Part shown: in pieces, positions 1 to 52,258 of the stretch
Layout: every line of letters starts with the position of its first letter
Numbering within the stretch: the first letter of the stretch is position 1
Source: an uncultured Bacilli bacterium
Lineage (GTDB): Bacteria; Bacillota_I; Bacilli_A; RF39; UBA660
Assembly (NCBI GenBank): GCA_947628095.1
Contig: CANQYO010000002.1
Location: 1-52,258 of the forward strand
DNA: 52,258 nt
Reading direction: 5' to 3'
The notes under the pieces: model-generated
What the model saw: the letters and a program-made list of their open reading frames with translations, nothing else
Told to the model about the DNA's origin: nothing
The model's database searches: none
Program-made: the position numbers and the translations under genes

Positions 1-99
1 TCATTTTTTATTGATTATAAAAAGCAGATATTTCTATCCACTTTTATTTCTTTCCGGAAACTTTCGGAAGAACCTAAGTCTCTTTCATTCTTAGTTTTT

Positions 100-333
100 T
101 CATAATTCTTTACGGTCAATATTTTTTATAGTAAGTTCTTCATTACCTTTATCAACAAATCTAATCTCAAAACCACATTTTTCTGCGATTAAATTAAGAG
201 TTTTAAAACTAGGTTCACGATAACCTGTTTCATAACCACTTAAAGTTGTATTAGAAATATTACATTCATTGGCTAACTCAGTTTGAGTTTTATTTGCTAT
301 TTTCCTCATAGTTTTTATAAATTTACCAATCAT
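100..333 (-). CDS. XRE/Cro-C1-type helix-turn-helix transcriptional regulator (77 aa)
   Basis: The N-terminal 'KTQTELANECNISNTTLSGYETG' fits the HTH_3 pattern. The gene is divergent from the large surface-protein gene at 462. Confidence 0.8.
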   Translation of the reverse strand: MIGKFIKTMRKIANKTQTELANECNISNTTLSGYETGYREPSFKTLNLIAEKCGFEIRFVDKGNEELTIKNIDRKEL

Positions 334-461
334 ATAACATCATTTTAAGTATTGCATAAAAGATTATGTTTTTCTTAAATTTTCGCGATATGCGTAATTT
401 CAAAAAATAAAATTTTAGCTATGATATTATGAATTTATAGAATAATGAAAGGATAAATATA

Positions 462-3050
462 ATGAATAATATAGGCAAAAGAAAAATAGGGATAATAATA
501 ACAATAGTAGTAATGTTATTAACAGTCTTTGGAGTAACATATGCATTTGTGAATTTTACTTTAAATGGTAATGAAAATTCTGTTCTTGTAACAGGAGATA
601 TCTACATGAACTATACCGAAACTAACCAAATAAATTTAACAGATGCAGTTCCAATGGATAAAGATGCAGCATTGAAATTAAGTGACAATGTATTTAATTT
701 TACAATAACAGGTAAAAACCAAAGTTCAAAAGACATCTATTATGGAATAAGTATAGTATATGGAGAAGAACAAAAAAGTAAAACCAGACTAAAAGACGAG
801 GACATAGATGTCTATCTAACAAGTGGAGAAGATGTGTTAGTAAATGCCAATAGATACAAGACTTTAAATGATACAAGAATATGGGCAGAGAAAATAGGTG
901 CTAATACAGAAAACTATACAAAAGAATATTCATTAAGATTATGGGTAGACGAGAGTGTAATAATATCAGATACAGATGCAAATAAAGATTATACCCAAGA
1001 TGTATGGAACAATAGTTATGCTAGTTTTAAAGTCAAAGTAGATGGAAACTTAAATGAAATGAATGTACCACTTGAAGTAGATTATCAAAATTCTTATTAT
1101 GAAAATGGTAAAACTTATTTCATGATAAGTATAAGTAATTACTTAAACCCAAGTGAAAAAGGAATAAGACTTACAAGTTCTGATATTATGAAGCTTGATA
1201 TAACAACAAGTAACAAAGATGTAGTTTTCACATATCAAGACGATGCAGGAAATAAAAGTGAAGATGGTCAAAATTTATCAAGTATCAGTCAAACTTACTC
1301 ATTTGAAGAAAATAAAAAAGTAAAGATGCAAGTATTTGTAAGTTCTAAAAATGATATTGACTTAAAAGCTGATATAAATATAAAATTAAGTAAAAATGAT
1401 ACAGAAACTTATGAGATATTAAAATACATGCATATAAAAGGAGCAAAAGATTATTGTAAAAATAATGGTTTCTCTAATTTTGCAGATTGTTTACTAGTTT
1501 CAGAACAATTAAGTAATACAGTAGAAGAAGCTAAAGAAGAAATAACTAAAAAAGGAAATGCTGATACTAGTAAAACAGCACCTGAAATAACATATGTAGC
1601 AACAGCTGAAACACCTGGAGCAACAGTTCCTCAAAATACTGCTTATGTTTTTGCTTATGCTGATAGTGCAACTTTTAATACGAATAATGGAACATTTACA
1701 TTAACTGGAAATTTAAAAGAAAATCAAAGTTTAAGTGATGCCATGAATGGAAAGTGGACTTGTGGTGCAACTAATAATAATGTAACAAATTGTCCTACCA
1801 TTTATCATATAACATCAATGGAAGGAAATACAATAAAGAGTGCAAGTAGTAGAACATATCAAATTACAAATGCCATAGAAAGTGAAGTTGGGTTATATGA
1901 AACAGAAGATAATGATGGTGACAGTTTTTATTATCGAGGAGATGTAAAAAATAACAATGTTAAATTTGCAGGTTTTTATTGGAAAATAATAAGAATAAAT
2001 GGAGATGGTTCTATTAGATTAATTTATAATGGAACAAAAGAAAATTCTAATGGTTATGATGCTTCATCTGTAACAGGAGCAGGAGTAGCATATAATGAAA
2101 GATATGCAGACCCAGTCTATGTTGGTTATATGTATGGAGATAGTTTTAGTGAAACTCCAGTTAAAAGTAAAATAACAGCAGATTACGGAGATATGCAAGC
2201 AAATACAAAATATTATTTTGGAACAGGCTATATACCTGATGCTAGTACTAAAACATTTAAGTTAAGTGGTGCTGATTATCAAGGTACATTTACCGAATGG
2301 AATAGTAATAATAAATTAAGTGAAGGTTATAAATATACTTGTAAGCAAACAACAGCAGATGGAACATGTCAATTTTTAATGGAAATAATAAAATTTAATA
2401 ATGCAACTTCAGTTACAACGTATTTTTGGACATATGGTTCAACAAGTTATGCAAATGCAAGACTTGATACAGTAAGTAGTAATGCAAAAAAACAGTTAGA
2501 AAATTGGTATATAACAAAATTTTCAGAAACAAATGAAGCTGGAAAAAAGGCATACGAATATGTAGAAACAAACGCCACATTTTGTAATGATAGAAGCTTC
2601 TCAAGTGGAGATGGTTATACAACAACTCCTACAACCTATTATGGAGCATATGATAGAAATGTAAATAAAAAAGCAGCAAGCTTAGTTTGCCCAACAGATG
2701 CTGACTTGTTTAGTGCAAGTGGAGCTAAAAATGGTAATAAAAAACTTGCTCAGCCAATTGGTTTAATAACAGCCGACGAAGTAGCATTAGCAGGAGGTTT
2801 ATATAACACCAAAAATGAAAGGTATTTTCTATATACAGGACAAATTTTTTGGACAATGTCACCTTTCGATTTCTATACTTGGCGTGCTCATGCCAGTGTG
2901 TTTGATATTCGTGAAGCTGGTGAATTTCATACTGGACATGTTCCTTGGACCGCTCCAGGCTTACGTGCAGTTATAAATCTAAAAAAAGAAGTATTATTAA
3001 ATGATGGAAATGGTACAATGGACGACCCATATACTGTTAAACTTGCTTAG
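462..3050 (+). CDS. Large secreted or membrane-anchored surface protein of unknown function, with a TasA/SipW-signal-like N-terminus
   Basis: 862-aa ORF with a basic N-terminus and one hydrophobic helix, followed by 'TYAFVNF...TGDIYMNY'. The first ~195 aa are paralogous to ORF 51537..52106. The C-terminal half has 'FYYRGDVKNNNVKFAGFYWKIIRINGDGSIRLIY' and 'GLRAVINLK' motifs that I cannot name. Confidence 0.6.
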   Translation: MNNIGKRKIGIIITIVVMLLTVFGVTYAFVNFTLNGNENSVLVTGDIYMNYTETNQINLTDAVPMDKDAALKLSDNVFNFTITGKNQSSKDIYYGISIVYGEEQKSKTRLKDEDIDVYLTSGEDVLVNANRYKTLNDTRIWAEKIGANTENYTKEYSLRLWVDESVIISDTDANKDYTQDVWNNSYASFKVKVDGNLNEMNVPLEVDYQNSYYENGKTYFMISISNYLNPSEKGIRLTSSDIMKLDITTSNKDVVFTYQDDAGNKSEDGQNLSSISQTYSFEENKKVKMQVFVSSKNDIDLKADINIKLSKNDTETYEILKYMHIKGAKDYCKNNGFSNFADCLLVSEQLSNTVEEAKEEITKKGNADTSKTAPEITYVATAETPGATVPQNTAYVFAYADSATFNTNNGTFTLTGNLKENQSLSDAMNGKWTCGATNNNVTNCPTIYHITSMEGNTIKSASSRTYQITNAIESEVGLYETEDNDGDSFYYRGDVKNNNVKFAGFYWKIIRINGDGSIRLIYNGTKENSNGYDASSVTGAGVAYNERYADPVYVGYMYGDSFSETPVKSKITADYGDMQANTKYYFGTGYIPDASTKTFKLSGADYQGTFTEWNSNNKLSEGYKYTCKQTTADGTCQFLMEIIKFNNATSVTTYFWTYGSTSYANARLDTVSSNAKKQLENWYITKFSETNEAGKKAYEYVETNATFCNDRSFSSGDGYTTTPTTYYGAYDRNVNKKAASLVCPTDADLFSASGAKNGNKKLAQPIGLITADEVALAGGLYNTKNERYFLYTGQIFWTMSPFDFYTWRAHASVFDIREAGEFHTGHVPWTAPGLRAVINLKKEVLLNDGNGTMDDPYTVKLA

Positions 3051-3101
3051 GTAATGAATGAGAATAATAAGAATGAAAAAAAATAAAAGAAAATAGAGTT
3101 A

Positions 3102-3130
3102 ATACATGGAACATTTTTCATGTATTTTTC
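3102..3130 (+). terminator. Rho-independent terminator after the 862-aa gene
   Basis: Stem ATACATG/CATGTAT followed by a T-run. Confidence 0.6.
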
Positions 3131-3185
3131 TATGTAAATCTATAAAAAATTGCTTTTAAATTTATTTTAACCTTAACATATAATA

Positions 3186-3194
3186 TGATATAAT
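3186..3194 (+). promoter_or_regulatory. Extended -10 promoter element TGaTATAAT upstream of murG
   Basis: Exact TGnTATAAT about 17 nt before the murG start. Confidence 0.45.
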
Positions 3195-3210
3195 GAATTT
3201 AGGTGATAAA

Positions 3211-4305
3211 ATGCGAGTTATTATAAGTGCTGGAGGAACAGGAGGTCATATTTATCCTGCTCTTAGTATCATTAATAAAATAAAAGAAGAAAGTCCTAAA
3301 AGTGAATTTTTATATATCGGAACAACAAATCGTATGGAGCATACAATAATACCAGAGAAAAATATTCCATATCTTGGAATAGAAATGATTGGATTGAGTA
3401 AAAATCCTATTAAATGCATAAAAAGTATTAGACTTCTTTTTAAAGCTAATTCAATAGTTCGAAAAGAAATAAAAAAGTTTAATCCTGATATTGTGATTGG
3501 AGCCGGTGGTTATGTTACATTTCCCGTTATATATATAGCTAAAAAATTAGGTTATAAAACATTCATTCATGAACAAAATTCAATTCCTGGAAAATCTAAT
3601 CGAATTTTAGCAAAATATGCAGATAAAATTGCTGTTAGTTTACCTGGAAGTTTAGAATATTTTCCTAAAGATAAAGCAGTTTTAACTGGAAACCCTAGAA
3701 GTAGTGAAGTTCTTGAAGCTAAAGAGATTAATAAACAAGAATTAGGATTTAATGAAAATAAAAAGTTAGTTTTAATAGTCATGGGGTCTCTTGGTTCAAT
3801 GACAATAAATAATGAGTTAAAAAAAATATGTACAGAATTTGAAAAAAGGCCATATGAAGTTTTAATTGTAACTGGTGATAATTATTATAATGAATTTAAA
3901 GATTTAAAATTATCTAACGTTAAATTTGTTCCTTTTTTAAATAATATGTTGAATGTTTTAAAAATATGTGATTTAATAGTAACTCGAGCCGGAGCTTCAA
4001 CGATAGCTGAAGTCACGACAATTGGTTTACCTTGTATTTTGGTACCTAGTCCTTATGTTGCTAATAACCATCAATATTATAATGCATTAGAACTTGTTAA
4101 TAATAAAGCAGGACTGTTATTAGAAGAAAAAGATTTTAATTACCAAAACTTACTTGAAAAAATAGATATTGTATTTAATAACGAAAAGTTGTATAATGAA
4201 ATGCATATTAATTCTTTGAAATTAGGTAATCCAAATAGCAATGATAATATTTATCAGTTGATTTTGGAATTGGTAGGTCGAGAATATGGAAAAAATAATA
4301 AATGA
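3211..4305 (+). CDS. murG: UDP-N-acetylglucosamine--N-acetylmuramyl-(pentapeptide) pyrophosphoryl-undecaprenol GlcNAc transferase
   Basis: 'MRVIISAGGTGGHIYPAL' G-loop and a GT28 C-terminal 'TRAGASTIAE'. I chose the ATG at 3211 behind AGGTGA rather than the ORF-track start at 3193. Confidence 0.9.
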   Translation: MRVIISAGGTGGHIYPALSIINKIKEESPKSEFLYIGTTNRMEHTIIPEKNIPYLGIEMIGLSKNPIKCIKSIRLLFKANSIVRKEIKKFNPDIVIGAGGYVTFPVIYIAKKLGYKTFIHEQNSIPGKSNRILAKYADKIAVSLPGSLEYFPKDKAVLTGNPRSSEVLEAKEINKQELGFNENKKLVLIVMGSLGSMTINNELKKICTEFEKRPYEVLIVTGDNYYNEFKDLKLSNVKFVPFLNNMLNVLKICDLIVTRAGASTIAEVTTIGLPCILVPSPYVANNHQYYNALELVNNKAGLLLEEKDFNYQNLLEKIDIVFNNEKLYNEMHINSLKLGNPNSNDNIYQLILELVGREYGKNNK

Positions 4306-5194
4306 AATAATGTCTAAAAAGATAGGAGATATTATTGTTGATGCTAAGTTATCTAAATTTACAACTTATAAAGTAGGGGGAACTGCTAAGCTTTTAGTTT
4401 ATCCTAAAAATGTTGATAAGTTAGTAGAATTGATGGAAATAATTTTAAGAGAAGATATAAAATACTTTATTTTAGGAAATGGAAGTAATGTTTTATTCAG
4501 CGATAAAGTTTATGATGGAATTATTATTAAATTAGATAACTTTGACGATATAGAAATAACAGATAATATGGTTAGAGTTGGAGCAGGATATAATTTAATT
4601 AAACTTGCTAATGAAGTTGCTAAACTTGGTCTTTCAGGACTTGAATTTGCATCAGGTATTCCTGGAACAGTAGGTGGAGCAGTTTTTATGAATGCTGGGG
4701 CTTACCAAAGTGAAATGAAAAGTGTTATTAACAGTGTATATGTTTTAACACCAGATTTAAAAGTAATAACTTTAACTAATGAAGAAATGAAGTTTAAATA
4801 TCGTGAAAGTTTTATTCAAAATCATAAAGGTTATATATGTTTAGGGGTAATTCTTAAATTAGGATATGGTAAAAAAGAAGAATTACAAGAAATAATTCGT
4901 GATAGAAAGCTTCAAAGAAAGAGAACTCAACCTCTTGAATACCCTACAGCTGGTAGTGTTTTTAGAAACCCTCGTGGTATGTTTGCAGGAAGTTTAATCG
5001 AAAATTTAAATTTAAAAGGTTATAAAATAGGTGGAGCTAAAATAAGTGAAAAGCATGCTAATTTTATAATTAATACAGGAACAGCAACGGCTAAAGATAT
5101 CAAAGATATAATAGATGTTATAAAAAAGAAAGTTAAAAAAGAATATGGAATAGCTTTAAGAGTTGAACAAAGATTAGTAAATTGGGACGATTAA
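4286..5194 (+). CDS. murB: UDP-N-acetylenolpyruvoylglucosamine reductase
   Basis: FAD-binding motifs 'YKVGGTAKLLV' and 'LGNGSNVLF', plus C-terminal 'AGSVFRNP' and 'SEKHANFIIN'. It overlaps the murG end by 20 nt. Confidence 0.9.
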   Translation: MEKIINEIMSKKIGDIIVDAKLSKFTTYKVGGTAKLLVYPKNVDKLVELMEIILREDIKYFILGNGSNVLFSDKVYDGIIIKLDNFDDIEITDNMVRVGAGYNLIKLANEVAKLGLSGLEFASGIPGTVGGAVFMNAGAYQSEMKSVINSVYVLTPDLKVITLTNEEMKFKYRESFIQNHKGYICLGVILKLGYGKKEELQEIIRDRKLQRKRTQPLEYPTAGSVFRNPRGMFAGSLIENLNLKGYKIGGAKISEKHANFIINTGTATAKDIKDIIDVIKKKVKKEYGIALRVEQRLVNWDD

Positions 5195-5195
5195 T

Positions 5196-5858
5196 ATGAA
5201 AAGTAAAAAGAGTAAAAAGCTTGGTAAAATTTTAATTATATTATTAATAATAGGTCTTTTGGCTTGTTATCTTTTTACTATACATATTAAAAATATTTAT
5301 ATAAAGGGTAATAATTTATTATCAGACCAAGAAATAATTGAACTTGCTGGAATTGAAGATTATCCTAGACTATTTGCAATTTCAAGTTCCAATATTGTTT
5401 CTAAAATAAAAGTTAGTCCTTATGTTGAAAGTGTTAAAATTACTAAAAATCTTTTGGGAAGAATTGATATAAATATAAAAGAATATAATATATTATTAAA
5501 GAATGAAATAGATAACACAATTTATTTATCGAGTTTAGAACAACTTTCAAATGAAAGTAATGTTGTAGGAATTCCAACTTTGATTAATGATGTTCCTGAA
5601 GATATTTTGAAGGCATTTTTAAAGAAATTAAATACTATTGATAAAGATGTTATTAGTAAAATTTCTGAAATTGAATATTCACCTAATAATTATGATAAGG
5701 ATTTATTTCTATTTTATATGAATGATGGTAATTATGTTTATATAACAACAACAAGACTTAATAATATTTCAAAATATGATGAAGTTTTAGCATCTTTAGA
5801 TGGAAAAAAAGGCATATTATATTTAGATAGTGGTAATCATTTTCAAGTTTTAAATTAA
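5196..5858 (+). CDS. divIB: Cell division protein DivIB/FtsQ (POTRA domain)
   Basis: N-terminal TM helix, then the POTRA-like 'IKNIYIKGNNLLSDQEIIELAGI'. It lies after murG-murB, as in dcw clusters. Confidence 0.7.
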   Translation: MKSKKSKKLGKILIILLIIGLLACYLFTIHIKNIYIKGNNLLSDQEIIELAGIEDYPRLFAISSSNIVSKIKVSPYVESVKITKNLLGRIDINIKEYNILLKNEIDNTIYLSSLEQLSNESNVVGIPTLINDVPEDILKAFLKKLNTIDKDVISKISEIEYSPNNYDKDLFLFYMNDGNYVYITTTRLNNISKYDEVLASLDGKKGILYLDSGNHFQVLN

Positions 5859-5890
5859 TAAATTTAAGTTTTAATTAGAAAGTATTTAAG

Positions 5891-5917
5891 GAAAGTTAAA
5901 CGACTTTTCTTTTTTTA
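5891..5917 (+). terminator. Rho-independent terminator after divIB
   Basis: GGAAAGT-TAAACG-ACTTTTC stem-loop followed by T7. Confidence 0.6.
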
Positions 5918-5926
5918 TGATATAAT
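5918..5926 (+). promoter_or_regulatory. Extended -10 TGaTATAAT upstream of scpA
   Basis: Exact TGnTATAAT only 4 nt before the ATG at 5931, so the true scpA start may be the ATG at 5943 or the mRNA may be leaderless. Confidence 0.4.
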
Positions 5927-5930
5927 TATA

Positions 5931-6647
5931 ATGGTGTTAGATATGTATGATATTAGTTTAGATAATTTTCAAGGACCAATGGATTTACTTTTACATTTAA
6001 TTAAAATTAAAAAAATGAATATTCTTGATATTAAATTAGAAGTTATAATTGATGAGTATTTAAATTATATAAAAAAATTAGAAGATATGAACTTAAATAT
6101 TGCAAGTAGTTATTTAGTCATGGCTTCTGAATTAATAGAAATAAAATCACGAATGCTTTTACCGACTAAAGAAGAAGAGGGAGAGGAAGAAGATTTAAAA
6201 GAAAATTTAGTTAATCGATTAATTGAATATGAAAAATATAAAAATATGGTACCAGAATTTCGAAGATTAGAAGACGAAAGAAGTAATTTTTTAACAAAAA
6301 GTCCTTCAAGTATCTTAGAATTTAAAGAAGATACTAATTATAAAAGTGATTTAACTATGGAAGATTTAATCAGTGCTTATAAGAAGTTTTTAGAAAGAAT
6401 AGAAGAAGAAAAACCAATTAATACTAAGATTACTAAAAAGGAAATATCAGTTCATGACCAAATAACAAAGATTAGAGAGAAATTTAAATTTCAAAAGCGA
6501 ATTAATTTTCTTGATTTATTTGAAAGTTTTAAAAAAGATTATGTAATAGCTAATTTTTTAGCTATTCTTGAAATGTCTAGTAAAAGAGAAATTAAAATTA
6601 TTCAAGATAAAAATTTTGATAATATTATATGTGAGGTAATAGAATGA
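5931..6647 (+). CDS. scpA: Segregation and condensation protein A
   Basis: 'LDNFQGPMDLLLHLIKIKKMNILDI' is the kleisin ScpA N-terminus, and scpB follows with a 4-nt overlap. Confidence 0.85.
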   Translation: MVLDMYDISLDNFQGPMDLLLHLIKIKKMNILDIKLEVIIDEYLNYIKKLEDMNLNIASSYLVMASELIEIKSRMLLPTKEEEGEEEDLKENLVNRLIEYEKYKNMVPEFRRLEDERSNFLTKSPSSILEFKEDTNYKSDLTMEDLISAYKKFLERIEEEKPINTKITKKEISVHDQITKIREKFKFQKRINFLDLFESFKKDYVIANFLAILEMSSKREIKIIQDKNFDNIICEVIE

Positions 6648-7210
6648 ATTTAAAAGGTGTTTTAGAGGGAATTTTATTTGTTGTAGGTGATGATGGGGCT
6701 ACAATTGAAGAACTTACAGATATTTTAGAAATAAGTGAGGAAGAATTAAAGAATTTAATTTTAGATTTAAAAAAAGATTATGAAAGTCTTGATAGAGGAA
6801 TAAGAATTAGTATTTTAGGTGATGCTTTTAAATTAACAACTAAAAGTGAGCATAAAAAATATTATGAAAAGTTATTACAAAATGAGGAAAATAATACATT
6901 GTCGAATTCTGCAATTGAGACGTTAGCTATAATTGCTTATAATGAACCAATTACAAGAGTTGAAGTTGACGAGATAAGAGGTGTTTCAAGTGGTTTTTTA
7001 ATTCGAAAGTTAGTTGCTAAAGGACTTATTAAAGAAGTTGGTAAGAGTGATTTACCAGGACGTCCTATTTTATATAAAACAACTAGTGATTTTTTAGATT
7101 ATTTTAATATGAAATCACTTGAAGATTTACCAAAGATTGAAGAAATTAAAGAAGTAATTGACGATATTGATTTATATGATTCTAAATATCAAGAAGAAGA
7201 GATAATATAA
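6644..7210 (+). CDS. scpB: Segregation and condensation protein B
   Basis: 'LEGILFVVGDDG', 'ETLAIIAYNEPITR' and 'GRPILYKTT' motifs. Confidence 0.85.
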   Translation: MNLKGVLEGILFVVGDDGATIEELTDILEISEEELKNLILDLKKDYESLDRGIRISILGDAFKLTTKSEHKKYYEKLLQNEENNTLSNSAIETLAIIAYNEPITRVEVDEIRGVSSGFLIRKLVAKGLIKEVGKSDLPGRPILYKTTSDFLDYFNMKSLEDLPKIEEIKEVIDDIDLYDSKYQEEEII

Positions 7211-7212
7211 TT

Positions 7213-7234
7213 TTATCCACAATTTTGTTGATAA
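7213..7234. terminator. Palindromic hairpin TTATCCACAAttTTGTTGATAA, member of a repeated terminator family
   Basis: 10-bp inverted repeat directly after the scpB stop. Close copies lie at 7255, 9285 and 15898. Confidence 0.5.
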
Positions 7235-7254
7235 AATATTTATATTTTTAAAAA

Positions 7255-7274
7255 TATTCACAAAATTGTTAATA
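7255..7274. repeat. Second copy of the TTAACAA..TTGTTAA palindrome family
   Basis: TATTCACAAaaTTGTTAATA, an inverted repeat with one mismatch. Confidence 0.4.
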
Positions 7275-7391
7275 ATTTTAAATAACGACATTTAAGTTAG
7301 CAATTTTGATTAAAAAAAAGTGCGTTTGAAATTCTAAAATTTTTAGTAAGCTTTTTAATTGTCAATTTAATTGTATATAATTTAAAAATAA

Positions 7392-9284
<1,893 letters not shown>

Positions 9285-9285
<1 letters not shown>

Positions 9286-9315
9286 TTATTAACAATTTTG
9301 TTGATAACTTTTTTT
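9285..9315 (+). terminator. Terminator hairpin GTTATTAACAAttTTGTTGATAAC plus a T-run
   Basis: Inverted repeat followed by T8. It covers the stop codons of both convergent genes. Confidence 0.65.
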
Positions 9316-10605
9316 AAATACTTTTTTTATGTGCATAATATGTCTAAAAGTTATTACAAATATATTAATCCCCATGCTAATTAATAAAGAATAAAGACCA
9401 ATTCCTTTTATAAAACTTAGTATGAATAAACTAACAGTTTTAAAAATAATTCCTATAAAATTATCATACATAACTTCTTTAGATTTTCCAATAGCTTGAA
9501 GAAAGGCTGCTAGAGGGGCTTCAATATAAAAGAGTATAAAAATAAAAGCGGTTTTTCTTATATAGAGACTACCATGAATAGTTTTATAAAGAAAATTTAA
9601 AAATATTTTAGGAAATATAATTATAAAAATAGTAGATGGAATGCCTATTAATAAAGAGAAAAATAAAGCTTCATATAATTTTTTCTTTATATATTTATAG
9701 TTACCTTTAGTATATTCTTTAGAAACAACTGGTAAAAGAGCACTGCTAATAGCATTCGTGAAGAAACCGGGTAAAAGAAGAATTGGCATGACAAAGCCAT
9801 TTATGACTCCATATTCTTGGACAATATAATTAGTTGAATAACCATTTAAAGATAAAACATATGTTAAGATTATCGGCTCAAAGAAATAAGAAATTGTGCC
9901 AATTATTCTCGTTGCTGTTGTTGGAAGAGCTACTTCTAAAACATTTTTAGAACTTTTTAAATTTGGTTTTAAGTCGTGTTTTGTAATTTTAAATTTTTTA
10001 GGTAAAAAGAAAATTAAAACTAAACTTGAGATAAGTTCTGATAAAACGTTTATTAAAATTAAAGAAGTAGTTGTAAAAATTAGTCCAAATTGTTTAAGTT
10101 TAGGAAGAATTAAAATCATGAATAAAAGTCTTACGATTTGTTCTGAAATATTACTAATAACGTGGGGTAACATTTTTTCTTTTCCAAAAAAGAAACCTCT
10201 TAAAATACTTGATAAACTATCAAATGGTAAAACTAAACTAATAGCTAAAATTGGTAAATAAGCATTTGGTTCTTTTAGTAAATTAAAAGCAATAAAATGA
10301 CTAGTAAATATTAGAAAAATAGTTAATATAATATTAATAAAGATTGAAATAGGAAGAATTCCAAAAAGAATTTTTTTACTTGGAATTTTTGATTCACTTA
10401 CAACTTTAGAAATACCAGTTGAAAAACCTAATTGACTTATAGCCATCATTAAAGAAAAAGTTGGCATTATTAACATATATAAACTAATAACTTCAAGGCT
10501 TGAATTTCTAGTCATAAGAACTCTAATTAAAATGCCTAATAATTTTGTTAATAAACCACCTATCATTAAAATAATTGTGCTTTTAATAAATGTTTCTTTT
10601 TTCAT
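9289..10605 (-). CDS. MOP-superfamily polysaccharide/lipid II flippase (SpoVB/MurJ-like)
   Basis: 438-aa polytopic membrane protein whose N-terminus 'FIKSTIILMIGGLLTKLLGILIRVLMTR' is typical of SpoVB/MurJ-type flippases. Confidence 0.7.
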   Translation of the reverse strand: MKKETFIKSTIILMIGGLLTKLLGILIRVLMTRNSSLEVISLYMLIMPTFSLMMAISQLGFSTGISKVVSESKIPSKKILFGILPISIFINIILTIFLIFTSHFIAFNLLKEPNAYLPILAISLVLPFDSLSSILRGFFFGKEKMLPHVISNISEQIVRLLFMILILPKLKQFGLIFTTTSLILINVLSELISSLVLIFFLPKKFKITKHDLKPNLKSSKNVLEVALPTTATRIIGTISYFFEPIILTYVLSLNGYSTNYIVQEYGVINGFVMPILLLPGFFTNAISSALLPVVSKEYTKGNYKYIKKKLYEALFFSLLIGIPSTIFIIIFPKIFLNFLYKTIHGSLYIRKTAFIFILFYIEAPLAAFLQAIGKSKEVMYDNFIGIIFKTVSLFILSFIKGIGLYSLLISMGINIFVITFRHIMHIKKVFKKSYQQNC

Positions 10606-10663
10606 ACTAAACTATATGTTTTTTAAAATATTTTAGAAAAAGAATATATTTTAAATTTTTTTA

Positions 10664-10672
10664 TGATATACT
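10664..10672 (+). promoter_or_regulatory. Extended -10 TGaTATACT upstream of uppP
   Basis: TGnTATACT 22 nt upstream of the uppP ATG. Confidence 0.4.
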
Positions 10673-10694
10673 TAATATAAAGGAGTGTATAAAA

Positions 10695-11510
10695 ATGAAA
10701 TTAATAGAAGTATTTATATTGGGAGTTGTTCAAGGAATTGCGGAGTTTTTACCAATTTCATCAAGTGCTCATTTGATTATTTTTAGAGATATTTTTGGTG
10801 TGGGCTCATTTTTAACAGGTGAGTTTGAAATGAGTTTTGATATAGCTCTTCATTTTGGAACTTTGTTAGCAATTTTAGTTTTTTTCTTTAAAGATTTTTT
10901 ACGTATGTTTAAAGATGGTTTTACTAAAGGAGTAAAAACTACTGATGGAAAAATTCTTTGGTATGTAGCAGCAGCAACAATTCCAGCTGCTATTGTTGGA
11001 GTTTTGTTTGAAGATATAGTTGATGAGTATTTCAGGAGTAATTATGTATTAATTTGTCTTGCTTTAGCACTTATGGGAATTATTATTTATTTGTGTGATA
11101 AGAAAAGTAAACAAACTAAAACTTTTAAAGATATGACATTAAAGGATGCTATTATTATAGGATGTAGTCAAGTATGTGCTTTAATTCCAGGTTTTTCAAG
11201 AAGTGGGACTACAATTGCAGCTAGTCGTGTTTTAAAATTAAAAAGAGAGGATGCGGCTAAGTTTTCATTTTATCTATCAGCTCCTGTAGTGGCTGGGGCA
11301 GTTTTAATTAAAGTTTTAAAAGGAGATATGATATCACTTATTACATTTAATCCAGTAGCTTTTGTTGTTGGTGTTATTGTATCATTTGTATCAGGACTTT
11401 TATGTATCAAATTTTTACTTCAATATATTAAAAAACATGATTATGATATTTTTATGTGGTATCGTTTAGGAATAGCTTTGATAGCTTTAATAGTATTGTT
11501 ATTTAAATAA
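10695..11510 (+). CDS. uppP: Undecaprenyl-diphosphate phosphatase
   Basis: 'GVVQGIAEFLPISSSAHL' and 'PGFSRSGTTI' motifs. Confidence 0.9.
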   Translation: MKLIEVFILGVVQGIAEFLPISSSAHLIIFRDIFGVGSFLTGEFEMSFDIALHFGTLLAILVFFFKDFLRMFKDGFTKGVKTTDGKILWYVAAATIPAAIVGVLFEDIVDEYFRSNYVLICLALALMGIIIYLCDKKSKQTKTFKDMTLKDAIIIGCSQVCALIPGFSRSGTTIAASRVLKLKREDAAKFSFYLSAPVVAGAVLIKVLKGDMISLITFNPVAFVVGVIVSFVSGLLCIKFLLQYIKKHDYDIFMWYRLGIALIALIVLLFK

Positions 11511-11648
11511 AAATACTAATAGTTGTATTAAAAAATTTTTTCGAATAACAAAAACTAGAAAAAAAATTTAATTATAAATTTAAAAAACATTGATTTTCTT
11601 TTCTTTTTTTGTTATCATTTAAATATAGTAAGTAGAATAGATTGGGAG

Positions 11649-12470
11649 ATGGATTTTTTTATGGGAAATTTTGATTTTAAATGGTTAACAACAATTCCGG
11701 GAATATTAACACTTTTAGGAATTTTATTAATAATAATATCAATTGTAATATTTATATCATCTTTAAAAGGTGGAAAGAAGAAAGAAGAGGCTAAAGAGGC
11801 AAATACAGAAACTGCCATTCCAGATGCTTCAGCTCCTGTTGCTGAAACAAAGACTGAAGCTAGTACTAAAGCCCCTGTAGAACCTCAAACAGTAGCACCA
11901 GTTCCACCTGTTGCTGAAGCACAGCCAGCTGAAGTAAAACCTGTTGAGGTTAATGCTGTAAATGTTGCAGCAGAACCAGCAGCAGTTGTTACACCAACTG
12001 TAAATGTAACACCTGAAGTTAAACCAGTTGAAGTAGCACCAATTAATGTTGCTCCAGCTGCACCAACACCAGCACCAGAAGTTTCACCAGTTGCTGAAGC
12101 TAGTGCACCAGCTACCCCAGCTCCTACATTAGCAACACCAATTAATATCGTTCCAGTAGAGCCAACAGTAGCACCAGTTCCACCTGTTGTTGAACCACCA
12201 GTTGCACCTGCACCTATAACGGAGGCAAGTACACCAATTAATATAGCTCCAGTAGAGCCTGCAGTACCTGTTCCTCCAGTTAATACAGAACCTGCACCAG
12301 CTCCTACGACATTACCTTATGGTGGAGTTAGTCCAGCTGTAACAACACCAGTTACTTCTGAACCTCAAAACAAAGTAATTTATGGTGGAGCAGACCCATT
12401 AGCAGGAACCGGAGTAGTGCCACAAGTTGGAACTGAAACTAAAAAGCCAGAAGATATTGAATCATTATAG
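11649..12470 (+). CDS. Membrane-anchored protein with a long Pro/Ala/Val/Glu-rich low-complexity region
   Basis: One N-terminal TM helix, then ~200 aa of PVE/PAP repeats. The start is ambiguous (ATG 11649 or 11661). Confidence 0.6.
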   Translation: MDFFMGNFDFKWLTTIPGILTLLGILLIIISIVIFISSLKGGKKKEEAKEANTETAIPDASAPVAETKTEASTKAPVEPQTVAPVPPVAEAQPAEVKPVEVNAVNVAAEPAAVVTPTVNVTPEVKPVEVAPINVAPAAPTPAPEVSPVAEASAPATPAPTLATPINIVPVEPTVAPVPPVVEPPVAPAPITEASTPINIAPVEPAVPVPPVNTEPAPAPTTLPYGGVSPAVTTPVTSEPQNKVIYGGADPLAGTGVVPQVGTETKKPEDIESL

Positions 12471-12485
12471 AAAGGACTGAATTTT

Positions 12486-13199
12486 ATGGGTTTCAACATA
12501 GTAGATGTTATTATAGTACTATATATAATTATTAGTGGAATCGTTGGTTTTAAAAGAGGAGTATTAAAAGAATTAGTAATTTGTTTAGGAACAATTGCTC
12601 TCTTTTTTCTAGCATATAAATTAAAAGACCCTATTGGTGAATTCTTACTTTTAAGAATGCCAATGTTTGATTTTCCAAATTTATTCACAGGGGTTAGAAC
12701 TTTAAATATTTTAGTATATCAACTTTTAGCTTTTGTTATTGTACTTGCTGTTTTATTAATTGTTTATAATTTAATTCTTTCACTTACAGGACTTTTTGAG
12801 AAATTTTTAAAGTTTACAGTAATTCTTGGAATTCCATCAAAGATATTAGGTTTTGTTGTTGGTCTTCTTGAGGGTTATGTTGTAGCATTTGTAATTTTAT
12901 TCTTTTTAAGTCAACCAGCTTTTAGTTTTGAATACTTTATGAACAGTAAACTTTCTAATGTAATTTTAAATTCTTCTCCAGGGTTAACTAACTTTACAAG
13001 TGATACAGTTGAGCTTATTGGAGAAGTATATGAATTAAAAGACGAGAAAAATACTGATGTAGTCAATGCCAAAAGTTTAGATTTAATGCTTGAAAAGGGT
13101 GTAGTAAGATATGAACTTGCAAATGAATTATATAAAAGAGGAAAACTTAACTTTGATGGTATTGAAGTAGTATTAGCTAAATATAAGGACAAAAAATGA
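12486..13199 (+). CDS. cvpA: CvpA-family membrane protein
   Basis: 'FNIVDVIIVLYIIISGIVGFKRGVLKE' N-terminus and four TM helices, plus a soluble C-terminal extension. Confidence 0.7.
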   Translation: MGFNIVDVIIVLYIIISGIVGFKRGVLKELVICLGTIALFFLAYKLKDPIGEFLLLRMPMFDFPNLFTGVRTLNILVYQLLAFVIVLAVLLIVYNLILSLTGLFEKFLKFTVILGIPSKILGFVVGLLEGYVVAFVILFFLSQPAFSFEYFMNSKLSNVILNSSPGLTNFTSDTVELIGEVYELKDEKNTDVVNAKSLDLMLEKGVVRYELANELYKRGKLNFDGIEVVLAKYKDKK

Positions 13200-13492
13200 T
13201 AAAATATTTGAAAAGTGATTTTGATAAAGAAATTGAAAATAAAAAAATTTTAGTAGATTTTTATGCTGATTGGTGTGGACCTTGTAAAATGTTAACTTCA
13301 ACTCTTGAAGAAATTGAAGATAAAATTGATATTGATATTTTAAAAGTTGATGTTGATAAATTTCAAGATATTGCCATTCGTTATAATGTATATAGTATTC
13401 CTAATATTTCAGTTTTCGATTCTGGAAAACTTATTAAGAATCATGTTGGTTACATGACGTCTTTAGAATTATTAGATTTTTTAAAGAAATAG
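13196..13492 (+). CDS. trxA: Thioredoxin
   Basis: 'DFYADWCGPCKML' active site in a 98-aa protein. Confidence 0.8.
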   Translation: MIKYLKSDFDKEIENKKILVDFYADWCGPCKMLTSTLEEIEDKIDIDILKVDVDKFQDIAIRYNVYSIPNISVFDSGKLIKNHVGYMTSLELLDFLKK

Positions 13493-13510
13493 TTTAAACT
13501 ATTTCTTTTT
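13487..13510 (+). terminator. Terminator after trxA
   Basis: Palindrome GAAATAGTT/AACTATTTC followed by a T-run. Confidence 0.55.
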
Positions 13511-13568
13511 ATTAATTTCTCGTAATTTTTTCTTTTATTGTTAATATAATATAGTGGAGGTAATATTC

Positions 13569-13829
13569 ATGGAAACGCTTAAAGTAAGTAGTAAATCTAA
13601 CCCAAGTAGTGTTGCAGGTGCACTTGCAAATGTATTTAAAGATAAAACAAGTGTAGAAATTCAAGCAGTTGGAGCTGGTGCTATTAATCAAGCAATTAAA
13701 GCAATTGCTATTGCTAGAGGTTTTGTTGCTCCAAGTGGGAAAAATTTAATTTGTACTCCGGCTTTTCAAGATATTTCAATTGAAGGTGAGGAAAGAACAG
13801 CAATTAAATTAATAGTAGAGACAAGATAG
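13569..13829 (+). CDS. spoVS: Stage V sporulation protein S
   Basis: 86 aa from the ATG behind GGAGG. 'LKVSSKSNPSSVAGALA', 'EIQAVGAGAINQAIKAIAIARGF' and 'ERTAIKL' are near-canonical SpoVS. Confidence 0.9.
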   Translation: METLKVSSKSNPSSVAGALANVFKDKTSVEIQAVGAGAINQAIKAIAIARGFVAPSGKNLICTPAFQDISIEGEERTAIKLIVETR

Positions 13830-13845
13830 TCTCTTTTATTTTAAA

Positions 13846-13865
13846 AAGAGGTTTTTAAACCTCTT
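13846..13865. terminator. Bidirectional hairpin AAGAGGTTTttAAACCTCTT
   Basis: Perfect 9-bp inverted repeat between convergent spoVS and the coat-protein gene. Confidence 0.6.
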
Positions 13866-14287
13866 TATTCTGTATAAGTATCATTTAAACATCTAAGTGC
13901 TAAAACACAGTCAAGATTAATTGTAAAGAAATTATTAGTTGAAATATAAGGTACTAAGCCAGTTGTATTTTCAGGGTTAGGTGCTAAAATTTCAAATGTT
14001 GCACAGTTAGAATCAACTTTAAAAATTTTGAATACAGTACTTTCACCAGTTGTTCCATTTAAATTATATGGCATTGACCAAAGAGAAGAATTGCAACATG
14101 TATATAAAGTAATAGGTCTTGTGTTAAAAATTAAGCCATTATTTATATTAGGACCTAAACAAGGTCTATCACATCCAGTTGAATCTAAGTTAGTATTTTC
14201 TGCATCTTTTTGAAGTTCTAAAATAAATTGTAAAATTTTACTTATACTTTTTTCATCACAAAAGTTATTATTAACTAAATTTTCCAT
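13865..14287 (-). CDS. CotY/CotZ/ExsY-like cysteine-containing spore coat protein
   Basis: 'ILQFILELQKDAE', 'CDRPCLGPN', 'FNTRPITLY' and C-terminal 'INLDCVLALRCLNDT' follow the CotZ-family layout. It is a paralogue of the next gene. Confidence 0.6.
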   Translation of the reverse strand: MENLVNNNFCDEKSISKILQFILELQKDAENTNLDSTGCDRPCLGPNINNGLIFNTRPITLYTCCNSSLWSMPYNLNGTTGESTVFKIFKVDSNCATFEILAPNPENTTGLVPYISTNNFFTINLDCVLALRCLNDTYTE

Positions 14288-14298
14288 AAATCTCCTTT

Positions 14299-14703
14299 CT
14301 AAATGTTATTAACAATAGTATCATTTAGACATCTTATTGCACATACACAATCTAAATTAATAGTTGCATAAGTATTAGTATTTTCATAAGTTGTATTACC
14401 ATTTGCATCTGTTGTACTATTCAATAAAAGTACACCAACACTATCATTAGTTACACTTTCAACTCGATATACATTAGTAGTCTCGGAAGTTCCACTTGCA
14501 TTAGTATAATCTAAAGTAATAGGCGAATTATCACATTTATACAACATTATAGGTCTAGTATTAAAACATAAAAAATTAGCATTAGGACCTAAATATGGTT
14601 TGGTACAACTAGTATCTTCACAATTCGTTTTTTCTGCATTGTTTTGAAGAACTTTAATAACGTTTAAAATTTTAGCTAAACAATTATCTAGATTATTATT
14701 CAT
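14299..14703 (-). CDS. CotY/CotZ/ExsY-like cysteine-containing spore coat protein (tandem paralogue)
   Basis: 'ILNVIKVLQNNAE', 'CTKPYLGPN', 'FNTRPIMLY' and 'INLDCVCAIRCLNDT'. Confidence 0.6.
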   Translation of the reverse strand: MNNNLDNCLAKILNVIKVLQNNAEKTNCEDTSCTKPYLGPNANFLCFNTRPIMLYKCDNSPITLDYTNASGTSETTNVYRVESVTNDSVGVLLLNSTTDANGNTTYENTNTYATINLDCVCAIRCLNDTIVNNI

Positions 14704-14835
14704 AAACTCACTCCTTTTTATCTCTAATATAAAGTATGAATTTATATTAAAAAAGTGTTGTACTAATACCTAGAAATCAGTATTTAAAAAGAAAATTAAA
14801 AAAAATAAATAAATTTACTATTTTTTTAAGATATA

Positions 14836-14844
14836 TGATATAAT
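14836..14844 (+). promoter_or_regulatory. Extended -10 TGaTATAAT upstream of the dehydrogenase gene
   Basis: Exact TGnTATAAT 27 nt before the ATG. Confidence 0.45.
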
Positions 14845-14871
14845 AAATAATATAGAATAATAGGAGGTATT

Positions 14872-15891
14872 ATGAAGTGTGTTAAATTAAAGGGAGTTCG
14901 TGATTTACAAATAGCAACAATTAAAAAGCCAGTTTCAGTTAATGGAAGTGTTATAATTCGAGTAAAAGCTTGTGGTATATGTGGTTCAGACTTACATTAT
15001 TTTGAAGGAGGAAATCCTCTTGAACTTATTTTAGGACACGAATTTTCAGGAGTAGTTGTTGACCCTGGAAGCAGAAGAGATTTACGTGTTGGTGATAGAG
15101 TAACAGGACTTCCAATTTCTCCTTGTATGAAATGTGAAGCTTGTAAAACTGGAAATATTCAATATTGTCCTGATACTTGGACAAATGGAGTAGGTTTATC
15201 TTTAACTAATTCAGGTGGCTATGCTGAATATTTAAGTTGTCGAGCTGATATGGTAAAGAAACTTCCTGATAAAGTTACATTTTATGGAGCAACTCTTGTT
15301 GAGCCTTCAGCAGTATCTCTTCATGCTGTTAATTTAGCTAATGTAAAAGTTGGAGACAAAGTTTTAATTATTGGTGGGGGAATAATTGGAATGATGGCTG
15401 CTGAATTTGCTAGATTAAATGGAGCAAGTTATATTGCTATTATGGAAACTAATTTAAAAAGAGGAAAGAAAGCATTACGTTATGGTTCAGTTAAAGAATT
15501 ATTTAATGCTAACGATAAAGATGTTGTTAATAAAGCATTGAAGAAATCTAAAGGTGGCTTTGATAAAGTAATTGAATGTTGTGGAAATCAATATGCTGTA
15601 TCTGAGGCTATTATGACAGTTAAACCAGGTGGAACAGTTGTTTTAGTTGGTGTTTCAAATGGAAATATTAGTATTCCGGTTGTAGCAGGAGTTATGAAAG
15701 AAATTAATATGCAAGGTGCTATTGCTTATACTGAAAAAGAATTTGAAACTTGTATTGAATTAATTGAAAAGAAAGTTATCAATGTTGAAAAATATATAGA
15801 TAGTAAAATAGGACTTGATAAAGTTCAAGATGCCTTTGTAGACCTTACAAGTGGAAATACTGATAAGGTAAAAATAATTATAAAACCATAA
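14872..15891 (+). CDS. Zinc-dependent medium-chain alcohol/polyol dehydrogenase (sorbitol/threonine dehydrogenase-like)
   Basis: 'CGICGSDLHYF', 'GHEFSG', the structural-zinc cysteines 'CMKCEACKTGNIQYC', and 'GGGIIG' Rossmann motif. Confidence 0.85.
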   Translation: MKCVKLKGVRDLQIATIKKPVSVNGSVIIRVKACGICGSDLHYFEGGNPLELILGHEFSGVVVDPGSRRDLRVGDRVTGLPISPCMKCEACKTGNIQYCPDTWTNGVGLSLTNSGGYAEYLSCRADMVKKLPDKVTFYGATLVEPSAVSLHAVNLANVKVGDKVLIIGGGIIGMMAAEFARLNGASYIAIMETNLKRGKKALRYGSVKELFNANDKDVVNKALKKSKGGFDKVIECCGNQYAVSEAIMTVKPGGTVVLVGVSNGNISIPVVAGVMKEINMQGAIAYTEKEFETCIELIEKKVINVEKYIDSKIGLDKVQDAFVDLTSGNTDKVKIIIKP

Positions 15892-15897
15892 AAAAAA

Positions 15898-15919
15898 TTA
15901 TTAACAATTTTGTTAATAA
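15898..15919. terminator. Bidirectional terminator TTATTAACAAttTTGTTAATAA
   Basis: Perfect 10-bp inverted repeat flanked by an A-run on the 5' side and a T-run on the 3' side, between convergent genes. Confidence 0.7.
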
Positions 15920-15926
15920 CTTTTTT

Positions 15927-16442
15927 TTATTTATTTTCGTCTAAAGATTTAGTTTTTTCAGAATTTTTTAAATAATTACCAATTTCTTCCCAAGAATTTA
16001 TTTCTTTAAAAGATAAAATATTATCTATTTCCTTAATTAAGTCTTGAACAGCATCTGAAACATTTATATAGTATTCTGGTCTAATACTACCTGGAAAAAT
16101 ATATTTAGGCATACCATAAGATTCAAATTTTTCAGTTAAATCAAGAGTATTTGGTAGTCTTTTATTAGGCTTATCATAACGACCGTTTAGATAAATAAAT
16201 TTTATTTCGTCAAAGTCAGGTAAATAATAAACAAGTTCATAATTATGGTCATATTCATCATCTGGCATAGGTAAGCTTTCGTCTACTACAAACATTAATA
16301 TTGGAAGTTCAGAAGTATGTTCAAGTTCATAAGCTTTTTTTAAAACTTCTAATTTCTTTTTTTCTATAACTAATCTTTGCATTTGCTCTTTGATTTCTTG
16401 ATTTAATTTTTGTAATCTATTGATTTTGTCAAATCTATTCAT
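15927..16442 (-). CDS. Hypothetical protein (171 aa) with an N-terminal coiled-coil
   Basis: ORF with the ATG 5 nt behind GGAGG. No recognisable motif. Confidence 0.55.
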   Translation of the reverse strand: MNRFDKINRLQKLNQEIKEQMQRLVIEKKKLEVLKKAYELEHTSELPILMFVVDESLPMPDDEYDHNYELVYYLPDFDEIKFIYLNGRYDKPNKRLPNTLDLTEKFESYGMPKYIFPGSIRPEYYINVSDAVQDLIKEIDNILSFKEINSWEEIGNYLKNSEKTKSLDENK

Positions 16443-16493
16443 AAAAACCTCCACAGGGTTTATATTATAGCATTTTTTCTAATATTTACAATG

Positions 16494-17501
16494 TTATTTT
16501 AAACGATTATTGTTTTCTAACCATTCTATAGTATCTTTTAAGGTATCTTTTAAATCTCTATTTTTAAAATTTAATTCTTTTTTGGCTTTTTCATTGGAAA
16601 AATTAGCATTAGTATTTACTGTATAAAGTGAATATTTAGTATATAAAGGAGGTTGTTTTCTTAATTCATAATATTTTTCTGACAGAGGAGCAGTAAGTTT
16701 AGCTAGCCACATTGGTAAAATAGTTTTGATTTTTTTAATATTTTTAATTTCACTTATTAAGTCAAGAAGGTCTTTTATTGAAATATATTTGTTAGAAAGA
16801 ATATAACATTCACCTTTTTTGCCTTCAATTGCAGCATTTATTACTCCATCAGCTACATCTCTTACATCTACAAAGTCATATCCACCGTTAACACAAGCTT
16901 TTAATCTTCCTGTTGTAAAGTCAATTATTAATTGAGTTAGGTGAGTATTTCCAAAGTCATATGGACCTATTATTCCTGATGGATGAACAATACAAGCATT
17001 TAGTCCTTTTTCTTTTACCATTTTTAATACGTATTTAGCCGTTTCAGCTTTTGTTTTAGCATATAAACCTTCGACTTTGTCAGGATTAAAATCAGTTATT
17101 TCTGTTATAATATTTCCTTTTTCTTTTTCTGGAATAGCATGAACACTACTAATGTATACTAATTTAGCATTATGCTCTAAAACTTTATCTATAATATTTT
17201 TAGTACCACCTACATTTACATCATAGACCATTTTATTATATTTCGATTTAATATAAACAATAGCAGCTGAATGAATAACATACAATTCAGTATCTTTTTC
17301 TACGTTGAATATGTCATTCAATGTTTCTTTTTTGGTAACATCACCTTCATATATTTTACAATTTAAATCTTTAAGAGAATTAATTTTATCATTTGGTAAG
17401 ATTAAAGCTCTTACTTCAATTTCTGAATTTTTAACAAGCTTTCTTACAATATTATTTCCTAAAAAGCCATTAGCACCGGTTACAATATAAATTTTTTTCA
17501 T
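16494..17501 (-). CDS. NAD(P)-dependent epimerase/dehydratase-family (extended SDR) oxidoreductase
   Basis: 'KIYIVTGANGFLGNN' Rossmann motif and the 'YAKTKAE' catalytic YxxxK. The start at 17501 lies behind GAGGAA. Confidence 0.85.
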   Translation of the reverse strand: MKKIYIVTGANGFLGNNIVRKLVKNSEIEVRALILPNDKINSLKDLNCKIYEGDVTKKETLNDIFNVEKDTELYVIHSAAIVYIKSKYNKMVYDVNVGGTKNIIDKVLEHNAKLVYISSVHAIPEKEKGNIITEITDFNPDKVEGLYAKTKAETAKYVLKMVKEKGLNACIVHPSGIIGPYDFGNTHLTQLIIDFTTGRLKACVNGGYDFVDVRDVADGVINAAIEGKKGECYILSNKYISIKDLLDLISEIKNIKKIKTILPMWLAKLTAPLSEKYYELRKQPPLYTKYSLYTVNTNANFSNEKAKKELNFKNRDLKDTLKDTIEWLENNNRLK

Positions 17502-17533
17502 ATAATTCCTCACAATATATATCTTTAATTAAA

Positions 17534-17606
17534 TTTTATCATAAATTATTTAATATTAAAACTCGAACTAATAATTTTTTGAAGGTTCGAGTTTAGTATC
17601 AATCTG
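17534..17606. repeat. Direct repeat copy A, a terminator-plus-promoter module that forms the left boundary of the tRNA-Thr islet
   Basis: The first 35 nt are identical to 19828..19862 and the last 22 nt match 19882..19903 with 2 mismatches. It contains the hairpin AAACTCGAAC/GTTCGAGTTT and, on the minus strand, TGATAAAAT. Confidence 0.8.
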
Positions 17607-17791
17607 TAATAATCAGAAAATGTTGCTTACAACTTATTGCTCCTTATCATTATATAGTAGTTATAAAAATCAATTACGTTCTCTATTTTTTATTCGAATT
17701 TTCTAAATATTTATAAAATAATTAACCCCTAAGCATTTTGATAAATATACCAAAATGACCTATAAAATTTATATTAAAAGAATTAAACTTA

Positions 17792-17800
17792 TGATATAAT
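17792..17800 (+). promoter_or_regulatory. Extended -10 TGaTATAAT upstream of the YjcQ-like gene
   Basis: Exact TGnTATAAT 22 nt before the TTG start. Confidence 0.45.
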
Positions 17801-17822
17801 TTTAATTAGGAGGAGATAGATT

Positions 17823-18245
17823 TTGAAAATAAACAATGATTGTGCAAGAAAAATTTTATTTGAAGTTGAAAAAATTCCTTATGGTGAAACTTTAACTGTT
17901 GCAAAATTACAAGAAAAAATATCAGATTGTTCTATTGAAGATGTTTTAAATATAGTAACTTTGTTTAATAATGAACATTATTTAACTTTACGTGATAAAG
18001 CCAGTTATGATGATAGTGACTTATTTAGAGACAACAAAGTTAAAGGCTTAACTGAAAAGGGATATAAAATTCTAGACTTAATAAGAAGTGATAAAATTTG
18101 GAATTTAATTAAAGAAAAAGTTGATAATTTTGAAGAATTATCTATTTATAGCATTTTTGATATTGCCAATAAAATTATTAATGTTCAACATAATGAATTA
18201 TTTGATTTACCAAAAGATTTATTAATTCAAAATAATAGATGGTAA
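17823..18245 (+). CDS. YjcQ/DUF2513-like small winged-helix protein
   Basis: TTG start 9 nt behind AGGAGG. 'CARKILFEVEKIPYGETL' resembles the YjcQ-family N-terminus. Assigned from memory. Confidence 0.45.
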   Translation: MKINNDCARKILFEVEKIPYGETLTVAKLQEKISDCSIEDVLNIVTLFNNEHYLTLRDKASYDDSDLFRDNKVKGLTEKGYKILDLIRSDKIWNLIKEKVDNFEELSIYSIFDIANKIINVQHNELFDLPKDLLIQNNRW

Positions 18246-18267
18246 AATTATATAGCTTATTGATAGT

Positions 18268-18297
18268 AATATGCAAGTGTGTTTTCTAAATTGACAA
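18268..18297. repeat. 30-bp direct repeat, copy 1 (AATATGCAAGTGTGTTTTCTAAATTGACAA)
   Basis: Matches 18895..18925 with one mismatch and one extra T. Confidence 0.75.
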
Positions 18298-18300
18298 AAT

Positions 18301-18333
18301 AAAACTACTTTCAATTAATTTGAGAGTAGTTTT
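18301..18333 (+). terminator. Terminator after the YjcQ-like gene
   Basis: AAAACTACT...AGTAGTTTT stem (9 bp). Confidence 0.55.
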
Positions 18334-18341
18334 CTATTTTT

Positions 18342-18372
18342 ACTCGAATTTTCCGAGTTTAGTATCAATTTG
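18342..18372. repeat. Internal shortened copy B of the islet boundary hairpin
   Basis: 'ACTCGAATTTTCCGAGTTTAGTATCAAT' matches the 3' part of copies A and C. It lies downstream of the HIT gene on the minus strand. A further degenerate copy lies near 17681..17710. Confidence 0.6.
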
Positions 18373-18438
18373 GAGCAATTGGAAAATTATCTACAACTTT
18401 ATATTTGATAATTATTATAAATTTTTCAATAAGTATTC

Positions 18439-18813
18439 CTAATAATTTTGTTTGTTAGGTATAATTCCTCTTACACCACCTTTAGGGTTCTTTACATCTC
18501 CATCATATCTAGGTATTAAATGAATATGTAAATGCATTATACTTTGTCCTGCTTTAGCTCCTAAATTCATTCCAATATTATATCCGTCAGGATTGTATTT
18601 TTCATCTATAACTTTTTTTGCTTCATCTAAAAGATTAAATATTGCAATTTTTTCATCTAATGTAGTTTCCCACCAATCTTTTACATGTCTTTTTGGTATA
18701 ACTTCCAAATGACCATCATTTACTGGAAAATCATCAAATCTTGCTATAGCAAGTTCATTTTCTAATTCAAAATCATTATTTTGTATACTTTTGCAAAAAA
18801 AACAGTCACTCAT
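18439..18813 (-). CDS. HIT-family (histidine triad) nucleotide hydrolase/transferase
   Basis: 'GQSIMHLHIHLIPRY' histidine triad. The start at 18813 lies behind AGGTGA. Confidence 0.85.
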   Translation of the reverse strand: MSDCFFCKSIQNNDFELENELAIARFDDFPVNDGHLEVIPKRHVKDWWETTLDEKIAIFNLLDEAKKVIDEKYNPDGYNIGMNLGAKAGQSIMHLHIHLIPRYDGDVKNPKGGVRGIIPNKQNY

Positions 18814-18894
18814 TTTATTATCACCTATAACAATTATATCATACACTTAGTTAAATTTAAAAATCAACATTAGATTTTATGCATATTGAATGCC

Positions 18895-18925
18895 AATATA
18901 CAAGTGTGTTTTTCTAAATTGACAA
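18895..18925. repeat. 30-bp direct repeat, copy 2
   Basis: AATATACAAGTGTGTTTTTCTAAATTGACAA, matching 18268..18297. Confidence 0.75.
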
Positions 18926-18927
18926 TG

Positions 18928-19800
18928 TTATTTAGTTTCAATTAAATATTTATTAATATTTTCTAATTCTTTTATTCCATTATTATTTTTTAATATCTCC
19001 ATTTGATTTCTAGCAGAATCATTAAGTCTTATTAATCTTTCTTTTTGTGATAATCCTAATTTAATAAATTCAGCATTAGAGTTTTCTAAATTGTTTAATA
19101 TGACTAAATGAACTAAATCAGTGTAATCTCTAATATTTCCTTCTTTAGCTAATTCTGGATTGATTTCTCTCCATTCTTTGGCTGTCATACCAAATAAAGC
19201 AACATTTAAAACATCAGCTTCTTCTGCATATACATATTGTTTTTGTTTTTCAGTTAAAGTTGGAACAATATAATTTTTTATAGCATCTGTATGAACTAAA
19301 TAATTTGTTTTAGCTAAAATTCTATTAGCATGCCATTCAATTTTTTCTTGATATGCTTCATTCTTTTTTAATCTTTCAAATTCTTTAATCAAATATAATT
19401 TAAAGGTAGGACTTAACCAACTAGCAAATTCAAATGCAATATCAGGATGAGCAAATGTTCCTATGCTATATTTTCCACCTTTAGAATAAATTCCTATGGC
19501 GTTTGTTCTATCAATCCATCGTTTAGGGCTTAAAGTAAATGATGAATATCCAACTTCATTTTCTTTAATTTCACGGAATTCCGTGAAATTAAAATTTTCA
19601 TTATTTAATTGTTCCCATAAGCCTATATAATCAAATGTTCCTTTATTACTCATCCAATGTATTATAACATTTGCAGGATTTTCAGGATTAGAATATTTTG
19701 CTAAATCAGTTAATGATATATAGTCGGTATCACTAATTCTTAAAATACCTATTTTATTGTCATTAACATTTATTTCTGCTTTAATTAAATCTTTTTTCAT
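18928..19800 (-). CDS. KilA-N domain-containing DNA-binding protein
   Basis: 'DYISLTDLAKY', 'IIHWMSNKGTFDYIGLWEQLNNENFN' and 'GTFAHPDIAFEFASWLSPTFKLYLIKEFERLK' match the widespread KilA-N family. Confidence 0.75.
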   Translation of the reverse strand: MKKDLIKAEINVNDNKIGILRISDTDYISLTDLAKYSNPENPANVIIHWMSNKGTFDYIGLWEQLNNENFNFTEFREIKENEVGYSSFTLSPKRWIDRTNAIGIYSKGGKYSIGTFAHPDIAFEFASWLSPTFKLYLIKEFERLKKNEAYQEKIEWHANRILAKTNYLVHTDAIKNYIVPTLTEKQKQYVYAEEADVLNVALFGMTAKEWREINPELAKEGNIRDYTDLVHLVILNNLENSNAEFIKLGLSQKERLIRLNDSARNQMEILKNNNGIKELENINKYLIETK

Positions 19801-19827
19801 CTTTTTCCCCCTTAATTACTAAAATCA

Positions 19828-19903
19828 TTTTATCATAAATTATTTAATATTAAAACTCGAACTTATCAAATAATTTAAAAAGTCCGAGTTTGGTATCAAT
19901 CTG
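19828..19903. repeat. Direct repeat copy C, the tRNA-Thr terminator plus a promoter module, forming the right boundary of the islet
   Basis: See copy A. The hairpin is AAACTCGGAC/GTTCGAGTTT on the minus strand, and TGATAAAAT lies ~26 nt before the KilA-N start. Confidence 0.8.
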
Positions 19904-19975
19904 GTGCCGAAAGACAGAATTGAACTGTCCGCTGGTCCTTACCAAAGACCTGTTTTACCACTAAACTATATCGGC
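19902..19975 (-). tRNA. tRNA-Thr (anticodon GGU), CCA encoded
   Basis: The reverse complement folds as a cloverleaf with a GCCGATA acceptor stem (one T:T mismatch at 6:67), a GTTT/AAAC D-stem, a GGTCT/GGACC anticodon stem with loop TTGGTAA, and a GACAG-TTCAATT-CTGTC T-arm. Length 74 nt. Confidence 0.9.
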
Positions 19976-19988
19976 AATAATTAGTTTT

Positions 19989-20396
19989 TTAACTAATTTT
20001 ATGTTCTTTATTTCCTCTTATTAATCTTAAAGCTTTTCTGGCACTAGAGTAGTCGTCGTTTTCAGAATCAGCAATAATTTTTTTATAATATTCAGGATTA
20101 TTTTTTTCATAGTATTCAAATATTGCTTCAAGTTGTTTGCATGCTGCTATACAAAGAGGAGTATCAATATTAAGAACTACTAAATCATATATTTGCTCAA
20201 TTGACATCTTTCTAACTACTAATAATAAAATTGCCTCATCAACTGGTAAATCAAGAGGATTTCTTCTAATAAGTTCCTCTTTAGCTAAAGTTGAAATGAT
20301 AACACTTTTATCAAAAATCTTTTTTATAACTTTTTCAATAGGAAGATATCTTAATTTGTTTCTTTCAACAAATTCAATCTTTTCATAATTATTCAT
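19989..20396 (-). CDS. Hypothetical protein (135 aa) immediately downstream of sigE
   Basis: ATG at 20396, 5 nt behind AGGTGGG. No recognisable motif. It occupies the position where sigG usually lies. Confidence 0.55.
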   Translation of the reverse strand: MNNYEKIEFVERNKLRYLPIEKVIKKIFDKSVIISTLAKEELIRRNPLDLPVDEAILLLVVRKMSIEQIYDLVVLNIDTPLCIAACKQLEAIFEYYEKNNPEYYKKIIADSENDDYSSARKALRLIRGNKEHKIS

Positions 20397-20439
20397 AAAA
20401 ACCCACCTAAACAATATAATACTATTAAAAAAAATATTG

Positions 20440-21138
20440 TCAACATTTAACAATATTTTTTAAGCGCTTTATTACTTTTTTTTCAATTCGTGAAATATAT
20501 GATTGACTAATACCTAAAATTTCAGCAACTTCTTTTTGAGTTTTTTCTTTTTTGCCATTTAGTCCATATCGCATAATAATAATTTCTTTTTCCCTAGCTG
20601 GTAATTTGTTAATTTCTTCTAACATCATTGTTCTATTAAGTTCATCTTCTAGTGGTTTAGTGACAATATTGGCATCTGTTCCTAAAACATCTTCTAAGTG
20701 AAGTTCATTTCCATCAGCATCTAAACTTAAACTTTCGTCAAAACTAATTTCGGTTTTTATTTTTTTATTTTTTCTTAAGAACATTAAAATTTCATTATCA
20801 ATACATCTTGAAGCATAAGTTGCCAATTTAATATTTTTGTCCATACTAAAAGTTTTAATTCCTTTCATGAGACCAATTGTTCCTATTGAAACTAAATCTT
20901 CTAAATCAACTCCGGTGTTTTCATATTTTTTAGCTAAAAATACTACTAATCTTAAATTATGTTCAATTAATTTATCTCTTGCAAACATATCTCCATCACT
21001 TGCCATGACTAAGTAATATTCTTCTTCTTCACGTGTCAATGGGGGAGGTAATTTATCAGTTGCTCCAACATAAAATAAAGAACCTACATTTTCAAAATAA
21101 CGACATAAAAGACCAATTAAGTTAAGTATTCCTATCAT
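20440..21138 (-). CDS. sigE: Sporulation sigma factor SigE precursor (pro-sigma-E)
   Basis: Pro-sequence ending 'FYVGATDKLPPPLTREEE', region 2 'HNLRLVVFLAKKY' and 'IGTIGLMKGIKTF', and region 4 'TQKEVAEILGISQSYISRIEKK'. It lies downstream of spoIIGA. Confidence 0.9.
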   Translation of the reverse strand: MIGILNLIGLLCRYFENVGSLFYVGATDKLPPPLTREEEEYYLVMASDGDMFARDKLIEHNLRLVVFLAKKYENTGVDLEDLVSIGTIGLMKGIKTFSMDKNIKLATYASRCIDNEILMFLRKNKKIKTEISFDESLSLDADGNELHLEDVLGTDANIVTKPLEDELNRTMMLEEINKLPAREKEIIIMRYGLNGKKEKTQKEVAEILGISQSYISRIEKKVIKRLKNIVKC

Positions 21139-21917
21139 TTTAATTCTCCTTTCATTTTATTATGTAGAATACAATTTATTCCGTCTAATTTAAATTTAAA
21201 ATTTGAAATTCCTATTAAATAATTATTAAATTCTTGATTATCAATATAGATTTTTTCAGGTTTTAAACACTTTACTAGTCCATTAAAATTTAAACTCTCA
21301 TACGGAGTATAAATAACATCTTTTAAATTATAATTTAATTTTAAATTAACTAAAACAATGCCTCTTTTTTTGTATGGGTCATATAAATTATTTCCTGTAT
21401 CTAAAAAGCCATTTAAATGATATATTTTTTTGTTGTAAATGATATCAACTTTATGATAATTGGAATAATTTTCTTTTAATTTTTTTGTTTCTTTAATATA
21501 AAAAATAATAACAATTGGACTTATAATCAATAGAATTATATAATTAAAATTAACTCCTGATTGATACATTAAAAGTCCTTTACTTGAATATGAAAAAGTA
21601 TCACTAAGTAAATAAATACCACCTCCTAAAATAATACTAACTAAGTAAAAATAACCTAAGTTACTTAATGTATATTTTAAATTTTTATAAGAAAATGTTG
21701 TAATTATGATAAGGAAGCTAACTAAAAATTTAAAAATAAAAAGAAAAAAATTATTTAAATTTAAAAATAAGATAAAAATAGTTAGTCCTCCAACTAAAGA
21801 ACCTAAAATAATTCTTTTGAATTTTATATTTCTTTTAAGAAGTAAAGAGACGGTAATAAGAATTAAAAAATCTAGCCATACGTTTATAAAAAAAACTAAG
21901 TCAAGATAAATTTTCAT
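21135..21917 (-). CDS. spoIIGA: Sigma-E processing aspartic peptidase SpoIIGA
   Basis: Five N-terminal TM helices and the catalytic 'FLDTGNNLYDP' motif. It overlaps the sigE start by 4 nt. Confidence 0.85.
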   Translation of the reverse strand: MKIYLDLVFFINVWLDFLILITVSLLLKRNIKFKRIILGSLVGGLTIFILFLNLNNFFLFIFKFLVSFLIIITTFSYKNLKYTLSNLGYFYLVSIILGGGIYLLSDTFSYSSKGLLMYQSGVNFNYIILLIISPIVIIFYIKETKKLKENYSNYHKVDIIYNKKIYHLNGFLDTGNNLYDPYKKRGIVLVNLKLNYNLKDVIYTPYESLNFNGLVKCLKPEKIYIDNQEFNNYLIGISNFKFKLDGINCILHNKMKGELK

Positions 21918-21959
21918 TCAATCACCATTTTAAATATATACTTAAATTAGTTCTAAATT

Positions 21960-21966
21960 TGTCGAA
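21960..21966. promoter_or_regulatory. Perfect Spo0A box (TGTCGAA) in the spoIIGA promoter region
   Basis: Exact 0A-box consensus ~45 nt upstream of the spoIIGA ATG. On the coding strand it reads TTCGACA, followed 20-22 nt later by TATATA/TATATT. Confidence 0.45.
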
Positions 21967-21984
21967 TAAAAAAACTAGATAAGT

Positions 21985-22545
21985 TTATTTTTTCTTTTTC
22001 TTATCTAGCTTTAAATAATTATTAAGGTTGATTTTTCCTTTTTTATTTTTAGTTTTAAAAAGAATATAAATAGGTTCTTTTTTTAAATTTTTAACTTCAT
22101 CTTTAAGTAATTTTATTTTTATGTGTTCTTCATTAACTTCAAAAGGAAGAAGATTAACATATTTTAATTTTTGATAGGCAGTTGAACCAGATAATGATTT
22201 TCCTGTATCAACTAAATTTAAACTATTATTTTTAATCTCTTGATATTTATTTTTTCTTTTTATTACTACATTAAAATCATATATATTATTATAAGAATTT
22301 TTATTATTACGTATTTGGAGAAGAAAATCTAATTCAATTGCTTTAGTATCATTAAGAATTTTATTATTTTCATCATGCCAAGTATCTTTGTTTAAAATTT
22401 CCATTTTCATTTTTAAAATATTTAGATATAATTTTCCTCTTGATTTAATAAAGTCATATAAAATAATGGATAAAAGAGAAGTAAAAATAGCTATTAATAT
22501 AATTGAAATTATAATTTCTAAATCATTACTGTAAAAGTTTAACAT
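21985..22545 (-). CDS. Hypothetical single-pass membrane protein (186 aa)
   Basis: ATG at 22545 behind AGGGGG, with an N-terminal TM helix. No recognisable motif. Confidence 0.5.
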   Translation of the reverse strand: MLNFYSNDLEIIISIILIAIFTSLLSIILYDFIKSRGKLYLNILKMKMEILNKDTWHDENNKILNDTKAIELDFLLQIRNNKNSYNNIYDFNVVIKRKNKYQEIKNNSLNLVDTGKSLSGSTAYQKLKYVNLLPFEVNEEHIKIKLLKDEVKNLKKEPIYILFKTKNKKGKINLNNYLKLDKKKKK

Positions 22546-22653
22546 AATAACCCCCTTAAAAGTTGAATATATTATAACACATAATATGTGTAATATCAAT
22601 TAATAAAAATTAAATAAAAATAATTTAAAATACTTTTTCTATTTCTTTAATTA

Positions 22654-22662
22654 TGATATATT
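22654..22662 (+). promoter_or_regulatory. Extended -10 TGaTATATT
   Basis: TGnTATATT 22 nt before the ATG at 22685. Confidence 0.35.
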
Positions 22663-22684
22663 AACTATAGAGAGGAGAGTTTGT

Positions 22685-23080
22685 ATGTTTAATTCAGTAG
22701 ATTTAGCTGGAATGATGGCTTTTATTTCAGCATATGCAATATTTTTTATTGTAATTGATATTTTATGCATTGTTGCAAATTGGAAAATTTTTACTAAAGC
22801 TGGACGTCCTGGATGGCATTCTATAATTCCTATTTATTCAACTTATGCATTATTCGAAATAGTTGGACTAAAAGGTTGGTATATTTTCCTAATTTTTATA
22901 CCATTTGTAGGTTCACTAATTATAACAGTATTTTCAGTAATTGCTTCACTTAATCTTGCAAAATGTTTTGGTAAAAGCACAGGTTTTGGAGTAGGACTTT
23001 TTTTCTTACCATTTATTTTCCAATTAATTCTTGCATTTGATAGTTCTACATATACAAAACCAGAAGTTCCAAACAAATAA
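22685..23080 (+). CDS. DUF5684-like small membrane protein
   Basis: 'VANWKIFTKAGRPGWHSIIPIYSTY' and 'AKCFGKSTGFGVGLFFLPFIF' match that family as I recall it. Confidence 0.6.
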   Translation: MFNSVDLAGMMAFISAYAIFFIVIDILCIVANWKIFTKAGRPGWHSIIPIYSTYALFEIVGLKGWYIFLIFIPFVGSLIITVFSVIASLNLAKCFGKSTGFGVGLFFLPFIFQLILAFDSSTYTKPEVPNK

Positions 23081-23148
23081 TCATTTTGGTCACTGAATTT
23101 TTCGGTGATTTTTTTTAAATTTTTAGCCATACTAAAACTGGTGAGATA

Positions 23149-23664
23149 ATGCTATATTTAAATTACTTTTGGTTTTATTCATTTTTAGGTTTTATTATGG
23201 AAAGTACTTTATATAAAATAACTGATGTTAATAATCATAGTGGAATTTTTTATGGTCCTTATACATTTGTTTATGGTTTTGGAGTTTTAATTTCTATTGT
23301 AATCTATAATTTTTTAGAAAAAGTATTACCAATTAAAAAGAAGTTAATTAAAGTATTTATATATTTTCTTCTTTTTACAATAACATTATCTTTAGTTGAA
23401 TATTTAGGAGGAATTTTACTTAGATTTGTTTTTAATGTTGATTTATGGAATTATAGTAGTCATAAAGATGCTATTGGTAAATATATTTGTATAACTAATT
23501 CTCTTGTTTGGGGAATTCTTGGAGTTATAAATATTTATGTTTTATATCCTAAAATTAAAAAAATGTTAATTAAATTACCCCATATCTATACATTTATAAT
23601 ATATGGTCTTATGGGAATAGACATAATTATAACAATGATTGTAAGAATTATTATGCAAAAATAA
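23149..23664 (+). CDS. Polytopic membrane protein, PF06541-like ('putative ABC-transporter type IV')
   Basis: N-terminal 'FWFYSFLGFIMESTLYKI' and 5-6 TM helices. Assigned from memory. Confidence 0.5.
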   Translation: MLYLNYFWFYSFLGFIMESTLYKITDVNNHSGIFYGPYTFVYGFGVLISIVIYNFLEKVLPIKKKLIKVFIYFLLFTITLSLVEYLGGILLRFVFNVDLWNYSSHKDAIGKYICITNSLVWGILGVINIYVLYPKIKKMLIKLPHIYTFIIYGLMGIDIIITMIVRIIMQK

Positions 23665-23741
23665 AATTATATAAAAATAAATAGATATTTTAAAATTAAG
23701 ATTAATTTAAAAAAAACATCATATACTTAAATGGTGGAAAT

Positions 23742-25649
23742 ATGTTTAATAAAAAGATTGATGGTAGAATTAAATTAGTTTTAATTTTTTTTATTAGTTT
23801 TTTTATCGTAATATTTTTAAAAATTGTTTATATTGAGATGATTGATTATAAGAAATTATCAACTTTAGCTAAAGATTTATGGAGTCGTGATTTACCAATT
23901 GAAGCTAATCGGGGGTTAATTCTTGATAGAAATGGAGTAGTTTTAGCAGATAATATTACGACCACAAGTTTAGTTTTAGTACCATCTCAGATAAAAAATA
24001 AAGAAGAAGTTAGTAAAACATTAGCAGATATTTTAGGTGTTTCTTATGACGAGATGCAAGAGCATGTTTATAAGCAAACATCAATAGAAAGAGTTCATCC
24101 TGAAGGAAGAAGATTAAGTTATCAAATTGCTGATAAAATTGAAAGTTATAATTATGATGGTGTATATTTAGTTAAAGAATCAAAACGATATTATCCATAT
24201 GGAGAAGCCCTTTCTCATGTTCTTGGGTATGTAGGTATTGATAATCAAGGTTTAGGTGGAATTGAACTTATGTATGATGAATATCTTCAAGGTGAGAATG
24301 GTGCTATAAAATATTTTAGTGATGCAAAAGGGAATAAAATTAATTTATCAGAATTATATTTAGAACCAGCTAGTGGTATGAATATCACTTTAACTATTGA
24401 TATCAATGTTCAACTTGCTATTGAAAGAGAATTGAATAATGTTTCAAGTACTTTAAAACCAGATAATTCTTTAGCAGTAGTGATTGACCCCAATACAGGA
24501 GAAATTTTAGCTATGGCAAGTAGACCGACTTTTAATCCTAATAATTATAAAATCTTCAAAACAGAAGTTTTAAATCGAAATTTACCTGTTTGGAAAACTT
24601 ATGAACCAGGGTCAACATTTAAGATAATTACAATGAGTAGTGCAATTGAAGAAAAAGTTATTGATATTTATAATGACCATTTTTATGATTCTGGAAGTGT
24701 GCATATAAATGGAACTAGAATAGGATGTTGGAAATCAGGAGGTCATGGAGACCAAACTTTTCTGCAAGTTCTTGAAAATTCCTGTAACCCAGGTTTTGTA
24801 AAATTAGGACAATTACTTGGTAAAGAAAAATTATTTTCATATTTTTCCTTATTTGGCTTTGGTTCTAAAACAGGGATAGATTTAAATGGAGAAGCAACTG
24901 GAATTATGTTTCCTCTTGATAAAGTTGGCGAATTGGAATTAGTTACTTCGGCATTTGGACAAGGAATTAGTGTTACTCCAATTCAGCAAGTAGTAGCAGT
25001 TAGTAGTGTTGTTAATGGAGGAAATTTATATCAACCTTATGTTGTAAAAAGTATTAATGAACCAACAACTAATAGTGTTATTTTGAGTAATTCTAAAAAA
25101 TTTATTAGAAAAACAATTAGTAAAGAAACTTCTGAAACAATGAAGTATGCCCTTGAAAGTGTAGTAGCAAGAGGTGGGGGAAGATATGCATATATTGATG
25201 GATATCGTGTAGGGGGAAAAACTGGGACAGCTCAAAAAGTTGAAAATGGACATTATTTAGATAATAATTATATTATGAGTTTCATGTCAGTTGTACCAAG
25301 TAATGACCCTAAAGCAATTTTGTATGTTGCTATTGATAATCCTAAAAATACAGCTCTTTTATCAAGTTATACTACAGCTCCAGTTGCTAGACGAATTCTT
25401 TTAGATATAATTGATGCACTTAACATAAAAAGACAAAGTGGTGGAATAGAAAAAGTACGTTACTGGGATGATGAAATTTATTATAATTTACCAAATACTA
25501 TAGGTAAAACTAAAAAAGAAGCAACTAAAGAATTGTTTTACTATAATGTAGAATATTCAGGCTTTGGAGATAAAGTTATTGACCAAAGTCCTAGTCCTGG
25601 AACGTATTTAGCAGCATCTTCTACCGTTAGATTATTACTGGGAAATTAA
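23742..25649 (+). CDS. spoVD: Class B penicillin-binding protein with a C-terminal PASTA domain (SpoVD/PBP2B-type)
   Basis: Transpeptidase motifs 'GSTFK', 'SCN' and 'KTGTA', an N-terminal dimerisation domain, and a PASTA-like C-terminus. The choice between SpoVD and PBP2B cannot be settled from sequence alone. Confidence 0.75.
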   Translation: MFNKKIDGRIKLVLIFFISFFIVIFLKIVYIEMIDYKKLSTLAKDLWSRDLPIEANRGLILDRNGVVLADNITTTSLVLVPSQIKNKEEVSKTLADILGVSYDEMQEHVYKQTSIERVHPEGRRLSYQIADKIESYNYDGVYLVKESKRYYPYGEALSHVLGYVGIDNQGLGGIELMYDEYLQGENGAIKYFSDAKGNKINLSELYLEPASGMNITLTIDINVQLAIERELNNVSSTLKPDNSLAVVIDPNTGEILAMASRPTFNPNNYKIFKTEVLNRNLPVWKTYEPGSTFKIITMSSAIEEKVIDIYNDHFYDSGSVHINGTRIGCWKSGGHGDQTFLQVLENSCNPGFVKLGQLLGKEKLFSYFSLFGFGSKTGIDLNGEATGIMFPLDKVGELELVTSAFGQGISVTPIQQVVAVSSVVNGGNLYQPYVVKSINEPTTNSVILSNSKKFIRKTISKETSETMKYALESVVARGGGRYAYIDGYRVGGKTGTAQKVENGHYLDNNYIMSFMSVVPSNDPKAILYVAIDNPKNTALLSSYTTAPVARRILLDIIDALNIKRQSGGIEKVRYWDDEIYYNLPNTIGKTKKEATKELFYYNVEYSGFGDKVIDQSPSPGTYLAASSTVRLLLGN

Positions 25650-25743
25650 TTATTTATATTTTAGAAATTAATTACTTTACACTTGAAAATTAATTGGTTG
25701 AAAAATTAAAAAAATGCTTTATAATAGAGTTATAGGAGTCAAT

Positions 25744-26343
25744 ATGAAAAAAGAACTTTTAAAAGACTTTGAAAAGCTAAAAAAAGATTTTAAAACGAAA
25801 AATTATAAACCACAAATTGCAAACATTTTAACAGCTACAAGATTATTATCACCATTTGTTTTAATTCCGCTTATTTATTATGATAAATTATTATATGCAA
25901 TCATAATGGTTTCTTTATTTTCTTTAACAGATACATTTGATGGTTATTTTGCTAGAAAATATAATGCTGTTTCAACTTTAGGAAAATACTTAGATGCAGT
26001 TGTTGATAAAATATTTGCTTTAAGTCTTTTAATTCCTATCGTTTTAAAAATGAGTATTAAACATGATTTAATTTTAGTTAATGTAATTTTAGAAATTATT
26101 ATTGGTATTCTTAACTTGTATTCATTCTTTAAAAATTTAGACCCAACTTCTACAATTTATGGAAAAGTAAAAACAATATTTTTATTTACTTTAATTGCAA
26201 TTTTATATTTAAATAAATTAGTTTTTATTAATGAAACTGTATTATATACATTTATAGTTATAACAATTGCTTTACAGTTCTTAACAATTATATCTTATTT
26301 TATACAAATAAAAAGAAGAAAGAATTTACTCGTTACTTCTTAG
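25744..26343 (+). CDS. CDP-alcohol phosphatidyltransferase (PgsA-like)
   Basis: 'DTFDGYFARKYNAVSTLGKYLDAVVDK' is the D-x2-DG-x2-AR-x8-G-x3-D-x3-D signature. The start is the ATG at 25744 behind AGGAG. Confidence 0.85.
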   Translation: MKKELLKDFEKLKKDFKTKNYKPQIANILTATRLLSPFVLIPLIYYDKLLYAIIMVSLFSLTDTFDGYFARKYNAVSTLGKYLDAVVDKIFALSLLIPIVLKMSIKHDLILVNVILEIIIGILNLYSFFKNLDPTSTIYGKVKTIFLFTLIAILYLNKLVFINETVLYTFIVITIALQFLTIISYFIQIKRRKNLLVTS

Positions 26344-26782
26344 CAATATTTATATTGTTAGTTCTTCCAGCAAGATAATCTAGACTTATATTAAATTCTT
26401 TGGCAAAATTAAAAATAAAAGCAGTTAAAATTAAAGTTTTGCCATTTTCATAAGAACTAATATTAGATTGAGATGTATTAATAATTTTGGCTAACTCCAT
26501 TTGAGTTAGTCGATTTTTTATTCTTGTTTTTTTAAGTCTATTACTTATAATTTCCATATTAATGTTACATTTTTTACTAGGGACGTTCGTATCAGTAAGA
26601 CCACACACAAAATCCATTGAAACTTGAAAAGTATTACAAAAATTAAATAGATGTTTAAGAGGGATGATGTGTTCACCAGTCTCAAAGTAATTATAACTTG
26701 ATTTGCTAATTTTTAAAATCTTTGCTATTTCTCTTTGACTAAGTTCGTGGTCCTCTCGAATCTTTTTCAAATTGTTAAACAT
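26333..26782 (-). CDS. Transcriptional regulator with two XRE-type HTH domains
   Basis: Two HTH_3 units, 'LSQREIAKILKISKSSYNYFETG' and 'LTQMELAKIINTSQSNISSYENG'. It is divergent from the thyA operon and its 3' end overlaps the convergent gene by 11 nt. Confidence 0.8.
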   Translation of the reverse strand: MFNNLKKIREDHELSQREIAKILKISKSSYNYFETGEHIIPLKHLFNFCNTFQVSMDFVCGLTDTNVPSKKCNINMEIISNRLKKTRIKNRLTQMELAKIINTSQSNISSYENGKTLILTAFIFNFAKEFNISLDYLAGRTNNINIAKK

Positions 26783-27103
26783 ATTTACTACCACCACTTA
26801 AATTTTCTCATTAATTTTTATCAATGTTTTAATTTGTCCACAAATTATGATATTATTAGACACAAAAAAAGAAATGTTTACTTATTTTTTTAAAAATTAG
26901 ACAAAAAAATGAGTTAAAATGTAAAATAAATAAAATTATAAATTTAAAAAAATATAAATCTCATTATTTGAAAAAATATGCATTTAGTCTTAAAAAATAT
27001 AAATTTTATTAATTTATAAAAAAATTATATAATTTTATTTTCTAAAACTATATAAAATTTACTTAATGTTTACTTGCAAATCTTGATTATGATAACTTTG
27101 AAA

Positions 27104-27112
27104 TGTTATAAT
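27104..27112 (+). promoter_or_regulatory. Extended -10 TGtTATAAT upstream of thyA
   Basis: Exact TGnTATAAT 23 nt before the thyA ATG. Confidence 0.45.
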
Positions 27113-27135
27113 AAAAAAGAAATGGAGTAAAAAAT

Positions 27136-28035
27136 ATGTCAAAATTTGATAAGGATTATTTGAAATTATGTGAGGAGATTTTAAAACACGGAGAAGAAGT
27201 AGAAAACAGAACAGGGGTTAATACAATTAAAATTCCTGGTTATATGTTAGAATTTGATTTAGAAAAAGAATTTCCTATTTTAACTACTAAGCAAGTATTT
27301 TTTAAAAATGCAATTACTGAAATGTTATGGATATATCAAGAACAAAGTAATGATGTAAGATGGTTACAAGAAAGAAAAAATCATATTTGGGATGAATGGG
27401 AAATAGATGAAAATGGAATTTGGAAAGCTACACAGAATGTTTTAGAAAATGGAAAATTAGCGAAAAAAGAAATTAAAAAAAATTTTGGAAAAGAATATGC
27501 TCATACAATAGGAACAGCTTATGGTTGGATTGTTAAAAGATATCATTTAATTGATGAACTAATTGATAAAATTAAAAATAATCCAACTGATAGACGTATG
27601 GTTATGTCTTTATGGCAAAATGAATTTTTAGAAACAGCCGTATTGCCATCTTGTGTGTGGTCAAGTGAATGGGATGTTACTAATGGACATTTAAATTTAT
27701 GGGTACATCAACGTTCTTGCGATGTTCCTCTTGGTTTACCATTTAATATTACACAATATGCAGTTTTAATGTCATTAATTGCTAGTGTAACTGGTTTAAA
27801 ACCTGGAAAAATGTTCTGGAGTATTAAGGATGCTCACATTTATGTTAATCAAGTAGAAGGTATTAAAGAACAAATTCGAAGAGGAAAAGAATTACCAGAT
27901 TTAAAAGCTCCAACTTTATGGATAAATCCTGAAATAAAAGATTTTTATAAATTTGACAATTCTAGAGAGTTAAAAGATATTAAGATTGAAAATTATCAGC
28001 ATCATGGTAAAATTGAATTTGAAATAACTCAGTAG
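27136..28035 (+). CDS. thyA: Thymidylate synthase (ThyA type, with a ~25-aa insertion)
   Basis: 'PILTTKQVFFKNAITEMLWI', 'DRRMVMSLWQ', the catalytic 'LPSCV', and 'HQRSCDVPLGLPFNITQY'. Confidence 0.9.
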   Translation: MSKFDKDYLKLCEEILKHGEEVENRTGVNTIKIPGYMLEFDLEKEFPILTTKQVFFKNAITEMLWIYQEQSNDVRWLQERKNHIWDEWEIDENGIWKATQNVLENGKLAKKEIKKNFGKEYAHTIGTAYGWIVKRYHLIDELIDKIKNNPTDRRMVMSLWQNEFLETAVLPSCVWSSEWDVTNGHLNLWVHQRSCDVPLGLPFNITQYAVLMSLIASVTGLKPGKMFWSIKDAHIYVNQVEGIKEQIRRGKELPDLKAPTLWINPEIKDFYKFDNSRELKDIKIENYQHHGKIEFEITQ

Positions 28036-28042
28036 GTGATTT

Positions 28043-28525
28043 ATGAAAATTTCAATGATTGCTTGTGTTGGCAAGAATTTAGAACTTGGTAAAAATAATG
28101 ATTTAATTTGGCATTTAAAAGGAGATATGCAGTTTTTTAAAGAAAAAACAATTAATCATATAGTTGTTATGGGAAGTAAAACTTTTAAATCGTTGCCTGG
28201 TGTTTTAAAAGATAGAACAAATATTGTTTTAACTAGAAAAAAAGATAATTCATATCCTAAAGAAGTAATAGTTTTTAATAGTATTTCAGAATTTTTAGAA
28301 AAATATAAAAATACTTGTGAAGAAATTTTTATAATTGGAGGAGCTAATATCTACCGTGAATTTTTAAATTTAGCTGATACATTATATTTAACTGAAGTTG
28401 ATTCTAAAACTGATGCAGATGTTTATTTTCCAAATTTTGATTATAACCTTTATACTAAAGAAGTTTTAAGTCAAAATGAGGAAAATGGAATTAAATATAA
28501 ACATGTTTTATATAGGAGGAAATAG
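28043..28525 (+). CDS. folA: Dihydrofolate reductase
   Basis: 'ISMIACVGKNLELGKNNDLIWHLKGDMQFFKEKT', 'VVMGSKTFKS' and 'IIGGANIY'. Confidence 0.9.
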   Translation: MKISMIACVGKNLELGKNNDLIWHLKGDMQFFKEKTINHIVVMGSKTFKSLPGVLKDRTNIVLTRKKDNSYPKEVIVFNSISEFLEKYKNTCEEIFIIGGANIYREFLNLADTLYLTEVDSKTDADVYFPNFDYNLYTKEVLSQNEENGIKYKHVLYRRK

Positions 28526-29193
28526 TGGGAAAATTTATAGTAATTGAAGGAACTGATTGTAGTGGAAAGGAAACCCAAAGTAAACTTTTAGTTCAAAAAT
28601 TAACAGAACTTGGTAAAAAAGCTATTCGAATTACATATCCAAATTATGATAGTCCTACTGGAAAAATAGTTGGTGGACCTTATCTTGGAAAGAAAGAAAT
28701 ATGTGATTGTTGGTTTCCGGAAGGAGCTGTTAATTTAGACCCAAAAGTTGCTTCTTTATATTATGCAGCTGATAGAAAATATAATGAAGATGTATTGAAA
28801 AAGTATTTAGATGATGATTATTTTGTTATATGTGACCGTTATGTAAGTAGTAATATGGCTCATCAAGGAAGTAAAATTAAAAATGATGAAGAAAGATTTC
28901 ATATGTATGATTGGATTGATAAACTAGAATTTTGGCTTTTAGGTTTACCTAAACCAGATAAAACTATTTTTTTACATGTTCCATATATTTATGCTTTAGA
29001 ATTAAAGAAAAATCGTGAAAATTTAGATGAGCATGAATTAAGTGAAGAGCATTTAAAAAATTCGGAAGCTGCTTATATTGAATTATCGGAATTATATAAT
29101 TGGAGTTATATTAATTGTATTGACAATAAAAAAATTCGTGATATTCTAGATATCAACAAGGAGATTCTTGACTCAATAAAGGAATATATGTAG
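28525..29193 (+). CDS. tmk: Thymidylate kinase
   Basis: GTG start behind AGGAGG. P-loop 'IVIEGTDCSGKETQ' and 'CDRYVSSNMAHQ'. Confidence 0.8.
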   Translation: MGKFIVIEGTDCSGKETQSKLLVQKLTELGKKAIRITYPNYDSPTGKIVGGPYLGKKEICDCWFPEGAVNLDPKVASLYYAADRKYNEDVLKKYLDDDYFVICDRYVSSNMAHQGSKIKNDEERFHMYDWIDKLEFWLLGLPKPDKTIFLHVPYIYALELKKNRENLDEHELSEEHLKNSEAAYIELSELYNWSYINCIDNKKIRDILDINKEILDSIKEYM

Positions 29194-29201
29194 GAGAAAT
29201 T

Positions 29202-29903
29202 ATGTATAAAAGTATTTTATTAAAATTAAGTGGTGAATCACTTATGAATGAAGTTGAAAATATTAATAAGGAAAAGACACATGAAATTGCACTTTTGATT
29301 AAAAAAGTTCATGATATGGGTATAAATGTGGGAATTGTAGTAGGGGGAGGCAATTTCTTTAGAGGTAGAAGTAATCAAGATATGGAAGCTATAAATGCTG
29401 ATAGTATGGGAATGTTAGGAACAACTATGAATGCTCTTGCTTTACGTGATGCGTTTAATAAAGTTTCTCTTCCAAATGTTATTTTTTCACCTTTCGATTT
29501 TCATGAATTGATTGAAAGTCATACTGAAGAAGAATTAAAAGAAATGTATAATAAGGGAACAGTTGTAATTTTTAGTGGAGGAACTGGTCATATTGGATGT
29601 TCTACTGATACAGCTGCAAGTATGAAAGCTATTTTAATTGGAGCAGAGGTTATTATTAAATTAACTAATGTTGATGGTGTTTATGATAAGGACCCAAATA
29701 AAGAATTAGATGCTAAAATGTATAAGAAATTAACTCATCAAGAAGTTTTAGATAATCCTAATATTAAAGTTATGGATTTAGCTTGTATTGAAGATTGTAA
29801 GAAATACAAAAAAGATATTTTAGTAATTAACTTTAATGATAAAGAAAACTTAATTAAAGTTTTAAATGGAGAAAATATCGGAACGGTGATTACTAGTGAA
29901 TAG
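29202..29903 (+). CDS. Divergent UMP kinase-family (amino acid kinase fold) protein
   Basis: 'ILLKLSGESL', 'VVGGGNFFRG', 'MGMLGTTMNALALRDA', 'FSGGTGHIGCSTDTAA' and 'LTNVDGVYDKDP' follow the PyrH layout, but the sequence is divergent and not in the usual tsf-pyrH-frr context. Confidence 0.7.
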   Translation: MYKSILLKLSGESLMNEVENINKEKTHEIALLIKKVHDMGINVGIVVGGGNFFRGRSNQDMEAINADSMGMLGTTMNALALRDAFNKVSLPNVIFSPFDFHELIESHTEEELKEMYNKGTVVIFSGGTGHIGCSTDTAASMKAILIGAEVIIKLTNVDGVYDKDPNKELDAKMYKKLTHQEVLDNPNIKVMDLACIEDCKKYKKDILVINFNDKENLIKVLNGENIGTVITSE

Positions 29904-30174
29904 TAATGATTTAAAATATCAAAATTATCTAAGAAAAAAAGTTATAAGATATGTCGTAATTTTTCTTAGCATAGTAACAATTTTTTTAGAAGCTTTAGCT
30001 CTTTTTCAAACAATTTCCTATGTATGGGGACTTATTCCTTTCTGTTTAACATATTTAATTAAATATTTTGGTTATCCAAAGGAAGAAAGAGAAAAAGCAA
30101 AATTAGAAAAAGAAAAGAAAAAAGCAGAAAAAACTAAAGCAAAACAAGAAAAGAAAAAATTAAAAAAGAAATAA
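29896..30174 (+). CDS. Small membrane protein with a K/E-rich tail (92 aa)
   Basis: GTG start overlapping the upstream gene, two TM helices, and the tail 'EEREKAKLEKEKKKAEKTKAKQEKKK'. Confidence 0.45.
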   Translation: MNSNDLKYQNYLRKKVIRYVVIFLSIVTIFLEALALFQTISYVWGLIPFCLTYLIKYFGYPKEEREKAKLEKEKKKAEKTKAKQEKKKLKKK

Positions 30175-30208
30175 AAAATTGGATATATTCTAAATTTAAA
30201 AAAAATAA

Positions 30209-30242
30209 GAAATGATGGCTTTTAGTGAGTTATCATTTTTTT
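30209..30242 (+). terminator. Terminator closing the thyA operon
   Basis: GAAATGAT...ATCATTT stem followed by T7. Confidence 0.55.
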
Positions 30243-30334
30243 ATAACACATTATAGAACACTTCTTTTTATCATGTAATTATTGCTTAATCATAAAATTT
30301 ATTGTATAATACAAATATCGTAGTGGAGGAAATT

Positions 30335-30826
30335 ATGAAATTTATAAATAGAAACAAATTTACAATTATAGCTATTGTTATTTTTATAGGTTTATTATTT
30401 TTAGGAGTAGAAGCAAAAAGATTATTGGTACCTGATGATAATAAAGCTGCTTATGGTGATAGATTAGATGGAATAGAAAATCATAAATTAGCAAGTGATT
30501 TATTTAAAAATATTGAAACTAAATTAAAAGAAAATACTAAAGTTTTAAAAGTTACAAATACTGTTCATGGAAAGATAATTAATTTAATAATTACAGTTGA
30601 TAAAGATGTTACTGTAAATGATGCAAAGACTATTGCTAATAGTACGGTTGCTATGTTTGAAAATAAAGAATTAGATTTTTATACCCTTCAAGTTTTTGTT
30701 GCTAAAGAGGACGACGCTTTAAATAATTTCCCAATAATTGGTTATAAGGGGACAGGAAGTAGTGAACTTAAGTTTACTAAAGACCGTGAAATAACAAAAG
30801 AAGAGGAAACGACTGATGAAAAATAA
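30335..30826 (+). CDS. Hypothetical N-terminally anchored or secreted protein (163 aa)
   Basis: ATG at 30335 behind GGAGGA, with one TM helix. It overlaps the start of the next gene. Confidence 0.5.
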   Translation: MKFINRNKFTIIAIVIFIGLLFLGVEAKRLLVPDDNKAAYGDRLDGIENHKLASDLFKNIETKLKENTKVLKVTNTVHGKIINLIITVDKDVTVNDAKTIANSTVAMFENKELDFYTLQVFVAKEDDALNNFPIIGYKGTGSSELKFTKDREITKEEETTDEK

Positions 30827-32867
30827 AAAAAGATTATTTATATTAATTGGAGTAATAGCTGTTCTTGTATTTATTGCCTTGTTTTTTATTTATTATTATC
30901 ATGAATCAAATGTTTTAACGTCAGATGATAAAAAATGGATAAGTGAAAATGGAACTAAATTAATTGATATTGAAGTGTTTAATGATGTTGCGGTTTATGG
31001 AATGAATGGTAATGGTGTAGTCTTTGACTTTTTAAATTATGTATCAGAAGAATCTAATTTACAATTTAATAAAATTCCTTATTTAAAAGAAACTGGAACT
31101 ACTAATAATACATATAAAATTGAAATAATTGATGGTAGTCAAACTTTATCGTCAAATCAAATTTTACTTTTTGAAGATAATTATGTAACAGTTTCTAAAG
31201 ACAGTACAATAAAAATTAATAAAATCAGTGATTTTTCAAATTATACAATTGGTGTTTTAGATAAAGAAGAATCAAATATTAGTTATTATTTAAAAGGAGC
31301 TGACAATGTTAAATACAATCCATATAAAACAATGGAAAATTTATTTAAAGCTCTTGATGAAAATGAAGTAAACATGATAATTGTTCCTAATATTTTATCA
31401 CTTGAAAATACTATTAGTAATGATAAATATTTCTTAAATTATTTTTTCACTGATATAACTAAAAAAGTTGTATTCACATTAGATTCAAATAAACCAGAAT
31501 TAAGTAATATTTTAAAAAAATATTTTGAATATTGGGTTAAAGAATATTATGTTGATGATTATAATAAAATACTTTTAAATTATTATGTTGAGAAAAAAGA
31601 TATTAATGATAAAACGAGAACTGATTTATTAAGTAAAACTTATGTATATGGTTATGTTGAAAATGAACCATATGAAATTACTAGAGGTAATAATTTAAAA
31701 GGAATAGCAGCAGAATATATTAATCGTTTAATAAGACTTACAGATATAGATTTTTCATATCGTAAATATAATTCTTTAGATGATTTAAATAAAGCAATTA
31801 AATCAGGTGAAATCGATGTTTATTTTGATTATATAGGAAATCAAAATAGTAATTATTTAAAAACGGTTTCAACTTTTGTTGAAAATTATGTTGTTTTAGG
31901 ACGTATAAGTGATGATTATGTTATTTCTTCATTTGAAGGGTTGAAGGGTAATAATGTTTATATGTTAGAAAATAATAAATATTTACAAAATTATATTAAA
32001 TCAGGTGCAATGGTTAATGTAAATTTAGCTCCAAATGTTAAAAAATTAATTGAAGATGCTAAGGAAAATAAAGCCTTAATTATTGTTGATAAAGAAGTTT
32101 ATTCATATTATAAAAACAAAGAATTTAAAGATTATGAGATACTTTATTCTGATATTATGAGTAATGATTATTCTTTTATGGTTAAAAGTGATAATAGTTC
32201 ATTTTATAGTTTATTTAATTATGTTATAAATACTAATTCTTATTATAAATATCGTAATAGTGCTTTAAATAATTTAAATACATCTTTCTTTGAAACTTCA
32301 AGTTTTGAAGAGTTATACTTATTAATTTTAGCAATTATTTTAATTCCAATTATCGTGTTAGTTTTAATTTTTGTATTTATAAAAAATCGTCATAAGTTAA
32401 AATTAGTTAAAAAAGAAGATAGAAAAAAATATACAGATATGTTAACATCTCTTAAGAATCGTAATTACTTAAATTTACAAATCGACTCTTGGAATTTAAG
32501 TAAAGTTTATCCTCAAACAATTGTAGTTGTTGATTTAAATAATATAAAATATGTAAATGATAATTATGGTCGTGAAAAAGGTGATAATTTAATTGTTAAA
32601 GCTGCAAGTATTTTAGTAAATACCCAACTTGAAAATACGGAAATTATCAGAAGTGATGGAACTGAATTTATTATTTATTTAGTTGGTTATAGTGAAGACC
32701 AAATTGATGTATATTTGAAAAAATTAAAGAAAGAACTTAATGAGCTTCCATATGGTTTTGGAGCTAGTGTAGGTTTCAGTATGATATTTGATAATATTAA
32801 GACAATCGATGATGCAATCAATGAAGCTATGATTGATATGCAAAGCGATAAAGAAAGTTATCGTTAA
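30816..32867 (+). CDS. Membrane sensor with an extracytoplasmic solute-binding-like region, a TM helix and a degenerate GGDEF domain
   Basis: N-terminal TM helix, ~480 aa extracytoplasmic region, a second TM helix, then 'LTSLKNRNYL', 'VVVDLNNIKYVNDNYGREKGDNL' and 'RSDGTEF' where RxGGDEF is expected. Confidence 0.75.
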   Translation: MKNKKRLFILIGVIAVLVFIALFFIYYYHESNVLTSDDKKWISENGTKLIDIEVFNDVAVYGMNGNGVVFDFLNYVSEESNLQFNKIPYLKETGTTNNTYKIEIIDGSQTLSSNQILLFEDNYVTVSKDSTIKINKISDFSNYTIGVLDKEESNISYYLKGADNVKYNPYKTMENLFKALDENEVNMIIVPNILSLENTISNDKYFLNYFFTDITKKVVFTLDSNKPELSNILKKYFEYWVKEYYVDDYNKILLNYYVEKKDINDKTRTDLLSKTYVYGYVENEPYEITRGNNLKGIAAEYINRLIRLTDIDFSYRKYNSLDDLNKAIKSGEIDVYFDYIGNQNSNYLKTVSTFVENYVVLGRISDDYVISSFEGLKGNNVYMLENNKYLQNYIKSGAMVNVNLAPNVKKLIEDAKENKALIIVDKEVYSYYKNKEFKDYEILYSDIMSNDYSFMVKSDNSSFYSLFNYVINTNSYYKYRNSALNNLNTSFFETSSFEELYLLILAIILIPIIVLVLIFVFIKNRHKLKLVKKEDRKKYTDMLTSLKNRNYLNLQIDSWNLSKVYPQTIVVVDLNNIKYVNDNYGREKGDNLIVKAASILVNTQLENTEIIRSDGTEFIIYLVGYSEDQIDVYLKKLKKELNELPYGFGASVGFSMIFDNIKTIDDAINEAMIDMQSDKESYR

Positions 32868-33691
32868 TGAAGAAATTAAAAAGATATATTAAAAGAATTA
32901 TTAAGCTAATTGGTCTAGATGAAATGCGAATTTTACCTGGCCACTTAGCTTTCAATATTCTATTAATGATTGTACCAATTTTTTCTGTAATTGGGGTTTT
33001 AGGTTCTCAAATTGAAGTAAGTAAATTAGAAATTTTAGTTACTAATAATGTTCCAACACCAGTATTAAATATTATAGAATCAGCTTTAAACATCAATAGT
33101 GACAATTTTAATTTAATTTTATTTGTAATATTTAGTTTATGGATAATTTCTAAAGGATGTCTTGCAATTATAAATTCTGGAAATGTTTTATATAAAGTAA
33201 AAAATACTAATCAATTGAATAATATTTTGAAATCATTTTCTATGGTTTTAATTTTATTTCTTTTAATTTCCTTTATTATAATAGTTCCAATTTTAGGTGA
33301 TTTTATAATTAATTTTTTATTATCTATCTTTAAAAATGAAGAAACTGTTATAAAGTATATCTATGACTTTTTAAAATACCCAATTTCAATTGTTTTGATG
33401 TTTGGGTTAATTAAAAGTTTATATATATTATCTTCCCCTGTTAAGATAAAATATAAATATATGAATAATGGCGCTTTTTTTACAACTTTATCTTGGCTAT
33501 TTTTAACAAGAATTTATTCATATCATTTAAATAATTATAGTAATTATAATTTGTATTATGGAAGTTTAGCTGGTATTTTAATTATTTTAGTTTGGGTTTA
33601 CCTTTTAGCATATTTATTCATGATAGGTATGGCCTTAAATGCTGATAATTATTTTATTTCAACTAAAGAAGAAAAAGAAAAAACTTTATAA
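32867..33691 (+). CDS. YihY/BrkB-family membrane protein
   Basis: 'PGHLAFNILLMIVPIF', six TM helices, and 'YGSLAGILIILVWVYL'. Confidence 0.7.
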   Translation: MKKLKRYIKRIIKLIGLDEMRILPGHLAFNILLMIVPIFSVIGVLGSQIEVSKLEILVTNNVPTPVLNIIESALNINSDNFNLILFVIFSLWIISKGCLAIINSGNVLYKVKNTNQLNNILKSFSMVLILFLLISFIIIVPILGDFIINFLLSIFKNEETVIKYIYDFLKYPISIVLMFGLIKSLYILSSPVKIKYKYMNNGAFFTTLSWLFLTRIYSYHLNNYSNYNLYYGSLAGILIILVWVYLLAYLFMIGMALNADNYFISTKEEKEKTL

Positions 33692-33718
33692 AATTGTTAT
33701 TAATTTTATAGAGTTTTT

Positions 33719-35002
33719 TTAATATAAAACATTAATTCTATGAATATTTCCAAGATAAGGAGTATTGGAATTAAGTTCAGTTACTACAACTTTCATATAA
33801 GGACTAGCTGCTGCATGAATAATATAATGTTTATTATTTACTTTTCCAAGATATAACATGACATGTCCATTTTGATATAAAAGACTAGTTTCTTTACCAG
33901 TTATAGTTCGTAGTTTTTCAGCATTTGATTTACCAGACAATAAAGTTATATTTCCAATACTTGTATTTTGATAACGAGTATTTCTTGGAAACATAAATCC
34001 AAATGTTCGAAAGACATTGGAAACAAAACCTGAACAATCAACATTTTGGTCTAGACTAGCCCAAGAATATGGAGTTCCTTCATATTTAAAAGCTTGAATA
34101 ATTACATTTCTTTTAGTATAGTCTAAATAGCCAAGATGAGCTTCATTTCTTTTTAAAGTGATATATTTTTTTTCAACATATCCATCTTCTCCTTTAATAG
34201 GTAAGACTACTTCATAACCGTCTTTATCAACTTTAGAAAAAGGAAGTTTAACACTCATATCTAAGATATTATTATCAATAGTAATACTTTTAGCAGTTAC
34301 GATAGCAAAATTATTGTTATTCAAAAAGAAATTTCTTTCAGAGTCATCTCGAATTAAAGCAACATTATCTTTTAATACCCAACCAACATAGGCATATGTC
34401 ATGACAAAATACCATTGTTTATCTTTACTTTCATGAAGAATTATTGCCTCAGTATTTACTAATAATTCACATTCTTGCATTCTGTCAAAATTATAAACAC
34501 CACTTCTATCAAAAAAATGAATTGAAGTAGGGAACCCTCTTAAGTTTGCTCGTTTAACAATAATTCCTCTTTGAAGAGTTTTTTTATCTTCAACATTAGC
34601 TAAATTCCTATTATCTATAATTGAATTAATTTCACTAGTTGCTACTTTTTTAGACCCATTATATTTTGGCATTGTAGGAATAGTATATTTATTTATAAAA
34701 TTTAAAATTTCCGTTTTACTTAAACTTTGTATATTGTCTAAATCATTAATTATTGTTGTTCTACTAGCAATATTTTTATTTATTTCTTTAATTTCTTCTA
34801 TATTTTTTAAAATTGTATTATCATTTGGTAAAAATTTTTTAGAATTTTCAGAAATTGTTTCAATATATGAACTTGGGTAAATTAGAAGTTTATTTTCTAG
34901 TTTAGAGCTTTCTATATTATCAGTTGGAGTTTTCAATTCTTCTTTTTTTTGACATCCAACTAATAGAATACTAAAAAAAATCAATAAAAATATTTTTTTC
35001 AC
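33719..35002 (-). CDS. NlpC/P60 (C40) cell-wall endopeptidase lipoprotein with SH3-like domains (YkfC-like)
   Basis: Lipobox 'LLVGC', and the catalytic 'VDCSGFVSNVF' with a downstream 'GHVMLYLG' His. Confidence 0.85.
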   Translation of the reverse strand: MKKIFLLIFFSILLVGCQKKEELKTPTDNIESSKLENKLLIYPSSYIETISENSKKFLPNDNTILKNIEEIKEINKNIASRTTIINDLDNIQSLSKTEILNFINKYTIPTMPKYNGSKKVATSEINSIIDNRNLANVEDKKTLQRGIIVKRANLRGFPTSIHFFDRSGVYNFDRMQECELLVNTEAIILHESKDKQWYFVMTYAYVGWVLKDNVALIRDDSERNFFLNNNNFAIVTAKSITIDNNILDMSVKLPFSKVDKDGYEVVLPIKGEDGYVEKKYITLKRNEAHLGYLDYTKRNVIIQAFKYEGTPYSWASLDQNVDCSGFVSNVFRTFGFMFPRNTRYQNTSIGNITLLSGKSNAEKLRTITGKETSLLYQNGHVMLYLGKVNNKHYIIHAAASPYMKVVVTELNSNTPYLGNIHRINVLY

Positions 35003-35191
35003 GATATTTTCCTTTCTATTCTTAAGTTATTGTTTTATATATTTTATTTTATACTTATTTTTTTAAAATAGCAATTATCTTTAAATTTTTTTATGATTTA
35101 GAAATTTACTTTACTGTTTACTAAAAGTCTTAAAAAAAGGTTAATTTTTAATGAATTTTATGTTATACTTTATTTATATGTGAGGTACTTT

Positions 35192-36565
35192 ATGAAAAAA
35201 ATGAAGTTAATAGTAATATTTTTTATTGTATTTTGTATGTTTTTTAGTACAAAAAATGTATTAGCTGCTGATAATAAAGTTAAAATGAAAATTATAGATG
35301 GTCCAGGTTGGTTTCATACTGGTTTACAAAAAATTGATATTAGTGTAGCTCAAGTATTAAAAGATGGAACTTATGTTTGTCCTAATGTTTGGCTAAGTTG
35401 GACTGAAACTAAGTTTATATGGACTTCTAGGTCATACGAATTAAGTATTACTGAACCAGCCAATTATAATAGACTAGCATTGCAAGCTACTAATTCAGCT
35501 TCAGATTCGACTAAAGAACTTTCTTGTCATTATGATTATAATGATTCAAGTGGAGAAATTCCTCATATAGAATTTGAAATAAGTTATAAGGCTAGTGAAA
35601 ATGAGAAAAAAGTTAAAGAAACTTGTAATTATGAATGGTCTAATGCTTATAATGATGTAGCGTATAAAAATACTAAAGTAAGTTTTGTAATTTATGAAGA
35701 TGGTACAGTTGGTAATGAAACATTTACTCCAGGTACTGGTAATGTGAATTGGAATATGAATTGGAAATTTGATAAAGATAGTCAGCCTATTTCAGCTTGT
35801 CCTGAGTATTTAGTTGATAAATATCTTGATAGAACTACCTTTAAACCTGCTACAGCAAGTGAGGTAACAACTGACTTTTACTATAAATATACTGGTCAAA
35901 TTCTTGACCCTTCTGAAGCCGATGGAATAGCAATTTATGTAAAATCTACTACCTCAAATATTAAAATTGTTGTTAATTCGGCTGGTGGTGGTTATAGTTA
36001 TACTTTATATGACTATAAATCTAATTCTACTTCAGATATAACAAGTAAAGTGAAAAACCCAGATGGCTTGAGTACTTCATTTGGAGGAGACAATAGTGGA
36101 GCACCAACATATTTAGTTTTTGATAAAAATGAAGATAGTTATACATTTCAAAACAAAACAAGCTTTGGGGCAGACAATTATATTCTACTTGATAAAATAA
36201 ATCAGCTGTATTTGGAAAAGGGAAAAGATTATGAAAATACTTGCCGAGCTTTATTTGGAGATAGTGAATCTGGGTTTTCAACTTTTTTAAATAATAATAT
36301 ATTTAGAGTAGTTTATATAGCAGTTCCAATAATTTTAATATTATTAACATCATTTGATTTTGCGAAGGCTGTATTTAATAGTGATTCTGATGGAATACAA
36401 AGTGCATTTAAAAAATTTGGAAAAAGAATAGTAGCAGCTGTATGTATATATTTAGTGCCAACTATAATAATCTTTGCTAGTAGTTTAATAGGTGGCAGTG
36501 AGGTTTCTCAATGTGCAAGACAACTTCAAAATATAGATTCGGAATATAATTTTGGTTCTAATTAA
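35192..36565 (+). CDS. Secreted orphan protein with a C-terminal two-helix membrane hairpin
   Basis: Signal peptide ending 'NVLA/ADNK', ~370 aa of Asn/Ser/Thr/Tyr-rich sequence with several Cys, and two C-terminal TM helices (VVYIAVPIILILLTSF and IVAAVCIYLVPTIIIFASSLIGG). Confidence 0.6.
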   Translation: MKKMKLIVIFFIVFCMFFSTKNVLAADNKVKMKIIDGPGWFHTGLQKIDISVAQVLKDGTYVCPNVWLSWTETKFIWTSRSYELSITEPANYNRLALQATNSASDSTKELSCHYDYNDSSGEIPHIEFEISYKASENEKKVKETCNYEWSNAYNDVAYKNTKVSFVIYEDGTVGNETFTPGTGNVNWNMNWKFDKDSQPISACPEYLVDKYLDRTTFKPATASEVTTDFYYKYTGQILDPSEADGIAIYVKSTTSNIKIVVNSAGGGYSYTLYDYKSNSTSDITSKVKNPDGLSTSFGGDNSGAPTYLVFDKNEDSYTFQNKTSFGADNYILLDKINQLYLEKGKDYENTCRALFGDSESGFSTFLNNNIFRVVYIAVPIILILLTSFDFAKAVFNSDSDGIQSAFKKFGKRIVAAVCIYLVPTIIIFASSLIGGSEVSQCARQLQNIDSEYNFGSN

Positions 36566-36573
36566 TTAGTTTT

Positions 36574-36604
36574 AAGATTACCATAACTGGTAATCTTTTA
36601 GTTT
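36574..36604 (+). terminator. Terminator after the orphan secreted-protein gene
   Basis: AAGATTACC-ATAACT-GGTAATCTT followed by a T-rich tail. Confidence 0.65.
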
Positions 36605-36689
36605 ACACATTTTTAAAATCTTGTTTACTCTAACTAATAATATAGTATATAATATTAATATAAAGTTATAAATTATCAGGAGGAAATAA

Positions 36690-36825
36690 TTATAACTAGC
36701 GCCAGTTCCTTAAATGGAAGACGAGGTTTAATGTTATCGAAAATTCGGCGGATGCATTAACGGGTAGTACTCGTAAGATATATTACAAAAAATAAAATTA
36801 AAATTATAATAAAAGATATATCAAC
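36690..36825 (+). ncRNA. glmS: glmS ribozyme/riboswitch (cis-regulatory, GlcN6P-dependent)
   Basis: Conserved core 'AGCGCCAG...GAAGACGAGG...TATCGAAAATTCGGCGGATGC...' directly upstream of glmS. The 3' boundary is approximate. Confidence 0.85.
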
Positions 36826-36837
36826 TTGGAGGTATTT

Positions 36838-38622
36838 ATGTGTGGAATAATTGGGTATAATGGTAAAGAAAACGCTATACCTATTGTTATTAGTGGGTTA
36901 AAAAACCTAGAATATAGAGGTTATGATTCAAGTGGTATTGCTTATTTTATAAATAAAAAAATTAAAATTATTAAAGAAAAAGGTAGAATTAAAAACCTTG
37001 AAGAAAATTTAACAAATGATATTTCTAATCTTTGTATTGGACATACAAGATGGGCAACTCATGGAAAACCTAGTAAGATTAATTCTCATCCGCATCATGT
37101 TAATCATATTACCATTGTTCATAATGGAATAATTGAAAATTACAATATATTAAAAGAAGATTTAATTAAAAAAGGTTATGAATTTAAAAGTGAAACTGAT
37201 ACTGAAGTTGCTTGTGCTTTAATTGATTATTTATATACTAAAACTAAAGATAAATTACAAACTTTAAATGAACTTAAGAATTATTTAAAAGGAAGTTATG
37301 CATTACTTATTCTTTTTGATGACGATATAGATACATTATATGCTATTAGAAAAGGTAGTCCATTAATTGTTGCTGAAAGTGAAACAGGCAATTTTGTTGC
37401 TTCTGATATTCCAGCTATTTTAGACTATACCAAAAAATATTATTTACTTGAAGAAGATGAATTTGCAGTTATTAAAAGTGATAATATAGTTTTTTATAAA
37501 GATGGAAAAGAAATTACTAAAGAGTTATTAACTTTTGAACATGATATAAAAAGTGCTAAAAAAGATGGTTATTCACATTTTATGCTTAAAGAAATTCATG
37601 AGCAACCGGTAGTTATTAAGAATTTTTTAGATTATTATTTAAATAACATGAATTTAATACCAGATTTATCACATTATAAAAAAATTCATATTGTGGCTTG
37701 TGGTAGTGCTTATCATGCTGGTTTAATTGCTACTTTCTTAATTGAAAAATATGGTGATATGGAAGTTTCAACATTTGTTGCTAGTGAATATCGTTATAAA
37801 AAGAATTTTATTAATTCTGATACAGTAGTAATTTTAATTTCTCAATCAGGAGAAACTGCTGATACAATTGCATCTTTAAGATTAGCAAAAGAATTTAATG
37901 CTCATACAATTGGAATTGTAAATGTTGTAGGTTCAACAATTGCAAGAGAGGCTTCCGAAGTAATTTATATAAATGCTGGTTGTGAAATAGCTGTTGCAAC
38001 AACTAAAGCTTATACGTTACAAGTTCTTGCCTTAAGTTTATTTGCTTTTAAATTAGGAATTGTTAAGAAAAATATTTCTCAAGAAGAACAAAGTAATATT
38101 ATAAAAGAATATCAAAAGTTACCTTTAGAAATTGAAAAAGTATTAAAAGTTAATTATAAAGAATATGCTAAAAAAATATATAAGCATAAAAGTGTATTCT
38201 TTATTGGAAGATTAATTGATTATTGTATTTGTGAAGAAGGTTCTTTAAAGTTAAAAGAAATATCTTATATTCATTCAGAGACTTATCCAGCTGGTGAACT
38301 TAAACATGGTACAATTTCTTTAATTGAAGAAAATACGCCTGTAATTGCAGTTGTAACGGATAAAAATATTGCTGATAAGACGGTAAGTAATATAAAAGAA
38401 GTTAAAGCTAGAGGAGCTTATACTTTAGTTTTAAAAAATAAAAATCTTAAATTAGATAAAGAAATTTATAATGATATTATTGAAATATCAGATTTAAAAG
38501 ATTTAGCTTTAGCAATTTTAGCAATAGTTCCTTTACAAATGATTGCTTTTGAAGTTGCTAATATGCTTGGTTATGATATTGATAAACCTAGAAATTTAGC
38601 TAAAAGTGTAACCGTTGAATAA
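36838..38622 (+). CDS. glmS: Glutamine--fructose-6-phosphate aminotransferase
   Basis: 'MCGIIGY' N-terminal nucleophile Cys, with the ATG at 36838 behind GGAGG. Two SIS domains and a C-terminal 'KPRNLAKSVTVE'. Confidence 0.95.
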   Translation: MCGIIGYNGKENAIPIVISGLKNLEYRGYDSSGIAYFINKKIKIIKEKGRIKNLEENLTNDISNLCIGHTRWATHGKPSKINSHPHHVNHITIVHNGIIENYNILKEDLIKKGYEFKSETDTEVACALIDYLYTKTKDKLQTLNELKNYLKGSYALLILFDDDIDTLYAIRKGSPLIVAESETGNFVASDIPAILDYTKKYYLLEEDEFAVIKSDNIVFYKDGKEITKELLTFEHDIKSAKKDGYSHFMLKEIHEQPVVIKNFLDYYLNNMNLIPDLSHYKKIHIVACGSAYHAGLIATFLIEKYGDMEVSTFVASEYRYKKNFINSDTVVILISQSGETADTIASLRLAKEFNAHTIGIVNVVGSTIAREASEVIYINAGCEIAVATTKAYTLQVLALSLFAFKLGIVKKNISQEEQSNIIKEYQKLPLEIEKVLKVNYKEYAKKIYKHKSVFFIGRLIDYCICEEGSLKLKEISYIHSETYPAGELKHGTISLIEENTPVIAVVTDKNIADKTVSNIKEVKARGAYTLVLKNKNLKLDKEIYNDIIEISDLKDLALAILAIVPLQMIAFEVANMLGYDIDKPRNLAKSVTVE

Positions 38623-38664
38623 TTTTAATTAAATTTTATAAGCATATTAAATAAAAAATATTCG

Positions 38665-38697
38665 AAAAACTTTATCTCTTTGATAGAGTTTTCTTTT
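38665..38697 (+). terminator. Terminator after glmS
   Basis: AAAACTTTATC-TCTTT-GATAGAGTTTT followed by a T-run. Confidence 0.65.
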
Positions 38698-38703
38698 TAT
38701 ATA

Positions 38704-38712
38704 TGATATACT
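38704..38712 (+). promoter_or_regulatory. Extended -10 TGaTATACT upstream of argS
   Basis: TGnTATACT ~80 nt before the argS ATG. Confidence 0.4.
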
Positions 38713-38793
38713 ATTCGCAGGAGTTGGTTATCTATAAATCTTAAAAATAAATATTTTTATAAAAAGAAAAGTTAATAAGAAAGGAAATTTAAT

Positions 38794-40509
38794 ATGAGTT
38801 TTATAAAAGAACAAGAAAAATATATAAATGAAATTTTAAAAGAATTAAATTATGAGCTTCCAAATGTTGCTATTTTACCATCCAACAGACGTGAACTTGG
38901 TGATTATCAATTAAATATAGCCATGAGTTTAGCTAAAAAATATCATAAAAATCCTTCTTATATTGCTTCTGAAATAGTAAATAAATTAGATGATAGATTT
39001 ATTAATGTTAATATTGCTAATCCAGGGTTTATTAACTTTTCTTTTAAAAAAGAAATTCTTTTAGATTATTTGAATGAAGTTTTAGAAGATTTTAATAAAT
39101 TAGTTGATAAACATGAAACTAAAACAATATTTTTAGATTATGGTGGAGCTAATGCTGCTAAAGCTTTACATGTTGGGCATATGAGGTCTCCTAATATTGG
39201 TGAGGCCATGAGACGACTTGCTAATTTACTTGGAGATAAAACTATTTCGGATGTTCATTTAGGTGATTTAGGAAGACAAGCTGGAATGTTGATTTCAGAA
39301 ATAAAATTAAGAGAACCTGATTTACCTTTTTTTGATGAAAATTTTAAGGGTGAATATCCTAAAGTAACTTATACGCCATCTGATTTAGGAGAATTATATG
39401 TTACAGCTAATATTAAAGCAAATGAAAATGAAGAAAGAATGGAAGAAGTTCGAGAAATAACTGCAGAGATTGATAAAGGAAATAAAAGATATTTAGAATT
39501 ATGGAAGCAATTGGTTGCTATTTCTAAGATTTCTATAAAAGAGATTTATGATAAATTAAATTGCCATTTTGATTTATGGGAAGGGGAATTAGATTCATTT
39601 AAAGATGTTCCTAAAATTCTTGAAATATTAAAACCTTATTTACATGAATCTAATGGTGCTATGGTAATGGATGTAAAGGTTGAGACCGATACTAAAGAAA
39701 TGCCTCCTTTAATTGTTATCAAAAAAGATGGTGCAACTATTTATGCTACTCGTGATTTAGCAACTATTTATAGTCGAGCTAAAAGATTTAAACCTGATGA
39801 AATATGGTATTTTACTGATAATCGTCAATCACTTTATTTTGAACAAGTATTTAGAGCTTCGTATAAAGCTTTATTAGTTCCTTATAATTGTAAACTTTTA
39901 CATTTTGGCTTTGGAACAATTAATGGAAGTGATGGTAAACCATTTAAAACTAGAGATGGTGGCGTTATGGAATTAGGTTCTTTAATAGACCAAATTTCTG
40001 AAATGATTAGACCTAAAATAAAAGAAGATATTGAAAATAAAGATGAAGTATGTGAAAAACTTACCATTGCAACTTTAAAATTTGCTGATTTAATGTCTTT
40101 TAGAAATACCGATTATATTTTTGAACCTGAGAAATTTTCATCTTTTGATGGTAAAACAGGACCATATATTTTATATACCGTTGTAAGACTTAAATCTTTA
40201 ATTAAAAAAAGTGGTTTAGAAAACTTTAAATTAACTTCTATACCTAATACAGAAGTTTTAGATATTTTATTAAAAATTATTGAACTACCTCAAATATTAA
40301 ATCGTTCTTATTTAGATAAAAGTTTAAATTATATTACAGATTTTTTATTTGATTTAGCAAGTTTATTTAATAAATTTTATAATAATCATCATATATTAAC
40401 TGAAGAGGATGAAATTAAAAATTCATATCTTGGAATGGTAAAATTAGTATATATTGTTATGCATGAATTGCTTGATGTTTTAGCAATTGATGAAGTAGAG
40501 AGAATGTAA
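38794..40509 (+). CDS. argS: Arginine--tRNA ligase
   Basis: 'GGANAAKALHVGHMRS' is the HIGH region, and the class I catalytic core and DALR-type anticodon-binding C-terminus ending 'ERM' are present. Confidence 0.9.
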   Translation: MSFIKEQEKYINEILKELNYELPNVAILPSNRRELGDYQLNIAMSLAKKYHKNPSYIASEIVNKLDDRFINVNIANPGFINFSFKKEILLDYLNEVLEDFNKLVDKHETKTIFLDYGGANAAKALHVGHMRSPNIGEAMRRLANLLGDKTISDVHLGDLGRQAGMLISEIKLREPDLPFFDENFKGEYPKVTYTPSDLGELYVTANIKANENEERMEEVREITAEIDKGNKRYLELWKQLVAISKISIKEIYDKLNCHFDLWEGELDSFKDVPKILEILKPYLHESNGAMVMDVKVETDTKEMPPLIVIKKDGATIYATRDLATIYSRAKRFKPDEIWYFTDNRQSLYFEQVFRASYKALLVPYNCKLLHFGFGTINGSDGKPFKTRDGGVMELGSLIDQISEMIRPKIKEDIENKDEVCEKLTIATLKFADLMSFRNTDYIFEPEKFSSFDGKTGPYILYTVVRLKSLIKKSGLENFKLTSIPNTEVLDILLKIIELPQILNRSYLDKSLNYITDFLFDLASLFNKFYNNHHILTEEDEIKNSYLGMVKLVYIVMHELLDVLAIDEVERM

Positions 40510-40565
40510 GTTTTTAAACTGACAAATAACGACAAATAAAATTCATATAATTTAATAGTGATTAT

Positions 40566-41762
40566 ATGAAAAAAATATTTGTCTTTTTTTTAATTTTTCT
40601 TTTGTTTTTATTTTCCAATGTTGTAGTTTCAAGTAAGAAATATGTAAAAAATGTAGATAATAATCAACAAATACAAGGTATTTATATTAGTTATTTAGAA
40701 TATTTAACTTATTTTCAAGGAAATGCTTTAAATATTAATAAAGCTTATATCAATAAAATGTTAGATAATATAAAATCACTTGGTTTAAATACTATATTTT
40801 TACATGTTTCACCTTTTTCAGATAGTATTTATAAATCTAATATTTTTCCTTATTCTAGTACTTTATCGGGGGTGGAAGGAAATAATCCCGGAATGGATTA
40901 TTTAGATTATTTTTTAAAAGAATCGCATAAAAGAAATCTAAAAGTTCATGCTTGGATTAATCCTTATCGTGTAAGTTCTAGTAATGATGTATCTAAAATT
41001 TCTAAACAAAATCCTGCTTATTCTTTACTAAATACTAGTGAGGTTCAGGTAAGTGAAGATGGAATTTATTATAATCCAGCTAGTTCTAAAGTCATTGATT
41101 TAATTATTAAACAAGTCTCTGAGTTAATTACTAATTATGATATAGATGGTATTCATTTTGACGATTATTTTTATGTTAATCAAGATATAGATTTAGAAAA
41201 TTATAAAAAATATTCATTAAAAAATCCTAATGTTACTTTAGAAGATTATAGATTACAAATGGTTAATACTATGATAAAAAATGTCTATAAAACCATTAAA
41301 AGTTATAATCAAAATATTATTTTTAGTATTGCACCTGATGGAAACATTGATAATAATTATAAATATCATTTTGCTGATATTAAAACATGGCTTAAAGAGA
41401 ATGATTATGTTGATATTATTATGCCTCAAGTGTATTATGGTTTTGAAAATCAATATAAACCCTTTGATAAAACCATTAATGAATGGAATGATTTAATAAA
41501 AAATAATACAAAATTAGTACCAGTATTAGCTTTTTATAAAGTAGGACAATTAGATAATTTAGCTGGAAGTGGAAAATATGAATGGTTAAATAATAATAAT
41601 GTAATTAATAGACAAATTAATTTTATAAAAACTTTAAATAAATATGAAGGGTTTACTTTATTTAGATATGATTTTTTGTTTAATTCTAATTTAGAAACTA
41701 ATATGACAAGTGCTGAAATTAAAAATATGAAATTAGTTTTTAATAATTCTAAGTATAGTTAA
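40566..41762 (+). CDS. Glycoside-hydrolase-like family 10 (GHL10/DUF187, YngK-like) secreted protein
   Basis: Signal peptide, then 'GIYISYLEY', 'NTIFLHVSPFSDSIYKSNIFPYS', 'VHAWINPYRV' and 'DGIHFDDYFY'. Confidence 0.65.
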   Translation: MKKIFVFFLIFLLFLFSNVVVSSKKYVKNVDNNQQIQGIYISYLEYLTYFQGNALNINKAYINKMLDNIKSLGLNTIFLHVSPFSDSIYKSNIFPYSSTLSGVEGNNPGMDYLDYFLKESHKRNLKVHAWINPYRVSSSNDVSKISKQNPAYSLLNTSEVQVSEDGIYYNPASSKVIDLIIKQVSELITNYDIDGIHFDDYFYVNQDIDLENYKKYSLKNPNVTLEDYRLQMVNTMIKNVYKTIKSYNQNIIFSIAPDGNIDNNYKYHFADIKTWLKENDYVDIIMPQVYYGFENQYKPFDKTINEWNDLIKNNTKLVPVLAFYKVGQLDNLAGSGKYEWLNNNNVINRQINFIKTLNKYEGFTLFRYDFLFNSNLETNMTSAEIKNMKLVFNNSKYS

Positions 41763-41819
41763 TTTAGAAATTTAACTAATAAATTTTAAGAGCATTTAAT
41801 ATACTATAGTGGTGATACT

Positions 41820-42422
41820 ATGGAATCAACTGATAGTAAATTTTTAAATAAGAATTCGAAGAAAAAAAAGACAGAAAAAGTGAAAAAGAATTTTTGGCTT
41901 GGACTTTTAAATAAATTATTAGTTTGTTTTATATTAGTAATAATTTGTTTGATTGCTATGGAAAAAAATTCAGAATTTAAAGCATTTATTAAAGAAAAAG
42001 TATTTGAAAATAATATTTCTTTTGCTTATTTAAATAATATATATGAAAAATATTTTGGACATATTTTACCTAGTATTCATAGTGAAGATTTAGAACCAGT
42101 TTTTAATGAGAAATTAGAATATAAAAATTATAATATTTATCATGATGGGTATAAACTTGAAGTTTCTAATAATTATTTAGTTCCAATTATCAATGATGGA
42201 GTAGTAGTATTTACTGGTGAAATTGAAAATTATGGTAATGTAGTAATTATTGAAGGAGTTGATGGAGTAGATATTTGGTATGGAAATATTTTAAATTTAA
42301 GTGTTAGTTTATATGATTATGTAAAAAAAGGGGCTTATTTGGGAGAAACAGTAGATAATTATTTATATTTAGTTTTTGAAAAAGAAGAAAAGTATTTGAA
42401 ATTTGAAGACTACATGGCTTAA
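41820..42422 (+). CDS. spoIVFA: SpoIVFA-like protein (TM helix plus degenerate LytM/M23 domain)
   Basis: Basic N-terminus, one TM helix, and a C-terminal M23-like fold 'GVVVFTGEIENYGNVVIIEGVDGVDIWYGNI' that lacks catalytic His residues. It lies immediately upstream of and overlaps spoIVFB. Confidence 0.6.
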   Translation: MESTDSKFLNKNSKKKKTEKVKKNFWLGLLNKLLVCFILVIICLIAMEKNSEFKAFIKEKVFENNISFAYLNNIYEKYFGHILPSIHSEDLEPVFNEKLEYKNYNIYHDGYKLEVSNNYLVPIINDGVVVFTGEIENYGNVVIIEGVDGVDIWYGNILNLSVSLYDYVKKGAYLGETVDNYLYLVFEKEEKYLKFEDYMA

Positions 42423-43137
42423 ATTTGATAATTCTTTTTATATTTTATTGTTATTTATAATAATAACAGGAATGTTTAAGGAATTTACTTTTATTTTCAT
42501 TCTACTATTTTTTCATGAATTAGGACACGTTTTAATGGGTTTATTTTTAAAATGGAAACTTATAAGTATAACTTTTTATCCTTATGGAGGAAAAACCTTA
42601 TTTGAAACTTATGAAAATACTAATCTTAATCTTGAAATTCTAGTTTTACTAGCTGGTCCTATAATGCAAATATTAACCTTTTTAGTTTTAAATCATTTTT
42701 TTGAATACCCATATATCAGGAATTATCATTTAACTATTTTAATTTTTAATATGCTTCCTATTTTATCACTTGATGGAGGACGACTTTTAAATTTGTTTTT
42801 AAATAAGGTATTTAATTATTTAAATAGTTTTTATATAACTTTTTTTATTTCAATTATAACCATTATTTTTTTAATTTATTTTTGTTTATTTTATTATTAT
42901 AATTTAAATTTATTCTTAATGAGTATTTTTCTAATATTTAAAATTATTAAAAGTTTTAAAGATTTAAAATTTTTATATCATAAGTTTTTACTTGAAAGAT
43001 ATTTATATGATTTTGATTTTAAAAAAACAAAAGTTTGCAAGAATATTTATAAACTATCTAAAGATAGAAACCATTATATTAATTTTCAAAATGAGAAAGA
43101 GGTATTAAAAAAATATTTTTCGAAAGTTAATAATTAA
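42403..43137 (+). CDS. spoIVFB: Pro-sigma-K processing site-2 metalloprotease SpoIVFB
   Basis: 'FFHELGHVLMG' (HExxH in a TM helix) and 'NMLPILSLDGGRLL' (NxxPxxxLDG). Putative TTG start. Confidence 0.8.
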   Translation: MKTTWLKFDNSFYILLLFIIITGMFKEFTFIFILLFFHELGHVLMGLFLKWKLISITFYPYGGKTLFETYENTNLNLEILVLLAGPIMQILTFLVLNHFFEYPYIRNYHLTILIFNMLPILSLDGGRLLNLFLNKVFNYLNSFYITFFISIITIIFLIYFCLFYYYNLNLFLMSIFLIFKIIKSFKDLKFLYHKFLLERYLYDFDFKKTKVCKNIYKLSKDRNHYINFQNEKEVLKKYFSKVNN

Positions 43138-43186
43138 AATATTAATTATTTATTTTGTAAAAATTAAAGTGATTATCTAAAAAAAG

Positions 43187-43215
43187 CTTGACAAATAAGG
43201 AAAAATCAAGTATGA
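43187..43215 (+). promoter_or_regulatory. Sigma-A-type promoter of the infC-rpmI-rplT operon
   Basis: TTGACA, a 17-nt spacer, then TATGAT. Confidence 0.65.
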
Positions 43216-43358
43216 TTACATACGTAAATTGAAAAAGGAAAGAGATTATTCCACCTGATTGCTTATAAGTAATGGGTTAAATGCCTAAATAATATGAATT
43301 TATATTGTTTTTTAGTGTATTTAAAGTGGATAATTTTATCTACTTTTTTTAAATTTAA
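43216..43358 (+). promoter_or_regulatory. L20 ribosomal-protein leader with an attenuator terminator (43323..43350)
   Basis: ~140-nt leader between the promoter and infC. It ends in the hairpin AAAGTGGAT/ATCTACTTT plus T-run, matching the Firmicute L20-leader arrangement. The upstream 'TTCCACC' could form an alternative pairing. Confidence 0.55.
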
Positions 43359-43373
43359 TTGGAGGTGTTTTGT

Positions 43374-43898
43374 ATCGCAAACAACAAAAATGGTTTGTTA
43401 ATTAATGAGCAAATCAAAGCAAATTCCGTTTTAGTTATAGGACCAAATGGTGAACAAGTAGGAGTAAAGCCACTTAAAGATGCTTTAATTCTTGCTAATT
43501 ATGCTGGACTAGATTTAGTCTTAATGAATCCAAATGGTAATCCACCAGTTTGTAAGATTATGGATTATAACAAATATCGTTATCTAAAAAACAAAAAAGA
43601 AAAGGAAAACATGAAACGTCAAAAAGCTAATATGACTGAAACAAAAGAATTCCGTCTTAGTAGTGTTATTGATGTTGGAGATTTTGAAACTAAGTTAAGA
43701 CAAGTTGCGAAGTATCTTGAAAAAGGTGCTAAGATTAAACTTACAATTAGATTCAAAGGTCGTCAAATGTCTCATACCGAACTTGGGCAAGATGTTTTAA
43801 TTAAATTTGCTGATAGATTAAATGATATTGCTATGATTACTGATGCACCAAAACTTGATGGAAGAACTATGACAATGATGCTTGCACCTAAAAAATAA
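43374..43898 (+). CDS. infC: Translation initiation factor IF-3
   Basis: 'LINEQIKANSVLVIGPNGEQVGV', 'MDYNKYRY' and 'KEFRLSSVIDVGDFETK'. The likely non-canonical ATC start at 43374 lies 6 nt behind GGAGGTG. The in-frame GTG at 43365 and TTG at 43359 are alternatives. Confidence 0.85.
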   Translation: MANNKNGLLINEQIKANSVLVIGPNGEQVGVKPLKDALILANYAGLDLVLMNPNGNPPVCKIMDYNKYRYLKNKKEKENMKRQKANMTETKEFRLSSVIDVGDFETKLRQVAKYLEKGAKIKLTIRFKGRQMSHTELGQDVLIKFADRLNDIAMITDAPKLDGRTMTMMLAPKK

Positions 43899-43916
43899 GA
43901 AAAGGAGATTATGAAT

Positions 43917-44105
43917 ATGCCAAAATTAAAAACACATAAAGGTACAAAAAAAGTACTTAAAATAAGAAAAGGCGGTTCAATTAAGATTGGACGTCCAGGA
44001 AGTAGACATAATACTGGTAAGAAAAATGCCGATATTAATAGAAAAAATAGAAAGGGTAGTGCTTTATCAAAAGCAGACAAGAATAGATTAAGAGATATAA
44101 TCTAG
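43917..44105 (+). CDS. rpmI: 50S ribosomal protein L35
   Basis: '[12 protein letters not shown]' canonical N-terminus, using the second ATG with better spacing from AAGGAG. Confidence 0.9.
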
Positions 44106-44118
44106 TAAGGAGGTTATT

Positions 44119-44658
44119 ATGACAAGAGTTAAAAGTGGAGTACAAACAAAACAAAGACATAAGAAAGTATTAAAAGATGCTCGTGGTTACTTTGGTAGTA
44201 AGCATAGATTATATAAATCAGCTAAAGAGCAATTAATGCATTCACGTGTATATGCTTATCGTGATAGAAGACAAAATAAAAGAGAATTTAGAAAACTTTG
44301 GATTACAAGAATTAATGCTGCTTGTAGAATGAATGATATTAGTTATTCTAAATTTATAAATGGACTTAATAAAGCTGGAGTTGAAATTAATCGTAAAATG
44401 TTATCTGAAATAGCTATTAATGATATGGATGCATTTAAAGAATTAGTTGAAATTTCTAAAAAGGGAGAAGTAAAAGAAGTTAAGGTAGTTAAAGAGACAA
44501 CTAAGATTTCAAAAGATACAAAACCTGAAACTAAAAAAGAAGAAAAGAAAAGTTTAAGCTCAATGACAGTTGCTGAACTTCGTGAACTTGCTAAATCTAA
44601 GAAAATTGAAGGTTATAGCACAATGAAAAAAGCTGAATTATTAGAGGCTTTAAAATAA
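44119..44658 (+). CDS. rplT: 50S ribosomal protein L20 with a ~60-aa C-terminal K/E-rich plus Rho_N/SAP-like extension
   Basis: Canonical L20 core '[31 protein letters not shown]...[11 protein letters not shown]', then an extra tail ending '[34 protein letters not shown]'. Confidence 0.9.
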
Positions 44659-44741
44659 ACAAATTAATGAATTTATATTCATCCTGCCAATTTGGTAGAA
44701 TATAAGAAGTTAATTGAAGAGAAAAGGAGAATTATAAGAAT

Positions 44742-45719
44742 ATGACAGTAGTTTCAATGAATTATTTATTAGAAGCAGGTGTTCATTTTGGACATCAAAA
44801 AAGAAGATGGAATCCAAAGATGAAAGAATACATCTTTGAAGCCAGAGATGATATTTATATTATCGATTTACAAAAAACAGTTAAGAAATTAGAAGAAGCT
44901 TATAATGCTTTACTAGAAATAGCTAAAAATGGTGGTAAAGTAATTTTTGTAGGTACTAAAAAACAAGCTAATGAAGCATGTTTAGAATGTGCAACTCGTA
45001 CTGAAATGTATTATGTAACAGAACGTTGGTTAGGAGGAACTTTAACTAACTTCAAAACAATTCGTTCTCGTGTTAAAAGATTAGAAGAATTAGAAAAAAT
45101 GCAAGAAGATGGAACATTTGATTTATTACCTAAAAAAGAAGTTGCTCTTTTAAATAAAGAATATGAAAAATTAAATAGATATTTAAAAGGAATTCGTGAT
45201 ATGCATGAACTTCCTCAAGCAATGATTGTTGTTGACCCAAAACAAGAAGAAATTGCTATTCGTGAAGCAAATAAATTAGGTATTAAAACTTTTGGTATTG
45301 TTGATACTAATTGTGACCCAGATGTTTTAGATTATCCAATTCCAGGAAATGATGATGCAGTTCGTGCTGTTAAAGTTGTTTTAAATGCTTTAACTAATGC
45401 TATTGCTGAAGCTAATGGAAATGAAGTTGTTGATTGTGGTAGTGACGATGCTAAAAATGAAACTGAAGAAGATGCAACTAAAGAAGTAAAAAAAGAAATT
45501 AAAAAAGAAGAAAAAAAATCTGAAGATAAAAATACTAAAACCAAAGTTGAAAAAGTTAATAAAGAATTAAAAGAAGAAAAAGAAGTAAAAGAAACAAAAA
45601 AGAGTGATACAAACATTAAAGAATTAACTTTAACAGAATTAAAAGAAATGGCTCGTGAAAGAGGAGTTAAAGGTTATTCTAAAATGAAAAAAGATGAATT
45701 AATAGAAGCTTTAAAATAA
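44742..45719 (+). CDS. rpsB: 30S ribosomal protein S2 with a ~95-aa C-terminal K/E-rich plus Rho_N/SAP-like extension
   Basis: '[19 protein letters not shown]' and the rest of the core, then a tail ending '[34 protein letters not shown]'. Confidence 0.95.
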
Positions 45720-45728
45720 GGAGGAAAT

Positions 45729-46604
45729 ATGTTTAGTGCAAGTGATGTTAAAGCATTAAGAGAAAAAACAGGAGCTGGAATGCTCGATTGTAAAAAAGCA
45801 CTTGATGAAACTAAAGGTGATATTGATGCAGCAATCGATTGGTTACGTGAAAAAGGAATTGCTAAAGCTACTAAGAAAAGTGACCGTATAGCTGCTGAAG
45901 GTTTAAGCCAAATTTTTATAAATCAAGATAAAGCTGTTATCTTAGAAGTTAATAGTGAAACTGATTTTGTATCTCGAAATGAAGAATTTAAAAACTTTGT
46001 TAATACTTTAGGAGAAGTATTACTAAATAATGATGTTAAAACAATGGAAGAAGCTTTAGAACTTCAAACTGCTGAAGGTAAAGTTTCTGAATTAATAACT
46101 CAAATTACAGCTAAAATTGGAGAAAAAATTAGTTTTAGAAGATTTGAAGTTGTAGAAAAAAAGAGTGAAGAGAATTTTGGCTCATATTTACATATGGGTG
46201 GAAAAATTGCCTCATTAGTAAAAATTTCTGGTGGAAATGAAAGTGTTGCTAAGGATGTTGCAATGCATGCAGCAGCTATGAGACCATTATATTTAAATGA
46301 AGCTAGTGTTCCAAGTGAAGTTTTAGAACGTGAAAAAGAAATTATGCGTCAAGAATTATTAAATGAAGGAAAACCAGCTGATAGAATAGATAACATTTTA
46401 GTTGGAAAAGTTCGTAAATATTATGAAGAAGTTTGCTTAGAAAATCAAATTTTTGTAAAATCTGAAAATAAGGAAACTGTTGGTAAATATTTAGAGAATA
46501 ATGGAGCTAAATTAATTTCTATGACAAGATATGAAGTTGGAGAAGGAATTGAAAAGCGCCAAGAAAATTTTGCTGAAGAAGTAATGAATCAAATAAATGG
46601 TTAA
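45729..46604 (+). CDS. tsf: Elongation factor Ts
   Basis: 'VKALREKTGAGMLDCKKAL' UBA-like N-terminus and 'VNSETDFVSRNEEF'. Confidence 0.95.
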   Translation: MFSASDVKALREKTGAGMLDCKKALDETKGDIDAAIDWLREKGIAKATKKSDRIAAEGLSQIFINQDKAVILEVNSETDFVSRNEEFKNFVNTLGEVLLNNDVKTMEEALELQTAEGKVSELITQITAKIGEKISFRRFEVVEKKSEENFGSYLHMGGKIASLVKISGGNESVAKDVAMHAAAMRPLYLNEASVPSEVLEREKEIMRQELLNEGKPADRIDNILVGKVRKYYEEVCLENQIFVKSENKETVGKYLENNGAKLISMTRYEVGEGIEKRQENFAEEVMNQING

Positions 46605-46631
46605 AAGGTGAATTAAATTCATCTTTTTTTT
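46605..46631 (+). terminator. Terminator after tsf
   Basis: AAGGTGAA-TTAAA-TTCATCTT followed by T8. Confidence 0.65.
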
Positions 46632-46700
46632 ACTTTAAAACAATTTTCATTTACTTATTATTTTTAAAATGATATACTTTTTAAGTAGATTGGAGGCAAT

Positions 46701-47699
46701 ATGGGGATTTTTAGTAAAATAAAAAAAGCTTTTAAAAAAGAAGAATTAGAAGAAAATAAAGAAGAAGTAAAGAAAGAAATCGATTTATATACTGAAGGGT
46801 TGAGTAAAACAAGAAATAATTTTGTTAATAAATTAATTAGTTTAAATAATAAAACAAAGAAAATAACAGAAGAATATTTTGACGAATTAGAAGATATTTT
46901 AATCATGGCTGATATTGGAGTTAATACAGTTTTAAACTTTATTAGTCGTTTAAAAGAAAGAGTAAAACATGAAAATATAACAGATTTAAATTATTTGCAA
47001 GAAGTAATAATAGACGAATTATTTATTATTTATGTTGATAATTCTATTTTAAGTAATAAAATTAAATACAATGATAATGGACCAACTGTACTTCTTTTTG
47101 TTGGAGTTAATGGAGTTGGTAAAACAACAACGATTGGAAAAATTGCTAACAAGTTAAAAAAAGAAGGTAAAAGTGTTTTAATGATAGCTGGAGATACCTT
47201 TAGAGCTGGAGCAATAGAACAACTTGAAGAATGGAGTAAAAAAGTTGGTACAAGTTTTGTAAAAGGAAAAGAAGGAAGTGACCCTTCAAGTGTTATTTAT
47301 GATGGACTTTTAAAAGCTAAAGAAGAAAATATAGATGTAGTATTGATTGATACAGCTGGACGTTTACAAAATAAAGTTAATTTAATGAAAGAACTTGAAA
47401 AAATGAATAAAGTAATTGGAAGTATAGTTGAAGGTTCACCTCAAGAAACTTTACTTGTAATTGATGCTACAACTGGGCAAAATGGAATTAGTCAAGCTAA
47501 AAGTTTTAAAGAAATAACTAATATTACGGGGATAGTTTTAACGAAACTTGATGGTACAGCTAAGGGTGGAATAGTTTTAGCTATAAAAGAGGAATTAGAT
47601 ATACCAGTTAAATATATTGGTTTAGGAGAAAAAGTTGATGATTTAGAGTCTTTTGATATAGAAAAATATATTTATGGGTTATTTAAGGATATGATATAA
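46701..47699 (+). CDS. ftsY: Signal recognition particle receptor FtsY
   Basis: 'LFVGVNGVGKTTTIGK', 'DTAGRLQNK' and 'VLTKLDGTAKGG' SRP-GTPase motifs. Confidence 0.95.
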   Translation: MGIFSKIKKAFKKEELEENKEEVKKEIDLYTEGLSKTRNNFVNKLISLNNKTKKITEEYFDELEDILIMADIGVNTVLNFISRLKERVKHENITDLNYLQEVIIDELFIIYVDNSILSNKIKYNDNGPTVLLFVGVNGVGKTTTIGKIANKLKKEGKSVLMIAGDTFRAGAIEQLEEWSKKVGTSFVKGKEGSDPSSVIYDGLLKAKEENIDVVLIDTAGRLQNKVNLMKELEKMNKVIGSIVEGSPQETLLVIDATTGQNGISQAKSFKEITNITGIVLTKLDGTAKGGIVLAIKEELDIPVKYIGLGEKVDDLESFDIEKYIYGLFKDMI

Positions 47700-47992
47700 T
47701 GGAAAAATTAATTTATTTAAACAATTTATATGATTTATATGGAATATTATTAACAGAAAAACAACAAAAGTACTTTGAAGAGTATTATTTTAATAATTTA
47801 TCTTATGGAGAAATAAGTGAAAAATATGGAATAAGTAGAAATGCTATATTTCATCAACTTAAAATAATTGAAAATAAATTATTAGATTATGAAAAAAAGT
47901 TAAAATTATACTATAAAAAAGAAAAAATTAATGATATAATAAACAATATAGACGATAGTAAAATAAAAAAAGAACTTGAAGATTTAATTTAA
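47699..47992 (+). CDS. ylxM: YlxM/UPF0122 putative HTH protein
   Basis: 'LYDLYGILLTEKQQKYFEEYYFNNLSYGEISEKYGISRNAIFHQLK'. Its start overlaps the ftsY stop (TAATG). Confidence 0.85.
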   Translation: MEKLIYLNNLYDLYGILLTEKQQKYFEEYYFNNLSYGEISEKYGISRNAIFHQLKIIENKLLDYEKKLKLYYKKEKINDIINNIDDSKIKKELEDLI

Positions 47993-48013
47993 AAAGAATA
48001 TTAGGAGGAAAAT

Positions 48014-49765
48014 ATGTTTGATAGAATAGTTTATATTAGTGACCATGGAGCTCATGTTAAGGTTAATGGAACCCTTCAAACAAATCTAATTAATCAACAT
48101 TTAGTTTTTGTTGATGAAGCAGGAAGACAAGTAGTAAGTGAAGTTGAATACGTACATGATGATATTATTGAAACAAGATTTATTGGAGAAATTATTAATA
48201 ATCAATTTCAAGGTGGTATTATTAGTAAACCAAGTTTAACATCTAAAATTAGATTTTTAGAGGAAAATGAAATTTTAATGATAACTGGTAATAATCAACC
48301 AGGATTTATGACAATTGGAAATAGTCCATTTTATGATAATAAACCTGTTTACATGAGTATTAATAGTTTATTTAGTAATCATTTAACAATATTAGGTAAT
48401 TCTGGTAGTGGAAAAAGTTATGGTACAACTAAACTTTTACAATCAGTTTTTACAACTCCTAATTTTTATCCATATAAAGCGACAATGATAATTTTTGATA
48501 ATAATGGTGAATATATAAATGCTTTTAATAATTTAAATAGTTTAAATCCTAATTATCATTTTAAAGTTATTACTACAAGCTCTTATAATAATTATGAAAA
48601 ATTATGTATTCCAGTATGGCTTTTAAATATAGATGATTTGGCACTTCTTTTAAGACTTGAAAAAGTTAGTCAATTAACTCTTCTTGAAAGAATGATTAAA
48701 TTAGCTAAAATTTTCTCTTTAAGTGATGAGACTAGTTATCGTTATAAGAATCATATTATTGCTAAAGCAATGTTATCTATATTCTATTCTAATAAAATGC
48801 CTGGTACAAAACGTAATGATATTTTTGATATTTTTAATACATGTACAACAAATGAATTCAATATGGAAGCAGAAGTTAAAGGTGCTGGTTATACAAGAAA
48901 ATTTAGAGAATGTTTTAATGTTGATAGCCAAGGAAACTTTACAGAAAGTATTTTAGTTTCTCAATATATTGCTTCTTTTGTTGACCCAGCTCTTGATAAT
49001 TATGAACCAACAACATTCAATAAATATACATTAGAAGATTTAGAGAAAGCTTTAAACTTCACTTTAATAAGTGAAAACTGGTTAAATAATGAAAATACTT
49101 ATGGGGATAGTATAGCAGTTAAGGTAAAATTGCATTCTTTAATCATAAGTGAAAATAAAAAATTCTTTGATTATCCTAATTTTATTGGAGTAGAAGAATA
49201 TTTATCAAGTTTAGTAATTCAAAATGGTCAAAAATATCAACTTTTAAATGTTAACTTAGAAGATATTGATGATAGTATTGCTAAAGTAATTGTTAAAATA
49301 TTTTCTCGTATTATATTTGAATATACTAAGGCTTTACAAAATAGAGCTAGTATTCCATTTAATTTAGTAGTTGAAGAGGCACATCGTTATATAAAAAGTG
49401 GGGAAGATATTGATTTAATTGGTTATAATATATTTGATAGAATTGCTAAAGAGGGACGTAAGTATGGAATTTTATTGACTTTAATTTCTCAAAGACCAGT
49501 TGAACTATCAGAAACTGTTATGTCTCAATGTGCAAATTTCTTAATATTTAAAACGACCCATCCAAGAGATATAGAATATATTGGTAAGATGGTACCAAAT
49601 ATCACTGAGGAAATAGTTGAAAAGCAAAAAGCTTTACAACCAGGTTATTGTTTATGCTTTGGAGCTGCTTTTAAAGTTCCACTTATTTTGAAAGTTAGTT
49701 TACCAAATCCTGTTCCTGCTAGTGCTAACTGTGATGTTCTTAAAACTTGGACTGTTAATAATTAA
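48014..49765 (+). CDS. HerA/FtsK-superfamily DUF87-type ATPase
   Basis: Walker A 'LGNSGSGKSYG', Walker B-type 'LVVEEAHRY', 'GRKYGILLTLISQRPVELSETVMSQCANFLIFK', and an N-terminal barrel-like region. RBS is AGGAGG. Confidence 0.75.
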   Translation: MFDRIVYISDHGAHVKVNGTLQTNLINQHLVFVDEAGRQVVSEVEYVHDDIIETRFIGEIINNQFQGGIISKPSLTSKIRFLEENEILMITGNNQPGFMTIGNSPFYDNKPVYMSINSLFSNHLTILGNSGSGKSYGTTKLLQSVFTTPNFYPYKATMIIFDNNGEYINAFNNLNSLNPNYHFKVITTSSYNNYEKLCIPVWLLNIDDLALLLRLEKVSQLTLLERMIKLAKIFSLSDETSYRYKNHIIAKAMLSIFYSNKMPGTKRNDIFDIFNTCTTNEFNMEAEVKGAGYTRKFRECFNVDSQGNFTESILVSQYIASFVDPALDNYEPTTFNKYTLEDLEKALNFTLISENWLNNENTYGDSIAVKVKLHSLIISENKKFFDYPNFIGVEEYLSSLVIQNGQKYQLLNVNLEDIDDSIAKVIVKIFSRIIFEYTKALQNRASIPFNLVVEEAHRYIKSGEDIDLIGYNIFDRIAKEGRKYGILLTLISQRPVELSETVMSQCANFLIFKTTHPRDIEYIGKMVPNITEEIVEKQKALQPGYCLCFGAAFKVPLILKVSLPNPVPASANCDVLKTWTVNN

Positions 49766-49779
49766 GGACAGGTGTTAAT

Positions 49780-51471
49780 TTGACTAAGACTGAGAATAAA
49801 GAGGTATTATTAAAAAATAAAAAGTCTTTTATTATAAAATTTATAAGTAGTTTATTTATACGAGCTTTTCTTTTGATTATTCCAATTTATTATAGTTATT
49901 CAATTGATGCTTTAACAAGAGGAAATTATAATGCTGCTTATCATATGATTATTATGTTTTTTGTCTTTACTGTTTTGTACCGAATTTCAGAAGTTATTAA
50001 TCAAATAACATATTACAAACTATATTCTAATTTATATAAAACTTATTTAGAACTTGGACTTAAGAAAACTTGTAATAATTCTGTTTATAGTTTATCTCGC
50101 TTTAGTTTGTCAGAATATGGCAATATTATGAGTGAAGATTTTGAAACATTGAGTGATTACTATGCAACTATGGTTATTCGAATAGTTGAAATATTAGAAG
50201 CAATTTATATTGTAATTTATTTCTTTACAATTAATAGTATTTTAGGTTATTTAACTTTGTTTGTTTGCCTAGTAGTTTTGTTTTTCTTGATTTTCTATAA
50301 TGGAATTATTGCTAAAACTAATAATTCAAGAAAGCTCCGTCATGATAAAAGAATAAGTTTGTTTCAAGAACTTTTACTTTCAATGAAAGAAATTAAAGGA
50401 TTTAATATCTTTAATGTTGTTAAAGAAAGAACAATGACAAATGTTTCTGATTATTTAAAATGGAATGATAAATTAAATATAGATAAATATAATTTAAAAC
50501 AAATTTCTTTAGGACTAATTGATGTCTTTGGTTGCTTATCACTTATACTTGGTATAAGTTTGATTATAGAAGGAGAAGTAACAATCGGAGTTTTAACAAT
50601 AATTTATAATTATTATACTAAATTAAATTCTTTATTTAATTCTATTATTTTACTTTTTGAAAGTAATATAAATGTTCGAGTTGCTAGACTTCGAATTCAT
50701 AAATTATTTCAATATGCAACTAATAATTATGGAGAAATTAAAGATAATAATGTAAAAGGTAAAATTGAATTTAAGAATGTTTTATATGGAAATCGTCATG
50801 ACCCAATTTTAAATAATGTTTCATTTTCTATTGAACCAAATACATTTAATGTTATAACCGGTTTAACTGGAAGTGGAAAAACGGGAATATTTGATTTACT
50901 TTTAAGATATAATAGGGAGCATGAAGGAGAAGTTTTAATTGATGATATAAAAGTTTCTAATTATGATGCTAAACAACTTGGCTCTTTAGTTAGTTTTGTT
51001 CGAAAGAACCCAACTTTTTTCAACATAAGTATTAGAGATAATTTAAGTATATTTGATGCCAATTTTGAAAATATCGTAGCAATTTGTAAAGAGTTTAAAA
51101 TTCATGATTACATTATGGCTCTTAGTGATGGTTATGATACTGTTTTAGAAACAGATGCTTCAAATATTAATAGTGATGTTAAATTTGTTTTAGCTATTAT
51201 TAGAGTTTTGTTAAAAAGAACTAAAATTATGTTATTTGATGAAACTTTTGATTATTTAAGTAATGATATAAGCTCTATAATATTAGAAGTTATAAAAAGT
51301 ATGAAAAATGATAATACAATTTTAATAATTACTAAAAATAAAAAAATTATTGAAGATATAGCGGTTGATAAAGTAATTATGCTTAATAAAAATAAAATTT
51401 TAGCAAGTGGTTTACATAAAGATTTAATGACAAATGATGTAGAGTATAAAAAAATATTCAAGAAATTATAA
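49780..51471 (+). CDS. ABC-exporter-like protein (6-TM domain plus degenerate nucleotide-binding domain)
   Basis: TTG start behind AGGACAGGTG and a type-I exporter TMD. Walker A 'GLTGSGKT' and Walker B 'IMLFDE' are present, but LSGGQ is replaced by 'INSDV', the Q-loop Gln by Lys ('VRKNP'), and there is no H-loop His ('ITKN'). Confidence 0.75.
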   Translation: MTKTENKEVLLKNKKSFIIKFISSLFIRAFLLIIPIYYSYSIDALTRGNYNAAYHMIIMFFVFTVLYRISEVINQITYYKLYSNLYKTYLELGLKKTCNNSVYSLSRFSLSEYGNIMSEDFETLSDYYATMVIRIVEILEAIYIVIYFFTINSILGYLTLFVCLVVLFFLIFYNGIIAKTNNSRKLRHDKRISLFQELLLSMKEIKGFNIFNVVKERTMTNVSDYLKWNDKLNIDKYNLKQISLGLIDVFGCLSLILGISLIIEGEVTIGVLTIIYNYYTKLNSLFNSIILLFESNINVRVARLRIHKLFQYATNNYGEIKDNNVKGKIEFKNVLYGNRHDPILNNVSFSIEPNTFNVITGLTGSGKTGIFDLLLRYNREHEGEVLIDDIKVSNYDAKQLGSLVSFVRKNPTFFNISIRDNLSIFDANFENIVAICKEFKIHDYIMALSDGYDTVLETDASNINSDVKFVLAIIRVLLKRTKIMLFDETFDYLSNDISSIILEVIKSMKNDNTILIITKNKKIIEDIAVDKVIMLNKNKILASGLHKDLMTNDVEYKKIFKKL

Positions 51472-51480
51472 CTTATTAAC

Positions 51481-51509
51481 TTGAAAAACATAATAAAATT
51501 TGATATTAT
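51481..51509 (+). promoter_or_regulatory. Promoter of the 189-aa TasA-like gene
   Basis: TTGAAA, a 17-nt spacer, then TATTAT, with TGa giving an extended -10. Confidence 0.55.
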
Positions 51510-51536
51510 GAGAGTATAGATAATAGGAGATGTTAT

Positions 51537-52106
51537 ATGGAAGCTGAATTACGTAAAAAAAGTAGTGGGAAAAAAAGAGTGTTAATTGTAGCTTTGATAC
51601 TTGTTATGTTTTTAGGTATTTCTTTTGCATCTGTAAATTTCATATATAATTTTAATGATTCTAGAGATAATAAATTAAAAACAGGTCTTGTATCTTTAGC
51701 TTTTGAAGAAGGAAATGAAAATATTAATTTGCAAAATACTTTGCCAATGTCTGACCCTGTTGGATTAGAAAATGACCCTTATGTTTTTACAATTACAAAT
51801 ACTAGCAAAGTTCCTATTAATGCTAGAGTTATACTTGATGTTGATTCTAAAAGTACTCTTCCAGTAGGTGCTGTTAGATATGCACTTTATGTAAACGACG
51901 AATTAATTGAAAAAGATAGTTTAGCAAATATAAAAGATAATACTTTATATCTTGCTTCTCAATTTTCTCCTAATCAAACATTAAATTTAAAAGTTGTTTT
52001 TTGGGTAGATTATTACTATGACGAATCAGGAAAAACTTTCAGTGCAAGAATTAAAGTAAGTGGTGAAAGTTATGATGTTATTCCTGAAGAGAGTGTTCAA
52101 AATTAA
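51537..52106 (+). CDS. Small secreted protein with a TasA/SipW-signal-like N-terminus, paralogous to the N-terminal domain of the 862-aa protein
   Basis: Basic N-terminus, TM helix, 'SFASVNF...LKTGLVSLAF', 'INLQNTLPMSD', 'YVFTITNTS', 'VVFWVD' and 'FSARIKVSG'. It aligns along its length with residues ~1-195 of ORF 462..3050. Confidence 0.6.
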   Translation: MEAELRKKSSGKKRVLIVALILVMFLGISFASVNFIYNFNDSRDNKLKTGLVSLAFEEGNENINLQNTLPMSDPVGLENDPYVFTITNTSKVPINARVILDVDSKSTLPVGAVRYALYVNDELIEKDSLANIKDNTLYLASQFSPNQTLNLKVVFWVDYYYDESGKTFSARIKVSGESYDVIPEESVQN

Positions 52107-52148
52107 TAAATAAAACCATAATAAAACTAGGTTCTTAAACATTAAGGG

Positions 52149-52179
52149 GTGATGAAGTAAAATTCATCACTTCTTTTTT
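52149..52179 (+). terminator. Terminator after the TasA-like gene
   Basis: GTGATGAA-GTAAAA-TTCATCAC followed by a T-run. Confidence 0.7.
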
Positions 52180-52190
52180 AGACAAAAAAA

Positions 52191-52219
52191 TAGACATAAA
52201 CAACATGTCCTGTTACAAT
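52191..52219 (+). promoter_or_regulatory. Promoter for the gene starting at the window edge
   Basis: TAGACA, a 17-nt spacer, then TACAAT, with TGt giving an extended -10. Confidence 0.5.
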
Positions 52220-52250
52220 TATATTTGGAAAAAATAAAAGGGAGTTGCTT

Positions 52251-52258
52251 ATGTCTAT
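52251..52258 (+). CDS. 5' end of an unidentified CDS truncated by the window edge
   Basis: ATG 7 nt behind AAGGGAG. Only 2-3 codons are visible. Confidence 0.3.

Follow-up and report, generated by a model that had tools for sequence, protein, structure and literature searches.

A partnerless HerA-type ATPase gene in the ftsY-ylxM-ffh operon of uncultured Bacilli

Bacterial HerA ATPases are currently viewed as half of a two-part machine, completed by NurA, SIR2, or DUF4297. The characterized HerAs all act on DNA (PMC11291478, PMC12977600, PMC5448004). Closest to the protein described here are those of SIR2-HerA (Nezha; PDB 8wld, 8sub, and 8j4u; PMC11472057, PMC11514289) and of DUF4297-HerA (PDB 8xau/8xav, 9c1m, and 8ziq), in which K157/S158, E426/E427, and a trans-acting arginine finger, R455/K456, have been described (PMC11291478). 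The HerA-NurA end-resection complex of archaea and Deinococcus (PDB 4d2i and 9x1m; PMC12977600, PMC9960219) is more distant. HepA of Thermus thermophilus, a bacterial HerA of another phylum with a reported archaeal origin, is carried by every strain of the genus and takes part in core DNA transactions, affecting UV and heat tolerance, DNA repair, competence, and DNA donation (PMC5448004). Judged by role rather than by sequence comparison, HepA offers the nearest functional parallel to a HerA with a housekeeping role, although it is not encoded in an SRP operon.

Here, we analyzed a window of 52,258 nucleotides from an uncultured Bacilli bacterium (GCA_947628095.1, contig CANQYO010000002.1, positions 1 to 52,258 of the forward strand), in which herA (ORF1) is directly flanked by ylxM and an ABC transporter gene (ORF2). 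A sequence-only reading had taken the two ORFs for a HerA-ABC two-gene module transcribed together with ftsY and ylxM. Both ORFs lie where it had placed them (Table 1), and the three HerA motifs it quoted, including LTLISQRPVELSETVMSQCANFLIFK (aa 488 to 513 of ORF1), all occur in the translation. ORF1 starts with ATG, with a Shine-Dalgarno sequence (AGGAGG) 8 nt upstream, and ORF2 (563 aa) starts with TTG. The start of ylxM overlaps the stop of ftsY, and the following gaps are short: 21 nt between ylxM and ORF1 (47993..48013) and 14 nt between ORF1 and ORF2 (49766..49779). Both proved free of hairpins, as had been claimed: their MFE folds (0 and -2.3 kcal/mol, respectively) are no better than those of shuffled sequences, and neither contains a terminator-like site, so ORF1 and ORF2 are probably cotranscribed with ftsY-ylxM. 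A terminator-like site within herA (49660..49681; 7 pairs including G-T) was taken as chance because it lies inside conserved coding sequence. The GC and GC3 values of herA match those of the neighboring genes. ffh is absent from the window, but it follows herA in two sister clades.

Table 1. Features of the herA transcription unit and its boundaries in the window.
Feature	Coordinates	Strand	Evidence
Intrinsic terminator after tsf (hairpin and U-run); upstream boundary of the unit	46603..46632	+	Fold of 46600-46700 and sequence
Overlapping sigma-70-like promoter matches (two) upstream of ftsY	46634..46678	+	Weak, consensus only
ftsY (SRP receptor)	46701..47699	+	Pfam SRP54 (2.5e-78) and SRP54_N
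ylxM (UPF0122 helix-turn-helix protein, SRP operon)	47699..47992	+	Pfam PF04297 (1.9e-25)
HerA-family ATPase, 583 aa (ORF1)	48014..49765	+	Pfam, NCBIfam, PADLOC, AF2, Foldseek, hydropathy
HerA Walker A, GNSGSGKS (K134/S135)	48395..48418	+	GxxGxGKS invariant in 47 diverse family members
HerA Walker B, FNLVVEEAHRY (aa 449-459; E454/E455)	49358..49390	+	EEAHRY invariant in 47 members
HerA KEGRKYG motif (R482/K483)	49451..49471	+	Invariant in 47 members; profile alignment to 8xau
ABC half-transporter restricted to one clade, with type I exporter membrane domain and nucleotide-binding domain (ORF2)	49780..51471	+	Pfam, PDB alignment
ABC Walker A, GLTGSGKTG, retained	50860..50886	+	Motif survey of 21 orthologues
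ABC Q-loop, Q -> K	within 50995..51021	+	PDB alignment, 21 orthologues
Degenerate ABC signature, INSDV instead of LSGGQ	51166..51180	+	PDB alignment, 21 orthologues
ABC H-loop, H -> K	within 51319..51345	+	PDB alignment, 21 orthologues
189-aa protein with N-terminal membrane anchor, matching no known family	51537..52106	+	ORF, profile searches, hydropathy
Strong intrinsic terminator with a 13-bp stem and U-run, closing the unit downstream	52144..52181	+	-17.5 kcal/mol, z -4.25

ORF1 is a full-length HerA/DUF87 ATPase, in agreement with the sequence-only reading. It scores 74.2 bits with Pfam PF01935 (cut-off, 23.2; 2e-20) and matches the PADLOC HerA profile PDLC04102 over aa 2 to 581 (1.7e-99), and its PDB sequence matches are HerAs without exception, the best being 9c1m of DUF4297-HerA (9e-41, or 1e-61 with the family profile). 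An AF2 model built on an alignment of 47 diverse sequences reached a pLDDT of 87.3 (an earlier alignment of 14 sequences gave 54.7 and was discarded). Foldseek aligned this model over its full length to HerA chains with E values of 1e-31 to 1e-23, the best matches being 8yhx, 8xav, 9c1m, 8wld, and 8sub (TM 0.6 to 0.73). The N-terminal HAS beta-barrel (about aa 1 to 115), the RecA-like core (aa 116 to 213 and 405 to 565), and the helical insertion (aa 214 to 404) are all present; there is no C-terminal arm domain and, by hydropathy, no transmembrane segment.

K157/S158 and R455/K456 of DUF4297-HerA have conserved counterparts in aligned blocks of ORF1, where R482/K483 is the equivalent of the arginine finger. 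E454/E455 would correspond to E426/E427, a pair matched by its motif and by its lying ahead of the RK finger, which does align, rather than by direct alignment. The helical insertion does not align at the sequence level; R284/K287, which contact DNA in DUF4297-HerA, therefore cannot be mapped on ORF1, and a conserved basic hairpin, GYTRKFR (aa 292 to 298), is for this reason only a candidate for their counterpart. The ATPase is predicted to be catalytically intact and presumably forms a ring hexamer, and its substrate would be a nucleic acid, most likely DNA, as far as family membership tells. FtsK/SpoIIIE proteins belong to the same superfamily, and ORF1 gives a weak match to PF01580 on the P-loop region (22.2 bits against a threshold of 24, aa 109 to 175 only). 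Unlike FtsK, ORF1 has the HerA-type beta-barrel and helical insertion; the membrane anchor is absent by hydropathy, and no FtsK gamma domain was detected in searches not specific to it. A VirB4/TraC-type conjugation ATPase, which the sequence-only reading had named as an alternative, was rejected: the matches are below threshold and restricted to the P-loop (TrwB_AAD_bind, 20.2 against 20.5; plasmid_TraB, E 0.008), and T4SS genes are absent among the profiled genes of the window.

With SIR2-HerA, the nearest outgroup in both profile search and tree, ORF1 shares the beta-barrel, RecA core, and helical insertion as well as Walker A, the EE Walker B, the RK finger, and a C-terminal PNPxPxS...W motif. 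ORF1 might be an anti-phage or anti-plasmid ATPase, a remnant or variant of SIR2-HerA whose effector is encoded elsewhere or is the ABC protein itself. Its best profile matches are indeed defense HerAs (PADLOC PDLC04102; NCBIfam HerA_antiphage_2, 1.9e-44), its closest solved structures are those of SIR2-HerA and DUF4297-HerA, and its nearest outgroup is SIR2 linked. However, the scores for HerA_antiphage_2 and HerA_antiphage (152 and 144 bits) come nowhere near the cut-offs (850 and 800, respectively), and ORF1 is shorter than SIR2-HerA, having neither the N-terminal extension nor the C-terminal arm domain present in the Paenibacillus protein. tblastn with three SIR2 partners found no SIR2 homologue in the window or in the flanks of 141 of 141 partnerless loci, 1.5 Mb in total. 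This screen covered SIR2 homologues only; nurA, mre11, rad50, DUF4297, and Cap4-like nuclease genes were judged from the identified neighbors, among which none was noticed. Within the window, the absence of a NurA, Sir2, or DUF4297 partner had already been pointed out from the sequence and still holds.

The outgroup shows a different pattern. The nearest outgroup proteins, P0136, P0137, and P0147, are all encoded directly next to a SIR2_2 gene within a defense island, and a neighbor-joining tree separates all partnerless HerAs from the SIR2-linked ones. The defense-island genes surrounding the latter were not seen at those partnerless loci whose neighbors were identified. An adjacent SIR2 gene, an NCBIfam equivalog score, and a patchy, defense-island distribution, by which SIR2-HerA is recognized, are thus all missing for ORF1. 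Its site in an essential operon, its codivergence with SRP genes, and its very low dN/dS are the opposite of the patchy, island-borne pattern of the outgroup, and a defense role is most improbable. HerA-NurA shares the fold and the motor motifs but ranks only 50th in Foldseek, its NCBIfam models score 96 to 114 bits against cut-offs of 800 to 970, and nurA is not adjacent to herA in the window.

What is conserved at this locus is the position of herA within the ftsY-ylxM-ffh operon, not the herA-ABC pair. A database search returned thousands of HerA relatives, and ylxM lies 0 to 26 nt upstream of herA in 54 of 55 related loci, while the downstream gene changes from clade to clade. In the closest clade (clade A, HerA identity of 86 to 98%), herA is followed by the ABC gene in 20 loci, with gaps of -25 to +18 nt, and the block ftsY-ylxM-herA-ABC is kept despite rearrangement of both flanks. 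At 62 to 68% identity, a cadherin-like surface-protein gene and then ffh follow (14 loci), and in the most distant clade, at 48 to 53%, ffh follows directly (15 of 17 loci). The ABC gene is absent from both of these clades, its place being taken by the cadherin-like gene in the former. Hence, the two-gene module does not extend beyond the closest clade: the ABC gene does not accompany herA in most of the family, an outcome that the sequence-only reading had set beforehand as speaking against the pair.

ORF2 had been described as a six-TM ABC-exporter-like membrane protein. About 6 hydrophobic segments (aa 18 to 274, hydropathy) bear this out, but a C-terminal nucleotide-binding domain follows them, which makes ORF2 a full half-transporter. 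The profiles proposed by the sequence-only reading were all found, PF01935 in ORF1 and both PF00664 ABC_membrane (42.3 bits, 1e-10) and PF00005 ABC_tran (53.3 bits, 6e-14) above threshold in ORF2. ORF2 keeps the Walker B Glu, but 21 of 21 orthologues are altered at three other sites, with Q replaced by K/R (T in one), LSGGQ by IN[STNG]DV, and H by K/R. The domain fold of ORF2 and a noncanonical ATPase domain also characterize heterodimeric type I ABC exporters in which one site is degenerate (such as TM287/288, PDB 3qf4/4q4j), and TM287 is among the PDB matches of ORF2. ORF2 differs from these exporters in combining the changes to the Q-loop, signature, and H-loop within a single chain, and a search of the window for a canonical partner half-transporter found none. 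ORF1 and ORF2 are both genuine genes, maintained by purifying selection.

From this arrangement, HerA and the degenerate ABC protein could be envisaged as a clade-specific membrane machine, in which the ABC protein would be the anchor or channel and HerA the motor, exporting DNA or a protein, perhaps the anchored surface protein encoded downstream. Such a machine would fit the tight adjacency kept in 20 loci between rearranged flanks, the degenerate yet conserved Q-loop, signature, and H-loop without a canonical partner ABC nearby, the closest named ABC families, which are peptide/protein exporters such as HlyB, PrtD, and bacteriocin exporters, and the gene for a membrane-anchored protein that usually comes next after the ABC gene. 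However, two sister clades lack the ABC gene, and their HerA is orthologous and under equal or stronger constraint. Among about 626 relatives of the ABC protein, the best 120 are all at least 68% identical, indicating that the ABC gene is clade restricted, and it evolves twice as fast as herA (dN/dS of 0.245 against 0.117, 171 pairs each). No fusion or coevolution signal was found, and operon adjacency is not evidence of interaction. We consider a HerA-ABC machine quite unlikely.

herA is vertically inherited and codiverges with the SRP genes: pairwise HerA identity correlates with that of FtsY (rho of 0.71), YlxM (0.81), and Ffh (0.66), and its dN/dS is the lowest in the operon (FtsY, 0.154; YlxM, 0.233). 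Our preferred reading, to which we give a probability of roughly 0.55, is that ORF1 is a HerA translocase without a partner gene, expressed constitutively, passed on vertically, and serving a housekeeping role, probably on DNA; it would be neither part of a HerA-ABC machine nor a defense module. In its lineage, the gene would have become fixed in the SRP operon, with ylxM on one side and ffh on the other, and been inherited vertically since, a position that implies constitutive transcription with ftsY and ylxM. The ABC gene would be a later acquisition of one subclade that displaced ffh from the locus, sharing the herA transcript without encoding an obligatory partner. HerA itself may act as a DNA translocase in chromosome maintenance, segregation, or repair rather than in phage defense or secretion, either unaided or together with partners whose genes lie elsewhere.

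Another possibility is that the ATPase acts in SRP-dependent or membrane-protein biogenesis itself, for example, by remodeling SRP RNA or ribosome-nascent-chain complexes or by driving protein translocation, which would explain its position between ylxM and ffh. The order ftsY-ylxM-herA-(x)-ffh is kept down to 48% HerA identity and also in the tail-bearing relative P0121, and the extra genes after herA, where present, encode membrane or surface proteins. However, other partnerless branches sit by sepF-divIVA, yqeGH, dnaA, dnaE, or ltaS, and all characterized HerAs work on DNA, as noted above, which makes this role very unlikely. In the literature, nothing relevant was found linking HerA/DUF87 with SRP genes (ftsY/ffh/ylxM) or SepF/DivIVA, or RF39 with FtsK.

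These other branches, whose contexts are each stable within a clade, comprise herA-sepF-divIVA (about 25 loci), yqeG-yqeH-herA, herA divergent from rpmH and upstream of dnaA-dnaN, herA divergent from gpsB, and herA-dnaE. Together, the partnerless HerAs appear to form a monophyletic clade in uncultured, small-genome gut and rumen Bacilli. Their location next to division and replication genes is suggestive, but it varies and may reflect insertion into highly expressed operons alone. The presence of sepF, divIVA, and gpsB near sister-clade genes is a point of resemblance to FtsK/SpoIIIE. Tentatively, and with considerable doubt, the partnerless HerA could be a DNA motor central to the cell cycle of RF39-like Bacilli with small genomes. 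It would help to segregate or resolve chromosomes during division, or take part in end resection and fork repair, and might stand in for FtsK/SpoIIIE or AddAB, should these be missing. It might then be the housekeeping ancestor of the SIR2-HerA ATPase or a domesticated defense ATPase, and in the clade of the window it may dock on a catalytically dead ABC exporter.

A large, strongly constrained HerA clade without adjacent SIR2 homologues, and with no effector gene noticed next to it among identified neighbors, fixed in essential operons of abundant uncultured gut Bacilli, points to an unrecognized housekeeping use of the HerA motor and offers a natural comparison for how defense systems recruit or release core ATPases. 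It also cautions that bacterial HerAs should not all be labeled "anti-phage-associated" and that operon adjacency, as between HerA and the ABC protein, should not be equated with a system.

At the downstream end, the gene for the 189-aa protein may be the last one cotranscribed. It is preceded by a promoter-like site (51481..51509) whose -10 is of the extended type, and a domain homologous to its product is found downstream of the ABC gene in many clade A loci.

The product of ORF1, the herA gene, matches the Pfam DUF87/HerA profile (2e-20), and the PADLOC HerA model PDLC04102 covers aa 2-581 of it (1.7e-99), while the NCBIfam equivalogs for anti-phage and archaeal HerAs give 96-152 bits against cut-offs of 800-970. 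Its sequence matches in the PDB are HerAs only, from the DUF4297-HerA, SIR2-HerA, HerA-NurA and TdpA systems. An AF2 model based on 47 diverse relatives (pLDDT 87.3, pTM 0.83) has a beta-barrel (~aa 1-115), a RecA core and a helical insertion of ~190 aa; Foldseek ranks chains of bacterial anti-phage HerAs highest (E 1e-31 to 1e-23, TM 0.6-0.73), and HerA-NurA is first reached at rank 50. The motifs cited in the sequence-only reading were found, and Walker A (GNSGSGKS in the window), the Walker B EEAHRY and KEGRKYG are invariant throughout the family of partnerless HerAs, that is, those without a partner gene such as SIR2 beside herA. When aligned by profile to 8xau, the R482/K483 pair in KEGRKYG matches R455/K456, the arginine finger of DUF4297-HerA. 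The C-terminal arm domain of the Paenibacillus SIR2-HerA protein (PMC11472057) is missing from ORF1. Hydropathy analysis found no hydrophobic segment in ORF1.

ORF1 and ORF2, an ABC transporter gene, lie where they had been placed, behind ftsY and ylxM. The gaps between ylxM and herA (21 nt) and between herA and the ABC gene (14 nt) fold no better than shuffled sequences and show no terminator-like sites by sequence scan. The GC content of the window is 25.3% and the GC3 of herA is 10%, with a composition like that of its neighbors. The GC content of ylxM is just 15.6%, far below the window mean, with GC3 near its neighbors' values.

Coordinates of features in the window and in loci of HerA relatives (L-numbers)
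Locus	Feature	Position	Strand	Remark
Window	683-aa protein	30816..32867		
Window	461-aa ORF	35180..36565		
Window	L20	44119..44658		
Window	S2	44742..45719		
Window	terminator after tsf	46603..46632	+	5' limit of predicted transcription unit
Window	ftsY	46701..47699	+	upstream of ylxM and both ORFs
Window	ylxM	47699..47992	+	upstream of herA
Window	ORF1 (herA)	48014..49765	+	583 aa, ATG start, AGGAGG ribosome-binding site
Window	Walker A of ORF1	48395..48418		
Window	ORF2 (ABC)	49780..51471	+	563 aa, TTG start
Window	Q-loop of ORF2	50995..51021		
Window	signature of ORF2	51166..51180		
Window	H-loop of ORF2	51319..51345		
Window	189-aa protein	51537..52106		3' of the ABC gene
Window	strong terminator after gene 3' of ORF2	52144..52181	+	-17.5 kcal/mol, z -4.25; 3' limit of predicted unit
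L001	clade B surface protein gene	9755..11188		between herA and ffh
L004	clade B surface protein gene	9766..11406		between herA and ffh
L008	clade B surface protein gene	9752..11413		between herA and ffh
L019	DGR-like cassette	217..4396		abuts herA upstream
L060	134-aa ORF	5197..5601		between ftsY and ylxM

The sequence-only reading had proposed a two-gene module of HerA plus ABC protein. Synteny was examined in 55 loci surrounding HerA relatives, both close and moderately distant, with neighboring genes annotated by BLAST. All but one of these loci (54 of 55) have ylxM 0-26 nt 5' of herA, and the gene downstream varies by clade: a degenerate ABC gene, with ffh nonadjacent, in clade A (HerA identity to the window 86-98%; 20 loci); a cadherin-like surface protein with a signal peptide and C-terminal anchor, usually followed by ffh, in clade B (62-68%; 14 loci); and ffh directly, mostly 10-30 nt on, in 15 of 17 loci of clade C (48-53%). 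Since ylxM is nearly constant, the downstream gene is clade dependent and the ABC gene is limited to clade A, the conserved unit is ftsY-ylxM-herA-ffh. The proposed module is thus not borne out as a system: the ABC gene is an addition specific to its lineage, coinciding with the lost ffh adjacency, and its pairing with herA is an ordinary operon neighborhood. The same comparative data count against a narrower version, a HerA-ABC machine specific to clade A, which is weakened. The clade B surface protein evolves fast, with 33-39% identity between genomes, and carries cadherin-like beta-sandwich repeats besides its signal peptide and membrane anchor. The sole exception to upstream ylxM, the close relative L019, has a DGR-like cassette where other loci have ftsY-ylxM, comprising a 544-aa surface protein whose N terminus resembles the window's 189-aa protein, a 119-aa ORF, a bAvd-like protein and a reverse transcriptase (RVT_1) that carries YMDD. 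The HerA relative P0121, which has a long disordered tail, shows the order ftsY-x-ylxM-herA, x being in its genome (L060) a 134-aa ORF without a family match.

ORF2 had been described as an ABC-exporter-like 6-TM membrane protein, which was correct but incomplete: it is a full ABCB/HlyB-like half-transporter, in which Pfam finds ABC_membrane plus an ABC_tran ATPase domain. Its Walker A is retained, as is the D-E of Walker B. Among 21 orthologues, the Q-loop glutamine is replaced by K or R (T in one), and in all 21 the LSGGQ signature reads IN[STNG]DV and the H-loop histidine is K or R. A homodimer should, on these substitutions, be hydrolysis impaired, and no second ABC exporter gene was found among the window genes profiled. 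Of 626 ABC relatives at E<1e-20, the best 120 are all at least 68% identical, marking the gene as a clade A gene.

HerA co-diverges with its neighbors: its pairwise identity correlates with that of FtsY, YlxM and Ffh (Spearman 0.71, 0.81 and 0.66, respectively). Median dN/dS in clade A rises from HerA (0.117) through FtsY (0.154) and YlxM (0.233) to the ABC protein (0.245), placing HerA under the strongest constraint of the four. The evidence, namely the protein's identity, its conserved catalytic residues, synteny, co-divergence, constraint and the lack of SIR2 homologues close by, supports a window HerA that would be a catalytically competent, partnerless ATPase, vertically inherited and expressed with essential genes.

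An exhaustive profile search returned 332 HerA representatives at E<1e-30, in which full-length relatives of ~580 aa ranked above proteins of 635-685 aa. First-tier herA contexts are housekeeping, each clade having its own: PP2C-herA-sepF-divIVA (~25 loci), yqeG-yqeH-herA, yqeK-herA, herA-dnaE, herA divergent from rpmH upstream of dnaA-dnaN, herA divergent from a GpsB/DivIVA gene, and herA alone beside ltaS. In the second tier, a SIR2_2 gene abuts herA for all three proteins looked up, in defense islands with HsdR, GmrSD, Mrr and an Eco57I-type methylase. A neighbor-joining tree sets all partnerless HerAs apart from the SIR2-linked ones, and tblastn with three SIR2 partners found no SIR2 homologue, either in the window or across 141 partnerless loci totaling 1.5 Mb. 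Structural likeness to anti-phage HerAs might suggest defense with an effector encoded elsewhere; these comparative data count against it and weaken that explanation, as they do a role for HerA in the SRP pathway, whose genes ftsY and ylxM precede it in the window. A function as a housekeeping DNA translocase is the favored inference, because DNA is the track of every characterized HerA (PMC11291478, PMC12977600) and a HerA present species-wide in Thermus influences repair and competence (PMC5448004). The recurring neighbors sepF, divIVA, gpsB, dnaA and dnaE offer a lead, not proof, toward possible chromosome or cell cycle functions. Literature searches returned no description of a HerA in an SRP operon, nor of any clade of partnerless HerAs with a housekeeping role in Bacilli; what is new here is a variant within a known protein family, not a new kind of system.

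The few source names of carriers, "Acholeplasma sp." CCY27191, "Candidatus Faecisoma" and "Bacilli bacterium", point to Bacilli of the gut that are uncultured, and one circular carrier genome, the MAG OZ006981.1, measures 1.31 Mb. Some partnerless HerAs bear low-complexity, S/T/N/P/Q-rich tails of 80-360 aa; the proteins concerned are P0121, P0122 and P0126 (C-terminal tails), P0124 (N-terminal tail) and P0125. P0122 has three EHNPALDFG repeats, and a terminal ...(N/S)FI(E/D)NM(N) motif is common to P0121 and P0126; these may be short linear docking motifs. Some HerAs of the SIR2-linked tier, P0145 and P0147 (L143 5001..7058), end in an acidic ...DDLPF tail resembling the C-terminal tip of bacterial SSB.

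Elsewhere in the window, ribosomal proteins L20 and S2 have Lys/Glu-rich C-terminal extensions ending in a Rho_N (SAP/HeH-like) domain (PF07498; 1e-9 and 2e-10), and the same nucleic-acid-binding module appended to two ribosomal proteins is unusual. The 461-aa ORF has no Pfam match, and the 683-aa protein combines a C-terminal GGDEF domain with a long unannotated N-terminal region. The membrane-anchored 189-aa protein matches no known family. Its domain is seen again 3' of the ABC gene in many clade A loci, often inside 500-636-aa proteins, and also at window positions 504..716, at the N terminus of an 862-aa ORF (462..3050), with 36% identity over 75 aa.
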